Positions 1 through 58,028 of a stretch of 58,028 nucleotides of DNA are shown here, in pieces. The notes under the pieces are model-generated. The model saw only the letters and a list, made by a program, of their open reading frames with translations. It was not told the origin of the DNA and did no database searches. Each line of letters starts with the position of its first letter. Within the stretch, counting starts at the first letter, position 1. Where the stretch lies: the NCBI GenBank assembly GCA_046485285.1, contig JAWOHE010000061.1, positions 1-58,028 on the forward strand, given 5' to 3'. Origin of the DNA: a bacterium. Its GTDB lineage: Bacteria > Hydrothermota > Tepidihabitantia > Tepidihabitantales > Tepidihabitantaceae. Both the position numbers and the translations under genes were made by a program.

Positions 1-1
1 T

Positions 2-191
2 GATTTTTCAACCGATTGCGACGATTTCCCGATTGGCCGGGTCGTTAGTTTCTACTAACATGGGCTATGGATAGTGATGCGAAGGTGGCCGGCTTCAGAC
101 CGGGCGAGACGGTTGCGCCGGGTGCGGCGTCACGCGGGTTGCGGCTTCGGGCCGGGAGCGAAGCCGAGGAGGAAGGCGCAAAGGGCACGAG
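2..191 (+). repeat. Intergenic repeat family, copy A (partner 21281-21470); may extend left of the window
   Basis: 190 nt colinear with 21281-21470, about 16 mismatches and no indels by manual alignment. The 5' half is AT-richer and has hairpin GTTAG-N6-CTAAC (44-59), whose stem is conserved in copy B. Confidence 0.85.
33..61 (+). promoter_or_regulatory. Promoter-like element inside repeat copy A (TTGGCC-N17-TAACAT)
   Basis: -35 at 33-38 and -10 at 56-61; ATG at 67 lies 5 nt after the -10. The same geometry is conserved in copy B. Confidence 0.35.
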
Positions 192-214
192 AAAGGAGGG
201 GAGGAGAGGGGTCT

Positions 215-255
215 CTCCACTCCGGGCCTTCGGCCCTCCGGTCGAGATGACGGGG
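215..255 (+). repeat. Short repeat module with core GGTCGAGATGAC
   Basis: CTCCACTCCG...CTCCGGTCGAGATGACGGGG, with the core at 240-251. Related copies at 21618-21651, 21664-21685 and, inverted, at 56908-56988. Confidence 0.7.
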
Positions 256-307
256 TCCCCTTGGTGTTTTCGCGTCCGGCCCGGTCCGCGCCGGGAAGAA
301 TTCGCTC

Positions 308-335
308 TTGACAGGCGGTCGGGCGCGGTTATCCT
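308..335 (+). promoter_or_regulatory. Sigma70-like promoter TTGACA-N16-TATCCT
   Basis: -35 at 308-313 and -10 at 330-335; ATG 341 is 5 nt downstream, a leaderless geometry. Confidence 0.5.
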
Positions 336-340
336 CGGCC

Positions 341-1024
341 ATGCGAATTCTGCTAGTGGTTGCGGTCGCGGCGGGCGCCGCCGGGGCGACGCTGTATCAC
401 ATCGACCAGCCGGTGCCGGTCTCGCTCGCCCACGCCGAGTACTACGTCGGCGCGCGGCTGTGGGGGCAGGGCGGAGCGGTGGCGCGCGTCGGCGTCGGGC
501 TGTTCGACCGGCTGACGCTGGGCGCGGCCTACGGCGGCGACAAGCTGTTCGGCGCCGAGAAGCCGGTGATGTACAACCGGCCCGAGTTCTTCGCCCGCGG
601 GGCAATCCTGCAGGAGCAGGGCTACTTCCCGGACCTCGCGGTCGGGTTCGAGAGCCAGGGCTTCGACAGCCAGGACCCGGCCGACGGGAGGTACAGCATC
701 CTGCCCCGGGGCGGGTTCCTGGCCATCGGCAAGACGATCGAGCCGACGCGGACCTACTTCCAGGGCGCGGTGAACTACTGGGACGGGGTGAGCGGTTCCG
801 CCGCCCTGAGCCAGTATCTGCCGGGCGGCTTCGACGTCGTGGTCGAGTATGACCTGGCCCTGAACGACGGGCGGGACCGGGGCCGGGGCTACCTGAACGC
901 CGGGCTGGCCTGGACGTTCAACGAGCAGTTCCGGTTCGGGCTCGCGGTGCGCGACATCCTGGGCAACCGGGATGGTTCGCGGCTGAACCGGGTCCTCGAC
1001 ATCTCGTTCCACGACCTGTTCTAG
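341..1024 (+). CDS. Putative outer-membrane beta-barrel protein (hypothetical)
   Basis: Start at MRILLVVAVAAGAAGA (signal-like). Alternating Gly/aromatic-rich sequence with C-terminal ...ISFHDLF ending in Phe, as in OMPs. No named family recognised. Confidence 0.55.
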   Translation: MRILLVVAVAAGAAGATLYHIDQPVPVSLAHAEYYVGARLWGQGGAVARVGVGLFDRLTLGAAYGGDKLFGAEKPVMYNRPEFFARGAILQEQGYFPDLAVGFESQGFDSQDPADGRYSILPRGGFLAIGKTIEPTRTYFQGAVNYWDGVSGSAALSQYLPGGFDVVVEYDLALNDGRDRGRGYLNAGLAWTFNEQFRFGLAVRDILGNRDGSRLNRVLDISFHDLF

Positions 1025-1036
1025 GCCCGGCGGCGA

Positions 1037-1065
1037 TTGACCCTGCCCGCAGGCGGCGCTAGACT
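1037..1065 (+). promoter_or_regulatory. Sigma70-like promoter TTGACC-N17-TAGACT
   Basis: Consensus-like hexamers upstream of GGAGGAA RBS and ATG 1087. Confidence 0.45.
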
Positions 1066-1086
1066 GACCTGAAGACTGGAGGAACC

Positions 1087-1563
1087 ATGGACGTTAAGGA
1101 TTTCCTGAAGGGCATGCCGGTCCTGGCCGGTTTGGCCGACGAGCAGCTTGACCGCATCGCGGCGCTGGGCAAGATCCGGCAGGTTAAGGCCGGGTCGATG
1201 ATTGACGTGCAGGGCGAGCCGGCCGAGAAGTTCTACATCCTGATGCAGGGCCGGGTCGCGGTCGTGCTGGCGATCGACTTCGGGGTATCGAAGAACAGCT
1301 ACATCGTGCTGACGGTCGGGCCGGGCGAGATGTTCGCCTGGTCCGGGATGGTCGGCAACCGGAAGTACACCGCGGGCGGCGAGGCCCAGATCGACTCGAC
1401 GGTGGTCGAGTTCACCTCGAGCGAGCTCGTGGCGGCGTTCGAGGTCGACTACGAGCTGGGCTACCGGTGGATGCGCGCGGTGGCGAAGACGATCGCTTCC
1501 CGCATGCGGCACATGCAGTTGCAGTTCGTCCGGCAGGCGGCGATCCGCGAAAGTTCGGAGTAG
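1087..1563 (+). CDS. Cyclic nucleotide-binding domain protein
   Basis: 158 aa with a Crp-like cNMP-binding fold pattern (FYILMQGRVAV...GPGEMFAWSG). RBS GGAGGAA upstream. Confidence 0.7.
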   Translation: MDVKDFLKGMPVLAGLADEQLDRIAALGKIRQVKAGSMIDVQGEPAEKFYILMQGRVAVVLAIDFGVSKNSYIVLTVGPGEMFAWSGMVGNRKYTAGGEAQIDSTVVEFTSSELVAAFEVDYELGYRWMRAVAKTIASRMRHMQLQFVRQAAIRESSE

Positions 1564-2295
1564 ATGCCGGGCAGGAGCCCCGGGCGGCGGGGCCGGGAGG
1601 GCGGTGCGGGCGACCGGCGCCGCGCTTTCGTTGTCGCGATTGACGGCCCGGCGGGGTCGGGCAAGAGCACGACCGCCCGGCTGGCCGCCGGTCGGCTCGG
1701 GCTGCGGCACCTTGACACCGGTGCGATGTACCGGGCGGTGGCGCTTGCCTGTCTTGACGCCGGGGCAGACCCGGCCGACGCGGGGACGATGAGGCGGCTG
1801 TTGGCGCGCGCGCGCGTCGACATCGACTGGCGGGCCGGCGTCCAGCGCGTGTTCCTCGACGGCCGGGACGTGAGCCGGGCGATCCGGGAGCCGCGGGTGA
1901 GCGGGGTCGTGAGCGAGGTGTCGGCCGTGCCGGCGGTGCGGCGCGCGATGGTCGCGGTCCAGCGCCGGGTCGCCCGGGGCCGGGAGGTCGTCTGCGAGGG
2001 ACGGGACATCGGGAGCGTGGTGTTCCCGGGCGCGCAGGTGAAGGTGTTCCTCGACTGCGACCTCCGGGCGCGCACCGCCCGGCGCCGGGCGGAGCTCGCG
2101 GCGGCCGGGGTCAGTACCGGGCAGGCGGCGGTGCGGGCGAACCTGGCCCGGCGCGACCGGCTCGACTCGGGCCGGGCGATGTCGCCCCTGGTGCGAACCC
2201 CGGACGCGGTGCTGGTCGACACCACCGACCTGACCATCGAGGAGCAGGTCGCGGTGGTCTGCGAGTTGGTCCGGCGGGTGCGTCCCCTTCCATGA
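1564..2295 (+). CDS. cmk: Cytidylate kinase
   Basis: IDGPAGSGKSTTARLAA...LDTGAMYRAV P-loop signature typical of Cmk. About 20 aa of Arg/Gly-rich N-terminal extension. Confidence 0.9.
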   Translation: MPGRSPGRRGREGGAGDRRRAFVVAIDGPAGSGKSTTARLAAGRLGLRHLDTGAMYRAVALACLDAGADPADAGTMRRLLARARVDIDWRAGVQRVFLDGRDVSRAIREPRVSGVVSEVSAVPAVRRAMVAVQRRVARGREVVCEGRDIGSVVFPGAQVKVFLDCDLRARTARRRAELAAAGVSTGQAAVRANLARRDRLDSGRAMSPLVRTPDAVLVDTTDLTIEEQVAVVCELVRRVRPLP

Positions 2296-2951
2296 CACTC
2301 CACTGGTGGACCGGGTGGCTGGCAAGCTACCCGGCCGGCGCGCTCGGCCTGCGCCTGCGGGTCGAGGGCAGGCGTAACCTCGGCCCCGGGCCGCAGATAA
2401 TCGCGTCGAACCACGTCACGAACGTCGACCCGCTGGTGTTGGGCTGGGCGGCGGCGCGCGAGCTCAACTTCCTGGCCAAGGCCGAGCTGTTCGAGGCTTC
2501 GCGGTTCTTCGCGTGGCTGATTCGCGGGTTCAACGCGTGGCCGGTGCGGCGGGGCGGCGCGGACCGGGCCGCGCTCGGCACCTGCCACTCGATCCTCAGG
2601 GCCGGGCGGACGCTGGTGCTGTTTCCCGAGGGAACCAGGAGCCCGACCGGCCGGCTGGCCGCGTTCAAGCCCGGGGTCGGGATGCTGGCGATAAAGAACC
2701 GGGCGCCGGTCGTCCCGACCGCGATCGTCAATCTCGACCGGACCTGGATTTCGTACCTGGCCGACCGCGACTTCGTGCGGAGGGGTCTGCGGCGCCGGCC
2801 GCGGCGGCTCTTGTCGGTGCGGGTGCGTTTCGGCGCGGCGGTGTCGCCCGATGGGTACGGGGCGGACCGGGACGGCTACCTCGCGCTCGCCGGCGAGGTC
2901 GAGAACCGGGTGCGGGAGCTTGCCGGGCAGGACCCGGGAGGCGCGAGCTGA
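2292..2951 (+). CDS. plsC: 1-acyl-sn-glycerol-3-phosphate acyltransferase
   Basis: NHVTNVDP (HX4D block) and FPEGTRS motif. ATGA start-stop overlap with cmk. Confidence 0.85.
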   Translation: MTLHWWTGWLASYPAGALGLRLRVEGRRNLGPGPQIIASNHVTNVDPLVLGWAAARELNFLAKAELFEASRFFAWLIRGFNAWPVRRGGADRAALGTCHSILRAGRTLVLFPEGTRSPTGRLAAFKPGVGMLAIKNRAPVVPTAIVNLDRTWISYLADRDFVRRGLRRRPRRLLSVRVRFGAAVSPDGYGADRDGYLALAGEVENRVRELAGQDPGGAS

Positions 2952-3802
2952 GCCCGGCGAAGCGGACGTCGCGGGCCCGCCGCGTCCGGGTTGCGCGGCC
3001 GACCGGGTTCTGCTTCGGGGTCGAGCGGGCAATCCGGCTGGCGCGCGAGGGGAAGCGGAAGCACGGCCGGATCGCAACGCTGGGCGAGCTCGTCCACAAC
3101 CCCCAGGTCCTGCGGGAGCTCGCGGCCGAGGGCATCCGGTCGGTCCGCTCGCCGCGCGAGGCGCGGGAGGGGGCGCTGGTCGTCCGGGCCCACGGCTGCC
3201 CGCCTGAGGTGTTCGAGCGCTGTGCCGGGCGCGGCCTGACCGTCATCGACGCGACCTGCCCGTACGTCCGCAAGGTCCAGAGCGTCGCGCGGCGGCTGAT
3301 GGAGGGCGGCTACCGGGTCGTCGTCGTCGGCGAGCGGGACCATCCCGAGGTGCGCTCGATACTGGGTTACTGCCGGGGCGCGGGGATGGTCTATGCGCCC
3401 GGGCGGCGGGTCCGGGGCGGGAGAGTCGGGGTCGTCGCCCAGACGACGATGTCCCGGGAGCGGCTGAGGCTCGCGGTTGCCAACCTCAGTAACTCACGCT
3501 ATACTGAGCTTCGTGTCTTTGACACCATCTGCGAGGAGGTAACGGCCCGACAGGACGCCGCGGCGCGCATCGCCGCCGATTCCGACCTCGTCGTCGTCGT
3601 CGGCGGGCGCTCGAGTGCCAACACCTCCCGGCTGGCGGAGATTGCCGCCGAGGCCGGGGCGGAGATACTGCACGTCGAGTCCGCGGCGGAGCTGTCGCGC
3701 GGGAAGCTCTCGGGCTTCGTGCGCATCGGCGTGATTGCCGGGTCGTCCACCCCCGCGTGGGTAGTGCGCGAGGTCGCGCGATCGGCCCGAAATCCCTTTT
3801 AA
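2948..3802 (+). CDS. ispH: 4-hydroxy-3-methylbut-2-enyl diphosphate reductase; start codon uncertain (CTG 2948 proposed)
   Basis: ARPTGFCFGVERAI...VHNPQV...DATCPYV...VVGERDHPEV...SSNTSRL match the IspH/LytB layout. The only canonical in-frame starts found by manual check of the Val/Leu/Met codons (2513, 2537) would add >140 aa overlapping plsC. Confidence 0.85.
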   Translation: MSPAKRTSRARRVRVARPTGFCFGVERAIRLAREGKRKHGRIATLGELVHNPQVLRELAAEGIRSVRSPREAREGALVVRAHGCPPEVFERCAGRGLTVIDATCPYVRKVQSVARRLMEGGYRVVVVGERDHPEVRSILGYCRGAGMVYAPGRRVRGGRVGVVAQTTMSRERLRLAVANLSNSRYTELRVFDTICEEVTARQDAAARIAADSDLVVVVGGRSSANTSRLAEIAAEAGAEILHVESAAELSRGKLSGFVRIGVIAGSSTPAWVVREVARSARNPF

Positions 3803-3817
3803 GGAGGACCGTTTTTG

Positions 3818-5536
3818 ATGTCCGAGGAGACCAAGCAGCCAGCCGCCGGGAAGGAATCGTTCAGTGACCTCTACGAAGGTTCGTTCCCGACGCTCCGGTC
3901 CGGTGAAATAGTCACCGGCCGGATTATCAAGAAGCTTCCGGGTTCGGTGCTCGTCGACCTTGGCCTGAAGGCCGAGGGAATCCTGCCGATGGAGGAGTTC
4001 CGCAATCCCGACGAGGTGCAGGAAGGCCAGGAGGTCAAGGTCACCCTCGAGCAGCTCGAGGACCGCGACGGCTTCCCCGTCATCTCGAAGAAGCGCGCCG
4101 ACTTCCAGCTCGCCTGGGAGAAGATCAAGGAGAAGTCCCAGAACGCCGAGGGTGTCGAGGCAACGGTGATACGGCGCGTCAAGGGCGGGCTGGCGGTCGA
4201 GCTGATGGGGCTCGACGCCTTCCTGCCCGGCTCGCAGGTCGACCTGCGGCCGGTGCCGAACCTCGACGTGATGGTCGGCCGTCACTTCGAGGTGAAGATC
4301 ATCTCGGTCAACTGGTACAAGAAGAACATCGTCGTTTCGCGACGGGTGTTGCTCGAGGAGCGGCAGGAGCAGGCCCGGCGCGAGCTGTTCTCGCGGATCC
4401 AGGTCGGCGACGTCATCGACGGCACGGTCAAGACGATCACCGACTTCGGCGCCTTCGTCGACATCGGCGGCGTCGACGCGCTGCTGCACATATCCGACCT
4501 GGCCTGGAACAAGGTCGTCCATCCCAAGGAAGTCGTCAACATCGGCGACGAGCTGAAGATCAAGGTGCTGTCGGCCGACGAGGGCACCGGCCGGATAACC
4601 GTCGGGCTGAAGCAGCTGACGCCGCATCCCTGGGAGCGGGTCGAGGAGAAGTACCCGATTGGCGGGCGCGTGCGCGGGCGGGTGACGACGCTCGCCGAGT
4701 ACGGCGCGTTCGTCGAGCTCGAGAAGGGCATCGAGGGGCTGATCCACGTCTCCGAGATGTCCTGGACCAAGTCAATCCACCATCCCTCGCAGGTGCTGAC
4801 CGAGGGCGAGGAGGTCGAGTCGGTCGTGCTCAACATCGACAAGGAGAACCGGCGCATCTCCCTCGGGCTGAAGCAGACGCTGCCGGACCCGTGGTCGCTG
4901 GTCGACGAGAAGTATCACATCGGCCAGCGGATCTCGGGCAAGGTCCGGGCGCTGAAGGACTTCGGCGCGTTCGTCGAGATCGAGGAAGGCATCGAGGGCC
5001 TGATCCACAACGCCGACCTGTCCTGGACCAAACGGGTCAAGCACCCGCGCGAGGAGCTGAGGAAGGGGCAGACGGTCGAGACGGTCATCCTCGGGATTGA
5101 CAAGGACAGCCGGCGCATTACCCTCGGGCTGAAGCAGACCCAGGAAGACCCGTTCTACCAGATCAGCAAGGAGCTCAAGCCCGGCGACCAGATCCGCGCG
5201 CAGATCATCGACCTGCCCAAGCCCGGCGTGGTCGTTAGCCTGCCCCACGGCATCGAGGGCTTCGTCCCGCTTAGCCAGCTCGCCCGCGGCGGCAAGAAGG
5301 CCAAGGAGAAGTACCAGATCGGCGAGGAACTCGACCTCAAGGTGATGCGGCTCGACCTCAACGGCCGCCGCATCGCACTGACCGAGCGGCTCGAGGAGCA
5401 GCTCGAGCCCGAGCCCGAGGCCCGGCCGGACAAGCGGCGGGAGCGGAAGCGGGTTCAACCCGCGGACGAGGACGAGGTGTACACGGACCGCTTCACGCTG
5501 GAAGACCACCTCCGGGAGCTCACGGACGAGGAGTAG
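3818..5536 (+). CDS. rpsA: 30S ribosomal protein S1
   Basis: Six S1-domain repeats (GxVxxITDFGAFVDIGG..GLIHISE pattern). AAGGAGG RBS. TTG at 3815 is an alternative start. Confidence 0.95.
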   Translation: MSEETKQPAAGKESFSDLYEGSFPTLRSGEIVTGRIIKKLPGSVLVDLGLKAEGILPMEEFRNPDEVQEGQEVKVTLEQLEDRDGFPVISKKRADFQLAWEKIKEKSQNAEGVEATVIRRVKGGLAVELMGLDAFLPGSQVDLRPVPNLDVMVGRHFEVKIISVNWYKKNIVVSRRVLLEERQEQARRELFSRIQVGDVIDGTVKTITDFGAFVDIGGVDALLHISDLAWNKVVHPKEVVNIGDELKIKVLSADEGTGRITVGLKQLTPHPWERVEEKYPIGGRVRGRVTTLAEYGAFVELEKGIEGLIHVSEMSWTKSIHHPSQVLTEGEEVESVVLNIDKENRRISLGLKQTLPDPWSLVDEKYHIGQRISGKVRALKDFGAFVEIEEGIEGLIHNADLSWTKRVKHPREELRKGQTVETVILGIDKDSRRITLGLKQTQEDPFYQISKELKPGDQIRAQIIDLPKPGVVVSLPHGIEGFVPLSQLARGGKKAKEKYQIGEELDLKVMRLDLNGRRIALTERLEEQLEPEPEARPDKRRERKRVQPADEDEVYTDRFTLEDHLRELTDEE

Positions 5537-5587
5537 CCCGGTGTGCGGGCGCGGCAACCGCCCGCGCGGCACGCGCCGGGCGGGCTG

Positions 5588-6850
5588 ATGAGAGCAGCGG
5601 TCCTGACCGCCGGCTGCAGACTGAACCAGGCCGAGAGCGACGCGCTCTCGGCCTGGCTGCTTGCGCGGGGAGACGAGCTGGTTTCCGACCCGGCGGCTGC
5701 CGACGTCTGCTACGTGAACACCTGCACGGTGACCGGCGAGGCGGACCGAAGTTCGGTCAAGCTCATCCGGCGGGTCGGCCGGCTCCGACCCCGGCCGCGG
5801 ATAGTCGTGATGGGCTGCCTGGCCGAGCGCGGGGCGGACCGGCTTCGCGAGCTCGATGGCGTCAGCGAGGTCTGGTCGGGCCGCGACAAGCGCGAGGCGA
5901 TCGCTGGCCTGGTCCCGGCCGGCACGCGCAGCCGGGCGCTGCTCAAGGTCCAGGACGGCTGCGACCGCGGCTGCGCCTACTGCGTCAGCGGCCGGGTGCG
6001 GGGCGCGCCCGAGTCGGCGGCGCCCGAGGCGGTGGAGGGGGCCGTGGCGGAGCTGACAGACCGTGGCTACCACGAGGTCGTGCTCACCGGGCTGAACCTA
6101 GGCAGTTACCGGCACGGCCGGACCGGGCTGGCCGGACTGATCGCGCGGCTGTTGCGCTCCGGGCGAGACTTCCGGCTGCGGCTGGGCTCGCTCGAGCCGG
6201 ACACGGTGGACGACGAGCTGCTTGCGGCGGTCGCCGACCGGCGCGTGTGCCCGCACTTCCACCTCGCACTACAGTCGGCCGACGACGAGGTGCTGACGAG
6301 AATGGGGCGGCGATACCGGTTCGAGGAGGTCCGGCAACTGGTTGCCCGGCTGATCGCGTTGCGGGCCGACGCGTGCCTCGGTGCCGATGTCATCTCCGGG
6401 CTCCCGGGCGAGAGCCGGGGCGCGTTCGAGGCCGGTCGCGACCGCCTCGCCGGACTGCCGCTCGCCTACCTGCACGCTTTCACGTTCTCGCCCCGGGACG
6501 GGACGCCGGCAAGCCGGATGCCGGACCAGCTCGGGACCGCCGAGGCTCGGCGCCGGACCGTCGAGCTTCGGTCACTGTCGGCCGAGTTCTCCCGTCGTTA
6601 CGCGTCGCGCTTCATCGCCACGGTCCGGCCGGCGGTGGTCGAGAGCGGGCGCGAGGTCGTCACCGACAACTACCTGCGCGTCCGGCTGCGGGAACGCGCG
6701 CCGGCCCGGGTGCGTCAAAGCTGCGAAGTGCTCGTTGAGGGTGTGATTGACCGGGCCGGCAGCTCGCCGTTGCGCGGCCTGACCGGGACCGCGCTCGCCC
6801 GGTCGTCGGCCGGCGAGGCCGGCCCGGGCGCCAACAAGGAGGACAGGTGA
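5588..6850 (+). CDS. MiaB/MtaB-family radical SAM methylthiotransferase
   Basis: N-terminal UPF0004-type Cys residues (TAGCRLNQ, NTCTVT, GCLAE) and radical SAM box CDRGCAYC. GTG 5543 is an alternative start. Confidence 0.8.
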   Translation: MRAAVLTAGCRLNQAESDALSAWLLARGDELVSDPAAADVCYVNTCTVTGEADRSSVKLIRRVGRLRPRPRIVVMGCLAERGADRLRELDGVSEVWSGRDKREAIAGLVPAGTRSRALLKVQDGCDRGCAYCVSGRVRGAPESAAPEAVEGAVAELTDRGYHEVVLTGLNLGSYRHGRTGLAGLIARLLRSGRDFRLRLGSLEPDTVDDELLAAVADRRVCPHFHLALQSADDEVLTRMGRRYRFEEVRQLVARLIALRADACLGADVISGLPGESRGAFEAGRDRLAGLPLAYLHAFTFSPRDGTPASRMPDQLGTAEARRRTVELRSLSAEFSRRYASRFIATVRPAVVESGREVVTDNYLRVRLRERAPARVRQSCEVLVEGVIDRAGSSPLRGLTGTALARSSAGEAGPGANKEDR

Positions 6851-7800
6851 ACCCACGTTACTTGACGATCGCATTGCTGGTGGTCGCATCACTGGCAGGG
6901 GCAAAGGACTATAAGGTCGGCTTCGTCGACTCGGATGCGGTGATCTCCCGGTACGAGGGCGCGCGGGAAGCCAAGAGCCAACTCGACCAGGAGATGATGA
7001 AATTCCGGGCCGAGGCCGAGTCTTTGCGCGCCTCATACCAGGTCGCGCTCGACGAATACGAGACCCAGGAACTCTCGCTCACCGAGGAGGGCCGGCGCGC
7101 GAAGATGGCCGAGGTCGACCAGCTCAAGCGCCGCTACGACGCCTACATCGAGGACGTCTATCGCACCGGCGGCAAGATCGACCAGAAGAACAGCGAGCTG
7201 ATCGCGCCGCTGGTCCAGAAGATCGGCGAAGTCGTCAGCGAGGTGGCGCGGCAGGAGGGCTTCGCGCTGGTGCTGGACGCCTCGAAGGCGGAGATGCTAT
7301 ATTCCGAGACCGAGCTCGACCTGACCCGGATCGTCATCGAGCAGCTCAACCGGCAGTATGAGGACGTCGCCCCGGGCACGGCCCGCAACATGGTGTACGC
7401 GATCCTGCCGATATTCGCGACCAACGACGAGGCGCGTCAGGACCGGATCGACTTCCGGATCCGGGAGTTCATCTACAACCTCGTTCGGACCCAGGCGAGG
7501 ACCGATATGGTCGCCAGTGCCCGGATCGACGAGCAGCTTGCCCAGCGCGGAGTCCAGGGCCGCGCCGCCACCGGGCGGGACGCGATCGACGTCGGGTCGG
7601 CGCTGAACATCGACTACGCGATTCTCGGCACCTGCACCAAGCAGGACCGGAGAATCGACTTCTCGCTGACGATAGTCGACGTCCGGATGAACAACGAGGA
7701 AGTCAAGACCGAAAGCGGGCAGGTGGCGCGCGAGGATCGGTTGAACGAAGAGGTTGGCCGGGTCATCCAGGTTCTGCTGGCTGCCATTGCCGAGCCTTGA
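6847..7800 (+). CDS. Skp/OmpH-like periplasmic chaperone fused to a C-terminal TolB-N/LpoB/CsgG-like domain
   Basis: Signal peptide, then a coiled-coil OmpH-like region (KVGFVDSDAVISRYEG...), located upstream of lpxD as in skp-lpxD-fabZ-lpxA clusters. About 140 extra C-terminal residues (YAILPIFATNDEA...IDYAILGTCTK...). GTGA overlap with the upstream gene. Confidence 0.65.
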   Translation: MNPRYLTIALLVVASLAGAKDYKVGFVDSDAVISRYEGAREAKSQLDQEMMKFRAEAESLRASYQVALDEYETQELSLTEEGRRAKMAEVDQLKRRYDAYIEDVYRTGGKIDQKNSELIAPLVQKIGEVVSEVARQEGFALVLDASKAEMLYSETELDLTRIVIEQLNRQYEDVAPGTARNMVYAILPIFATNDEARQDRIDFRIREFIYNLVRTQARTDMVASARIDEQLAQRGVQGRAATGRDAIDVGSALNIDYAILGTCTKQDRRIDFSLTIVDVRMNNEEVKTESGQVAREDRLNEEVGRVIQVLLAAIAEP

Positions 7801-7818
7801 GGTGAGCGGTACGGTGAG

Positions 7819-8445
7819 GTGCGGGCGGTGACAACCGAGACCGGACAGCCCCGGTCCTGGTCGCTTGGCGCGGGCGCGCGGGTCGGACCCGGCGTGAGCA
7901 TCGGCGCGGGAAGCTCGGTCGGCGAAAACGCGGTGATTCTCGGCCCGGCGACGATCGGCGCGCGCGTGCGGATCGGGCCGGGCGCGGTCATCGGCGCAGA
8001 GGGCTTCGGCTACGAGCGGGATGGCGACGGCTGGCGGCATCTCGAACACGGCGGGCCGGTGGTCGTGGAGGACGATGTCGAACTCGGCGCCAACGTCACC
8101 GTCGCCCGGGCGAAGACCGGCCGCGAGACCCGCATCGGCCAGGGCACCAAGGTCGACGCCCAGGTGCACATCGCCCACAACGTCGTCATCGGTCGCGACT
8201 GCGTCATCGCGGCCCAGACCGGCATCGCGGGTAGCGCGGTGATCGGCAACCGGGTCCGCATCGGCGGCCAGGTCGGAATCAGCGATCACGTCCGGGTCGG
8301 CGACGACGCGACGATCCTGGCGCGCGCGGCGGTGTTTCGCTCGGTGCCGGCCGGGGAAAGCTATTCGGGCGTGCCGGCCCGGCCGCACCGCGAGACGACG
8401 CGGCTCTGGGCGTGGCTGCACCGCCGGTTCCTGCGCGGGGACTAG
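7819..8445 (+). CDS. lpxD: UDP-3-O-acylglucosamine N-acyltransferase, short form (left-handed beta-helix only)
   Basis: Hexapeptide repeats and AEGFGYE...[17 protein letters not shown]...[17 protein letters not shown] as in LpxD. 208 aa; the usual ~100-aa N-terminal domain is missing. Confidence 0.75.
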
Positions 8446-9269
8446 TGCCGGGCCGGACTATCGCCCGCCCGGTCAGGGCCCGGGGAACCGGGCTGTTCAG
8501 CCGCAGGCCGGTCGAAGTCCTGTTTACCCCGGCGGCGCCGGGAACCGGTATCGTGTTCGCGCCCGGGCTCGAGGCGAGGCCGGCCAATGCCCGTTCCGCC
8601 GGGCACTGCACCGAACTGGTTCGGGGTGGCAGGCGGGTGCGGGCGGTCGAGCACCTGCTCGCCGCGTGTCACGGCCTCGGGATCACCGACCTTGGCGTTG
8701 ACTGCCCGCAGGGCGAGCCGCCGTTCGACGACGGGTCGAGCCGGCTCTTTGCCCGGGTCCTGCGTCGCGCCGGGCTCCGCGAGTCGGGAGCAGGCCCGCG
8801 GCCGCTGTCGCTGCGCGGGCCGCTGCTGGTCGAGGACCGCGGCAGCCTTGTCGTCGCCCGGCCGGGCCGCGGGCTCCGGCTGGTCTGCGTCACGGACTTC
8901 CCGTGGCGGGGGCCGGAGGCGTGCGCGTGGCGGCTGGCGTCGGGCGCGTTCGAACGCGGGCTGGCAGGGGCCCGGACGGTGGCGTATACTTCCGAGTCAC
9001 CCGCGCGGCTCCGCCGCTCGCTGGGCCTGCGTTTCGGGCTGGCGCGCCGGGATGGGCGGGCGCGAAGCCCCGGGCGCCGGGTCTTCGTCGCGCCCTCGCG
9101 GGCGCGGATGCCGGGCGAGGCCTGTCGGCACAAGCTGCTCGACCTGCTCGGCGACCTCGCGCTCGTCGGCCGGCCGCTCAATGCCGAGATACTGGCTTTT
9201 CGGCCCGGACACCGACTGAACCTGGCGCTGGCGCGCAGGCTCGACCAAACAGCTGAGGAGGCTGGATGA
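8445..9269 (+). CDS. lpxC: UDP-3-O-acyl-N-acetylglucosamine deacetylase
   Basis: RTIARPV..GTGLFS N-terminus, VEHLLAA, and HKLLDLLGDLALVG zinc motif. GTG 8445 overlaps the lpxD TAG by 1 nt; GTG 8412 is an alternative start. Confidence 0.85.
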   Translation: MPGRTIARPVRARGTGLFSRRPVEVLFTPAAPGTGIVFAPGLEARPANARSAGHCTELVRGGRRVRAVEHLLAACHGLGITDLGVDCPQGEPPFDDGSSRLFARVLRRAGLRESGAGPRPLSLRGPLLVEDRGSLVVARPGRGLRLVCVTDFPWRGPEACAWRLASGAFERGLAGARTVAYTSESPARLRRSLGLRFGLARRDGRARSPGRRVFVAPSRARMPGEACRHKLLDLLGDLALVGRPLNAEILAFRPGHRLNLALARRLDQTAEEAG

Positions 9270-9685
9270 ACCTGGATGAGATCAAACAGCACCTGCCCCA
9301 CCGGGAGCCGTTTCTGTTCGTGGACGCCGTCACCCGGCTGGGCGAGAACGACATCGAGGCCTACCGCGACATCCGGTCAGACGAGTTCTTCCTCGCCGGC
9401 CACTTCCCGGGCAACCCGGTCCTGCCGGGCGTCCTGATGGTCGAGGCGATCGCCCAGGTCGGCATCCTGATCGTGCTGTCGCGCGAGCCCCGGGCCGGCC
9501 GCAAGACGCTCTTCGCGGCAATCGAGCGGGTCCGCTTCCGCCGCCAGGTCCGGCCCGGCGAGCGGCTGCTGCTGAGCGCGCGGCTGCTGAGCAGCAGGGC
9601 CGGCATCTACAAGATCGAGGGTCAGGCCCGGGTCGGCGACGAACTGGCCTGCGAGGCCACGGTCACGGGCGCGCTGCGCGACTGA
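9266..9685 (+). CDS. fabZ: 3-hydroxyacyl-ACP dehydratase
   Basis: [11 protein letters not shown]...[20 protein letters not shown] hot-dog signature. Confidence 0.95.
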
Positions 9686-9691
9686 GCGGCA

Positions 9692-10468
9692 ATGCCGGTG
9701 CACCCGACCGCGGTCGTCGAGCCGGGTGTAGAGCTCGGCCCGCGCTGCACGGTCGGGCCGTTCTGTCACCTGAGCGGCCGGGTTCGGCTCGGCCGCGACT
9801 GCCGGCTGGCGGCCGGGGTGGCGATCGGTGCCGAGCCGATGGACTGGAAGTACTCCGGGGAGGAGACCGCGGTCGTCATCGGCGACGAGAACGCCTTCCA
9901 CGAGTACGCCACCGTTCACCGCGCGACCGGTGCGGGTGCGGAGACGGTCATCGGCAGTCGCAACCGGGTGATGGCGTACGTCCACATCGCCCACAACTGC
10001 CGGGTAGGCGACGGCTGTGTCATCACCAACGCCTGCCAGCTCGGCGGCCACGTCGAGCTGGGCGACGGCGCCAACCTCGGCGGGATGGTCGGCGTGCACC
10101 AGTGTTGCCGCATCGGCGAGCTGGCGATGGTCGGCGCACACAGCTACGTGAACCGCGACATCCCGCCCTTCATGCTCGCCGCCGGCCGGCCGTGCCGGGT
10201 CCGGGGGCTGAACCGCGTCGGCCTCGAGCGGGCGGGAGTCCCGGCGCCGGCGCGGGCGATGCTGAAGCGGGCCTGGAAGCTGATGTATGGCTCCGTGCTC
10301 GGGCTCTCGACGGCGGTCGCGGCAATCGAGCGCGACCTGCTGCCCGAGTCAGTCGAGGAAGGCGGCGGGGACGAACTCCGCCGGCTGCTTGAGTTCATCG
10401 GGACCACCGGACGCGGCATCGAACTCCGCGCCGGTGGTGCGACCGAGGAGGAACAATGCGAGTCCTGA
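9692..10468 (+). CDS. lpxA: Acyl-ACP--UDP-N-acetylglucosamine O-acyltransferase
   Basis: Hexapeptide repeats, VHPTAVVEPG start, and C-terminal helical domain (GLNRVGLERAG). Position after fabZ. Confidence 0.9.
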   Translation: MPVHPTAVVEPGVELGPRCTVGPFCHLSGRVRLGRDCRLAAGVAIGAEPMDWKYSGEETAVVIGDENAFHEYATVHRATGAGAETVIGSRNRVMAYVHIAHNCRVGDGCVITNACQLGGHVELGDGANLGGMVGVHQCCRIGELAMVGAHSYVNRDIPPFMLAAGRPCRVRGLNRVGLERAGVPAPARAMLKRAWKLMYGSVLGLSTAVAAIERDLLPESVEEGGGDELRRLLEFIGTTGRGIELRAGGATEEEQCES

Positions 10469-11829
10469 CCGTTCTCGTCCTCGCGCTGGCACTGGCGCCG
10501 GCGCATCCCTGGGCCTGCTACCACGGCGACCCCCAGCACAGCGGCCGCTCGACGCTGGGCGTCGGCGACTCGCTCGGGGTCGCGTGGGACTTCCGCGCCG
10601 GCGGCGACATCTCCGGGTCGCCGGTAGTCAACAGCTCGGGGCAGGTTCTTTTTGCGGCCCGCGACGCGCGGCTGTACTGCCTGAATCACGACGGCAGCCA
10701 GGCTTGGGCGACGGACCTGGCCGAGCACGGCACGGCGGTCTATTTTTCGACGCCGGCGCTGGACGATGCGGGCAACGCCTACATCACGACCAACCGGCGT
10801 CTGGTCAAGGTCAGCCCGACCGGTTCGGTGCTGTGGCACTACCCGGACCACCGGTTGTGGTCGGTCAGCCACTCGCCGGTCATCGGCGCCGACGGCAAGA
10901 CCTACTTCGCGAGCTACGCCGACTCGCTCTGCGCGCTGCGGCCCGACGGCACGCTGGACTGGGCCCGTGACCTCGGGCTCGACGTCAACTCGGCCCCGGC
11001 GGTCGGGCTGGACGGGCGTATCTACGTCGCGACGACCCGGGGAACCGGCGGCTGGAAGCTCTGGGCGTTCGAGCCGGACGGGTCCGAGGCCTGGTCTTTC
11101 GACCTCGCCGCCGGTGCCGACTTCGCCTCGCCGGCGGTCGGCCCGGACTCGACCGTCTATGTCGGTGCCGGCCGATACCTCTACGCGGTGAGCGCCGCCG
11201 GCTCGCTCAAGTGGCGTGACAGCCTGCCGGCGAGCGTATCTTCCTGCCCGGCGGTCGCCAACGACTCCACGCTCTACGTGACGGCCGGGGCGTACCTGTA
11301 CCGAGTTTCGTCGGACTCCGGAGTGCGCTGGCGCAAGTACCTGGGCGGGTCGAACTACTCGGCGCCGGCGGTGGACGCCAACGGCTTCGTCTTCGTCGGC
11401 TCGGCCTACACGACGGCGCCCGCACTTCTCGTAATCGCGCCCGACTCGACGGTGCTCTGGTCGCAGCCAATGCCCGACGAGGTCTGGGCTTCGCCGGCGA
11501 TCGGGCCGGGCGGCCGGGTCTACGCCGGGTGCATGGACGGGGCCTTCTTCGCCCTCCAGGGTTCGGGCCTGGCGCTGGGGGAGAGCGGTCCGGGCGCCGC
11601 ACGCCCGGTCCTGCGGGCCTGGCCCAGCCCGACCAGCGGTCGGCTACGGCTGTCAGGCCCGGCCGGTATCGACCAGGTGCCGGTCGGCGTGTTCGATGCA
11701 GCCGGCCGGTCGGTCGGTTTCCGGCGTGCCGGCGAACTAATCGACCTCGCAGGCCTGCCCGCGGGCGTCTACGTGGTCAGCGTCCGGGCCGGCGGCGGGG
11801 TGCTGCGCTGCCGGGTCGTGCTGGAGTAG
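10456..11829 (+). CDS. Secreted PQQ/BamB-like beta-propeller protein with T9SS C-terminal sorting domain
   Basis: Signal peptide MRVLTVLVLALALAPA. Repeated ...G.VLW../..DG..W motifs. C-terminus LRAWPSPTSGRLRL...VFDAAGRSV...LPAGVYVVSVRAGG..RVVLE resembles T9SS type A CTDs. Confidence 0.7.
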   Translation: MRVLTVLVLALALAPAHPWACYHGDPQHSGRSTLGVGDSLGVAWDFRAGGDISGSPVVNSSGQVLFAARDARLYCLNHDGSQAWATDLAEHGTAVYFSTPALDDAGNAYITTNRRLVKVSPTGSVLWHYPDHRLWSVSHSPVIGADGKTYFASYADSLCALRPDGTLDWARDLGLDVNSAPAVGLDGRIYVATTRGTGGWKLWAFEPDGSEAWSFDLAAGADFASPAVGPDSTVYVGAGRYLYAVSAAGSLKWRDSLPASVSSCPAVANDSTLYVTAGAYLYRVSSDSGVRWRKYLGGSNYSAPAVDANGFVFVGSAYTTAPALLVIAPDSTVLWSQPMPDEVWASPAIGPGGRVYAGCMDGAFFALQGSGLALGESGPGAARPVLRAWPSPTSGRLRLSGPAGIDQVPVGVFDAAGRSVGFRRAGELIDLAGLPAGVYVVSVRAGGGVLRCRVVLE

Positions 11830-11861
11830 CTGGCGAGTCGCGGTCCGGGGACCGTTCCGAC

Positions 11862-13154
11862 GTGAAGTACCGGCAGGCGGTCGGCTTACTCGACAGCCTC
11901 GTCAACTACGAGCGGCAGGCACAGCCGCGCGACGGCTTCAAGCTCGACGCGATACGCCGGTTGCTCGGGCTGGCGGGCGACCCCCAGCTCCTGCTCGAAC
12001 GGACCGTGCTGGTCGCAGGCACCAAGGGTAAGGGCTCGACCTGCTGTCTCATCGAGTCCGCGCTGCGCGGCTGCGGCCTGCGGACCGGGATGTTCCTGTC
12101 GCCCCACGTCCGGAGCGTGCGCGAGCGCGTCCAGCTCGACGGCCGCCTCATCGGCCGGGCGGCCTTCTCGGCCGCGGTTGCGCGCCTCGTCCCGCTGGCC
12201 CGGCGCCGGCCGGTCAGCTACTTCGAGTTCACCGCCGCGCTGGCCTTCGACGTGTTCGCCCGCGCGGGCGTGGACTGGGCCGTGCTCGAGGTCGGCCTCG
12301 GCGGCCGGCTCGACGCGACGAACCTGAGCGACCCCGACGTGTCGGTCATCACCCGCATCGGGCTCGACCACACCGCCGTGCTGGGCCGGACCGTCCGGCG
12401 CATCGCCGGCGAGAAGGCCGGCATAATGCGGGCGGGCCGGCCGGTCGTCATCGGTGAGCAGGTGCCGGCGGCCGCGGCCGAGCTGGCCCGGCGCGCCCGG
12501 GCGGCCGGCGCAATGCCGGCCTGGGCGGACCGGCAGGTGCGGGTGTGGGACGTCCTCGCGCGGCCGGACGGCACCGACTTCTCGGTGTTCGGCGAACTGG
12601 GCGCGGGGCGCGTCGGCCTCGGACTGCTCGGTTGGCACCAGGTCGAGAACTGCCGGACCGCGCTGGCCGCGCTGGCGGCGATGGCCCGCAGCGACCCGCG
12701 CATTTGCCTTGCCCCGGCGCTCGCCGGGCTGGCCTCGGCCCGCGTCCCGGCCCGGTGCGAGGTGGTGAGCCGCGACCCGCTGGTGATTGTCGATTCCTGC
12801 CACAACCCCGACTCCGGGGCGGCGCTCGCCCGGGTCCTCGCCGACCACGTCGGGCAGAAGGTCGTGCTCGTCTACGGCTCGCTGCGCGGCAAGCAGGTCG
12901 CGGCGACGGTGCGGCCACTGGCGCCGTGGGTCGAGCAGGCGGTGCTCACCCGGCCCGACTCGCCCCGCGCGGCGGCCCTGCCGGCCGTCAAGGCCGCATT
13001 CAGCCGCGCCGGCATCGCGTACCAGTCGGCGGACCGGCTGGCCGGCGCGCTGGCCCGCGCCCGCGAGCTGTCGGCCGGGCGCACGCCGGTCGTCGTGGCC
13101 GGTTCCTTCTACCTTGCCGGCGAGGCGCTGGCGCTGCTGGCCCCGGCCGGCTGA
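11862..13154 (+). CDS. folC: Folylpolyglutamate synthase / dihydrofolate synthase
   Basis: VAGTKGKGST Mur-ligase P-loop and the FolC-like order of motifs. GTG 11862 chosen after the upstream stop. Confidence 0.85.
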   Translation: MKYRQAVGLLDSLVNYERQAQPRDGFKLDAIRRLLGLAGDPQLLLERTVLVAGTKGKGSTCCLIESALRGCGLRTGMFLSPHVRSVRERVQLDGRLIGRAAFSAAVARLVPLARRRPVSYFEFTAALAFDVFARAGVDWAVLEVGLGGRLDATNLSDPDVSVITRIGLDHTAVLGRTVRRIAGEKAGIMRAGRPVVIGEQVPAAAAELARRARAAGAMPAWADRQVRVWDVLARPDGTDFSVFGELGAGRVGLGLLGWHQVENCRTALAALAAMARSDPRICLAPALAGLASARVPARCEVVSRDPLVIVDSCHNPDSGAALARVLADHVGQKVVLVYGSLRGKQVAATVRPLAPWVEQAVLTRPDSPRAAALPAVKAAFSRAGIAYQSADRLAGALARARELSAGRTPVVVAGSFYLAGEALALLAPAG

Positions 13155-14507
<1,353 letters not shown>

Positions 14508-14513
14508 CGCCTG

Positions 14514-14541
14514 ATTATTCGGGGCGCGGCGCAGATGTCAA
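14514..14541 (-). promoter_or_regulatory. Sigma70-like promoter TTGACA-N16-AATAAT (minus strand) for rarA
   Basis: -35 at 14536-14541 and -10 at 14514-14519; 6 nt to ATG 14507, a leaderless geometry. Confidence 0.5.
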
Positions 14542-14574
14542 ACGCGGCCGGGACCGGGCGACGGCGAGGTTGGA

Positions 14575-14641
14575 CTGGCGCGAGAGCGACGCCCGCCGGC
14601 AGGACACCGGCGAGTCGGCAAGGCTGGTGCTGGTCGAGTAG
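14575..14641 (+). pseudogene. Remnant of a T9SS sorting-domain 3' end (...RRQDTGESARLVLVE*)
   Basis: 14593-14633 is 41/41 identical to 20518-20558 (end of the FG-GAP gene, ...RRQDTGESARLVLAR*). Upstream similarity decays with a ~30-nt deletion. No upstream ORF body. Confidence 0.7.
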
Positions 14642-14694
14642 GGCGGTGGCCGGGCCGCCCTGCCGAGGCCGGCCCGTGTCGGTGCGATTTGAGC

Positions 14695-14723
14695 TTGACA
14701 GGCAGGAAAGACCGGAGTATGCT
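14695..14723 (+). promoter_or_regulatory. Sigma70-like promoter TTGACA-N17-TATGCT
   Basis: Perfect -35 at 14695-14700 and -10 at 14718-14723. About 120-nt GC-hairpin-rich leader before ATG 14848. Confidence 0.5.
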
Positions 14724-14847
14724 CGACTTGTCCGTGGGGGTGGCGGTGGCACCGCCGCGAGAGTGCGGACTATGGCAGTCGGCACGATGGGTGCCCATCG
14801 GCGCCGGAGGACCGGATTCGTGTCCGCGGTGCAAAGGAGGCAACACC

Positions 14848-17796
14848 ATGCACCGACATGAACCGCCAGGCGCCTACCCCTCTGTCTTGGCCGGCCTCCG
14901 CAGTCCTGCGACCGGGTCGGCATGGACTCTGACAGGCAAGGCACTGACCATCGCAATCGCGCTGCTGGTGACACTCGTATTCGCGGGCGAGTGGGAACCC
15001 ACAACACGACAGCCGGCAGGTGGTCGAGCCTTGGATGTGACTGCCGGGTGTCTGCCCGGAGGCTCGGCTGTGCTCTACACTTGCGTCGAGAACAGCGAAG
15101 GGGATTTCCCGAGGTCATACATCTACAAGAGCTCGGACAACGGGAACCGCTGGAGTGAGGTTTTCCGCGCCCACCTGCTGGCGGCTGTGCGCACCCGCGA
15201 GACTGACCCGCAGGTCGTTTATGCGGGGCTTGATGGTGCGGCACAGGGCGGGTCAGTTGGGTTGTACAAGTCAACCAACGGAGGCGCAAGCTGGACTCCA
15301 CTGACGAACGGAATAGACCGGCCGGTAATCGGCACGATTGCCATCTCAGCTCAGAATCCCGACCTGCTCCTTGCAGGTGCTGGACGCCGGACGAGTGTGG
15401 GAAAGCTGTACAGAAGCACCGATGGCGGGGCGTCTTGGGCGAACGTTCTGCCCCTGCTGACGCCGGATGTCGCGAGGGTCGAAGACATCGCCATTAGTCC
15501 GCAAGACGACGGTCGCGTCCTGTTCTGCGCATCTGACGGTCCGGCCGGCCACTATGGCATCTTCCTGAGTACTGATGGCGGGCAGGAGTGGACTCAAACG
15601 TGGTCAGCAGGATTCGTCTACTCGTTGGCATTCGCCCCGGACGGCCAGGTGGTGTATGCCGGCGCAGATGTCAACAAGGTGCTCAAGAGCACCGATGGCG
15701 GCCAGAACTGGCAGGTGGCCGCCACTCTGCCGGGGCAGCCCTGGCATTCGATACACTCGGTCGTCGTTCATCCCCTCGACCCTACCCGGGTATATCTCTC
15801 ACGGCACCGTTCCGGCGTCTGGTACTCATCGGACGGCGGCCACAACTGGGTGCCCCGGAACAACGGGTTGTGGCTGACTGACATGTGGTTGACGCGACTT
15901 CTTGTGAATCAGCAAGACCCGGAATGTCTGTTCGCTGGCGAGTATGATGCGGGGCTCTACCGGACCGCCGACGGCGGGCTGAACTGGAAGCAGGCGTCCG
16001 ACTGGCATCCAGTGCTCAGGCTCCGAAACGTAGTCGCACAGGAACAGACAGGCCACATAGCAGTCCAGGCCCACACAGGCCCCGTCTGTGTCTCCAGCAA
16101 CAAGGGCGATGACTGGGAGATGACGACGCGCAGTTTCTTCATGGCAGCGCGCGGCGCCCTCGTGCAAGCCAGGCCGGGTGTGCTTCTGGTGTCTCATCCG
16201 TGTCTCCCCTCGACTGACGGCGAAATCGAACGCGAAACAGCCGATGATGATGCACTGCATGAGTCGTTCATCGCTCGAAGCACCGACCACGGGTATACCT
16301 GGACCGTCAGGTACCACGGCGCGGATGTTCTGGTCTACGACCTGGCCACAGCCCCCGGCGACCGGACGCGGGCCTACGCGGTGGCCGCACTCGAACTCCC
16401 GGGCGGTTACTCCTTCGTGTTACGCAGCACTGACGAGGGTGTGAGCTGGGATGTGGCGGCGAGCGGCCTGAGCTGGCGACTGCGGTGCGTCACGGTCAGT
16501 CACAGCGACCCCGACCTCCTCTTCCTCGGGTGCAGTGACGGGAGCTTCCTGGTCAGCGGGGATGGCGGGTACAACGTAGTACTCGTCGGGGAGCTTCCTG
16601 ATGCCGTCTCCTGCCTCGTTGTAGACCCCGGGAATGACAGTGTAATCTACGCGGGGACTCCTGTCGGCGTCTACAAGTCCGACGACCGCGGAGTCAACTG
16701 GCAGGCTGCGAACTCCGGGATTGAACACTTGAGCGTCAGGGCCTTGGCAGTTGACCCCTTGGACCCGCGCCGGCTCTGGGTATCGACGTGGGGCGTGAAC
16801 GGCGCGAACAGCGTCTATCATGTGTGCCAGTCCTTTGACGGAGCTCAGTCCTGGCTTGCGGCAAGAGATGGCATACCTGCGGCAACCTCAGTGGAAGGTT
16901 TCCACATCAGCCAGGATGACCGCCGCATCTATGCGGCCACCTCGGCCGGTGTCTACCTGAGAGACCTGGGGCTTATTGCCGCGGGTTCCCCTGAGGCGAC
17001 CCATCCCAACTGGGGCCGGAACCTCGTGCGCATTCCGAACACGCAGCAGTACTACGCCGTGTACCAGGACAACGGCAGCATCTACTACGTCAGTACCCCG
17101 GACCGAGGTGCGACTTGGACTGAGCCTGAGCTGGTTGGCCACGGTCTTGACCCGGCGCTCGTGGTCAACAGGAGTCTCGTCGGGGCGGGGCAGACACCGT
17201 GGGTGGTTTACGTGACCGGGGATGGTGCTATCGAGCGGGCGATTAGACAGGGTCCGGGCCTCTGGTCGCACGCGCTCGTCTTCAGTCAGCCCGGCATGTC
17301 TGCCGGCGCGCCGTCGCTGGCCGCGGGCATAACACCGGATGTCGTCGGCCCGCTCGCGCACGTCGCCTACCCGGTCTACATCGGCGAGCCGCCGGCGCAG
17401 TGCTACGTCTACTGCAACACCTTCACCGAGTACGCGGTGTCCGCCCCGTATGAGCTCGACAACGCGCCGGAGAACGCCTTGCGCAGCCCCAGCGTTGCGG
17501 TGACCCCCGGCGACATCATCCACGTCGCATGGGACCGTAGCGAACAGATAGTGTACCGGGAGCATCGGGACGGCCTGTGGTCGGAAATCTACCCGATTTC
17601 GAGGCCGGTCTGGCCGCCATCCGAGCCTGCTTCGAACCCCGCGCTTGAGGCGTACGGGGATTACATCTACTGCGTCTGGCGCGGGCCGAACGGACAGGGT
17701 CAGTTCCCGGGCGACATCTGGCAAAGCAAGCGGTGGCTCTGGAACGAGCCTTGGGATTGGTTCGACCCGGAGAACCAGAGCCTGACTCCGGGCTAG
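14848..17796 (+). CDS. BNR/Asp-box repeat beta-propeller protein (N-terminal part of a split T9SS cargo)
   Basis: AAAGGAGG RBS and a signal anchor (ALTIAIALLVTLVFAG). About 14 SxDxGxxW Asp-boxes (SSDNGNRW, STDGGASW, STDGGQNW, and others). No sorting domain. Ends at TAG 17794-17796. Confidence 0.8.
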   Translation: MHRHEPPGAYPSVLAGLRSPATGSAWTLTGKALTIAIALLVTLVFAGEWEPTTRQPAGGRALDVTAGCLPGGSAVLYTCVENSEGDFPRSYIYKSSDNGNRWSEVFRAHLLAAVRTRETDPQVVYAGLDGAAQGGSVGLYKSTNGGASWTPLTNGIDRPVIGTIAISAQNPDLLLAGAGRRTSVGKLYRSTDGGASWANVLPLLTPDVARVEDIAISPQDDGRVLFCASDGPAGHYGIFLSTDGGQEWTQTWSAGFVYSLAFAPDGQVVYAGADVNKVLKSTDGGQNWQVAATLPGQPWHSIHSVVVHPLDPTRVYLSRHRSGVWYSSDGGHNWVPRNNGLWLTDMWLTRLLVNQQDPECLFAGEYDAGLYRTADGGLNWKQASDWHPVLRLRNVVAQEQTGHIAVQAHTGPVCVSSNKGDDWEMTTRSFFMAARGALVQARPGVLLVSHPCLPSTDGEIERETADDDALHESFIARSTDHGYTWTVRYHGADVLVYDLATAPGDRTRAYAVAALELPGGYSFVLRSTDEGVSWDVAASGLSWRLRCVTVSHSDPDLLFLGCSDGSFLVSGDGGYNVVLVGELPDAVSCLVVDPGNDSVIYAGTPVGVYKSDDRGVNWQAANSGIEHLSVRALAVDPLDPRRLWVSTWGVNGANSVYHVCQSFDGAQSWLAARDGIPAATSVEGFHISQDDRRIYAATSAGVYLRDLGLIAAGSPEATHPNWGRNLVRIPNTQQYYAVYQDNGSIYYVSTPDRGATWTEPELVGHGLDPALVVNRSLVGAGQTPWVVYVTGDGAIERAIRQGPGLWSHALVFSQPGMSAGAPSLAAGITPDVVGPLAHVAYPVYIGEPPAQCYVYCNTFTEYAVSAPYELDNAPENALRSPSVAVTPGDIIHVAWDRSEQIVYREHRDGLWSEIYPISRPVWPPSEPASNPALEAYGDYIYCVWRGPNGQGQFPGDIWQSKRWLWNEPWDWFDPENQSLTPG

Positions 17797-17811
17797 GAAT
17801 CCAACTACCCG

Positions 17812-18642
17812 GTGATGACCACTGATTTCGTCACGGTCTGGCACGAAGACGTGGGCGGCGGGAACACCGATATCTGGGCGAAGTTTGCGCCGGACCCATC
17901 CGCCCGGTCCTTGTTCCAGACCCCGCGGCCCTCCCGGTACCCGCACGCCGAGGGGTATTGGGAACACCTGATTGCGGAGTTCCACTGCAACACGCTCTGG
18001 ACCGAGGAACTCTCGCCTTTCCTGCCGCTCTACGAAGTGCGGTTTGACGTCAGGAGCTGGGTGCCCAGCTTCGACGGCCGGTTCGAGCCTGCTTCGTACT
18101 ACGAAGTACAGACCGGGAACCCGGTACCATCGCCCTACTGCCGGAGCCGGGGCGGTGCCCGGGTCCATCGTTCCTACCGGGTGGACTCCGCGGCCAGCGA
18201 GCTGGTCTACGACCTGCTGTTTCTTGACCCGCGGCGAGCTTACGATGCCCGGGCTGTGGTGTACCACGAGGGCAAGGGCGACTGGACCTTCGAGCTCAGT
18301 GCCGACACCCTGTCCCTGGCTCGAATCAAGGCCAGGCCCGGGGTCCCGGAGACCGCGCTGGTCCGGATTCCGGGCTGGGCATATCAGCCCAGGACACGGG
18401 CCGTGCTGAGCCTGCGCCGGCTCGCGGCTGACTATGCGCCGCTTGCCGGGCTCAAGCTCTTCCAGGTCGAGGAACGCACACCCGGGGTGGACGGGCCGCA
18501 GACCGCTGGAGGAGTGCCGCGCGCGACCCTGCGACTCGAACCGTGTGCGCCCAACCCGTTACGCGACCGGACCGAAATCCGGTACGAGCTGCCGCGTGCA
18601 GGCCGGGTGTCGGTCCGGGTGTTCGACGCGGCCGGCCGCTAG
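17812..18642 (+). CDS. ORF continuing the BNR protein in the same frame; ends at an in-frame TAG inside a T9SS sorting domain
   Basis: No signal peptide and no SD. Same frame as 14848-17796. C-terminus LRLEPCAPNPLRDRTEIRYELPRAGRVSVRVFDAAGR* is only the first half of a FlgD-Ig/T9SS-type CTD. Confidence 0.5.
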   Translation: MMTTDFVTVWHEDVGGGNTDIWAKFAPDPSARSLFQTPRPSRYPHAEGYWEHLIAEFHCNTLWTEELSPFLPLYEVRFDVRSWVPSFDGRFEPASYYEVQTGNPVPSPYCRSRGGARVHRSYRVDSAASELVYDLLFLDPRRAYDARAVVYHEGKGDWTFELSADTLSLARIKARPGVPETALVRIPGWAYQPRTRAVLSLRRLAADYAPLAGLKLFQVEERTPGVDGPQTAGGVPRATLRLEPCAPNPLRDRTEIRYELPRAGRVSVRVFDAAGR

Positions 18643-18757
18643 GTCCGGCTACTCCTTGACGAGGAGCAAGGCCCGGGCCTTGTGCGGGTCGCCTGGGATG
18701 GCCGGGACGCCCGGGGCCAATCCCTGCCTGCGGGCGTGTACTTCTACCGGGTCACGC

Positions 18758-20566
18758 ATGACGGCCACGAGCAGACCGGCCGGGCAGTCCTTGCCCGCTA
18801 GCCGGATACCCTGGGGCGGGCCGGCCCGGCCTGCCCCAGGGTCTTTCGTACGGCTCTTGCTGGCCGTGTCCTGCTTGGCCGGGTGCGCATACGGCCAGTT
18901 CCGGATGAAACGGATTGCCCTGCTTCCAGCCGGACCCATCGCGCCGTCCACCTCCCGGTTCGTCTGCGCTGACAGTGACCAGGATGGACGCCAGGAGGTC
19001 ATCTTCCGGACCGGGAGCATCAGGCCTGAGGACCCGCTGCGCGTGGAAATCTGGGAGTACCGGCCGGTGAACCGGTTCGAGCTGGTCTTCGCTGACACCG
19101 GGGCCTATCCGTACCCGCCCGGAATCACAACCGGGAACCTGCGGATTTCTGACTGCGGGGACCTTGATGCCGACAGCCTATTTGACCTGACCGGGCTGAA
19201 TAAGGACAAACAGGGCGACTCGCTGTACGACATCACCCCGATGCATGAAAGCCCGACCCGGCATCAGTACCCCGAATCCCTGGTCTGGTATGCCAGAACC
19301 CCGACAGGGTGGCCGCGTGCTCGACATACCGGGGATCTTGATGCCGACGGCCGGGAGGAATTGATGGTCCCGTCGGACATAGGCCTGCTGGTCTACGAGA
19401 ACGTCGGAGGCAACCAGAATGAACTCGTCTGGAGGTTGCCTCCAGGCAGCGTAGATGGTTTCGAGCTCGCCATCGAAGACTCCGACGGCGATGGGTATCG
19501 GGAGTTCTTAACAGCCGGGATAGGCAATGGGGTAGTCTCGCTCTTCAAATGCGTCGGCGACAACCAGTACGAGCTGGCCTGGCAGGACACGGTCGGCCTG
19601 CCGAACGGGCATGACGTATTCTCCGGCCGGAACTTTGATGTGGAGGGCAAGCCCCGGTTCTTCGTCCGGTTCAAGGTCACGCCCTGGAACCGCTGGTATC
19701 TGTATATGTGGGAATCAGTGGGCAACAACCGGTTCCTGCGCGTCCAGGTCGACGAGAAGACGTTGAGTGCCCAGGGCGTTTCCTCCCGAAGCGTCTGCGG
19801 CGACCTTGACGGAGACGGGTTTTCCGAGGTGGTCTGGGCCGTGCCGATTGGGCTGTTCATCTACAAGCCGACCGGCCACAATCAGTTCGAGCAGGTCTGG
19901 ACCTGGTGGGATGACCACGGCACCCACCTGTCGGTTGACACCAGAATCCGGGATATGAACAACAACGGGTACAACAACCTCGTCGTGGCCGGGAGTTTCA
20001 AGACTTCGGTGTTCGAGGTCGAGGCGGTGCGGGTCCTGTCCCCGAACGGCGGCGAGGAGCTGGTGGCCGGAGACACCTGCCGGATTCGCTGGCGGACCTT
20101 CAACCCGCCCCGATGTGACTCGGTCTCGCTGTTCCTGCTCACCGACACGGGAGTGCCCGAGGGCGAATGGTTCTGGCGGATGGACACGATTGCGACCGGG
20201 CTCGCGCCGACCGAGAGCAGTCACGCCTGGGTCGTGCCCGACACGGTACTGTCCGCGGCCTGGATTGTCGCGATGGCACATGGTCCGGGCTGGCAGCACG
20301 ACAACTCGGATGGCCCGTTGCGCATCGTGCCGCCCGGGGTCGAGGAGGCGGAGGCGCTTGCCTGGGAGCACTGGCAGCCGCAGACCGTGCTGCGCGGCAA
20401 TCTGCCGGTGCCCGAAGGCATCCACGCTCTGCTCTTCGATGCTGCCGGCCGGAAGGTGATGGAGCTGCAACCCGGCGAGAACGACGTCCGGCGGCTCGCG
20501 CCCGGGGTGTACTTCGTCCGCCGGCAGGACACCGGCGAGTCGGCAAGGCTGGTGCTGGCGAGGTAG
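18758..20566 (+). CDS. FG-GAP/VCBS-repeat lipoprotein with T9SS C-terminal sorting domain
   Basis: Lipobox LLLAVSCLAG|C needs a start upstream, so ATG 18758 is proposed (alternatives GTG 18866, ATG 18905). FG-GAP Ca-binding-like motifs DSDQDGRQE, GDLDADGREE, DSDGDGYRE, GDLDGDGFSE. CTD LLFDAAGRKV...APGVYFVRRQDTGESARLVLAR. Confidence 0.75.
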   Translation: MTATSRPAGQSLPASRIPWGGPARPAPGSFVRLLLAVSCLAGCAYGQFRMKRIALLPAGPIAPSTSRFVCADSDQDGRQEVIFRTGSIRPEDPLRVEIWEYRPVNRFELVFADTGAYPYPPGITTGNLRISDCGDLDADSLFDLTGLNKDKQGDSLYDITPMHESPTRHQYPESLVWYARTPTGWPRARHTGDLDADGREELMVPSDIGLLVYENVGGNQNELVWRLPPGSVDGFELAIEDSDGDGYREFLTAGIGNGVVSLFKCVGDNQYELAWQDTVGLPNGHDVFSGRNFDVEGKPRFFVRFKVTPWNRWYLYMWESVGNNRFLRVQVDEKTLSAQGVSSRSVCGDLDGDGFSEVVWAVPIGLFIYKPTGHNQFEQVWTWWDDHGTHLSVDTRIRDMNNNGYNNLVVAGSFKTSVFEVEAVRVLSPNGGEELVAGDTCRIRWRTFNPPRCDSVSLFLLTDTGVPEGEWFWRMDTIATGLAPTESSHAWVVPDTVLSAAWIVAMAHGPGWQHDNSDGPLRIVPPGVEEAEALAWEHWQPQTVLRGNLPVPEGIHALLFDAAGRKVMELQPGENDVRRLAPGVYFVRRQDTGESARLVLAR

Positions 20567-20574
20567 AACACCGG

Positions 20575-20846
20575 CAGACGGCTTGGAGTGCTCCGAGCCG
20601 CACCCGGACCCCCACCCCCACCTGCCTTCCCCTAGCGGCCCCGGGGACGCCTCCCCTAGCGGTCCCGGGGGCGGCCTCCGGGACGGCTCCGGTAGCGGCT
20701 CCCGGGACGGCCCCCGGAATCGTCCCGGGGATATCCCCAGGAGTGGTCCCCCTAGTGGCCCCGGAGACGGCTCCCGGGGCGGTCCCCGGGGCGGCCCCCG
20801 GAACCGTCCCGGGGATATCCCCGGGATACCCCCCCGGAGTGCTGCT
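20575..20846 (+). repeat. ~272-bp GC-rich repeat R1 (inverted partner 57504-57775), internally ~12-bp periodic
   Basis: Manual alignment to the reverse complement of 57504-57775 gives roughly 95% identity. Contains the 18-bp perfect palindrome CCCGGGGATATCCCCGGG (20808-20825). Confidence 0.85.
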
Positions 20847-21030
20847 CCCCACGCGCAACCCGCAGTCCCCACGGTGACTTAGCTCAGCGAACCCGACTCC
20901 GCCGGTCCCGGCCCGTCCGCCTGAGCCCGGTTACGCCCGGGTCGCGAACTCTTCGGATTCCGCGTACAAGGGCACTTCCTGCGGGGCTATCCGGCGCGAC
21001 TGCCCGCCCGACACCCCACCCCCACCCGCA

Positions 21031-21258
21031 CTCCCCCAACCGCTACCCCTACCATTACCCCAGCCGTATGCCCTACCGTTCCCCCTACCGTTCCCCCAAC
21101 GGTATGCCCTACGGTTACCCCTACCGTTACCCCAACCGTGGGGCTAACGGCTCCCCCAACGGTAGGGCTAACCGTTCCCCCAACCGTACCCCCTACCGTA
21201 CCCTCTACGGTACCCCCTACGGTAGGGGGTACCGTAGGGGGTATGGGGGAGGGGGTAA
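21031..21258 (+). repeat. 12-bp-period tandem array (~18 units, consensus about TWCCCCCWACSG)
   Basis: Splitting from 21031 into 12-mers gives ctcccccaaccg, ctacccctacca, ... taccccctacgg, tagggggtaccg. The core flips between ACCGT and ACGGT, and late units switch to the G-rich complement. Confidence 0.85.
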
Positions 21259-21280
21259 ATTCAGAGGTGAATGAAGTGCC

Positions 21281-21470
21281 GATTTTTCAATCGATTGTGA
21301 CGATTTCGCGATTGACCGAGTCGTTAGTTCCTACTAACATAGGCTATGGATAGTAATGTGAAGGTGGCTGGCTTCAGACCGGGAGCGACGGTTGCGCCGG
21401 GTGCGGCGTTACGCGGGTTGCGGCGGCGGGCCGGGAGCGGAGCCGAGGAGGAAGGCGCAAAGGGCACGAG
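21281..21470 (+). repeat. Intergenic repeat family, copy B (partner 2-191)
   Basis: See copy A; offset 21279, about 92% identity. Confidence 0.85.
21312..21340 (+). promoter_or_regulatory. Promoter-like element inside repeat copy B (TTGACC-N17-TAACAT)
   Basis: -35 at 21312-21317 and -10 at 21335-21340; ATG 21346 is 5 nt downstream. Confidence 0.4.
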
Positions 21471-21566
21471 GGAGGAAGTGGAGGAGGGAAGGGACGAAGG
21501 GAGGGAGCGGAACGATGAACGCCAGGCTGAGCGGCTGTGGTTCCGGAACCGGACCACCTCACCCGA

Positions 21567-21590
21567 CCCTCTCCCCTGAAGCGGAGAGGG
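21567..21590 (+). repeat. GC hairpin CCCTCTCC-N8-GGAGAGGG
   Basis: 8-bp perfect stem seen directly. This is the sequence type that produces ...PLSPEAERG... junk ORFs. Confidence 0.6.
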
Positions 21591-21617
21591 GGAGGAACGA
21601 GGATCGGAAAGGGATTC

Positions 21618-21685
21618 CTCCACTCCGCTGCGCTCCGGTCGAGATGACAGGAATGGGCCGCGCGGCCGTCGGTCGAAATGACAGG
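21618..21685 (+). repeat. Two tandem modules with core GGTCGAGATGAC / GGTCGAAATGAC
   Basis: Cores at 21637-21648 and 21671-21682, each followed by AGG. Related to 215-255 and the inverted 56908-56988. Confidence 0.7.
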
Positions 21686-21812
21686 ATTCGGAAGGTGGCT
21701 TGTACTCGTCGAGCCCGAAGAACGTCAGGCTACAAAGGAGGACGATTTCGAGGTCCGGGCCCGGAGTTCGGCTCCTCTTGGTGACTTGGCGGTTCTTCCG
21801 GTCCGGGTCGCG

Positions 21813-22929
21813 CTAGCCGGCGCGGCGGGGGCTGGTGGCCTTGAGCCAGGCGAGGACGAAGGGCTCGAGCTTGCCGGCGAGGACGCCTTCGACGTCGTGG
21901 GTTTCGAGGTCGGTGCGGTGGTCCTTGACGAGCTGGTAGGGGAAGAGGACGTAGGACCTTATCTGGTGGCCCCAGGCGATGTCGGTCTTCGACTCCTCGA
22001 ACTTGCGGCGCTCGGCGTCCTGTTCGCGCCGGGCGTGGTCGTAGAGCCGGGCGCGGAGGATCTTGAAGGCGTTCTGCTTGTTTTGGGCCTGTGAGCGCTC
22101 GTTCTGGCAGATGACGACGATGCCGGTCGGTTCGTGGGTGAGCCGGACCGCGGAGCTGATCTTGTTGACGTTCTGGCCGCCGTGGCCGCCGGCGCGGAAG
22201 GTGTCGACCCGGACGTCGTTGAGGTTGAGCTCGACCTCGACGTCCTCGACCTCGGGGAGAACCGAGACCGCGGCGAAGCTGGTGTGGCGGCGGCCGTTGG
22301 CGTCGAAGGGCGAGGTCCGGACGAGCCGGTGGACGCCGTGCTCGCTCTTGAGGAGGCCGTAGGCGTTGGTGCCGGTGACCTCGAGGGTGGCGTCTTTGAC
22401 GCCGGCGACGTCATCGGGCTGGAGGTCGAGGACGCGGTACTTGAGACCCTGGAGTTCGACGTAGCGGGTGTACATCCGGTAGAGCATTTCGGCCCAGTCG
22501 CAGGAGTCGACGCCGCCCGCGCCCGGGTGAATCTGGATGATGGCGGGGCGGACGTCCTCGGGCGAGTTGAAGAGGCCGCGCTCTTCGAGGGTGGTGAGGT
22601 CGCGGTCGATGCGGCCGACGTGGCCGGCGAGCTCGACGGCCGCGGCTTCGTCAGCGGCGAACATCTCGGCCATCTCGGCCGCGTCGCCGATTTCCCGCTC
22701 GAGGCGGTCGAAGCGGGTGAGGACGTCCTCGATGGCGGCCGAGCGGCGCATCACGTCCTGGGCCCGGGCCGGGTCGGACCAGAAGTCGGGCCGGGCGCTC
22801 TGTTCCCGGAGCCGGGTCAGTTCCTGGCGTCGGTTGGCAAGGTCAAAGAAACTCCCTTGCCGACCGGAGGCGCTCGGCGAGTCCGCGGACTTCCTGCGCC
22901 AGCGATGCGGCGCCCCGGTTTTCGGCCAC
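21813..22929 (-). CDS. prfB: Peptide chain release factor 2, with programmed +1 ribosomal frameshift
   Basis: Frame 0: GTG 22929 to ...SAREFL then TGA (22843-22845). The +1 frame continues [25 protein letters not shown]... with SPF and GGQ motifs. Total length 1117 nt = 3n+1. Confidence 0.93.
22842..22857 (-). promoter_or_regulatory. RF2 autoregulatory frameshift site: AGGGAG-TTT-CTT-TGA-C
   Basis: Minus-strand sequence AGGGAGTTTCTTTGAC, an SD-like element 3 nt before the CTT TGA C slippery stop, as in E. coli prfB. Confidence 0.9.
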
Positions 22930-22935
22930 GGCGGG

Positions 22936-23274
22936 CTACTCGGCCTTGGGCTCGGCCGCGGGCGCGGCCTTCGGTTTCTTCTCGGCCCTCGGCTTCTTCT
23001 CGACCTTGGGCTTGGGGGCGGCCTTGGGGGTCGGGGCCCGGCGCGGCTTCGGCGCGGTCTTGACCTTGGTCGGCGCGCTGTCGCCGAACTTGCGACGGAA
23101 CTTCTCGACGCGGCCGGCGGCGTCGACGAGCTTCTGCTTGCCGGTGAAGAACGGGTGGCAGGCCGAGCAGATGTCGACCGAGAGCTTGGGCTTCGTCGAG
23201 CGGGTGTGGATGACGTTGCCGCAGGAGCAGGTCACGACGCAGTCGACGTACTTCGGGTGAATCTTCTCTTTCAT
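22936..23274 (-). CDS. rpmE: 50S ribosomal protein L31 (Zn-ribbon type) with Lys/Pro/Ala-rich C-terminal tail
   Basis: MKEKIHPKY...CSCG...[13 protein letters not shown] core. About 45 extra residues follow ([39 protein letters not shown]). Confidence 0.92.
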
Positions 23275-23276
23275 GG

Positions 23277-24542
<1,266 letters not shown>

Positions 24543-24675
24543 TCACTGCTCCTTTAGGGATTGCCCGGCCCGGTTGACTTGATTGGTCCGGCGTGTCGTT
24601 CTACGCCTCGCGGGGGCCGGAGCTTCTCCAGGGAGATTGAGGACTAACCTGAGGACAATCTATCTCAGACAAGTG

Positions 24676-24704
24676 AGTATAGGAAAACCAGCGGCGGGTG
24701 TCAA
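24676..24704 (-). promoter_or_regulatory. Sigma70-like promoter TTGACA-N17-TATACT (minus strand) for rho, with a ~130-nt leader
   Basis: -35 at 24699-24704 and -10 at 24676-24681 read on the minus strand. Confidence 0.55.
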
Positions 24705-24804
24705 CCGCAATCTTCGCAGGGCCGAAGGAGTCGGCGGTCTTGGCCGGGCGACCGGCACGCCCAGATGCCCGGCAGGCCGGTGGGGCGAAGGTGCAAGAAA
24801 GGGC

Positions 24805-24833
24805 TTGACAGTGGGGTAAGGTGGAGATACAAT
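24805..24833 (+). promoter_or_regulatory. Sigma70-like promoter TTGACA-N17-TACAAT for the dcw operon
   Basis: -35 at 24805-24810 and -10 at 24828-24833. GTGGG and GTGGA boxes 10 bp apart lie in the spacer. Confidence 0.55.
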
Positions 24834-24878
24834 CCGGTCCGTGAACATATTTGTGCCGATAAGTGGTGAATCCGGGAC

Positions 24879-25376
24879 ATGGAGACGGTGAAGCCAATCT
24901 TCTTCGGCCGACACTATCATTCTGTCGATAGCAAGGGCAGGGCCGCGATTCCGTCTGCGTTCCGTCGCAAACTCGGACCTGATTCGGGCGAGACATTGAT
25001 ACTGCACGCGCGCCCGGATGGGGCAATCCGGGTCCACCCCTCGGCGGACTGGGCGGATTTCTGGGGAGCGGCCCTGCCCGAGATCACGAGGTACCAGGAC
25101 GACTCCGATGCCGCCCGGCGCCTGCTCGGCGAGGTCGAGGAGGTCGGCCTCGACCGCCAGGGCAGGGTCCTGATTCCCCGGCCGATGCTCGAGGAGGCCG
25201 GGATCAACGGCGAGGTGGTGTTTGCCGGAGCGGGCGAGTACTTCGAGATCTGGGACCCGGGGCGTTACCAGGAGGACCGGCGCCGGAACGCCGACAAGCG
25301 GCGCGAGGCGCTGGCCGAGGCGGAGCGGCGCGCCCGCGAGGCCCGACCGCCTGCGGGCAGAGCCGATGTTCCATGA
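24879..25376 (+). CDS. mraZ: Transcriptional regulator MraZ
   Basis: FFGRHYHSVDSKGRAAIPSAFR and a second DxxGR repeat (LDRQGRVLIP). Confidence 0.93.
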   Translation: METVKPIFFGRHYHSVDSKGRAAIPSAFRRKLGPDSGETLILHARPDGAIRVHPSADWADFWGAALPEITRYQDDSDAARRLLGEVEEVGLDRQGRVLIPRPMLEEAGINGEVVFAGAGEYFEIWDPGRYQEDRRRNADKRREALAEAERRAREARPPAGRADVP

Positions 25377-26235
25377 ACCGGTACTCGTCGATGAGGTCCT
25401 CGAGTTCCTTGGCCCGGCGGGCGGGACGGTCGTCGACGCGACCTGCGGCGGCGGCGGCCACGCCCGGGCGATTCTCGGCAGGCCGGGCACAGGCCGGCTC
25501 TTAGGGCTTGACCTGGACGCCGAGGCGATTGCCTCGGCGCAGAGGTATCTGGGCAGTGGTTCGGGCAACCTGGTTCTGAGGCAGGCCAGTTACGTTGATA
25601 TGGTGGCGATTGTCAGTAGTTTGAGGCTGGCGCCGGTGACGGGCGTCCTGTTTGACTTCGGCGTGTCGTCGCACCAGGTGCGCACGCCCGGCCGCGGCTT
25701 CAGTTATGACCTGGATGGCCCCCTTGATATGCGGTTCGACGCCGAAGGGCGCGGGCCGACCGCGCGCGAACTAGTCCGGCGGGCGACCACAGAGGAGTTG
25801 CGGCGCTGGCTGCGCGAGTTCGGCGAGGAGCCGCGCGCCGGCCGGCTGGCCAGACTGATTCACGAACGCCGGGATCGAATTGAGACAACCGGCGACCTGG
25901 CCGCGGTCGTCAAGCGGGTCGTGCCGTTCCGGCAGGCGCGCCGGACCCTTGCCCGGGTGTTCCAGGCCCTGCGCATCGTGACCAACGACGAGCTGGCGGC
26001 GGTGAGCCGGGGGCTGGCGGCCGCCCTCGAGGTGCTCGCGCCGGGCGGCCGGCTGGTGACGATCGGCTACCACAGTCTCGAGGACCGCATCTGCAAGCAC
26101 TTCATCCGCGAGGGGGCCGCGGCCGGTCGGGTCAGGATGCTGGCCCGCCGGGCGGTGCGGCCCTCGGAGGCGGAGATCGAGCGCAACCGCGCCGCGCGGA
26201 GCGCGCGGCTCCGGGCGGCGGAGAAGCTGTTGTGA
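25366..26235 (+). CDS. rsmH: 16S rRNA (cytosine1402-N4)-methyltransferase
   Basis: MFHEPVLVDEVLEFL...DATCGGGGHA...FDFGVSSHQ signature. Start ATG 25366 lies within the longer ORF. Confidence 0.93.
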   Translation: MFHEPVLVDEVLEFLGPAGGTVVDATCGGGGHARAILGRPGTGRLLGLDLDAEAIASAQRYLGSGSGNLVLRQASYVDMVAIVSSLRLAPVTGVLFDFGVSSHQVRTPGRGFSYDLDGPLDMRFDAEGRGPTARELVRRATTEELRRWLREFGEEPRAGRLARLIHERRDRIETTGDLAAVVKRVVPFRQARRTLARVFQALRIVTNDELAAVSRGLAAALEVLAPGGRLVTIGYHSLEDRICKHFIREGAAAGRVRMLARRAVRPSEAEIERNRAARSARLRAAEKLL

Positions 26236-26552
26236 CGACGCGGCGGCTGGTCCTGCTCGTCCTGCTTGTCTTCATCCTGGCCGGGACCTATCTGATGCAG
26301 CGCGACGCGAGCCTGCGGCTGGTCAGCCGGCAGGCGCGGCAGGAGGTCGAGTGCCGGGTGCTGGTGGAGCGGCGCGACCGGCTGCAGGCCGAGCTGGAGC
26401 GGCTGGGCGGGTTCGCCCGACTCGACTCGGTCTGGACAAGCTCCGGGCGACCCGGGGCAGGGCCGGCGCTGGCCGAGCTGGCGCGGGCCGGTGATACCCT
26501 GGGCCGGTCGGGCGCGGTGATCGTAGCCGACGCCGGACCGCAGACCCGCTAG
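26232..26552 (+). CDS. ftsL: Cell division protein FtsL-like (small bitopic membrane protein)
   Basis: Position between rsmH and ftsI. One TM helix (LVLLVLLVFILAGTYL) followed by a coiled-coil-like segment. Confidence 0.65.
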   Translation: MTTRRLVLLVLLVFILAGTYLMQRDASLRLVSRQARQEVECRVLVERRDRLQAELERLGGFARLDSVWTSSGRPGAGPALAELARAGDTLGRSGAVIVADAGPQTR

Positions 26553-26559
26553 CCAGCCG

Positions 26560-28482
26560 ATGGGAGGGATGAAGCGTCGCATTCCCCGACGCCCCCGCCG
26601 CCGTCTTGGCAGTACGCTGACCGGTTTCGCGCTCCGGCGGTCGGCCCGGCCAAGGCCGGCAACGGGCAGGCCGCGTCCTGCTTCCGGTCGGCGCCAGGTC
26701 CGAACCGGAGGCCTTCGGGCACTCGTCGTCTTCGGGTTGCTGATCGCCGCGGGCGGAGTGCTGTTCGCGAAGTACGTTCAGATGCAGCTCGTGCTTGGCC
26801 GGCAGTATGAACTGCGGGCGTCACGCCAGCACCTCGACACCATCCCGCTGTCCGGCAGCCGGGGCCGGCTGTATGACCGGTTCGGCCGGCTGCTGACGGT
26901 CAACAGCTCAGCCTGCTCGATACTGGTCTGGCCGAAGGACATCCGCCGGCTGGACCTAGAGGACCCGCTGGTGGCATCCGGCAATCGGAAGCCGCGGGTC
27001 GAGCGGCTCGCGGCGATCATCGGCCGGTTCGGCCTGGCCGACGCGGACAGCTTCCGGCTCGTCCTGAAGCGACGGGACAAGTGGTTCTGCTTCCGGAGCG
27101 GCGTCGACTACCTGGTCGGGGAGTCGCTCCACGCCGTGCTGGTGCGCAACCAGCTCCACGACTACACGCTGGTCCGCGAGGAGCACCGGCGGCGGTACCC
27201 GTACGGGGCGGCATTCTCGAACCTGCTCGGCTACGTCCAGCCGGGCGACCGGCTGGAGGGCCGGGCCGGTTTCGAGCTGGCGTTCGACTCGCTGCTAGCC
27301 GGGCGCGGGGGCTGGGCCCAGGTCCAGAAGGACCGGCTTGGCCGTCGCCTGCCCGACCCGAGCTACGAACGGCGCGACCCCAAGCCGGGCGCGGACTTCC
27401 GGCTGACGCTGGATGCAGATTTCCAGCAGGCGGCCTACCGGGCGCTCGAGCAGTCGGTGCGAGGTCTCTCGGCCCGGCACGGCTCGGCAGTCGTCCTCGA
27501 TGCCCGGACCGGCGCGATCCTCGCGCTGGCCGACTACCCGGGCTACGACCCGGAGCGCTATGCCGGTGAGAACCCGCGTCATTTCCGGTGCGCGACGCTG
27601 GCCGACCAGTTCGAACCCGGGTCGAGCTTCAAGATCGTCGTCGCGGCGACCGCGCTCGAAAGCGAGCGGGCGGCCGAGCTCACGGCGCGGAGTTACGACG
27701 TGTCGGCCGGCTACATCCAGATCGGGAAGTACCGGATCAACGACGTCCACAACAACGGTGTGCTTGACTTCGACGGTCTGCTGGTCAAGTCATCGAACCC
27801 GGGCTGCGCGCTCCTGTCGATGGAGGTGGACCCGGCCCACTACCACCGGGTCGCGCGTGCGCTCGGGTTCGGTTACCCGGTCGGGCTCGGCCTGCCGGGC
27901 GAGACCGGCGGCCGGCTCGACCCGCCCGGGAAGCTGAACACCCTGCGGCTGGCCAACATCGCATTCGGGCAGGGACTGACCGTGAACCTGCTCCAACTCG
28001 CCGCCGCGTACGGGTGCATCGCGAGCGGCGGAGAGTACCTGCGGCCCTACCTTGTCGAGCGGGCCTGGGCCGGGCGCGACACTTTCCATCGGCAGGACCC
28101 GGTCGCGGTGCGGCGCGCCCTCAAGCCGGCGACCGCCGAGCGGCTCAGGCAGATTCTGGCGCGGGCGGTCGCCGAGGGAACCGCCCGGCAGGCGGCGATT
28201 GAAGGGGTGACGGTCGGCGGCAAGACCGGCACGGCCCAGAAGGTGGACCCGCTGACCCGGACCTACTCGACCCGGCAGTCGCGGATGACCTTCGCCGGTT
28301 TCTTCCCGGTCGAGGCGCCGCGCTACGTGATGGCCGTGATGGTGGACGAGCCGGGGGTCGGCCGGTTCGCGAGCGAGGTGGCTTGTCCGCTGTTCCGCCA
28401 GATCGGGACCGAGATCCTGCGCATCGAGGACTCGCGCGAGAACCTGGCCCGCGTCATGGCGGCGAACAGGGGCAGGCGATGA
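26560..28482 (+). CDS. ftsI: Peptidoglycan D,D-transpeptidase (class B PBP, FtsI-like)
   Basis: SSFK (GSSFKIV), SSN (KSSNPG) and KTGT motifs. dcw position. Confidence 0.9.
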   Translation: MGGMKRRIPRRPRRRLGSTLTGFALRRSARPRPATGRPRPASGRRQVRTGGLRALVVFGLLIAAGGVLFAKYVQMQLVLGRQYELRASRQHLDTIPLSGSRGRLYDRFGRLLTVNSSACSILVWPKDIRRLDLEDPLVASGNRKPRVERLAAIIGRFGLADADSFRLVLKRRDKWFCFRSGVDYLVGESLHAVLVRNQLHDYTLVREEHRRRYPYGAAFSNLLGYVQPGDRLEGRAGFELAFDSLLAGRGGWAQVQKDRLGRRLPDPSYERRDPKPGADFRLTLDADFQQAAYRALEQSVRGLSARHGSAVVLDARTGAILALADYPGYDPERYAGENPRHFRCATLADQFEPGSSFKIVVAATALESERAAELTARSYDVSAGYIQIGKYRINDVHNNGVLDFDGLLVKSSNPGCALLSMEVDPAHYHRVARALGFGYPVGLGLPGETGGRLDPPGKLNTLRLANIAFGQGLTVNLLQLAAAYGCIASGGEYLRPYLVERAWAGRDTFHRQDPVAVRRALKPATAERLRQILARAVAEGTARQAAIEGVTVGGKTGTAQKVDPLTRTYSTRQSRMTFAGFFPVEAPRYVMAVMVDEPGVGRFASEVACPLFRQIGTEILRIEDSRENLARVMAANRGRR

Positions 28483-29942
28483 GGCGTCGGCTCGCCGAGC
28501 TGGTCGAGGGCGTGCCGTGCACGGTGCTTGGCGACCGGGCCGTCGAGATCGGCGGCATTGCCTATCACTCCGGGCAGGTGCGGCCGGGCTGGCTGTTCGT
28601 GGCGATCGAGGGGTTCCGGGTCTCCGGGAGCCGGTACGTCGAGGACGCGGTGAGACGTGGAGCGGCGGCGGTCGCGACGAGCCGGCCGGAGGCGGCGGCC
28701 GGCGGGCGGGTTACGGTCGTCGAAACCGAGAACCCGCGGCGGTTCCTGGCCGAGGTCGCGAACCGGTTCCACGATTTCCCGGCCCGCCGGCTGGAGCTGG
28801 TCGGGATCACCGGGACAAACGGCAAGACAACGACCGCCTACCTGCTCCGGGCCGTCTGCCGGCACCGGGGCTTCGAGCCGGGGCTGGTCGGGACGGTCGA
28901 GCACTCGGACGGCCGGGTGACGAGCCGGGCCGGCCAGACCACACCCGAGAGTCTTGACTTTGTCGAACTGCTGGCACGGATGGTCGCCAACCGCGTGCCG
29001 GTGTGCGTGGCCGAGGTGTCGTCGCACGCGCTCGCGCTCGACCGCGCCCACGGCCTTGACTTCCGGGTCGGGGTGTTCACCAATTTGACCCAGGACCACC
29101 TCGATTTCCACCGGACGCTGGACGAGTACCGGGACGCCAAGATGAGACTGTTTGCCGGGCTCGGGCCGGACGCATCCGCAGTCACCAATCTCGACGACCC
29201 GGTCGGGGCAGCCGTCGCCGGCCTGACCCGGGCCCGCGTGCTGACCTACGGGACCGGCGCGGACGGGTCGCGGCCGGACATCGCCGGTCGCGTTACCGGG
29301 GTCGCAGCCGACGCGCTCGACGTCGAGGTGATCCACGCGGGTCGGACGCTGGCCGCGCGGCTGAAGCTCGCGGGCCGGCACAACCTCTGGAACCTGCTCG
29401 CGGCCTTCGGCGCGGGGCTGGCGCTGGGCTGGGAGCCGGGCGAGATCCTGCGAGGGGCGGAGACGCTCGCGAGCGTGCCCGGTCGGCTCGAGCGGGTTGC
29501 CAACTCCCGGGGGTTCGACGTCTTCGTCGACTACGCCCACACGCCGGACGCGCTCGAGCGCGTGCTGGCGACCGTGCGTGAATTCACTGCCGGGCGGGTG
29601 ATCGCGGTCTTCGGGTGCGGCGGCGACCGCGACCGCGGGAAGCGGCCGCTGATGGGCCGCGCCGCGGCGCGCGGGGCGGACCTCGCGGTAGTGACATCGG
29701 ACAACCCGCGCTCCGAGGAGCCGGAGGCGATCATTGCCGAGATCGTCGCAGGGATGGATGTGGCGGGCGCGCGGCTCGTTCTGCCCGACCGCGAAAAGGC
29801 GATTCGCCGCGCGCTCGCCGCGGCCCGACCCGGTGACTCCGTCGTCATCGCCGGCAAAGGCCACGAGGACTACCAGTTGGTCGGGAGCGAGCGCCGTCGG
29901 TTTGACGACCGGTCGGTGGCGCGCGGGCTCCTGGAGGGCTAG
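28479..29942 (+). CDS. murE: UDP-N-acetylmuramoyl-L-alanyl-D-glutamate--2,6-diaminopimelate ligase
   Basis: GITGTNGKTTT P-loop and the DNPRSE motif typical of meso-DAP-adding MurE. ATGA overlap with ftsI. Confidence 0.92.
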   Translation: MRRRLAELVEGVPCTVLGDRAVEIGGIAYHSGQVRPGWLFVAIEGFRVSGSRYVEDAVRRGAAAVATSRPEAAAGGRVTVVETENPRRFLAEVANRFHDFPARRLELVGITGTNGKTTTAYLLRAVCRHRGFEPGLVGTVEHSDGRVTSRAGQTTPESLDFVELLARMVANRVPVCVAEVSSHALALDRAHGLDFRVGVFTNLTQDHLDFHRTLDEYRDAKMRLFAGLGPDASAVTNLDDPVGAAVAGLTRARVLTYGTGADGSRPDIAGRVTGVAADALDVEVIHAGRTLAARLKLAGRHNLWNLLAAFGAGLALGWEPGEILRGAETLASVPGRLERVANSRGFDVFVDYAHTPDALERVLATVREFTAGRVIAVFGCGGDRDRGKRPLMGRAAARGADLAVVTSDNPRSEEPEAIIAEIVAGMDVAGARLVLPDREKAIRRALAAARPGDSVVIAGKGHEDYQLVGSERRRFDDRSVARGLLEG

Positions 29943-31030
29943 TGCTCTACCACCTGCTTGTTCCTCTCCGCGCGGTCTTCAGCCCGCTGAACCTGTTTCG
30001 GTACATAACCTTCCGGGCCGCCGCGGCCGGAGCGGTCAGCCTGTTGCTGGTCCTGGTTCTGGGCCCGGGGCTCATCCGGCTGGTGAAGCGGCTCCAACTC
30101 GGCCAGAACGTCCGCGAGGAGGTTCCGGAGACGCATCGCGCAAAGGCGGGCACACCGACGATGGGCGGGCTGCTGGTCCTGGCGGCAAGCCTCGCCGGCA
30201 TCCTGCTCTTCGCCGACCTCGGCAACCGGCTGGTCCAGCTCGGCATCGCGGTGCTGGTCGCGCTCGGCGGGCTCGGCATCTGGGACGACTACGTCAAGGT
30301 CAGGAAGGGCAAGGCACGGGGCATCAGCAAGACCGCCAAGCTGGTCGTCCAGTTCGGGCTTGCGCTGGCGGTTGGCGCCGTGCTTTACTTCGCGCCGCCG
30401 GATCCGGCAGTCCGGTCCCAGACAAACTTCCTGCTGCTCAAGAACGTGGTCGTTGAGTTCTCGTGGTTCTACGTCCCGTTCGTGATGCTCCTGATCGTCG
30501 GCTTCTCGAATGCAGTCAACCTGTCCGACGGCCTTGACGGACTCGCGGCCGGGCTCCTGGCGATTTCGTTCAGCAGCTACGCGGTGCTCTGCTACGTCTC
30601 CGGACACACCGGGCTGGCCGAGTACCTGAACATCATGTTCGTCCGGGCCGGCGGCGAGATGGCGGTGTACTGCCTGGCGTTGGTCGGCGGGGTGCTCGGG
30701 TTTCTCTGGTTCAACGCCCACCCGGCGCAGGTCTTCATGGGCGACACCGGCTCGCTGCCGTTGGGCGGGGCGCTGGCCCTCGTCGCGGTCGTCTCCAAGC
30801 ACGAGTTCCTGCTCTTCCTCGTCGGCGGTGTGTTCGTGCTCGAGGCCGTGTCGGTGATCCTGCAGGTCGCCTGGTTTCGTTCGACCGGCGGCCGGCGCCT
30901 GTTCCGGATGGCCCCGCTGCACCACCACTTCGAGCTCAAGGGTTGGGCTGAGACCCAGGTCGTCACGCGGTTCATGATCCTCGCCGTGTTGTTCGGTCTG
31001 GTCGCGCTGGCGAGCCTCAAGATTCGATGA
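29942..31030 (+). CDS. mraY: Phospho-N-acetylmuramoyl-pentapeptide transferase
   Basis: Polytopic membrane protein with GTPTMGG, NAVNLSDGLDGLA and HHHFEL motifs. Confidence 0.95.
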   Translation: MLYHLLVPLRAVFSPLNLFRYITFRAAAAGAVSLLLVLVLGPGLIRLVKRLQLGQNVREEVPETHRAKAGTPTMGGLLVLAASLAGILLFADLGNRLVQLGIAVLVALGGLGIWDDYVKVRKGKARGISKTAKLVVQFGLALAVGAVLYFAPPDPAVRSQTNFLLLKNVVVEFSWFYVPFVMLLIVGFSNAVNLSDGLDGLAAGLLAISFSSYAVLCYVSGHTGLAEYLNIMFVRAGGEMAVYCLALVGGVLGFLWFNAHPAQVFMGDTGSLPLGGALALVAVVSKHEFLLFLVGGVFVLEAVSVILQVAWFRSTGGRRLFRMAPLHHHFELKGWAETQVVTRFMILAVLFGLVALASLKIR

Positions 31031-32418
31031 GAAGACCGCCGCGGTACGAGGAACTCCGGGGGATGCGGGTGCTGGTTGTCGGGCTGGGCCGGGCCGGTAC
31101 GGCTGCCACCCGGTTCTTGCTCCGGGCCGGGGCACGGGTCGCGGCGGTCGAGGATGATCCGGCGAGGCGGAGAAGAGCGCCGGCGGTCGCGGGCGTCCGA
31201 GCCCGGGTGGTCGACCTCCGGGTGGTCATGCCCGGGGCGTTTGGGCTGGCGGTGGTCAGCCCGGGCGTCGCGGACGCCAGCGCGCCGGTGCGGCGACTCC
31301 GGGCGGCCGGGATCCCGGTGGTCGACGAACTCGACCTCGCGGCCGCGTTCGTCAAGGGACGGCTGTTTGCGGTCACCGGCACGAACGGCAAGTCAACGAC
31401 GGCCGCGCTGATCGCGGCGATGCTCGAGGCGGCCGGCCGGTCGGTGTTCGTCGGCGGCAACATCGCGCCGGGCCGGCCGCTCTCGGCGGCGATCGCCGGG
31501 CCGGCACGAGACAGCTGTGTTGTCGAGGCGTCGAGCTTCCAGCTCGAGCGGGCCCGGTGGTTCCGGCCCGATGTCGCTCTGCTCCTCAACGTCACACCCG
31601 ACCATCTCAACCGTCATCGCGACATCGGGAGTTACGCGCGCTGCAAGTACCGTATTCTCCGGCTCCAGCGGCCTGCCGACCGCGCGGTGCTGAACCTCGA
31701 CGACCCGTTGGTCGTGGCCGCGGCGGGCGTGCGGTCCACAGCCTCACGTGGTTCCGCAGCGGCTGGCACCGGCCGGGCGGGCAGGGAGTTCTTCTCGCTG
31801 ACGGCCCGTGCCGCCGACGCCCGAATCGCGCGAGGATGGCTGGTCGCGCACGGCCGGCGGGTCATCCGCGCGCGGGAGGTGCGGCTGCCCGGGCGGCATA
31901 ACCTCGCCAACGCGCTCGCGGCGTGCTGTGCGGTTCTGCCCGAGGGCGTCGCACCGGCGACCGCGGCAAGGGTGCTGCGTTCGTTCCGCGGGCTGCCGCA
32001 CCGGCTCGAGTTCGTGCGGCGCCTGCGCGGCGTCACCTACGTCAACAACAGCATGTGTACGAACCCGGCTGCGGGAATCCACTCGCTCGGAGCCTTCGAG
32101 CGTGGAGTCGTGCTGATCACCGGCGGCCGGGAGAAGGGCCTGCCCAAGGGAGACTACCTCAGCGCGGTTGCGCGCCGCGCCCGGCATGTCGTGCTGGCCG
32201 GCGAGAATGCCGCCGAGCTCGCCGCCGGGCTGGCGGCGCTGGGCGCGGTCAGCCACGAGGTCCAGCTGAGGCTGACCGACGCCGTCCGGGCTGCGGGCGC
32301 GCGGGCGCGCCCTGGCGACACGGTGCTCTACTCGCCGGCATTTGCGAGTTTCGACCAGTTCCGGGACTTTCAGGCCCGGGGCCGGGCCTTCCGGCGGGAG
32401 GTGGCCCGTCTACGGTAG
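31027..32418 (+). CDS. murD: UDP-N-acetylmuramoylalanine--D-glutamate ligase
   Basis: VTGTNGKSTT P-loop and Mur ligase architecture. ATGA overlap with mraY. Confidence 0.9.
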   Translation: MRRPPRYEELRGMRVLVVGLGRAGTAATRFLLRAGARVAAVEDDPARRRRAPAVAGVRARVVDLRVVMPGAFGLAVVSPGVADASAPVRRLRAAGIPVVDELDLAAAFVKGRLFAVTGTNGKSTTAALIAAMLEAAGRSVFVGGNIAPGRPLSAAIAGPARDSCVVEASSFQLERARWFRPDVALLLNVTPDHLNRHRDIGSYARCKYRILRLQRPADRAVLNLDDPLVVAAAGVRSTASRGSAAAGTGRAGREFFSLTARAADARIARGWLVAHGRRVIRAREVRLPGRHNLANALAACCAVLPEGVAPATAARVLRSFRGLPHRLEFVRRLRGVTYVNNSMCTNPAAGIHSLGAFERGVVLITGGREKGLPKGDYLSAVARRARHVVLAGENAAELAAGLAALGAVSHEVQLRLTDAVRAAGARARPGDTVLYSPAFASFDQFRDFQARGRAFRREVARLR

Positions 32419-32470
32419 TCCGCGGCCGCGCCGCAGGCTGCCGCTGGCAACGCGCCGGGGCGAGCCCCGC

Positions 32471-33646
32471 GTGCGTCCGCGGCGAGCCGAACGGAATGCC
32501 ATCGCGATCGAGCTGCCGGTTCATTCCGTTGATGGCCCACTGTTGATCGCGGTCGTGGCGCTCGTCCTGCTGGGGCTGATCATCGCTTACGCGACGACCT
32601 ACCACCAGGGCTGGCAGCACCTGCGCGAGCACGGCATGCGGGTCGCGCTGGGCATTGCGGCGATGGCTGTCGGGATCGCCGTTCCCCACCGCTGGTACCG
32701 CGGGCAACTGCGGTGGGTGACCCTGGCGCTGGGGCTGGGCCTGTTGGTCGCGACGCTGGTAGCCGGGAAGACGGTCAAAGGCGCCGAACGCTGGCTGGAG
32801 CTGCCGTTCCTGCCGTTCCCGATCCAGCCCGCCGAGATCGCCAAGTTCGCCCTGCCGCTCTGGCTTGCCGCGCACTTCGCCGACCTCGAGGGGCAGCGCG
32901 AACCCGACCGCCGGCTCTGGAACTCGATTCTGCTGCCGGCTCTCGTGCTGTTTGCCTTCCTGGTGCCGACAATGCTCCAGCGCGCGATCGGCACGACCTT
33001 CATAATGGCCGTGTCGGCGCTGGCGATCTTCCTGCTCGCCGGGGTGAAATGGTTCTGGTTGGTCGCGCTGGCCGCTGGCGCGCTTGTACTGGTCTCCGGC
33101 GGGGTTCTCGCCTTTCCCCACGGCCTGGAGCGACTGGTCGGGTTCCTGAGGGGTCGGCCCTGGCAGCAGGAGCAGTCGAAGATGGCGATCGCCTGCGGAC
33201 AGCTCTGGGGAAAATGGACGACCGGCAGCAAGCAGGCAGTGTTCTTCGTCCCCGAGGTTGGCACGGACTTCGCGGTCGCCGCGATCTGCGAAGAGTTCGG
33301 CTTCCTCGGGAGTTGCGGTGTGTTTGCACTCTACGGGCTTTTCCTGTGGCGGGGGATGAGCGTCAGCAGGCGGACTTCAGGCCACTTCGGCAAGTACCTG
33401 TCGGCTGGGATCGCCGTGACGGTGTTTCTCTATGCGATGGTGCATATCGGCGTCGCGGTCGGGCTCCTGCCGACTACCGGGCAGCCGTTGCCGTTTGTGA
33501 GCTACGGCGGCACCGCGATGGTCGCCAACCTGTTCGCGGCAGGGGTATTGCTGAACGTGTCACGATACGAGCGGAGGATGGATGAAGCTGATGGTTGCCG
33601 CGGGCGGTACCGGGGGGCATATACTCCCGGCGCTTGCGCTCGCTGA
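32471..33646 (+). CDS. ftsW: SEDS-family peptidoglycan glycosyltransferase FtsW
   Basis: Multi-TM protein with QPAEIAKFALPLWLA and LPTTGQPLPFVSYGGTAM signatures. Start uncertain (GTG 32471 proposed). Confidence 0.88.
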   Translation: MRPRRAERNAIAIELPVHSVDGPLLIAVVALVLLGLIIAYATTYHQGWQHLREHGMRVALGIAAMAVGIAVPHRWYRGQLRWVTLALGLGLLVATLVAGKTVKGAERWLELPFLPFPIQPAEIAKFALPLWLAAHFADLEGQREPDRRLWNSILLPALVLFAFLVPTMLQRAIGTTFIMAVSALAIFLLAGVKWFWLVALAAGALVLVSGGVLAFPHGLERLVGFLRGRPWQQEQSKMAIACGQLWGKWTTGSKQAVFFVPEVGTDFAVAAICEEFGFLGSCGVFALYGLFLWRGMSVSRRTSGHFGKYLSAGIAVTVFLYAMVHIGVAVGLLPTTGQPLPFVSYGGTAMVANLFAAGVLLNVSRYERRMDEADGCRGRYRGAYTPGACAR

Positions 33647-34613
33647 GGAGATGAGGCGGCGCGGTCACGGGGTCTGCTGGGTCGGCCGCGAGAATGGGCT
33701 GGAGGCGACGATCGTCCGTGCCCGCGACATCGAGTTCGAGGCAATTCCGGCGGCCGGGTTCTCGGGCCGGAGTCCGGTTGAGCAGGCTGCCTGGCCGTTC
33801 ACGACGGCGCGCGGTTGCCTGCGCTCGCTGGGAATACTCCGTCGTCGAACGCCGGACGCGGTCGTCGCGGCGGGTGGCTATGTCGGTGTCGGCCCGCTTT
33901 CGGCGGCCTGGCTGACCGGCGTGCCATACTTCCTGATCGAGCAGAACCGCATTCCGGGTCGGGCAACGAGGGCCTTCGCGCCAGGCGCGCGGCGGGTGCT
34001 GCTCGGGTTCCCGGCCGCGGTCGATATGCACGCCGACACGGTGGTCACCGGCAACCCGCTGAGGCCGGAGGTCGTTGCGGACGGCCGGACTGACGACGGC
34101 CGGACCGTGCTTGTGCTGGGCGGGAGCCAGGGCGCCCGGGCGCTGAACCTCGCCGCGCTCGACGCGGCCGGGGTGTTGATGAGCGTGCGGTTCATCCTGC
34201 TTACCGGCCGGCGCGACTTCGACCTCGTCCGTTCGCAGGTTCGGACGAACAACATAGAACTGGTGGACTACACCGACCGTCCGCATGAGCTCTACCGGCG
34301 GGCGACGATCGCAGTTTCCCGGGCAGGCGGTATGGTCCTTTCAGAGCTGGCTGCCTTCGGCATCCCGGCAATTCTGATACCCTACCCACACGCCACCGAC
34401 CGGCACCAGGAGGCAAACGCCCAGTACCTCACCTCCCTCGGTGCCGCCTCAACCCTGGACCAGTACCGCCTGTCCGGCCTCGTGAGCGAAATCAAGCTAC
34501 TGCTGGCCGACGCCGAGCGTCGGCAGCGAATGTCGGACGCGGCGCGCGCCGCAGCCCGACCCGATGCCGCGGCGGCCGCCGCGGGGGAGATCGAGAAGTG
34601 CTTGGCCGCCTGA
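33582..34613 (+). CDS. murG: UDP-N-acetylglucosamine--N-acetylmuramyl-(pentapeptide) pyrophosphoryl-undecaprenol GlcNAc transferase
   Basis: AAGGTGGHILPALALAEE N-terminus and C-terminal SRAGGMVLSELAAFGIPAILIP. Confidence 0.93.
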   Translation: MKLMVAAGGTGGHILPALALAEEMRRRGHGVCWVGRENGLEATIVRARDIEFEAIPAAGFSGRSPVEQAAWPFTTARGCLRSLGILRRRTPDAVVAAGGYVGVGPLSAAWLTGVPYFLIEQNRIPGRATRAFAPGARRVLLGFPAAVDMHADTVVTGNPLRPEVVADGRTDDGRTVLVLGGSQGARALNLAALDAAGVLMSVRFILLTGRRDFDLVRSQVRTNNIELVDYTDRPHELYRRATIAVSRAGGMVLSELAAFGIPAILIPYPHATDRHQEANAQYLTSLGAASTLDQYRLSGLVSEIKLLLADAERRQRMSDAARAAARPDAAAAAAGEIEKCLAA

Positions 34614-35971
34614 GGAAGGTGCACTTCATCGGCGTCGGCGGGGTGGGGATGAGCGGGATCGCACTCCTGCTCAAGGGTCTCGGCTTCGAGGTCTCGGGCT
34701 CGGACCTGGCCGAGAGCGACCTGACCCGCCGGCTGGCCGACAACGGGGTGCGGATCACCATCGGCCACGATGCCGCCAACTGCCTCGGGGCCGAGGTCGT
34801 TGTTCACTCGACCGCAGTCGCGTCGGATAACCCCGAACTCGCCTGCGCCCGGCAACACGGCATCCCGGTCATCCGACGGGCCGAGATGCTGGCCGAGCTG
34901 ATGCGGCTGAAGTTCTCGATTGCGGTCTCCGGCAGCCACGGCAAGACAACCGTGACGTCGTTGATCAGCCACTTGCTCGAGCGGGCCGGGCTCGACCCGA
35001 CAACCATCATCGGCGGCCGCGTGCTCGGGTCCGGCGCGGGCGCGCGGCTGGGGCAGTCGGAGTACCTAGTTGCCGAGGCGGATGAGAGCGACCGTTCGTT
35101 CCTCGTGCTGTACCCGTCAATCGCGGTCGTCACCAACATCGAGGCCGAACACCTTGACTTCTACAAGGATCTCGCCGACATCAAGCGGGAGTTCGTCCGG
35201 TTCGTCAACCGGGTACCGTTCTACGGCAGTGTCATCCTGTGTGCTGATTCGCCGGCTGTCCGGTCGGTGCAGAGGCGCGTCAAGCGCCGGGTTGTCACCT
35301 ACGGGCTTGAAGCGCCGGCCGACCTGAGGGCGAAGGACATCCAGCAGTATGCGTTCAGCTCTGCCTTCACGCTGGCGATCAAGGGCACGGAGTCCGGCCG
35401 GTTCAGCATTCCGATGCCGGGTCTGCATAACGTCCAGAACGCGCTGGCGACGATCGCGGTGGCACTCGAACTGGGCATCGAGCTCAAGATCGCTGAGCAG
35501 GCGCTGCTGACCTTCTCTGGCGTTCACAGGCGGCTTGAGCGGAAGGGCGAGAAGCGTGGAATAGCAGTGTTTGACGACTACGGACACCACCCGACCGAGG
35601 TCCGGGTAACGGTCGAGACGCTGCGCCATGCCTTTCCGGGCCGGCGGCTCCTGGTCGTGTTCGAGCCGCACCGTTACTCGCGCACGCGTCACCTCGGCCG
35701 GGAGTTCGGTGATGCCTTCAATGCTGCCGATGTCGTCTTCGTGACCCGGATCTACGCCGCGTCCGAGCAGCCGATACAGGGCATCGACGCGGGGCTTATC
35801 GTCGAGGCCGTGCGGCAGAGCGGGCGGGGCGGTATCGAGGTCAGGTTTCTGCCGGAGTTCGAGGAGGTGGCGGCCGAGGTGTGCGCCGCCGCCCGGCCGG
35901 GCGACGTCATCCTGACGCTCGGGGCGGGCTCGATATGGAAGACTGGCGAAGAGATACTGAACGCGCTCTAG
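34598..35971 (+). CDS. murC: UDP-N-acetylmuramate--L-alanine ligase
   Basis: VHFIGVGGVGMSGIA, SGSHGKTTVTS and DDYGHHPTE motifs. Confidence 0.95.
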   Translation: MLGRLRKVHFIGVGGVGMSGIALLLKGLGFEVSGSDLAESDLTRRLADNGVRITIGHDAANCLGAEVVVHSTAVASDNPELACARQHGIPVIRRAEMLAELMRLKFSIAVSGSHGKTTVTSLISHLLERAGLDPTTIIGGRVLGSGAGARLGQSEYLVAEADESDRSFLVLYPSIAVVTNIEAEHLDFYKDLADIKREFVRFVNRVPFYGSVILCADSPAVRSVQRRVKRRVVTYGLEAPADLRAKDIQQYAFSSAFTLAIKGTESGRFSIPMPGLHNVQNALATIAVALELGIELKIAEQALLTFSGVHRRLERKGEKRGIAVFDDYGHHPTEVRVTVETLRHAFPGRRLLVVFEPHRYSRTRHLGREFGDAFNAADVVFVTRIYAASEQPIQGIDAGLIVEAVRQSGRGGIEVRFLPEFEEVAAEVCAAARPGDVILTLGAGSIWKTGEEILNAL

Positions 35972-36837
35972 CCGGGCTTGGTGCAGTCGTGAGGCTCGAC
36001 GAGCCGCTGGCGGGGCACACGACCTTCGGGATCGGGGGCAAGGCCAGTCTCTGGGCGGAGCTTGCCAGCGAGGAGGCACTGTCCGTAGCGCTCGGGCTCT
36101 GTTACAGGCGCGGAATTCCATGGTGGGTACTCGGGCGCGGCTCCAATGTGCTGGTCTCCGACCAAGGCCTGCCCGGCCTTGTGTTCAGGCTCGTAGGTGA
36201 ACTGGGCGGCATCCGGGTGGACGGTAACCGCCTGCTCGTCGGGGGCGGCGCCAGCCTCGATGACGTTGCCGCCCGCGCCGAGTCTGTAGGGCTTCTAGGC
36301 GCGGAGTTCCTGGCCGGGATTCCGGGTACGGTCGGTGGCGGCCTCCGCACCAACGCAGGTGCATTCGGGCGTTCGATTGCCGATGTGCTCGACTCGGTTC
36401 GGACAATCGGTCCGGATGGCTCGTCGGGGACGGTGACGAGGCCGGACATCCGGCCCGGCTACCGGCTGCCGGTCATCGCACCGGGTCTCATTGCCACCTC
36501 GGCGGAGCTTCGGCTCGAGCCCGGCAGACCAACACCTGCGGCAGAGATCAGGCGGCGGCGATGGGAGAAGCAACCGGGCGAGCCGTCGGCCGGATCGTTC
36601 TTCAGGAACCCGCACGGGGAACCGGCCGGCCGACTCATCGAGCGATGTGGCCTGAAGGGTCGCTGCGTCGGCGCGGCGCAGGTGTCGAATAAGCACGCGA
36701 ATTTCATCATCAACACCGGCGGCGCCCGTTTCGGAGACGTATACGGGCTCGCCCAGGTCGTGAAGGCAAACGTAGAGGAGCAGACTGGCATCCTCCTTGA
36801 AGAGGAGGTCCAGGTGTTGCCCGCGGACAGGAGGTGA
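35935..36837 (+). CDS. murB: UDP-N-acetylenolpyruvoylglucosamine reductase
   Basis: DEPLAGHTTFGIGG, GRGSNVLV and SAGSFFRNP motifs. Start ATG 35935 (alternative GTG 35989). Confidence 0.9.
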   Translation: MEDWRRDTERALAGLGAVVRLDEPLAGHTTFGIGGKASLWAELASEEALSVALGLCYRRGIPWWVLGRGSNVLVSDQGLPGLVFRLVGELGGIRVDGNRLLVGGGASLDDVAARAESVGLLGAEFLAGIPGTVGGGLRTNAGAFGRSIADVLDSVRTIGPDGSSGTVTRPDIRPGYRLPVIAPGLIATSAELRLEPGRPTPAAEIRRRRWEKQPGEPSAGSFFRNPHGEPAGRLIERCGLKGRCVGAAQVSNKHANFIINTGGARFGDVYGLAQVVKANVEEQTGILLEEEVQVLPADRR

Positions 36838-38045
36838 GTGTGGCCAAGTCGATCAGGACGGCGGCGATTGACATCGGGACAACCAAGATTGCCTGCGTGC
36901 TGGCGGAGACGGACAGCACGAAGAAGACTTCGCTGCTTGGGTACGGTACAGCACCGCCCGACGGCTTCCGCCAGGGCGCGGTCATCAGTCTGGACCGGGC
37001 GACCGACTCGCTCGCGGCGGCGGTCGCCGCGGCCGAGGAGGAGGCCGGCGTCAAAGTCAAGGCGCTGCCAACGCTTGTCGGCATAACCGGTGCGCATCTC
37101 AAGCACCTCGATGGCATCGGGACGGTGACGGTGCGGCGCCCGGACCGGGGGATCAGTGCGCGGGACGTTCGAGAAGTCATCAATCAGGCCCAGGCGATAC
37201 GACTGCCCAACGACGAGCAGGTCCTGCACGTCGTTCCAACCCAGTACATCGTTGACGAGCAGAAGGGCGTGCGCGACCCGCTCGGGATGTTCGGGGTCAA
37301 GCTCGAGGTCGAAGTGCTGCTGATCATCGGCGCCGTGAGCGCGATCGAGAACGTCGACCGGGCGCTCGACCGGCTCGACATCCGGAGCCGGTCGATGATG
37401 CTGCAGGGCATCGCAACCTCATTCGCGGTGTCGGACGAGAACGACAAGAACCTCGGCTTCGCGCTCGTTGACCTGGGCGGCGTGACCTCCGTGACGGTCT
37501 ACCGCGAGGGCGAGATTCGGTTTCACCGAATGCTCGAGGTCGGGTCGCTCAATATCACCAAGGATGTCGCGATCGGGCTCCGGACAACCTTTGCCGAGGC
37601 CGAGCGCGTCAAGCGTGAGTTCGGAGTCGCGATGGCGGCGATGCTCGAGAAGGACGAGGCGCTGACGGTCGAGGACGCATCAGGCCGCGGCACCAAGCAG
37701 GTATCGCGCCGCCTATTGGCCTCGGTCATCGAGCCGCGGATCGAGGAGATCCTGACGATGACCAACGCGGCGCTGCGCGAAGGCAAGCAGAGTGACAACC
37801 TGTCGGCCGGCGTCATCCTCGCCGGTGGCGGCGCGGCGCTACGTGGTGTCGATGTCCTTGCCGAGCAGATCTTCGGCATGCCGGTGCGACTGGCGCGGCC
37901 CGACCGAGTGACCGGACCGAAGGCGGTGACAGCCGATCCGGCATTCGCGACTGCGGTCGGGCTCGTGCTCTGCGCTCAGGACTCCAAGGCGCCCGCCGGC
38001 AACCTGATTGGCCGGTTCGTCGACCACTTTCGAGGCTGGGTGTAG
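36834..38045 (+). CDS. ftsA: Cell division protein FtsA
   Basis: Actin-like ATPase with AAIDIGTTKIACVLAE, LVDLGGVTSVTV and ILAGGGAALRG motifs. Confidence 0.93.
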   Translation: MSVAKSIRTAAIDIGTTKIACVLAETDSTKKTSLLGYGTAPPDGFRQGAVISLDRATDSLAAAVAAAEEEAGVKVKALPTLVGITGAHLKHLDGIGTVTVRRPDRGISARDVREVINQAQAIRLPNDEQVLHVVPTQYIVDEQKGVRDPLGMFGVKLEVEVLLIIGAVSAIENVDRALDRLDIRSRSMMLQGIATSFAVSDENDKNLGFALVDLGGVTSVTVYREGEIRFHRMLEVGSLNITKDVAIGLRTTFAEAERVKREFGVAMAAMLEKDEALTVEDASGRGTKQVSRRLLASVIEPRIEEILTMTNAALREGKQSDNLSAGVILAGGGAALRGVDVLAEQIFGMPVRLARPDRVTGPKAVTADPAFATAVGLVLCAQDSKAPAGNLIGRFVDHFRGWV

Positions 38046-38082
38046 TAGTAATGAAGGTCCTCAAGCCCAAGGAGGAAAGGCA

Positions 38083-39180
38083 ATGATTGAGCCGGTAGAT
38101 GACCGGAAACTGACCCGCATTGGCGTGTTCGGAACAGGCGGTGCGGGCTGCAACGCGGTGAACCACATGATCGACGCCCGACTTGCAGACGTCGAGTTCT
38201 ACTCGGTCAACACCGACCTGCAGGCGCTGGCCATGTCGTCGGCCGCCAACAAGGTCCAGATTGGCGCGCAACTTACCGGCGGGCTGGGCTCCGGGGGCGA
38301 CCCAACGATCGGCCGGCAGGCGGCCGAGGAGTCCATTGAGACGATCCGCGAGCACATCACCGGTCTCGACCTGGTCTTCATAGCCGCCGGGATGGGCGGC
38401 GGGACCGGGACTGGCGCGGCCCCGGTTGTCGCCGAGGTGGCCAAGGAGCAGGGAGCACTCGTTGTTGCAGTCGTCACCCGACCATTTGACTTCGAGGGTC
38501 GGGCGCGCTCACGCAAGGCCCAGGACGGCGTTGAGGCGCTACGTGCGCGCGTCGACACACTGATTGTACTGCCGAATCAGCGAGTGCTTGAGGTCCACGG
38601 CAAGGAGCCGTGCTTCGAAGCATTCCAGATGGCGGACGAGGTGTTGCTGAATGCCGTACGCGGCATCTCCGAGATCGTCACGGCCCGTCAACTCATCAAC
38701 ATCGATTTTGCCGATGTTCGAGCGGTGATGGCGGAACGAGGCGGAGCGGTGATGGCGGTTGGTTTCGCAATGGGCGACGGCCGGGCTTCAGAGGCGGCAC
38801 ACCGGGCACTGTCTTCACCCCTCATCGAGAATGTCTCGATCGAAACCGCGCGCAAAGTGCTCCTGAACATATCGGGAGACACGCAGATGACGCTCTGCGA
38901 GGTGGATGAGGCGGCACAGATTGTCTTCCATGCCACCAACGGTCAGGCCGACATCAGGATGGGCGCAGCCAGGCCGCGGGATATGCGAGAAGGCATCAAG
39001 GTCACCCTCATCGCGACCGGTCTTAACGAGCCTCTGCCCACGCTGGAGGAGGTCAACGACCTGCTTCGCGACACGGCGATGTTCCCGGCGCGACGGCGGG
39101 TGCTCGATGATGCCGGGCAGCTGGTCGTGAACAAGTCGGACCTCGAGATCCCGGCGTTCCTGCGTCGAGGTATGGACTAG
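38083..39180 (+). CDS. ftsZ: Cell division protein FtsZ
   Basis: GVFGTGGAGCNAVN and the GGGTGTGAAPVVA tubulin signature. AAGGAGGAAAGG RBS. C-terminal DLEIPAFLRR peptide. Confidence 0.97.
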   Translation: MIEPVDDRKLTRIGVFGTGGAGCNAVNHMIDARLADVEFYSVNTDLQALAMSSAANKVQIGAQLTGGLGSGGDPTIGRQAAEESIETIREHITGLDLVFIAAGMGGGTGTGAAPVVAEVAKEQGALVVAVVTRPFDFEGRARSRKAQDGVEALRARVDTLIVLPNQRVLEVHGKEPCFEAFQMADEVLLNAVRGISEIVTARQLINIDFADVRAVMAERGGAVMAVGFAMGDGRASEAAHRALSSPLIENVSIETARKVLLNISGDTQMTLCEVDEAAQIVFHATNGQADIRMGAARPRDMREGIKVTLIATGLNEPLPTLEEVNDLLRDTAMFPARRRVLDDAGQLVVNKSDLEIPAFLRRGMD

Positions 39181-39322
39181 GGTACGCGGGTTCGCGAACG
39201 TGAGCGCCCTGGTGGTCCACGGAGAGGCGTTGTCGTCCGGGACGCCGTGGCGGATTGGCGAACCGCCGGCCGAGGCCCACGCATCTCCGACTCGATGGTG
39301 CGGGAAGCCGACCGGCCCGGCG

Positions 39323-39351
39323 TTGACAGGCCGGCTGGCACCGGGGATAAT
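39323..39351 (+). promoter_or_regulatory. Sigma70-like promoter TTGACA-N17-GATAAT
   Basis: Perfect -35 at 39323-39328 and -10 at 39346-39351, upstream of the DUF2934-like gene. Confidence 0.5.
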
Positions 39352-39392
39352 TACAGGTGAGTACGTTCGGGCAACATCGCAAAGGAGGATGC

Positions 39393-39605
39393 ATGCCCCG
39401 TGACGCTCAGACCGCTCGGGCCGACAGCCCCGATGACATTCAGGAGGAACTGACCGAGGCTGAGCTGGAACAGCGAATACGCGCGAAGGCCAGGGAGATC
39501 TACGTTCTTCGCGGCGGAGTGCAGGGCCGGGACTGGGATGACTGGTTCGAGGCCGAACGTATCGTCCGCAAGTTAGCGACCCGTCGCCGCAAAGCCAACG
39601 GCTGA
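39393..39605 (+). CDS. Small DUF2934-like protein
   Basis: 70 aa with RAKAREIYVLRGGVQGRDWDDWFEAERIV, matching the RAYEIWE..G...G.DLEDWL.AE pattern of DUF2934. AAAGGAGG RBS. Confidence 0.65.
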   Translation: MPRDAQTARADSPDDIQEELTEAELEQRIRAKAREIYVLRGGVQGRDWDDWFEAERIVRKLATRRRKANG

Positions 39606-39621
39606 CGGCTGCCTTTCTCCT

Positions 39622-39650
39622 GCCGGCCCGGGCGCATCCGGGCCGGCTTC
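39622..39650 (+). terminator. Hairpin terminator candidate GCCGGCCCGG-N6-CCGGGCCGGC followed by TTC
   Basis: 10-bp perfect stem directly after the stop codon. Only a short T tract follows. Confidence 0.5.
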
Positions 39651-39723
39651 CCGTCGAATGCGGCGCACTTGCGGGCATCGTAGGCGCAGCGTGTCCCGGC
39701 CGGACATACAGAAAAGGTCGCTG

Positions 39724-39751
39724 TTGACATCGGCAGCCGTTCCGCTATATT
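39724..39751 (+). promoter_or_regulatory. Sigma70-like promoter TTGACA-N16-TATATT for the S10 operon, ~145-nt leader
   Basis: -35 at 39724-39729 and -10 at 39746-39751. Confidence 0.55.
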
Positions 39752-39900
39752 TCTCGACAGCGCCTGAAGGGCGTGTCTGGCAAAACCAGGGTGCCCTCGA
39801 GAAAACCGTTCGAGTTAGGGCCTATCGTCGGACGCGAAATCGGCAAGCCCCCTTGTCGGTCGGGCGGTCATTGCTAACTTAAGAGGAAGACGAATAACAG

Positions 39901-40224
39901 ATGAGTCTGATTGCGAGTGCGAAGAAGATACGCATAAAGCTGAAGGCCTATGACCATCGGGTCTTGGACCAGTCGGCCCACGACATCGTGGAGGTCGCGA
40001 AGCGTACCGGCGCCCAGGTCTCGGGTCCGATTCCGCTTCCCACGAAGCGGACACTCTTCACTGTCCTGCGTTCGCCTCACATTGACAAGCGTTCGCGCGA
40101 GCAGTTTGAACTACGAGTCCACAAGCGGCTGGTCGATATCTCGAACGCGACGACTGACATGGTTGATGCGTTGATGAAGCTCGAGGTACCGGCCGGCGTC
40201 GAAGTGGAGATCAAGTCCGCCTGA
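39901..40224 (+). CDS. rpsJ: 30S ribosomal protein S10
   Basis: [17 protein letters not shown]...[25 protein letters not shown]. Confidence 0.97.
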
Positions 40225-40229
40225 TCGAG

Positions 40230-40856
40230 ATGAGCGGCATTTCCGTGCTCGGCCGTAAGGGTGATATGACGCAGGTATACGACGAGCATGGCCGGGCCTT
40301 TCCGGCCACGGCGGTTGACGTCAGTGACTGCGTGGTCGTCACGCTTCGCGGTGTCGGCCGGCACGGCTATGAAGCCCTGCAACTGGGCCTGGGCAGGGCC
40401 AACCCCCGTCGGGTCAGCAGGCCGCTGGCCGGGCACTGCAGGAAGGCCGGAATCGAGCCGGTCGCGTTCCTGCGTGAGGTGAGGGTCAGTTCCTCAGCCG
40501 AGTACAGGCCCGGGCAGAAGCTCGGGCCGGAGGTCTTTGCGGCCGGCGACAAGGTCGACGTGACAGGTGTGACAAAGGGGCGAGGCTTCGCAGGCGGTGT
40601 CAAGCGCTGGGGCTGGCACGGAGGGTCGGCCACTCACGGCTCGATGACACACCGGCGGGTTGGTTCGGCCGGTGCTGGTACGACCCCTGGCCGCGTGCTG
40701 CCCGGCCGGACGATGGCCGGGCACTATGGCGTGGAACGCGTGACCATCCGCAAACTCCAGATTGTCAAGGTCGAGCAGGACAAGGGACTCGTCTACATAA
40801 GCGGTGCGATACCCGGTCACCGCGGGTCGATCGTGGTCGTACGGAAGCGGGCGTAG
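40230..40856 (+). CDS. rplC: 50S ribosomal protein L3
   Basis: [12 protein letters not shown]...[18 protein letters not shown]. Confidence 0.96.
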
Positions 40857-40862
40857 GGGACA

Positions 40863-41486
40863 GTGATGGACGTCACAGCTGCGGATGGAGCGACCAAGGG
40901 CACCGTCGAACTGCCCGAGAAGATCTTCAAGCATACCGGGACCGACAGCCTGCTCTGGGAGGCGGTCCGGGTTTACCTCGCCAACCAGCGACAGGGTACC
41001 GCCAAGACCAAGACCCGCGCCGAGGTATCCGGTACGGGCAAGAAGCCCTACCGTCAGAAACATACTGGCAATGCCCGCCACGGGTCGCGCCGCTCTCCGA
41101 TCTTCCGGACCGGCGGGATTGTCTTCGGTCCGCTGCCACGCGATTACAGCCTGAACATGCCGAAGCAGAAGCGGCGCTCGGCGCTGTACGCAGCACTCTC
41201 AGCCCGCCACGCCGAGGGTGCGGTCAGGGTTGTCGAGGACTTCGAGCTGTCCGAGGCCAAGACCAAACAGATGGTGCAGGCGATCTCGGGGTTCGGCTTC
41301 GAGGGCACCGTTCTGCTCATGCCGGCCGAGGTGCCGGAGGCGATGCGGCGGGCCGGCCGCAACATACCATGGCTGACGCTGATGCCGGCCCGGATGGTCA
41401 ACACCTACGCGGTGCTTGACCACGACATCGTCGCGTTCACCAGGGCCGGGCTCGCCAGTTTCGCCGAGGCGACGGGGGCCGCGTGA
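40863..41486 (+). CDS. rplD: 50S ribosomal protein L4
   Basis: RQGTAKTKTRAEVSGTGKKPYRQKHTGNARHGS. Confidence 0.95.
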   Translation: MMDVTAADGATKGTVELPEKIFKHTGTDSLLWEAVRVYLANQRQGTAKTKTRAEVSGTGKKPYRQKHTGNARHGSRRSPIFRTGGIVFGPLPRDYSLNMPKQKRRSALYAALSARHAEGAVRVVEDFELSEAKTKQMVQAISGFGFEGTVLLMPAEVPEAMRRAGRNIPWLTLMPARMVNTYAVLDHDIVAFTRAGLASFAEATGAA

Positions 41487-41773
41487 TGCAGGACTACTCG
41501 AGGGTAATCATCGGCGCGCTCGTGACCGAGAAGTCCGAGCGGATCAAGGCCGACCACAACCAGTATACCTTCCGCGTGGCGACCGGTGCAACCAAGGTCG
41601 AAGTCCGGCGCGCGGTCGAGAAGCTGTTCAAGGTTCACGTCACCGGCGTGCAGGTGATGAACTACCTCGGCAAGAGACGGCGAATGGGAATGTTCTCGGG
41701 ACGGCGGCCCGCGTGGCGAAAGGCGATCGTCACCGTGAAAGCCGGCGAGACGATCGAGGCGCTGGAGCGATAG
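41483..41773 (+). CDS. rplW: 50S ribosomal protein L23
   Basis: Position and TEKSERIKADHNQYTFRVATGATKVEVRRAVEKLF. Confidence 0.95.
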   Translation: MMQDYSRVIIGALVTEKSERIKADHNQYTFRVATGATKVEVRRAVEKLFKVHVTGVQVMNYLGKRRRMGMFSGRRPAWRKAIVTVKAGETIEALER

Positions 41774-41774
41774 G

Positions 41775-42605
41775 ATGGGCATCAAGCGGCACAATCCAAC
41801 GACGCCCTCGAGGCGCTACGTTCAGGTCTCGACATTCGAGGAACTCACCACTGCCGCCCGGCCGCGCAAGTCCCTGCTCACGCCGCTGCGCCGGAAGGGC
41901 GGCCGGAACAACCGTGGCCGGATCACCGCCAAGCGCCGGGGCGGCGGCGCGAAGCGACACTACCGGCTCGTTGACTTCCGCCGGGAAAAGCGCGAGGTGC
42001 CCGGTCGGGTGAGCTCGATCGAGTACGACCCGAACCGCTCGGCGCGCATCGCGCTGATTAGCTACGCCGACGGTGACTACCGTTACATCCTCTGCCCGGA
42101 GGGGCTCAAGGCCGGTGACCAGGTCCAGGCCGGCCGGAACCTGCCGGTCCGCAACGGCAACGCGATGCCGCTGTCCGACATCCCGACCGGTGTCGAGATA
42201 CACAACATTCAGTTCATGCCCCTGGGACGGTCGTTCCTCGTGCGGTCAGCGGGCACCAGCGCCCAGTTGATGGCCAAGGAAGAGAAGTGGGGCGTGGTCC
42301 GCCTGCCGTCCGGCGAGATCCGGAAGTTTGACCTCGGCTGCTACGCTACGGTCGGTAGCGTGTCGAACCCAGAGCACAAGGACATCGTCATCGGCAAGGC
42401 GGGCCGGGTTCGCCACAAGGGCCGGCGGCCGCGCGTTCGCGCGGTGGTAATGAACCCGGTTGACCATCCGATGGGCGGCGGCGAAGGCAAGAGCTCGGGC
42501 GGGCGGCATCCGTGCTCGGAATCGGGCTTCCCGGCCAAGGGTGCCCGGACCCGCAACCGCAAGAAGAAGTCCAGCCGCTATGTCGTCCAGCGAAGGAAGC
42601 GATAG
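41775..42605 (+). CDS. rplB: 50S ribosomal protein L2
   Basis: [16 protein letters not shown]...[21 protein letters not shown]. Confidence 0.97.
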
Positions 42606-42609
42606 GATC

Positions 42610-42897
42610 ATGGGACGTTCGATCAAGAAGGGCCCTTTCATTGACGAGAAGCTCTTCCGGCGCCTGCGGGCGCTGGCTGATTCGGGCGAGAAGCGTACGG
42701 TCAAGACCTATGCCCGGCGCAGTGTAATCCCGCCCGAGTACGTCGGATTCACGATTGCGGTCCACAGCGGCAATCGCTTCGTGCCGGTCTACGTGACCGA
42801 ACGGATGGTAGGCCACAAGCTTGGCGAGTTTGCCCCGACCCGGACATTCCGGGGGCACTCGGGCGTCAAGAAGAAGGAAGAGGAGCGCAAGAAGTGA
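42610..42897 (+). CDS. rpsS: 30S ribosomal protein S19
   Basis: [15 protein letters not shown]...[33 protein letters not shown]. Confidence 0.97.
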
Positions 42898-43253
42898 TGG
42901 AGGCCGTCGCGATCAGCCGGTACCAGCGCGGGTCGGCCCGCAAGCTGGGCATCATTGCCGACCTGGTGCGGGGCAAGGACGTCCCCGAGGCGCTGCGCGC
43001 GCTCACGTTCCTCGCCAAGCCCAGCAAGCGCCCCGTGCTGAAGACACTTCGCTCGGCAGTCGCCAACGCCGTGAGCAAGGCGGGAAAGGCCAAGCTGCAC
43101 GAGGACGACCTGTTCGTCGCCGAGATCCGCGTGGACCAGGGGCCGACGATGAAGCGTTGGCGTCCGGGTCCGCGCGGGATGGCGTCGGTCATCCGCAAGC
43201 GCACCTGTCACGTTCACGTCCGGGTCGCGACGAAGAAGGGAATCGAGGTCTAG
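42894..43253 (+). CDS. rplV: 50S ribosomal protein L22
   Basis: [25 protein letters not shown]. Confidence 0.95.
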
Positions 43254-43256
43254 CGC

Positions 43257-43898
43257 ATGGGACAGAAGACACACCCGGTTGGCTTCCGGCTCGGCATCAC
43301 CAGGGGCTGGCGGTCCTCGTGGTTCGAGAGCCGGAAGTACCGTGAGTACCTGCACGAGGACCTCCAGATCCGACGGTACATCGAGGCCAAGCTGCCGGAG
43401 GCAATGATCGCGGACATTGAGATCAAGCGGGTCACCAACCGGACGACGGTGGCAATCTTCACCGCCCGGCCCGGGATGGTCTTCGGCACCCGGCGTGCCA
43501 ATCTCGAGTCGCTGCGCGAGGAGATCAAGCGGCTCGTGAACCGCGAGGTCACCCTGCTGGTCGAGGTCGTGCGCGTGCCCGAGCTCGAGGCCCGGCTTGT
43601 GGCGAAGAACGTCGCCAAGCAGCTTGAGCAGCGGATCGCCCACCGCCGGGCAATGCGGCGGGCGGTCACCCAGGCGCTCAGGCTCGGCGCCCAGGGCATC
43701 AAGATAATGGTCGGCGGCCGGCTCGGCGGCCACGAGATTGCCCGAAGCGAGTGGCAACTGCAGGGACGGGTACCGTTGCACACGCTCAAGGCGAACATCG
43801 ACTACGCCTGCGAGACGGCGAACACGATTGCCGGTTCGGTCGGCGTCAAGGTCTGGATCTACAAGGGCGACGTGAGCGCCCAGACCGGGAGGGCTTGA
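43257..43898 (+). CDS. rpsC: 30S ribosomal protein S3
   Basis: [23 protein letters not shown] and KH domain. Confidence 0.97.
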
Positions 43899-43902
43899 TA
43901 CC

Positions 43903-44331
43903 GTGTTGATGCCCAAGCGGGTCAAGTTCCGCAAGCCCCACCGCGGGCGGATGAAGGGCAAAGCGACGAAGTCCAACCGCATCGACTTCGGCGAGTTCGG
44001 GCTGATGGCGCTCGAGCCGAGCTGGATCACCTCGCGCCAGATCGAGGCGGTTCGCCTGACCCTGACCAAGGTCCTGCGCCGCACCGGTAAGCTCTGGATA
44101 AGGATCTTCCCGCACAAGGCGGTCACCAAGAAGGCGGCCGAGTCCCGGATGGGTAAGGGCAAGGGCACGCCCGAGTTCTGGGTTGCGGTGGTCAAGCCCG
44201 GGACGGTGATGTTCGAGGTCAGCGGCATCGATCCCGACGGGGCCAAGCGGGTGCTGAAACAGGCCGGGTCGAAGATGCCCTGCAAGACCCGGGTCGTCGC
44301 CCGCGAGGAGATGAACTATGAAGGCTTCTGA
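43903..44331 (+). CDS. rplP: 50S ribosomal protein L16
   Basis: MLMPKRVKFRKPHRGRMKG. Confidence 0.97.
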   Translation: MLMPKRVKFRKPHRGRMKGKATKSNRIDFGEFGLMALEPSWITSRQIEAVRLTLTKVLRRTGKLWIRIFPHKAVTKKAAESRMGKGKGTPEFWVAVVKPGTVMFEVSGIDPDGAKRVLKQAGSKMPCKTRVVAREEMNYEGF

Positions 44332-44542
44332 GTTGCGCGAGTTGAGCCCGGAAGAGCTGCAGCGGCGGGTCGCCGAGTTGCGCGACGAGCTGTTCAAGCT
44401 CCGGCTCCGCCGCGCGACCGAACAGCTCACCAACCCGCTTCGGCTCCGGTCGCTGCGGCGTGACATTGCCCGCTGCATGGGCGCGCTCAACAGCAAGCGG
44501 GAGGCCCCGGCACCGGTGGAGAAGGGTGATGACCAGAACTGA
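44318..44542 (+). CDS. rpmC: 50S ribosomal protein L29
   Basis: [31 protein letters not shown]. Confidence 0.93.
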
Positions 44543-44771
44543 GCGCAGGACCGTCGTCGGCACCGTCAAGTCGGCGAAGATGCAGAAGACGGTGGTGGTC
44601 GTCGTCGAGCGGGTCGAACTCCACGAGAAGTACAAGAAGTACATCAAGCGCCGGACCCGGCTCTACGCCCACGACGAGCGGGCCGAGTGCCGCGAGGGCG
44701 ACCGGGTGCTGCTGGTCGAGACCCGTCCGCTGTCCCGGCTCAAGCGCTGGCGGGTGGTGAAGAAGGTATGA
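44529..44771 (+). CDS. rpsQ: 30S ribosomal protein S17
   Basis: [39 protein letters not shown] 44529 lies within the longer ORF. Confidence 0.95.
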
Positions 44772-45136
44772 TCCAGGAATACAGCCGGCTCGTCGTCGCC
44801 GACAACTCGGGCGCCCGCCAGGCGATGGTGATCAAGGTCTACGGCGGCTCGCGCCGTCGCTTCGGCTACCTGGGCGACACCGTGCTGGTGGCGGTGAAGG
44901 ACGCGATGCCCAACGCGGCGATCAAGGCCGGCTCGAAGTCCAAGGCGGTCGTGGTGCGCACCCGCAAGGAGGTCCGGAGGGTGGACGGGACGTACGTCCG
45001 GTTCGACGACAATGCCTGCGTCCTGATCGACGACAAGGGCGAGCCCAAGGGCACGCGCGTCTTCGGGCCGGTGGCCCGGGAACTGCGCGACCGGAAGTTC
45101 ACCAAGATCGTCTCGCTGGCGACCGAGGTGGTGTGA
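44768..45136 (+). CDS. rplN: 50S ribosomal protein L14
   Basis: [28 protein letters not shown] overlap with rpsQ. Confidence 0.97.
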
Positions 45137-45137
45137 G

Positions 45138-45461
45138 ATGAACCTTCGCAAGGGTGACCTGGTCGAGATTGTCAGCGGGGAAGACCGCGGCCGGCGCGGG
45201 AAGCTCCTGGAAATCCGGCGCGACAAGAAGAGCGGACGGTACCGGGCGGTCGTCGAGGGTCTGAACCTCGCCAAGAAGCACCGGCGGACGTCCGGGCCGG
45301 GCAAGCCGGGCGGCATAATCGACCTGCCGATGCCGATCGACATCTCGAACATGGTCCTGTTGTGCCCGAAGTGCGGCAAGAAGTCCCAGGTCCGACGCGA
45401 GGAACACGGCGACCGCCGGGTCCGCGTCTGCCGGGAGTGCCGGGAGATAATCGACGCATGA
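45138..45461 (+). CDS. rplX: 50S ribosomal protein L24
   Basis: MNLRKGDLVEIVSGEDRGRRGKL (KOW motif). Confidence 0.95.
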   Translation: MNLRKGDLVEIVSGEDRGRRGKLLEIRRDKKSGRYRAVVEGLNLAKKHRRTSGPGKPGGIIDLPMPIDISNMVLLCPKCGKKSQVRREEHGDRRVRVCRECREIIDA

Positions 45462-46003
45462 GCGCCCGCCTGAAGACAGCCTACCGCGAGAAGATTGTCC
45501 CGGCGCTGATGAAGGAGTTCGGCTACCGGAACGTCCACCAGGTGCCGCGGCTGCTCAAGATCGTCGTCAACGTTACGACCAAGGATGCGGTCGCCGACGC
45601 CAAGGTCCTGAACGTCATCGCCGACGACCTGGCCGCCATCACCGGGCAGCGCCCGGTCCGGACTGTTGCCAAGCGCGCGATCTCGGCCTTCAAGATCCGC
45701 CAGGGCATGCCGCTCGGGGTAATGGTGACGCTCCGCGGAGAACGGATGTTCGAGTTCCTGGACCGGTTCTTCAACTTCGCGGCCCCGCAGATACGCGACT
45801 TCCAGGGCTTCTCGGCCGACTCGTTCGACGGGCGCGGCGGCTACAGCCTTGGCCTCTCCGAGCAACTGGTGTTCCCGGAGATCGAGGCCGCGAAGGTCCA
45901 GAAGGTGTTCGGGATGAACATCACCCTGCAGACAACCGCCCGCCACGATGACGAGGCGCGGGCGCTGCTGGCGGCACTCGGGCTGCCTTTCCGGAGGAAG
46001 TAG
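45458..46003 (+). CDS. rplE: 50S ribosomal protein L5
   Basis: LKTAYREKIVPALMKEFGYRNVHQVPRL...RGMPLGVMVTLRG. Confidence 0.96.
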   Translation: MSARLKTAYREKIVPALMKEFGYRNVHQVPRLLKIVVNVTTKDAVADAKVLNVIADDLAAITGQRPVRTVAKRAISAFKIRQGMPLGVMVTLRGERMFEFLDRFFNFAAPQIRDFQGFSADSFDGRGGYSLGLSEQLVFPEIEAAKVQKVFGMNITLQTTARHDDEARALLAALGLPFRRK

Positions 46004-46006
46004 CGG

Positions 46007-46192
46007 ATGGCGAAGAGATGTCTGGTGGTCAAGAATCGGCGCGAGCCCAAGTTCAGGATCCGCAAGTACTCGCGCTGCCAGCGCTGCGGCCGGCCGCGGG
46101 CGGTCTACCGCAAGTTCGGCCTCTGTCGGCTGTGCTTCCGCGAGCTGGCGCTCAAGGGCGAGTTGCCGGGCGTGCGCAAGGCGACCTGGTAG
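46007..46192 (+). CDS. rpsZ: 30S ribosomal protein S14, zinc-binding type Z
   Basis: 61 aa with CQRCGRP...[22 protein letters not shown] (CxxC...CxxC). Confidence 0.95.
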
Positions 46193-46202
46193 GAGGACAG
46201 AC

Positions 46203-46592
46203 TTGGACGCGATAGCCGATCTCCTGACGCGCGTGCGCAACGGCATCCACCGCCGGCACCGCGATGTCCGCATGCCATTCTCGCGGGTGAAGCACGAACT
46301 GGCCCGCATCCTCCTCGAGGAGGGCTACGTCAATAACTTCCAGGTCGAGGGCGAGGGCATCCACCGCAGCATCGTCGTAACGCTCAAGTACAACGAGGAC
46401 GGCAGCTCGGTTATCAAGGGTCTCCGGCGCATCTCGCGCCAGAGCCGCCGCGTCTATGTCGGCGCGGACGGGCTGCCGAAAGTCCTCGGCGGGCTGGGGG
46501 TCGCCGTCGTGACGACTTCGCGCGGGATGCTTACCGACCGCGACGCCCGGCGCGAGGGCGTTGGCGGCGAGGTCATCTGCGAGGTCTGGTAG
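46203..46592 (+). CDS. rpsH: 30S ribosomal protein S8 (TTG start)
   Basis: AGGAGG, 6 nt, then TTG. DAIADLLTRVRNGIHRRH...GGEVICEVW. Confidence 0.93.
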   Translation: MDAIADLLTRVRNGIHRRHRDVRMPFSRVKHELARILLEEGYVNNFQVEGEGIHRSIVVTLKYNEDGSSVIKGLRRISRQSRRVYVGADGLPKVLGGLGVAVVTTSRGMLTDRDARREGVGGEVICEVW

Positions 46593-46600
46593 GCGGCGGG

Positions 46601-47170
46601 ATGGCGAAGAACTACCGTCCGCTGGCGATACCGGCCGGGGTCAAGGTCACGGCCAGGCCCGAAGCGGTTGAGGTGAAGGGCAAGCTGGGGACGCTGGTCG
46701 TGCCGATACCGCAGCGCATCGAGGTCAAGGTCGAGGGCGTCGAGCTGTCGGTCGAGGCCCGGGCGGGCGTGACGCGGGCGATGATCGGCACGACCCGGGC
46801 GCACCTGCGCAATGCCCTCGAGGGCGTCACCAAGGGATTCGAGAAGGCCCTCCAGGTCCGGGGGATGGGCTACCGGGTACAGAAGACCAAGGACGGGATC
46901 CAGCTCGCCTGCGGTTTCTCCCACCCGGTCAACTTCGCGGTCCCGGCCGGCCTGACCTTCGAGGTCGCCCAGGTGCCGAACCCGGACGACACCAAGCAGC
47001 AGATGTTCGAGATCGTCCTGCGCGGAGTTGACCGCCACCTCGTCGGCCACGCCGCGGCGCGCCTCCGCGCGGTCAAGCCGCCCGACCCGTACAAGGGCAA
47101 GGGCATCCGCTACCGCGACGAGGTCGTCCGCAAGAAGGCGGGCAAGCGGGCGGTCGGCGCCCAGGCCTGA
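46601..47170 (+). CDS. rplF: 50S ribosomal protein L6
   Basis: Two-domain L6 pattern (...GYRVQKTKDGIQLACGFSHPV...PDPYKGKGIRY). Confidence 0.95.
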   Translation: MAKNYRPLAIPAGVKVTARPEAVEVKGKLGTLVVPIPQRIEVKVEGVELSVEARAGVTRAMIGTTRAHLRNALEGVTKGFEKALQVRGMGYRVQKTKDGIQLACGFSHPVNFAVPAGLTFEVAQVPNPDDTKQQMFEIVLRGVDRHLVGHAAARLRAVKPPDPYKGKGIRYRDEVVRKKAGKRAVGAQA

Positions 47171-47190
47171 CGGATTTCTCCCGAGAGGAA

Positions 47191-47217
47191 GCGGGTGCGG
47201 CCGCCGGCCGCACCCGC
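47191..47217. terminator. Bidirectional hairpin GCGGGTGCGGCC-GCC-GGCCGCACCCGC between convergent rplF and the 47253-49397 gene
   Basis: 12-bp perfect arms seen directly, followed by AGCTTCTTTC on the plus strand. Confidence 0.6.
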
Positions 47218-47252
47218 AGCTTCTTTCAGCCAGCTCTCCGGGCTGAGCGTTC

Positions 47253-49397
47253 TCAGCGCTCGATGACCAGCTTGCGGGAAAACCCGCCGCCCGGCAGACC
47301 GTCGAGTTCGGCAAGCACCAAGTAGACACCCTGTGGCACATTGCCAACTTCGATCGTCACGCGACTGCGGCCCGGCCCGAGCATCAGCCCGTCCTGGCGC
47401 ATGACTACCCGGCCCACGACGTTGATGACCCTGAGGCTGGCCCGGGCCGCAGCGGGCAACTCGAAGACGACCGTCGCGGTCGGGCCGGTTACCACGCTCG
47501 GCGCCAGCCGGACGGCAGGTCGGTTGGCCGCGGGTTCCGAGGCGACGCCGGACCGGGGCAACCGTGCATCGACGTCGAGACGGAACAGCGGTGGGATGAA
47601 GTACCACACTTCCCAAGTTCGGCTGCCCTTGAGCGCGTAGGCCCGGTGCTGGGTCGGACACCAAGTCAGTGCACCGCCCCGCTTCACGCGCCTGAGCGAC
47701 GGGCCGAGCCCGATCGGGATTTCCTCATGCCAACTGTCCCGGGATATGTCGTAACGGTAGAACTCCCAAGTGTTACCGCCCTTTAAGGCATAGATGGTGT
47801 CACCGCCGGCGAAGGTCAGGGCCGCGCCATCCCTGACTTTCCGCTTGTAGCTGCCCTGGTACAGCGGCATTGGCGCCAGCGTCCGCCAGCTGTCGCGGTT
47901 GACGTCATAGCGGTAGAACTCGTTAAGCTCGGCCTTGAGAACGTAGACCCCTCCGTTGCCGTCCGCAACAAGGCAACTGCCGGCACGGTAGCGTTTGCGG
48001 CGTGGTCCGGCCGGGGCGTCAGTGTGGAAGATCCATGTGTCGCCTTCGACCCAGTACCCGATGAAGTCGAGCGTGTTGCTGCCCTTGAGCAGCCAGACGA
48101 AGTTCGAGTCACCCTTGGGATGCCATGCCAAGCCGGATCCGTAGCGGATGCGCCTCGCGCGAGGTCCGCGAGGAACCGTGTCGAGTCCAACCCAGGTGTC
48201 GCCGCTCACGCTGTAGCGGTAGAAGTCAACAGTATTGTTGCCCTTGACGGCATAGACCCGGTCGGCCCCGTCGGAGCAGAGGGCGCCGCCCCGCTTGACA
48301 GGGCGGCTGCTGTACTGCCAGAGTGGTCGCGGGATCGACTCCCGTGCCTGCCAGCTTTGCGTCGCAACATCAAAGCGCCAGAATTCGGTCGAACGGTTGC
48401 CCTTGAGGGCGTAGAGCCAGCCGGGCGGGACCCAGGTGAGACTGCCGCCGTCGTTGACCGGCCTGTTGTTGAGTCCAGCCGGGATGTCGCTGGTCAGGAA
48501 CCAGCCGAAGACGCCGACCACGAAGCGGAGGTCGCAGGCATCGTTTCCCGAGTTCAGGTCGACGTCCAGCGCCGTCGAACAGCGGGCGTCGAACCAGCCG
48601 TCCGTAAGCGCTACGGCGTTGAACACGCAGGCGTGGCTGGCGCCCGGGGTCAGGCTGACGACCGCGATCGAGTCGTGGTAGAGCTCGACGCCCAGCGAGT
48701 CCCGTATCCAGAAATGCGTCCAGAAACTCTCGGTATTGACGCCGTAGTTATGGACGTAGGCCTGGGGCAGTATGTCATACTGCTGGACCAGCCGTTGTGG
48801 TGAGTGGATGACCACGACTCCGACGTCGTGAGGCAGGACGCTGACGATCGAGGTGTCGATGACGCGGTCATTGAGCGTGTTCTCATCGTTCGCGAGCCAG
48901 GTCCAGGCAATGACCTCGTAGGTGCCGGTGTCGAGCGAGGTCGGGTCAAAGCTGACCGCCATCGAGTCGCCGGGCGCGAGGTGAAGACCGGTTCGGCGGT
49001 CACCGTACAGCGTATCTGACCGGCCGACCCTGCGGATGCGGACGTAGACGTCGAAGATCTCGTCCGACCGGCCGAAGTTGCCTGCCATCACCGCCGGCGT
49101 GACCGTGTCGGGCATCATGCTGTACGGTGGCCGTATGACGCGGGTCATGCCGACATCGTGGTTGGCTGTGAAGTCGCGCGGATGCCAGTAGCCGATCCAA
49201 GCGGTCAGGTCAGCGCCCGGCGCGGTGGCGAGCCCGATCGCCGTCTGGTGGAGACTGCCCCGGCCGACGAAGTCGCCGCCCGTTGTGCAGACGGCTTCGA
49301 CGCCGCCCTCATCGACTACCCACTCGGCGAGACGATACGAAGACTGGGCAGCGCCCAGCGCGGCCGACACCAGCAACAGGCAGAGTGCGCGTCTCAT
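47253..49397 (-). CDS. Secreted CARDB-like + six-bladed Kelch-like repeat protein with T9SS sorting domain
   Basis: Signal peptide MRRALCLLLVSAALGAAQS, with GGAGG RBS. Two HDVG...-type CARDB-like modules. Six repeats of ...YALKGxxTxEF(Y/W)RYDxxxDxW. CTD ...LRVINVVGRVV...VPQGVYLVLAEL...KLVIER. Confidence 0.75.
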   Translation of the reverse strand: MRRALCLLLVSAALGAAQSSYRLAEWVVDEGGVEAVCTTGGDFVGRGSLHQTAIGLATAPGADLTAWIGYWHPRDFTANHDVGMTRVIRPPYSMMPDTVTPAVMAGNFGRSDEIFDVYVRIRRVGRSDTLYGDRRTGLHLAPGDSMAVSFDPTSLDTGTYEVIAWTWLANDENTLNDRVIDTSIVSVLPHDVGVVVIHSPQRLVQQYDILPQAYVHNYGVNTESFWTHFWIRDSLGVELYHDSIAVVSLTPGASHACVFNAVALTDGWFDARCSTALDVDLNSGNDACDLRFVVGVFGWFLTSDIPAGLNNRPVNDGGSLTWVPPGWLYALKGNRSTEFWRFDVATQSWQARESIPRPLWQYSSRPVKRGGALCSDGADRVYAVKGNNTVDFYRYSVSGDTWVGLDTVPRGPRARRIRYGSGLAWHPKGDSNFVWLLKGSNTLDFIGYWVEGDTWIFHTDAPAGPRRKRYRAGSCLVADGNGGVYVLKAELNEFYRYDVNRDSWRTLAPMPLYQGSYKRKVRDGAALTFAGGDTIYALKGGNTWEFYRYDISRDSWHEEIPIGLGPSLRRVKRGGALTWCPTQHRAYALKGSRTWEVWYFIPPLFRLDVDARLPRSGVASEPAANRPAVRLAPSVVTGPTATVVFELPAAARASLRVINVVGRVVMRQDGLMLGPGRSRVTIEVGNVPQGVYLVLAELDGLPGGGFSRKLVIER

Positions 49398-49421
49398 GCG
49401 ACCTCCGGGTGCCGAGACGCG

Positions 49422-50906
49422 TCAGCGGGCCGGCGCCGCCGGAGCCACCAGCCGGCCGACCGGGGTTTCAACGTCACGTGGAGTCTCGGGCGCGGCCGGG
49501 AGCCGCAGACCGGCACTGCCCTTCCGGCTGGCTACCGCCCGCCAGGTGAAGCGGGCATTCGACCGGCCACCGTGGAGTTCGCGAACATCGAAACCTGCCA
49601 CGTCGGGCTGGACGAAGACCCCGTTGCAGTCGTCGTTGAGGGTGACGAAGACCTTGAGCGGGTTCGCGTCGTCAACCTGGATGCAGTCGCGGAACGTCGG
49701 GTCGAGTTCGACCCGACAGTGGCCGCTCACGAGCCGGCCGAAGCCGAGGTCCTCAAAGAACGGCTCGGGTGACTCCGGGGCGAAGAGCACGCGTCGGCCC
49801 GAGCCGGTCGGCATGACGGATGAGACGACTCCATCTCCGATGATCTTGTAGACGGTGCTGGCATATCTAGCGGCGACCCAAGCCTGGGTCATCGCGTTGT
49901 CCGGCCAAGCCCGGAAATAGCCGCCGGCGATCATCGTGCCCGGCCCGGCCGTTGAGTCACGGGCGAGGCCGTGGACACCGATGAGCGCGCCGTTGAAGGA
50001 ACCGCCCGAGCCTTGGGGCAGGGTGTAGACGGCGCCGGAGATACGGTTGCCCAGCGCCGCGATTGCGGTGCCGCTCGTGTCGCGGGCATGGGCGAACAGG
50101 CCGATGCTACGGGCGGTGAATGCCCCGCCCGAGCCGCCCGGCGTGTAGAAGCCCGAATCAGCCGTGCCGGCGGCAATGATGCCGGTGCCGACAGGGCTGC
50201 TATTGAATCCCTGCAGGGCGAAGCCGCCGTCCCCGGCGCTCAGCCCGGCAACTCCGGTTCCTGACTCGCTCGTGCCGTAGACACCGACGTTGCCCGGGCT
50301 GTTGCCCAAGACGCCGACGTTGTTCGTTCCGGAGACTTGGCCCTCGACCGCAGCCGAGCCGGAGATACCGCCGCCCAGCGCGACGAGCCGGGTCTCGGCG
50401 ACCCCGGAGCCGCTGATGTGCCAGTTCGAGCCGCTCTGCAGCGCGGTTTGGTTCCAGATCAAGCCGGCAGCGTGCCTGCCGTCGAGCATGTCGGCGTTGT
50501 CGGCATGAAGGGCGTGAAGCCCGAAGGCCATCGTTGTGATTTCGGTCCGCGGGCTCAACTGGTGGCTGTTGACGGTCAACTCAAGCCAGCGGCGGTCGCC
50601 GCTGACGAAGTGAGTCGTGTCGCCGGCCGCGAGTGGCAGCTTAACGTTGAACACGCCGCGGGTGACGGTCACGAACTGGGAGTGGGAGTACATCGGCGTC
50701 CCGCCAAGGCTGTCGCCGAAGATGGCGAATACCATCGCCATGCTGCCGCTGAGCGGGCTGCCGAGCGTGTCGGTCAAGTAGCCCTGGTAGTTGAGGAAGA
50801 GCGGAACCCGGTCTTGCTCGACGAGCGTTGCCCGCGGCGCGGTGCTGACCTCGGCAATGCCGAAGGCGGTCAGCAGGACCAGCCAGAGAAAGACTGCAGT
50901 ACGCAT
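49422..50906 (-). CDS. Secreted Gly-rich hypothetical protein (tail-fibre-like N-terminal module)
   Basis: GGAGG RBS and signal peptide MRTAVFLWLVLLTAFG. LNYQGYLTD...G.PLSG...MVFAIF....GG module, a Gly/Ser/Thr-rich central region, and a conserved-looking C-terminal domain (FEDLGFGRLVSGHCRVELDPTF...NGVFVQP..AGFDVRELHGG). No family name recognised. Confidence 0.6.
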   Translation of the reverse strand: MRTAVFLWLVLLTAFGIAEVSTAPRATLVEQDRVPLFLNYQGYLTDTLGSPLSGSMAMVFAIFGDSLGGTPMYSHSQFVTVTRGVFNVKLPLAAGDTTHFVSGDRRWLELTVNSHQLSPRTEITTMAFGLHALHADNADMLDGRHAAGLIWNQTALQSGSNWHISGSGVAETRLVALGGGISGSAAVEGQVSGTNNVGVLGNSPGNVGVYGTSESGTGVAGLSAGDGGFALQGFNSSPVGTGIIAAGTADSGFYTPGGSGGAFTARSIGLFAHARDTSGTAIAALGNRISGAVYTLPQGSGGSFNGALIGVHGLARDSTAGPGTMIAGGYFRAWPDNAMTQAWVAARYASTVYKIIGDGVVSSVMPTGSGRRVLFAPESPEPFFEDLGFGRLVSGHCRVELDPTFRDCIQVDDANPLKVFVTLNDDCNGVFVQPDVAGFDVRELHGGRSNARFTWRAVASRKGSAGLRLPAAPETPRDVETPVGRLVAPAAPAR

Positions 50907-51043
50907 CACAGACCTCCTTCGTGTGCACTTCGTGATACGGGCCTATGCCAGCCCGGTGCGCAGTCACGCCCGGTCGCCAGACGCGGCCGGGCGAAGGCGT
51001 CGAACCTTCGGCAGACCGATCTCACACTCCGTGCTATTAGCTG

Positions 51044-51071
51044 AGTGTAGTCCGACGGAGCCAGCTGTCAA
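51044..51071 (-). promoter_or_regulatory. Sigma70-like promoter TTGACA-N16-TACACT (minus strand) for the 50906-47253 operon
   Basis: -35 at 51066-51071 and -10 at 51044-51049 on the minus strand. About 130-nt leader. Confidence 0.5.
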
Positions 51072-51090
51072 GCAACCGGGGCGCCCTGAC

Positions 51091-51118
51091 TTGACATCCG
51101 GTCCCGGCCGAATACCAT
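51091..51118 (+). promoter_or_regulatory. Sigma70-like promoter TTGACA-N16-TACCAT for tRNA-Glu
   Basis: -35 at 51091-51096 and -10 at 51113-51118; the tRNA 5' end lies 10 nt downstream. Confidence 0.55.
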
Positions 51119-51127
51119 TCCCGGTCG

Positions 51128-51202
51128 GGCCCCATCGTCTAGCCTGGCCCAGGACATCTGGTTCTCAGCCAGAAGACTGGGGTTCAAATCCCCATGGGGC
51201 TA
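51128..51202 (+). tRNA. tRNA-Glu (anticodon CTC)
   Basis: Manual cloverleaf: acceptor GGCCCCA/TGGGGCT, D arm GTCT-AGCCTGGCCC-AGGAC, anticodon stem TCTGG/CCAGA with loop TTCTCAG, T arm TGGGG-TTCAAAT-CCCCA. Closely parallels E. coli tRNA-Glu. No encoded CCA. Confidence 0.88.
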
Positions 51203-51203
51203 T

Positions 51204-51227
51204 CAGGCCGCCGCCGCAGGCGGCCTG
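51204..51227 (+). terminator. Hairpin CAGGCCGCC-N6-GGCGGCCTG immediately after the tRNA
   Basis: 9-bp perfect stem with no T tract, so its function as a terminator is uncertain. Confidence 0.35.
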
Positions 51228-51246
51228 TCGCTCTCCGGTCGGCCGG

Positions 51247-51275
51247 CTTGCGCTCCCCGGCTTGCGGGTGTATAG
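51247..51275 (+). promoter_or_regulatory. Promoter candidate TTGCGC-N17-TATAGT
   Basis: -35 at 51247-51252 and -10 at 51270-51275. It precedes the structured region 51282-51405. Confidence 0.4.
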
Positions 51276-51281
51276 TGATTG

Positions 51282-51405
51282 TCGAACCGAGATGAGGGAG
51301 AGGCTCCGGGCAGCTGATTGGATTGGTCCCCATCCGTTCATCATCGCTGGCCCCAATCAGAGTGCCGGTACGGGGCCTCTCCCTGTCTCGACCGCCGTCG
51401 GTGTT
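51282..51405 (+). ncRNA. Candidate structured small RNA (unclassified)
   Basis: Nested long-range helices: AGGGAGAGGCTCCG (51294-51307) pairs with CGGGGCCTCTCCCT (51370-51383), and CTGATTGG (51313-51320) pairs with CCAATCAG (51352-51359). Ends with small hairpin CGAC-CGCC-GTCG followed by GTGTTTG. Confidence 0.3.
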
Positions 51406-51432
51406 TGACAGCCCGGGCTGTCCTCCTATAAT
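51405..51432 (+). promoter_or_regulatory. Sigma70 consensus promoter TTGACA-N16-TATAAT
   Basis: Perfect hexamers; GTG 51438 lies 5 nt after the -10, a leaderless geometry. Confidence 0.6.
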
Positions 51433-51437
51433 CCCGC

Positions 51438-52679
51438 GTGACCGCCCGCGCCCGCATCCCGCATCTCCTGCCGTTCGTCGTCGCGTTGCTGGCGACGGGC
51501 TGCCACCACGCCGCCCGCCGGGCCGAGGCGCCAATCACCATTCTCGTTAGCGGACCGGTCGAACTCGACCTTGTGCCGCGCGCGGCGGCGCTGGTCGGCG
51601 CGCGCCGGGAGCAGGGGGCGACGTTCTGGCTCGCGGCCGGGCCGCTGGCGGCCGACACCGGCGCGGGGCTGGTGACTGAGGGACGGGTCCTGCTGCGGGC
51701 GCTCGAGGCCGCAGGCGCGGACGCGGTCGTGCTCCGGCCCGAGCTGCTCGACCCGGGCGTCGGCGTGGCCCGACGCACCGTCAGCGGCTCGGGGCTGCAC
51801 TTCCTGTCCGGCAATCTCGTCGACTCGCTGGGCGAGCCGCTCGGCCACCCGACGCTGGTCCGGCGGCTCGGCGGCGCGCGGGTCGGCATCACCTCGGTCT
51901 GGTCGGACTCGACCGACCGGCGATTCCGCCAGCACGGGGTCGAGTTCCTGCCCGCCGACCGTGCCGCGGGGCGGACGCTGGGCCTGATGAGGATGCAGAG
52001 CGACGTCGCGGGCATCATACTGCCGGCGGCCGGCGAGTCGGTCGAAGGCTTCGATTTCGTCATCGGGCCGGCCGGCTCGTCGACGATACCAGCCGACCCG
52101 GGCCGGCTCGCGCGGCTCGACCTCTACCTGCGCGACGGCCGGCTCGAGTCACACCGGGCCGGCGAGGAGCTGCTGTCGGACTGGCCGGATGAGCCGGCGG
52201 TGCGCCGCCTCGTTGACTCGCTCCGGGCCGGGGCGGAATCGGCGCTGGCCGCGTCGGTCGTCGGCTCGACGATCGAGGCCCGGCCCGAGGCGCTGACCCG
52301 GATGTTCATCGCCGGCCGGCTCGGCGGCCGCGACCTCGACGGCTTCCTGACCGACCGCCCGCTGTTCCGCGCCGCGCTCGGCCCTGGCGACATCGACATC
52401 CGGGCAGTTACCGCGGCGCTGGAGGAGCCCGGCCGACTCTGCGTCTTCGAGCTGACCGGCTGGCAGATAAGGGAGCTGACCGAGGACCGGGGCGTCAAGC
52501 TGGAGTGGCGTGTCCAGCTCAGGCAGATGCGGATGGCGATGACCCGCCGCTACCGGCTCGCGGCGACCGCGGGCTTCCTCGACCGCCACCCGCTCGCGCT
52601 GACCAACGGCTACGAGGTCGACGACGAGCCGGCGTGGCGCATCGCGGCCCGGCTACTGGCCGAGTCCGGGAGGCAGTGA
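51438..52679 (+). CDS. Putative lipoprotein, degenerate 5'-nucleotidase/metallophosphatase-like
   Basis: Signal plus Cys (LLPFVVALLATGC). The block order resembles UshA-family N-domains (ITILVSGP.., FWLAAGP.., ADAVVLRPELLD, FLSGNLVD, ARVGITSV), but the metal-ligand positions DxH, GD and GNHE are replaced. Confidence 0.4.
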   Translation: MTARARIPHLLPFVVALLATGCHHAARRAEAPITILVSGPVELDLVPRAAALVGARREQGATFWLAAGPLAADTGAGLVTEGRVLLRALEAAGADAVVLRPELLDPGVGVARRTVSGSGLHFLSGNLVDSLGEPLGHPTLVRRLGGARVGITSVWSDSTDRRFRQHGVEFLPADRAAGRTLGLMRMQSDVAGIILPAAGESVEGFDFVIGPAGSSTIPADPGRLARLDLYLRDGRLESHRAGEELLSDWPDEPAVRRLVDSLRAGAESALAASVVGSTIEARPEALTRMFIAGRLGGRDLDGFLTDRPLFRAALGPGDIDIRAVTAALEEPGRLCVFELTGWQIRELTEDRGVKLEWRVQLRQMRMAMTRRYRLAATAGFLDRHPLALTNGYEVDDEPAWRIAARLLAESGRQ

Positions 52680-53368
52680 TGGGCGTCGTCCTACCCAGGG
52701 TCAGGTTCGGACGGCTGCTCTGGACGGTGCTGGTGATGGCCTACTTCCTGGTCTTCTTCCGCAACTTCTTCACCGACGCGCTGCCCCGGGCGCCGCTGCC
52801 GTCAGCGATTTTCGCATGGGCGGTGGTCATCTGGCTGTCGTTCGAGTACTGCTTCGGCTCGCCGTTCTTCCAGTCCGGGGTCGTCGAGCCGTCCGGGCTC
52901 TGGCGCGGTGTCTTCGCGTGCTTCGCGTACCCGTTCTTCGGCTACGTCGTCGCCGACCACGCCTGGTGGCACCACACCCAACTGCCGGTGTACCCGGTCG
53001 CGAGCTGGATTCCCGGGATGGTCCTGTTCCTGGCCGGCACCGCGCTGCGGTTCGCGACGCTCGCCGAGCTGGTTCGGGCCGCGGGCCGTCCGGCCCGGGC
53101 GCGCGCGCGCGGCCTGTTCGAGTCGCGGCCGTTCCGGGTCAACCGCCACCCGCGCTACCTCGGCACCCTGCTCCAGTTCCTCGGCGCGGCGCTGGTCTTC
53201 AACTCGTGGGGCGGGCTCGTGCTCGCGGCGACGGTCGGGCTCGGGCTCGTACTCATCCAGGTCCGGGTCGAGGACGCCGAAATGGCTCACCAGTTCGGGG
53301 GCGAGTTCAAGGGCTACGCGGACCGGGTCCCGATGTTCTGGCCGCGACTGCGGCGGTCCGCCCGCTAG
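52679..53368 (+). CDS. Isoprenylcysteine carboxyl methyltransferase (ICMT)/phospholipid methyltransferase-family membrane protein
   Basis: Multi-TM protein with C-terminal FRVNRHPRYLG...VEDAEMAHQFGGEFKGYADRVPMFWP signature. Its ATG overlaps the upstream TGA by 1 nt. Confidence 0.7.
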   Translation: MGVVLPRVRFGRLLWTVLVMAYFLVFFRNFFTDALPRAPLPSAIFAWAVVIWLSFEYCFGSPFFQSGVVEPSGLWRGVFACFAYPFFGYVVADHAWWHHTQLPVYPVASWIPGMVLFLAGTALRFATLAELVRAAGRPARARARGLFESRPFRVNRHPRYLGTLLQFLGAALVFNSWGGLVLAATVGLGLVLIQVRVEDAEMAHQFGGEFKGYADRVPMFWPRLRRSAR

Positions 53369-55956
53369 CGACCGGGTTCCTCGACCGTCACGAGCCGGTT
53401 CACGCCGACGTCCCTGATCACTGTCTCCCGGCCGGGCCGGAAGCGGACCCGGAGCGTCACTGGTCGCGGGTCGGCGCCGAGGCCGAAGTGCTGGACGGGC
53501 GAGCCCTGGCTGGTCGTGCCGCTGCCGGCCGCGACCTCGCGGACCTGTCGATTCCCGCCGCGCTCGACGGTCACCCGGCAGCCGACGCCGGCGCGGTTGG
53601 CCTCGCGCCCGACAACCCGGACCTTGAGCCAGTTGCCGGTCCCGGGCGCGTCGTTGCGGAAGAGCCTGAGCCCGCTCCCGGAGCCGACGACTAGGTCGAG
53701 GTCGCCGTCGTTGTCGAAGTCCGCGAAGGCACAGCCCCAGCCGTTGAACGCCCGCGTCCCGCTCAGCCAGGCGACGTCCCGGAAGACCGGCCTGCCGTCC
53801 GGCCCGGGGCCGAGGTTCTCGTAGAGGAACGACCGGCGGCCCTCGTAGACGCTGGTGACGTAGAGGTCGAGGTCGCCGTCACTGTCGACGTCGGCCCAGG
53901 CCGGGTTCGAGTGGGTTTCCTCGTAGCGGATGCCGGCCGCGGCCCGGCGGTCGACGAAGCGCGGCTGCGCGCCGGCGCCGGCGTTTTCGTACAGCCGCGA
54001 GCGGTTCGAGAACTCGATGTAGCGCGGGTGGGCGAGGTCGGCGGTGAAGAGGTCGAGGTCGCCGTCGTTGTCGTAGTCGGCCCAGGCCGCGCCGATGGTG
54101 TGGCCGAACCAGCCGTCAACCTCGTCGCCGGCGACGCCGAGCTCCGCGGCCCGGTTCTCGAAGCCGCCGTCGCCGCGGTTCCACCAGAGGAAGTTCTCCT
54201 GGAGCCGGTAGTTGGCGACGAAGCAGTCCGGCCGGCCGTCGTCGTCGAAGTCGGCCCAGGCGACACCGCGGCCGGCGCGGTCCTCGTTCCAGGGCGGGAC
54301 GATACCGGCCGAGTCGGTCCAGTCGAGTAGCGCGCCGCCGACGTTCCGGTAGAGCCGGTCCGGGAAGTAGCTGTGCGCGGCCCAGTCCTCATAGTTGGCG
54401 ACGTAGAGGTCGAGCCGGCCGTCGCCGTCGAAGTCGGCCGCGGCACAGCCCTCGCCCGGGGCGGGCCTGCCGGTCTCGACCGCCACCGGCCGGAACCGGC
54501 CGCCCTCGTTGAGCCAGAGCCGGTCGGCCGAGTCGGAGCCGGACGAGAAGAAGTCGAGCCGGCCGTCGTTGTCGAAATCGCCCCAGATGCCGCCCCGGCC
54601 GCGCGCGCCTTCGAGGCCGGCCGCCGCGGTGACGTCGGTGAAGCCTACGCCCGAGTCGTTGCGGTAGAGCCGGGAGCCGCTGACGAGCAGGTCCTCGAAC
54701 CCGTCGCCGTCATAGTCGCCCCAGGCTACCCGGGAGCCGCGTTCGGCGCCGAGGCCGTACGCGTCGGTAACGTCGGTGAAGACCGGCCCGGCGTAGCCGA
54801 GCTCGGTCCGGGATGCGGTGAGGGTCGGGCCGGGTCGGAGCCGGGCCAGCGCGGAGTCGGCGCGCGGGGCCCACTGGTTTCGGGAGTCGCCGGCCGCGAG
54901 GGCGCGGGCGCAGGCGAGCGCGGCGGCGGTGGTGTCGCCCCGGCGCTCCTCGACCAGCCCGAGGATGGCCCAGGCCGGTCCCGGGGTAGCCTCGAGGTCG
55001 GCGTGATACACCGAACGCTCGACCGCGGCCAGTGCCTGCTCCCGGGCCGCGTCAAGGCTGTCGAGGGCGAGCAGCGCCTCGGCCAGCGCGATCCGGGCCG
55101 AGGCGGCGAGGACCGGCTGTTCGAGCTCCCACTGGGGGAGGGGCTTGTTGGGCGGTTTCGGGTAGCCGGGTTCGAGCGCGACGGCCCGGCGCGCCCAGGC
55201 CGCGGCCGATTCCGGCCGGACCGCGAGCCGGTTGAGGACCGCCGCGGCGTAGCGGGCGCGGAACGGGTCGAGCGGGTCGTCGGCCAGCATCTCGGCTGCG
55301 GCGGCCAGCACGCCGGCGGTGTCGCCGAGCGCGTAGTGCGAGCCGAGCAGGAAGGAGTACGCCGTCGCCCGCCACTCGGTGACCGGTAAGCGGGCGAGGA
55401 AGCGGCGGAGGACCGGGACCTTGAGGGTGTCGTCGGTCCAGACCGGGTAGAGCGAGTCGTAGAACATCACGCCGATGAGTTCGTTGCCGCGCGGCGAGCC
55501 CGGGAAGCGGCCGGCGAGCAGGGCGGCGACCGCGGGCGCCCGGGCGGTGTCCGCGAGCGCGAAGCCGGCCCAGGCGAGGCTGAGCGAGGCCGCGGTCGTC
55601 TCGGCGAGCAGCGCGGCCGCCTCGGCGGCGACCGCCGCCCGCGCGCCGGCCAGCACGACGCTGTCATCGCCGGCGGCGCGGACGAGCGCCTGCCAGCGGC
55701 CCTCGGTCGCGGAATCGCAGGACGGGTCGAGGGCGAGGGACCGGTTCCACCAGGCGAGGCTCGAGTCCGGCCGGCGCCAGGCGGCGAAGAGCCGGGCGAG
55801 GTCGCGGGCGAGGGCGGCGTCGGTCGGGTCGGCGCGGAACCGGGCGCGGAACGCCTCGGCGCCCTCCGCGAAGTCGCGCCGGGCGACGTAGTCGGCGGGC
55901 GGCCGGGCCGGCGCGGCCGGTACGAGCAGGGCAAGCAGGAAGAGAAAGGCTTTCAT
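53365..55956 (-). CDS. Secreted TPR-like + FG-GAP/VCBS repeat protein with ASPIC/UnbV C-terminal domain (CRTAC1-like)
   Basis: Signal peptide MKAFLFLLALLVPAAPA. Repeated WGDYDGDGFEDL, WGDFDNDGRLDF, AADFDGDGRLDL, WADFDDDGRPD, WADYDNDGDLDL, WADVDSDGDLDL, FADFDNDGDLDL. C-terminus NRAGVGCRVTVERGG..QVREV.AGSG..SQGS.VQHFGLG. Start 55956 preferred over 55992. Confidence 0.85.
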   Translation of the reverse strand: MKAFLFLLALLVPAAPARPPADYVARRDFAEGAEAFRARFRADPTDAALARDLARLFAAWRRPDSSLAWWNRSLALDPSCDSATEGRWQALVRAAGDDSVVLAGARAAVAAEAAALLAETTAASLSLAWAGFALADTARAPAVAALLAGRFPGSPRGNELIGVMFYDSLYPVWTDDTLKVPVLRRFLARLPVTEWRATAYSFLLGSHYALGDTAGVLAAAAEMLADDPLDPFRARYAAAVLNRLAVRPESAAAWARRAVALEPGYPKPPNKPLPQWELEQPVLAASARIALAEALLALDSLDAAREQALAAVERSVYHADLEATPGPAWAILGLVEERRGDTTAAALACARALAAGDSRNQWAPRADSALARLRPGPTLTASRTELGYAGPVFTDVTDAYGLGAERGSRVAWGDYDGDGFEDLLVSGSRLYRNDSGVGFTDVTAAAGLEGARGRGGIWGDFDNDGRLDFFSSGSDSADRLWLNEGGRFRPVAVETGRPAPGEGCAAADFDGDGRLDLYVANYEDWAAHSYFPDRLYRNVGGALLDWTDSAGIVPPWNEDRAGRGVAWADFDDDGRPDCFVANYRLQENFLWWNRGDGGFENRAAELGVAGDEVDGWFGHTIGAAWADYDNDGDLDLFTADLAHPRYIEFSNRSRLYENAGAGAQPRFVDRRAAAGIRYEETHSNPAWADVDSDGDLDLYVTSVYEGRRSFLYENLGPGPDGRPVFRDVAWLSGTRAFNGWGCAFADFDNDGDLDLVVGSGSGLRLFRNDAPGTGNWLKVRVVGREANRAGVGCRVTVERGGNRQVREVAAGSGTTSQGSPVQHFGLGADPRPVTLRVRFRPGRETVIRDVGVNRLVTVEEPGR

Positions 55957-55963
55957 CGCCGAG

Positions 55964-55992
55964 AGGCTATTCGAGCGCCGGCCGCCGGTCAA
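55964..55992 (-). promoter_or_regulatory. Promoter candidate TTGACC-N17-TAGCCT (minus strand), 7 nt before ATG 55956
   Basis: Read on the minus strand; divergent with the promoter at 56006-56033. Confidence 0.4.
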
Positions 55993-56005
55993 GCCCGGCC
56001 GGGGA

Positions 56006-56033
56006 TTGACAGCGGTGCCGTACCGGCTAGCCT
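56006..56033 (+). promoter_or_regulatory. Promoter candidate TTGACA-N16-TAGCCT, 5 nt before GTG 56039
   Basis: Perfect -35 and a weaker -10, in leaderless geometry. Confidence 0.45.
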
Positions 56034-56038
56034 AGTGC

Positions 56039-56680
56039 GTGATGAGCCGGCTCGCCCGCGCCGCCTGCCTCGCCTGCCTGCTGGCGGGCTGCGGCAGCAA
56101 CCTGCCCGAGCCGCCGCTCCTGTTCGGCCCGACCCGCCTGCGACCGGGCGACACGCTCCGGCTCGAAGCGTGGTCCACGGATCAGGACGGCGACTCGCTC
56201 CAGTACCGGGTCGTCTGGGGCGACGGCGCGGAGAGCGACTGGAGCCGGTGGTACCCGTCGGGCGAGCGTGTCGGCTTCGCTCGCGCCTACCAGGACACGG
56301 GTCGGTTCGACGTCCTCGCCCGGGCGCGCGACCGGGTCGGGGAGGGCGGGGCGTCGGGCCCGCTGCCGGTGCAGGTCTTCGACTTCGGCCCGTACCGGCC
56401 GACGCGGCCTCAGCTTGCGGCGGACACGGCCCGGGCCGGCGACACGCTCGGGTGCGTGTCCTCGGCCGGTCACCCGCTCAACGAGCGGGTCGCGCTCCAG
56501 TTCGACTGGGGCGACACGCTCGGCGACTGGTCGGCCTACGTCCGGGCCGGGGAGTGGCTGAGGATGCGCCACTCCTATCCTGCGCCCGGGACCTACGGCA
56601 TCCGGGCCCGCGCCCGGGACACCAGCGGCCACGTCTCGGGCTGGTCAGACTCGGTCTCGGTACTCATCCTCGCGCCCTGA
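56039..56680 (+). CDS. Lipoprotein with two PKD-like repeats
   Basis: Lipobox CLLAG|C. Two ~85-aa repeats each carrying GDTL...(V/F)(V/D)WGD(G/T)...W...G.Y.(V/I).ARARD..G..SG.S. Confidence 0.6.
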   Translation: MMSRLARAACLACLLAGCGSNLPEPPLLFGPTRLRPGDTLRLEAWSTDQDGDSLQYRVVWGDGAESDWSRWYPSGERVGFARAYQDTGRFDVLARARDRVGEGGASGPLPVQVFDFGPYRPTRPQLAADTARAGDTLGCVSSAGHPLNERVALQFDWGDTLGDWSAYVRAGEWLRMRHSYPAPGTYGIRARARDTSGHVSGWSDSVSVLILAP

Positions 56681-56907
56681 GCCGGGTCCGCGTCACTTGT
56701 GCCGCCGCCTGCCGTAGTGCCTCGACCGGCGGGAAGTCGCCGGCCGGCGTCCACACCTCGCGTCTTCGCGTTTGACCCGCCTCCCCGGGCATCGCGGCCG
56801 GGTGCTGCCGCAGGCGGGCGTTCCTGCACTGCCGCCCCCACATCCGAACCCCCGGTCCGCGGTTCAGCGTTCATAGCTCGACGTTCAGCGCTCTCTCTCT
56901 CCCACGG

Positions 56908-56988
56908 CTGTCATCTCGACCCCTTCGACTACACTCAGAGCTTGCCATGAGGTACTCGAAGGGGCAGGCTCCGCGCGCAGCGGAGGGG
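56908..56988 (-). repeat. Inverted copy of the GGTCGAGATGAC-core module with an inserted hairpin
   Basis: GTCATCTCGACC at 56910-56921. Hairpin CCCCTTCGA (56920-56928) / TCGAAGGGG (56956-56964). CTCCGCTGCGC read on the minus strand, as at 21625-21635. Confidence 0.6.
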
Positions 56989-57240
56989 TGCTGCGTCCTC
57001 GCAGTCTCTGGAGTCCCTATCCCCCTGCAATGCGCCTCTGCAATCTGACGTCAGATGTCGCTTCTCCCCCTCCTCCGCCTCCGGGCCGCAGACTCTGAAG
57101 ACGTCGCGGCAGACCCAATCAGCATCTTCGGGTCAAGGCCCTACCGGGCGTAGTCGAGCAGGAGCCGCTCGCAGGACCTGTTTTGGGCATCCAAACGTAA
57201 GTCACACACCTGCGAGCTTTGACGGCAGGGGGGGATATCC

Positions 57241-57455
57241 CCGGGACGGTTCCGGGGGCCGCCCCGGGGGCCGCCCCGGGAGCCGTCCCGGGAGCCGCTC
57301 CGGGGACCGCTCCGGGAGCCGTCCCGGGAGCCGCTCCGGGGGCCGCTCCGGGAGCCGTCCCGGGAGCCGCCCCGGGAGCCGCTCCGGGGGCCGTCCCGGG
57401 AGCCGCCCCGGGGACCGCCCCGGGGACCGCTCCGGGGACCGCTCCGGGGATGCGG
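57241..57455. repeat. 12-bp-period tandem array, ~18 units of CCGGGRRCCGYY
   Basis: Splitting at each CCGGG gives 17 consecutive 12-mers (ccgggagccgtc, ccgggagccgct, ccggggaccgct, and so on). Open in several frames on both strands, giving PGAx tetrapeptides. Confidence 0.9.
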
Positions 57456-57503
57456 TGGGGGATAGGGGTGTCGTCCGACTCTCCTTGTGAGTTCGAGGCA
57501 GTC

Positions 57504-57775
57504 AGGAGCGCTCCGGGGGGTATACCCGGGGATATCCCCGGGACGGTTCCGGGGGCCGCCCCGGGGACCGCCCCGGGAGCCGTCTCCGGGGCCGCTGGGG
57601 GAACCGCTCCTGGGGATGTCCCCGGGACGGTTCCGGGGGCCGTCCCGGGGGCCGCTACCGGAGCCGTCCCGGAGGCCGCCCCCGGGACCGCTAGGGGAGG
57701 CGTCCCCGGGGCCGCTAGGGGAAGGCAGGTGGGGGTGGGGGTCCGGGTGCGGCTCGAGGCGCTCCGGGCCGTCAG
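57504..57775 (-). repeat. ~272-bp GC-rich repeat R2, inverted partner of 20575-20846
   Basis: The reverse complement aligns to R1 at roughly 95% identity. Contains the same CCCGGGGATATCCCCGGG palindrome (57525-57542). Confidence 0.85.
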
Positions 57776-57852
57776 ACGAGATGCGCCACCCAAGGTCGGT
57801 CTGGTCGGGAACAAGCGGAAGGTTGACGCGGCCGTGACCGGCCGGTCAGCGG

Positions 57853-58028
57853 CTACGGTTCGTTCGGGGTGGGCAGGATGTCCAGCCGCCGGTACCCGGC
57901 GTTGTCGTCCGTGCCCAACTCGACGAATGCCTGGCCCGGGTTGACGGTGACCCGCAGAAGGCCGCTGCCCTGCATCGACTGCGGGATGCTCGCCAGGGTC
58001 CAGGAGTACGACACGCTCTGCCCCTGGT
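57853..58028 (-). CDS. 3' end of a hypothetical protein gene (partial, continues beyond the window)
   Basis: The minus-strand frame reads ...QGQSVSYSWTLASIPQSMQGSGLLRVTVNPGQAFVELGTDDNAGYRRLDILPTPNEP* with TAG at 57853-57855. Protein-like composition. Absent from the ORF track because no start codon lies inside the window. Confidence 0.55.
   Translation of the reverse strand, partial: QGQSVSYSWTLASIPQSMQGSGLLRVTVNPGQAFVELGTDDNAGYRRLDILPTPNEP

Follow-up and report, generated by a model that had tools for sequence, protein, structure and literature searches.

A gene for a large T9SS cargo protein interrupted by two in-frame TAG codons

The gene and its two internal stops

The window considered here, that is, the whole stretch of 58,028 nucleotides that was analysed, contains a gene for a large T9SS cargo protein, which is written in a single coding frame and holds two TAG codons inside that frame. 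Its features are all on the forward (+) strand.

14848-18801, + strand: gene for the large T9SS cargo protein, a single coding frame with two in-frame TAG codons inside
14833..14840, + strand: Shine-Dalgarno-like AAAGGAGG, 7 nt 5' of the ATG at 14848, found by sequence inspection
14848..17793, + strand: segment 1, 982 codons, with a putative signal anchor, the propeller region (BNR/Sortilin-type) and residues 1-276 of the 611-aa conserved C-terminal module
14929..14985, + strand: hydrophobic segment, residues 28-46, LTGKALTIAIALLVTLVFA, a putative signal anchor or uncleaved signal peptide
17023..18060, + strand: predicted beta-propeller of the module (module residues ~20-365, AlphaFold2 model), which holds stop 1
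17794..17796, + strand: premature TAG 1, codon 983, module residue 277, context GGC TAG GAA
17797..18639, + strand: segment 2, 281 codons, with what remains of the propeller, then a beta-sandwich and the N-terminal half of the sorting domain
18550..18780, + strand: T9SS type A C-terminal sorting domain (FlgD_ig / Por_Secre_tail), split by stop 2
18640..18642, + strand: premature TAG 2, codon 1265, at the G-R-x-V turn of the sorting domain, context CGC TAG GTC
18643..18798, + strand: segment 3, 52 codons, the C-terminal half of the sorting domain
18799..18801, + strand: natural terminal stop TAG, by alignment the same endpoint as in the homologues (...R*)
18808..18842, + strand: 16-bp G+C-rich hairpin followed by UCUUUCGU, the likely transcription terminator of the full-length gene

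The promoter scan gives a single promoter-like site, at 14695-14723. Both internal stops stand in an identical GC-TAG-G context, and five sense codons (GAA TCC AAC TAC CCG) lie between the first of them and a GTG at 17812. An earlier note on this DNA had described the two TAG codons at these coordinates, their GC-TAG-G contexts and the 52 intact codons that run on to the TAG at 18799, and all of this is borne out. The GC3 of segment 1 is 0.74 and that of segment 2 is 0.82; the former falls below the 0.78 filter, which all other high-confidence ORFs of the window pass, and is compatible with relaxed selection or a foreign origin.

A strong hairpin is present after the third TAG only. The region 18796-18860, which includes it, folds with -44.2 kcal/mol (z = -4.3), a value equalled by 0 of 200 shuffles. 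A simple terminator scan with a strict T-run rule called no terminator and missed this hairpin because its T-run is poor.

At the N-terminus, residues 28-46 form the top Kyte-Doolittle 19-residue window of the protein (mean 2.1) and are preceded by a 27-residue stretch with several basic residues. This arrangement would fit a signal anchor, a cleaved signal and an anchor being inseparable at this level. Segment 1 matches Sortilin-Vps10 (PF15902) at 3.8e-26 (92.3 bits, cut-off 33) and BNR (PF02012) at 8.7e-12 (43.6 bits, cut-off 27), both above the Pfam cut-off, and an F510_1955-like NCBIfam model at 9.5e-45, below its cut-off. Twelve Asp-boxes are found by the pattern [ST]x[DN]x[GR]xx[WF] and one or two degenerate ones by eye, so that the figure of about 14 repeats given earlier is roughly right. 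Repeated Asp-boxes together with Pfam matches above cut-off place the region among the BNR/Asp-box (Sortilin-Vps10-like) proteins.

The propeller of the C-terminal module is modelled by AlphaFold2 as an all-beta structure (mean pLDDT 75, pTM 0.71), and Foldseek relates the module model to 7-bladed PLL/PHL lectins (TM relative to target ~0.6), sialidases and GH43 enzymes. The WOR-3 module of ~600 residues, consisting of propeller, sandwich and sorting domain, has a central part with no Pfam family, and it may merit a family definition.

Only with an X in place of stop 2 do the profiles detect the sorting domain: TIGR04183 then scores 29.4 bits (cut-off 23) and PF13860 (FlgD_ig) 41.1 bits (cut-off 27), while PF18962 reaches 23.7 bits and remains below its cut-off of 27. 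The bridged match ends 6 residues ahead of the stop, and thus the domain stands at the extreme C-terminus, as in T9SS type A proteins; as encoded, it is split. Scanned alone, the part of the domain preceding stop 2 gives no profile match, and the last 52 residues (segment 3) cover only profile positions 44-76 of 79 of FlgD_ig in Pfam, with CHU_C matched also. Segment 2 scanned alone has no Pfam match, nor does it have a signal peptide of its own. The view that the second ORF ends in the middle of a FlgD-Ig/T9SS domain is therefore upheld. Because the sorting domain is split and a TAG parts it from the anchor, no product of the gene as written has both.

Homologues across the two stops

About 30 homologues, 31-47% identical and mostly from candidate division WOR-3, extend over both stop positions, and individual homologous proteins align over 98-100% of the 611-aa region, both junctions included. 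Family loci were searched for with the motif ES[DN][YF]PVM[TS]T, the most conserved of the family, and stop 1 lies one residue ahead of it. Among 21 assessable genomic loci, 20 have one frame and zero internal stops; the exception (L014) is not readable in a single frame. Eight of the 10 family loci with G+C >= 0.59 and an ORF end inside the locus likewise end in TAG directly after the domain. The single proteins across both junctions bear out the claim of the earlier note that one T9SS cargo gene is split here; this is not a set of three genes, nor are the ORFs juxtaposed merely by chance.

It is scarcely credible, indeed, that the three segments are separate, independently translated genes. 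A GTG is available 15 nt past the first TAG, but the codon at 17812 has no good ribosome-binding site, segment 2 starts in mid-propeller and lacks a signal peptide, segment 3 is half a domain, and the alignment with homologues that are single proteins contradicts this reading.

The frame is intact after both stops, with no frameshifts. Family-conserved columns are kept at 59 of 65 positions in segment 2 and 12 of 13 in segment 3, which corresponds to 91-92% after the stops versus 86% before them. Since conservation beyond the stops is no lower than ahead of them, the lesions are either recent or artefactual, and the conserved downstream columns together with the unbroken frame imply that any inactivation must be very recent, with the caveat that at 40-47% identity to the nearest homologues a neutral change of 1-2% is invisible.

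The columns at the two sites differ in their residues. Residues at site 1 vary (Q, R, L, V, D, C, N, K, S), with Gln in 4 of ~30 homologues, among them some that have the local TPxQES motif in common. At site 2, tallied over two homologue sets that overlap, the residue is Leu (most common), Ala, Val, Met or Glu, and never Gln or Trp; the three other, paralogous sorting domains of the window have Lys, Ser and Val. Codons seen at this site include TTG (L021) and GAG (L015), and a single step separates TAG from a codon for each of Leu (TTG), Glu (GAG), Lys and Ser. Judged from the alignment, TTG, GAG, AAG and TCG would be as possible as CAG for the ancestor at site 2. The ancestral codons at both stops are not inferable because the nearest homologue is just 47% identical. 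No copy above this identity was present in the genome collection; exact-protein look-ups with the window's called product and the neighbouring rarA gave no second assembly of the same gene, and a scan of metagenome contigs with segment 2 gave no close relative.

Decoding, mutation route and the fate of the gene

TAG is the true terminal stop in 15 of the 38 Pfam-confirmed genes of the window, including rpsA, prfB, rpmE, murC/D/E, ftsA and ftsZ. A reassignment of TAG is rejected, as read-through of TAG extends within a domain in this gene alone; the judgement of the earlier note that TAG is a normal stop elsewhere and that wholesale reassignment is unlikely is thus sustained. Two other same-frame TAG junctions, at 1563 (cNMP-binding gene/cmk) and 5536 (rpsA/radical-SAM gene), are ordinary operon neighbours, and TGA gives three equivalent same-frame junctions. 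No other gene in the window is interrupted in mid-domain by any stop. The release factor gene was considered as an unusual RF1 and this was ruled out: the gene is a prfB of the ordinary kind, which encodes RF2 with an SPF motif and carries the canonical +1 frameshift site CTT TGA C.

The most probable explanation is that two point substitutions, each creating a TAG, either turned the gene into a pseudogene recently or gave rise to a null variant that segregates in the population. It is observed that there are two stops, that the homology is that of a single gene, that the stops fall within domains either folded or recognised, and that TAG serves as a stop in the normal way; the substitutions appear to be real in the organism, the gene is presumably non-functional and the events would be recent. 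Measured against the columns of ~30 full-length homologues, the stops are premature and would remove essential domains. In the proposed course of events, a gene ordered as signal anchor, BNR/Sortilin-type propellers, conserved module of ~600 residues and type A sorting domain would have acquired its TAG codons by two point substitutions. Translation as written would stop at codon 983 and yield a truncated propeller without the sorting domain, which could not be exported by T9SS, and for this reason the allele would be null. The loss would be tolerable because the gene is one copy of a family of which relatives carry several paralogues per genome, with four in one MAG. Against an inactivation, it is mildly unusual that both stops are of one type and share their hexamer context.

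A rather unlikely alternative is that the gene is intact in the organism and that the two T bases arose artificially during sequencing, assembly or consensus calling, for example as a minor-strain allele in a metagenomic consensus or as motif-specific long-read miscalls at methylated CCAGG. The frame, the conserved residues and the codon bias are fully kept after both stops, the window seems to represent an entire contig of metagenome type, since the cluster record of its own protein lists a longest contig of 58028 bases, and a motif-specific miscall would explain the shared sequence context. However, all housekeeping genes of the window have full-length Pfam matches, which indicates that the assembly is not error-prone in general; the other conserved genes over 58 kb are all intact, and two random errors that both make a stop in one gene would be very improbable. 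In addition, 223 CCWGG sites remain in the window, and CTAGG/CCTAG is found at 16 sites against 13.3 expected (O/E 1.19, not significant), with no sign of systematic CCWGG-to-CTWGG miscalling. Motif-specific miscalling at CCWGG is on this account rejected.

It is quite improbable that the stops are real and bypassed, with some full-length protein made because UAG is suppressed or read through (by leaky termination, a suppressor tRNA or decoding of the pyrrolysine type). Both stops are TAG in the same context, the sequence downstream is free of decay, and the signal anchor and the sorting domain would come together in the read-through product only. On the other hand, neither a tRNA-CUA nor another interrupted gene, as programmed UAG read-through would lead one to expect, is found in the window, where the sole tRNA is Glu-CTC and an Rfam scan of the whole window gives tRNA-Glu only; TAG terminates essential genes, no second gene of the window has an in-frame TAG, and none of the 20 single-frame homologous loci has an in-frame stop, which argues against a trait of the family or lineage. 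To get past two consecutive stops, the cell would need a dedicated suppressor. Bacteria read through UAG at a basal rate of about 1% or less, and two serial stops would give a negligible yield; moreover, a G that follows UAG does not make termination weak in E. coli. Regulated read-through, which the earlier note had offered together with a search for a CUA-anticodon tRNA, consequently finds no support. A related reading, in which both TAG codons exist in the organism and a suppressor activity, encoded by a phage or at another place in the genome, decodes them with low or regulated efficiency, is very improbable. If it were true, the export-competent full-length cargo would be made under certain conditions only, as a stop-codon-gated secretion switch in an uncultivated WOR-3-like bacterium.

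Returning to two point substitutions as the origin of the stops, a tentative and doubtful sub-hypothesis on the mutation route is the deamination of 5-methylcytosine at Dcm-type CCAGG (CAG to TAG), as the earlier note had suggested. CTAGG is found at both sites; the chance probability of the shared C_TAG_G context is ~0.02-0.04 if set in advance and 0.002-0.005 with the extra G, and it is only weakly significant because it was noticed post hoc. C_CAG_G is the context of 5 of the 35 remaining CAG codons of the gene. CCWGG is mildly depleted in the window (O/E 0.84, z = -2.6, rank 130 of 866 pentamers), and amber hotspots at CCAGG are classically known from lacI of E. coli (Coulondre et al. 1978, reviewed in PMC12606429). 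The shared context and the Gln at site 1 in four homologues fit this route; at site 2, the lack of Gln in any homologue or in the three paralogous domains and the several alternative one-step ancestors speak against it. Over-representation of CTAGG, proposed as a check, is not seen, CTTGG/CCAAG is likewise without significant enrichment (O/E 1.07), and no cytosine C5-methyltransferase or vsr is present among the annotated genes of the window. A C-to-T change at a methylated CCAGG is possible at site 1 and unproven at site 2.

Significance and comparison with known systems

The locus matters mainly for annotation, as the three ORFs are best entered as one disrupted (pseudo)gene of a T9SS cargo family, in place of a protein of 908-982 aa with orphan ORFs. 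It also teaches that an in-frame stop in a MAG needs to be checked against genome-wide stop usage before a claim of recoding is made. On the preferred reading the gene is an ordinary case of a paralogue, within a multi-copy cargo family, that nonsense codons have disrupted. If both T bases and CCWGG methylation were confirmed, the gene would nicely show the classical Dcm amber hotspot at work in nature, which illustrates known biology and is not a new kind of system. The likeness to lacI lies in a TAG within a CTAGG pentamer, the expected product of CCAGG deamination; the difference is that methylation and an ancestral CAG codon are hypothetical here and that the site-2 homologues favour a non-Gln ancestor.

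The systems in which a stop is recoded (pyrrolysine UAG, TAG-to-Gln phages, suppressor tRNAs) share with this gene an in-frame TAG within a conserved frame. In contrast to them, TAG is here an abundant true stop, one gene is affected, the window has no tRNA-CUA, and the DNA is a bacterial chromosome fragment with rpsA, the dcw cluster and ribosomal protein genes.

Like the T9SS type A cargo of FCB-group bacteria, the protein has a putative N-terminal Sec signal or anchor, large beta-propeller passengers and a C-terminal beta-sandwich of ~75 residues that scores above cut-off for TIGR04183 and PF13860 with stop 2 bridged, whereas in this gene TAG codons split the sorting domain and part it from the signal anchor. 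At least two further genes of the window have T9SS-type C-terminal domains (10456-11829 and 18851-20566), and the Kelch gene at 47253-49397 is possibly another. No T9SS machinery genes (PorK/L/M/N, Sov, PorU/V) are found in the 58-kb window, and the further cargo-like genes may indirectly point to such machinery in the genome. No literature report was found on WOR-3 with type IX secretion or with stop codons.

Related genes form the uncharacterised WOR-3 module family (for example P0006, MAG hypothetical protein JSU73_01180; loci L001-L022), with 31-47% identity over 611 aa, the invariant motifs TEPASNP..EA.GD, WRGP and ES[DN][YF]PVM[TS]T, and the same ...R* end. In these homologues the module follows differing N-terminal passengers, such as peptidase C25 (P0004), BNR_2 (P0010) and Sortilin/BNR (P0011), and, unlike the gene described here, it is uninterrupted in every single-frame locus.

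One cargo gene interrupted by two stops

The frame opened by ATG 14848 on the forward strand extends to TAG 18799-18801 and belongs to a T9SS cargo gene. Read directly, the sequence carries AAAGGAGG at 14833-14840, 5′ of this ATG, and exactly two in-frame internal stops, TAG 17794-17796 (codon 983, stop 1) and TAG 18640-18642 (codon 1265, stop 2), both in the context GC-TAG-G. Five sense codons separate stop 1 from GTG 17812, and 52 sense codons lie 3′ of stop 2. The stops, contexts and codon spacing described in an earlier note were rechecked and are correct.

Residues 28-46, near the N-terminus, form a strongly hydrophobic segment. The database gene call of 908 aa implies a start at GTG 15070, which would drop this segment; ATG 14848, with AAAGGAGG serving for ribosome binding, seems preferable as the start. 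Asp-boxes number 12 by pattern match, plus one or two degenerate copies by eye. In Pfam, the segment before stop 1 matched Sortilin-Vps10 and BNR, the segment between the stops gave no match when scanned on its own, and the last 52 residues matched CHU_C and the C-terminal half only of FlgD_ig (profile positions 44-76 of 79).

The conserved 611-residue C-terminal part, hereafter the module, was modelled as all-beta by AlphaFold2 (mean pLDDT 75, pTM 0.71). Because module residues ~20-365 of the model resemble seven-bladed lectin propellers, sialidases and GH43 enzymes in structure comparison, stop 1 (module residue 277) is predicted to lie inside a propeller. It falls one residue 5′ of ES[DN][YF]PVM[TS]T, the most conserved stretch among homologues and the search pattern picked by the locus finder. 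Stop 2 lies within the sorting domain: once X is put in its place, the last 137 residues score 29.4 bits with TIGR04183 (cut-off 23) and 41.1 bits with FlgD_ig (cut-off 27), and the part 5′ of stop 2, scanned alone, gives no match. Immediately 3′ of the third TAG, and of neither stop 1 nor stop 2, a G+C-rich hairpin of 16 bp precedes UCUUUCGU; the 65 nt around it fold at -44 kcal/mol (z = -4.3).

The window's three other cargo-like genes are all uninterrupted:

10456-11829, + strand: PQQ/BamB-like propeller with a T9SS-type C-terminal domain (TIGR04183, 32.6 bits)
18851-20566, + strand: FG-GAP protein with a T9SS-type C-terminal domain and, close to the N-terminus, a lipobox-like LAGC
47253-49397, - strand: Kelch-repeat protein, C-terminus similar by eye, no NCBIfam match

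The FG-GAP protein ends in …DAAGRKVMEL…LVLAR before its stop, very like the broken gene. It is followed by a 1.25-kb stretch (20566-21813) with no convincing gene and no match in Rfam. This stretch contains several of the CCTAG sites, which are rare in the window, and two degenerate tandem arrays of period 12 nt:

20636-20826: CGGCCCCCGGGA-like array with an 84-nt higher-order unit
21032-21224: CCCCCTACCGTA-like array

The Kelch-repeat gene adjoins the ribosomal protein operon (40230-47170, +; L3, L4, L23, L2 … L16, L29, S17, L14, L24, L5, S14, … L6). The operon ends at L6, where convergent Kelch-repeat and unknown genes (47253-50909, -) replace L18-S5-L30-L15-secY, either through an operon split or at an assembly junction.

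Homologues and the age of the lesions

The last 611 residues, with both stops written as X, retrieved the window's own product and 13 homologues, six of which are single proteins over 98-100% of the query at 31-46% identity. One of the 13 is assigned by name to candidate division WOR-3, and both stop positions fall inside well-aligned blocks. When one genome per species was scanned, 22 loci were found, mostly in WOR-3 MAGs, but also in one Latescibacterota MAG and several MAGs whose only label is "uncultured bacterium"; a single MAG holds up to four paralogues. The match lies in one frame without internal stop at 20 of 21 assessable loci, the exception being a locus on a 2.3-kb contig (L014) that is not readable in a single frame. 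Homologous ORFs share the C-terminal …R and stop directly behind it, in most cases with TAG where locus G+C is at least 0.59. The proposal of one T9SS cargo gene instead of three is thus borne out by homologues that are single proteins across both junctions, and three separate genes are effectively excluded.

The module is joined to differing N-terminal passengers, namely peptidase C25 in homologue P0004, BNR_2 in P0010, and Sortilin/BNR in P0011 and the broken gene. No Pfam family covers its central part, and across the loci (L001-L022) and homologous proteins (P0002-P0013) the module appears largely confined to WOR-3.

Of the alignment columns with at least 80% conservation in homologues, the gene retains 31 of 36 5′ of stop 1, 59 of 65 in the middle segment and 12 of 13 3′ of stop 2; at the 40-47% identity of this comparison, a percent or two of neutral post-inactivation change would be below detection. 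Identity to homologues is equal across all three segments, GC3 after the stops is still 0.81-0.82, and frame 14848-18801 contains no frameshift. Since conserved columns, identity, GC3 and frame all persist past the stops, the lesions would seem to be recent, or not real; the absence of visible decay is weak evidence. Before stop 1, GC3 is 0.74, under the 0.78 filter passed by other high-confidence ORFs, a value that fits relaxed selection or foreign origin and is not decisive.

Origin and decoding of the stops

A consensus artefact is rather unlikely to account for the stops. All other conserved genes of the 58 kb are intact, which makes two random errors in one gene improbable, and the 223 CCWGG sites left versus 16 CTAGG/CCTAG, with ~13 expected, do not point to systematic miscalling at CCWGG. 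A minor-strain allele may have been taken into the consensus; neither reads nor a second assembly of the gene turned up when looked for.

If the stops are genuine, deamination of 5-methylcytosine at CCAGG (CAG to TAG), as the earlier note proposed for both, is possible. Such amber hotspots are classical (PMC12606429, a review). The CTAGG context holds at both stops, and the stop-1 column shows Gln in four homologues, some with a local TPxQES motif, but also R, L, V, D, C, N, K and S. Only 5 of the gene's 35 remaining CAG codons stand in C_CAG_G, and the chance of two nonsense hits both falling there is ~0.02-0.04 (0.002-0.005 with the extra G) for a pattern spotted post hoc. At stop 2, however, homologues have mainly Leu, also Ala, Val, Met and Glu, and never Gln, and the equivalent position in the window's three other sorting domains is K, S or V. 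A CAG ancestor is therefore unsupported there, as TTG, GAG, AAG and TCG are each a single step from TAG. Composition of the window is equivocal: CCWGG is mildly low (O/E 0.84, z = -2.6, rank 130 of 866 pentamers), neither CTAGG/CCTAG (O/E 1.19) nor CTTGG/CCAAG (O/E 1.07) is significantly in excess, and CTAG is depleted (O/E 0.49), as is seen in many bacteria. Neither a methyltransferase nor a vsr gene was seen among the annotated genes of the window. Pressure from restriction-modification, past or current, may explain the strong depletion of GATC (O/E 0.65, z = -8.5) and the low CATG (O/E 0.48) across the window.

Regulated UAG read-through, also raised earlier, finds no support. By gene content the window is an ordinary piece of chromosome (cmk, plsC, ispH, rpsA, ompH, lpxD/C/A, fabZ, rarA, prfB, rpmE, rho, the dcw cluster from mraZ to ftsZ, the ribosomal protein operon), and its 38 genes with family matches end in TAG (15, including rpsA, prfB, rpmE, murC/D/E, ftsA, ftsZ, L2 and L3), TGA (21) or TAA (2). 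Reading through TAG joins high-GC3 segments at only two other places, both borders of unrelated neighbouring genes; TGA gives three comparable borders. TAG reassignment is ruled out by this stop usage and by these borders. With Glu-CTC as the sole tRNA, the window encodes no suppressor. To pass both stops, two small read-through probabilities would have to be multiplied, and the full-length yield would be negligible unless a dedicated suppressor were present; functional read-through of both stops is very improbable.

For a sequence of 69% G+C, TAG ends an unusually large share of the genes, and homologues from WOR-3 MAGs of 0.59-0.63 G+C are mostly TAG-ended too. Two of the TAG-ended genes have features of their own:

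21813-22929, - strand: prfB (RF2; SPF motif; TIGR00020, 422 bits) with a canonical programmed +1 frameshift
22936-23274, - strand: rpmE (ribosomal protein L31) with a ~50-residue Lys/Pro/Ala-rich C-terminal extension 5′ of its TAG

The prfB leader ORF has 28 codons (22929..22843) and ends …AGG GAG TTT CTT TGA C; the main frame continues to TAG 21813-21815. This site shows that UGA is a stop in this organism and that RF2 is autoregulated in the usual way.

The locus is probably a real and recent nonsense-disrupted copy, whose product as written would be truncated and not exportable. The earlier structural reading is right, and the broken gene is an ordinary feature, one member of a multi-paralogue T9SS cargo family in what is probably a WOR-3-like bacterium.
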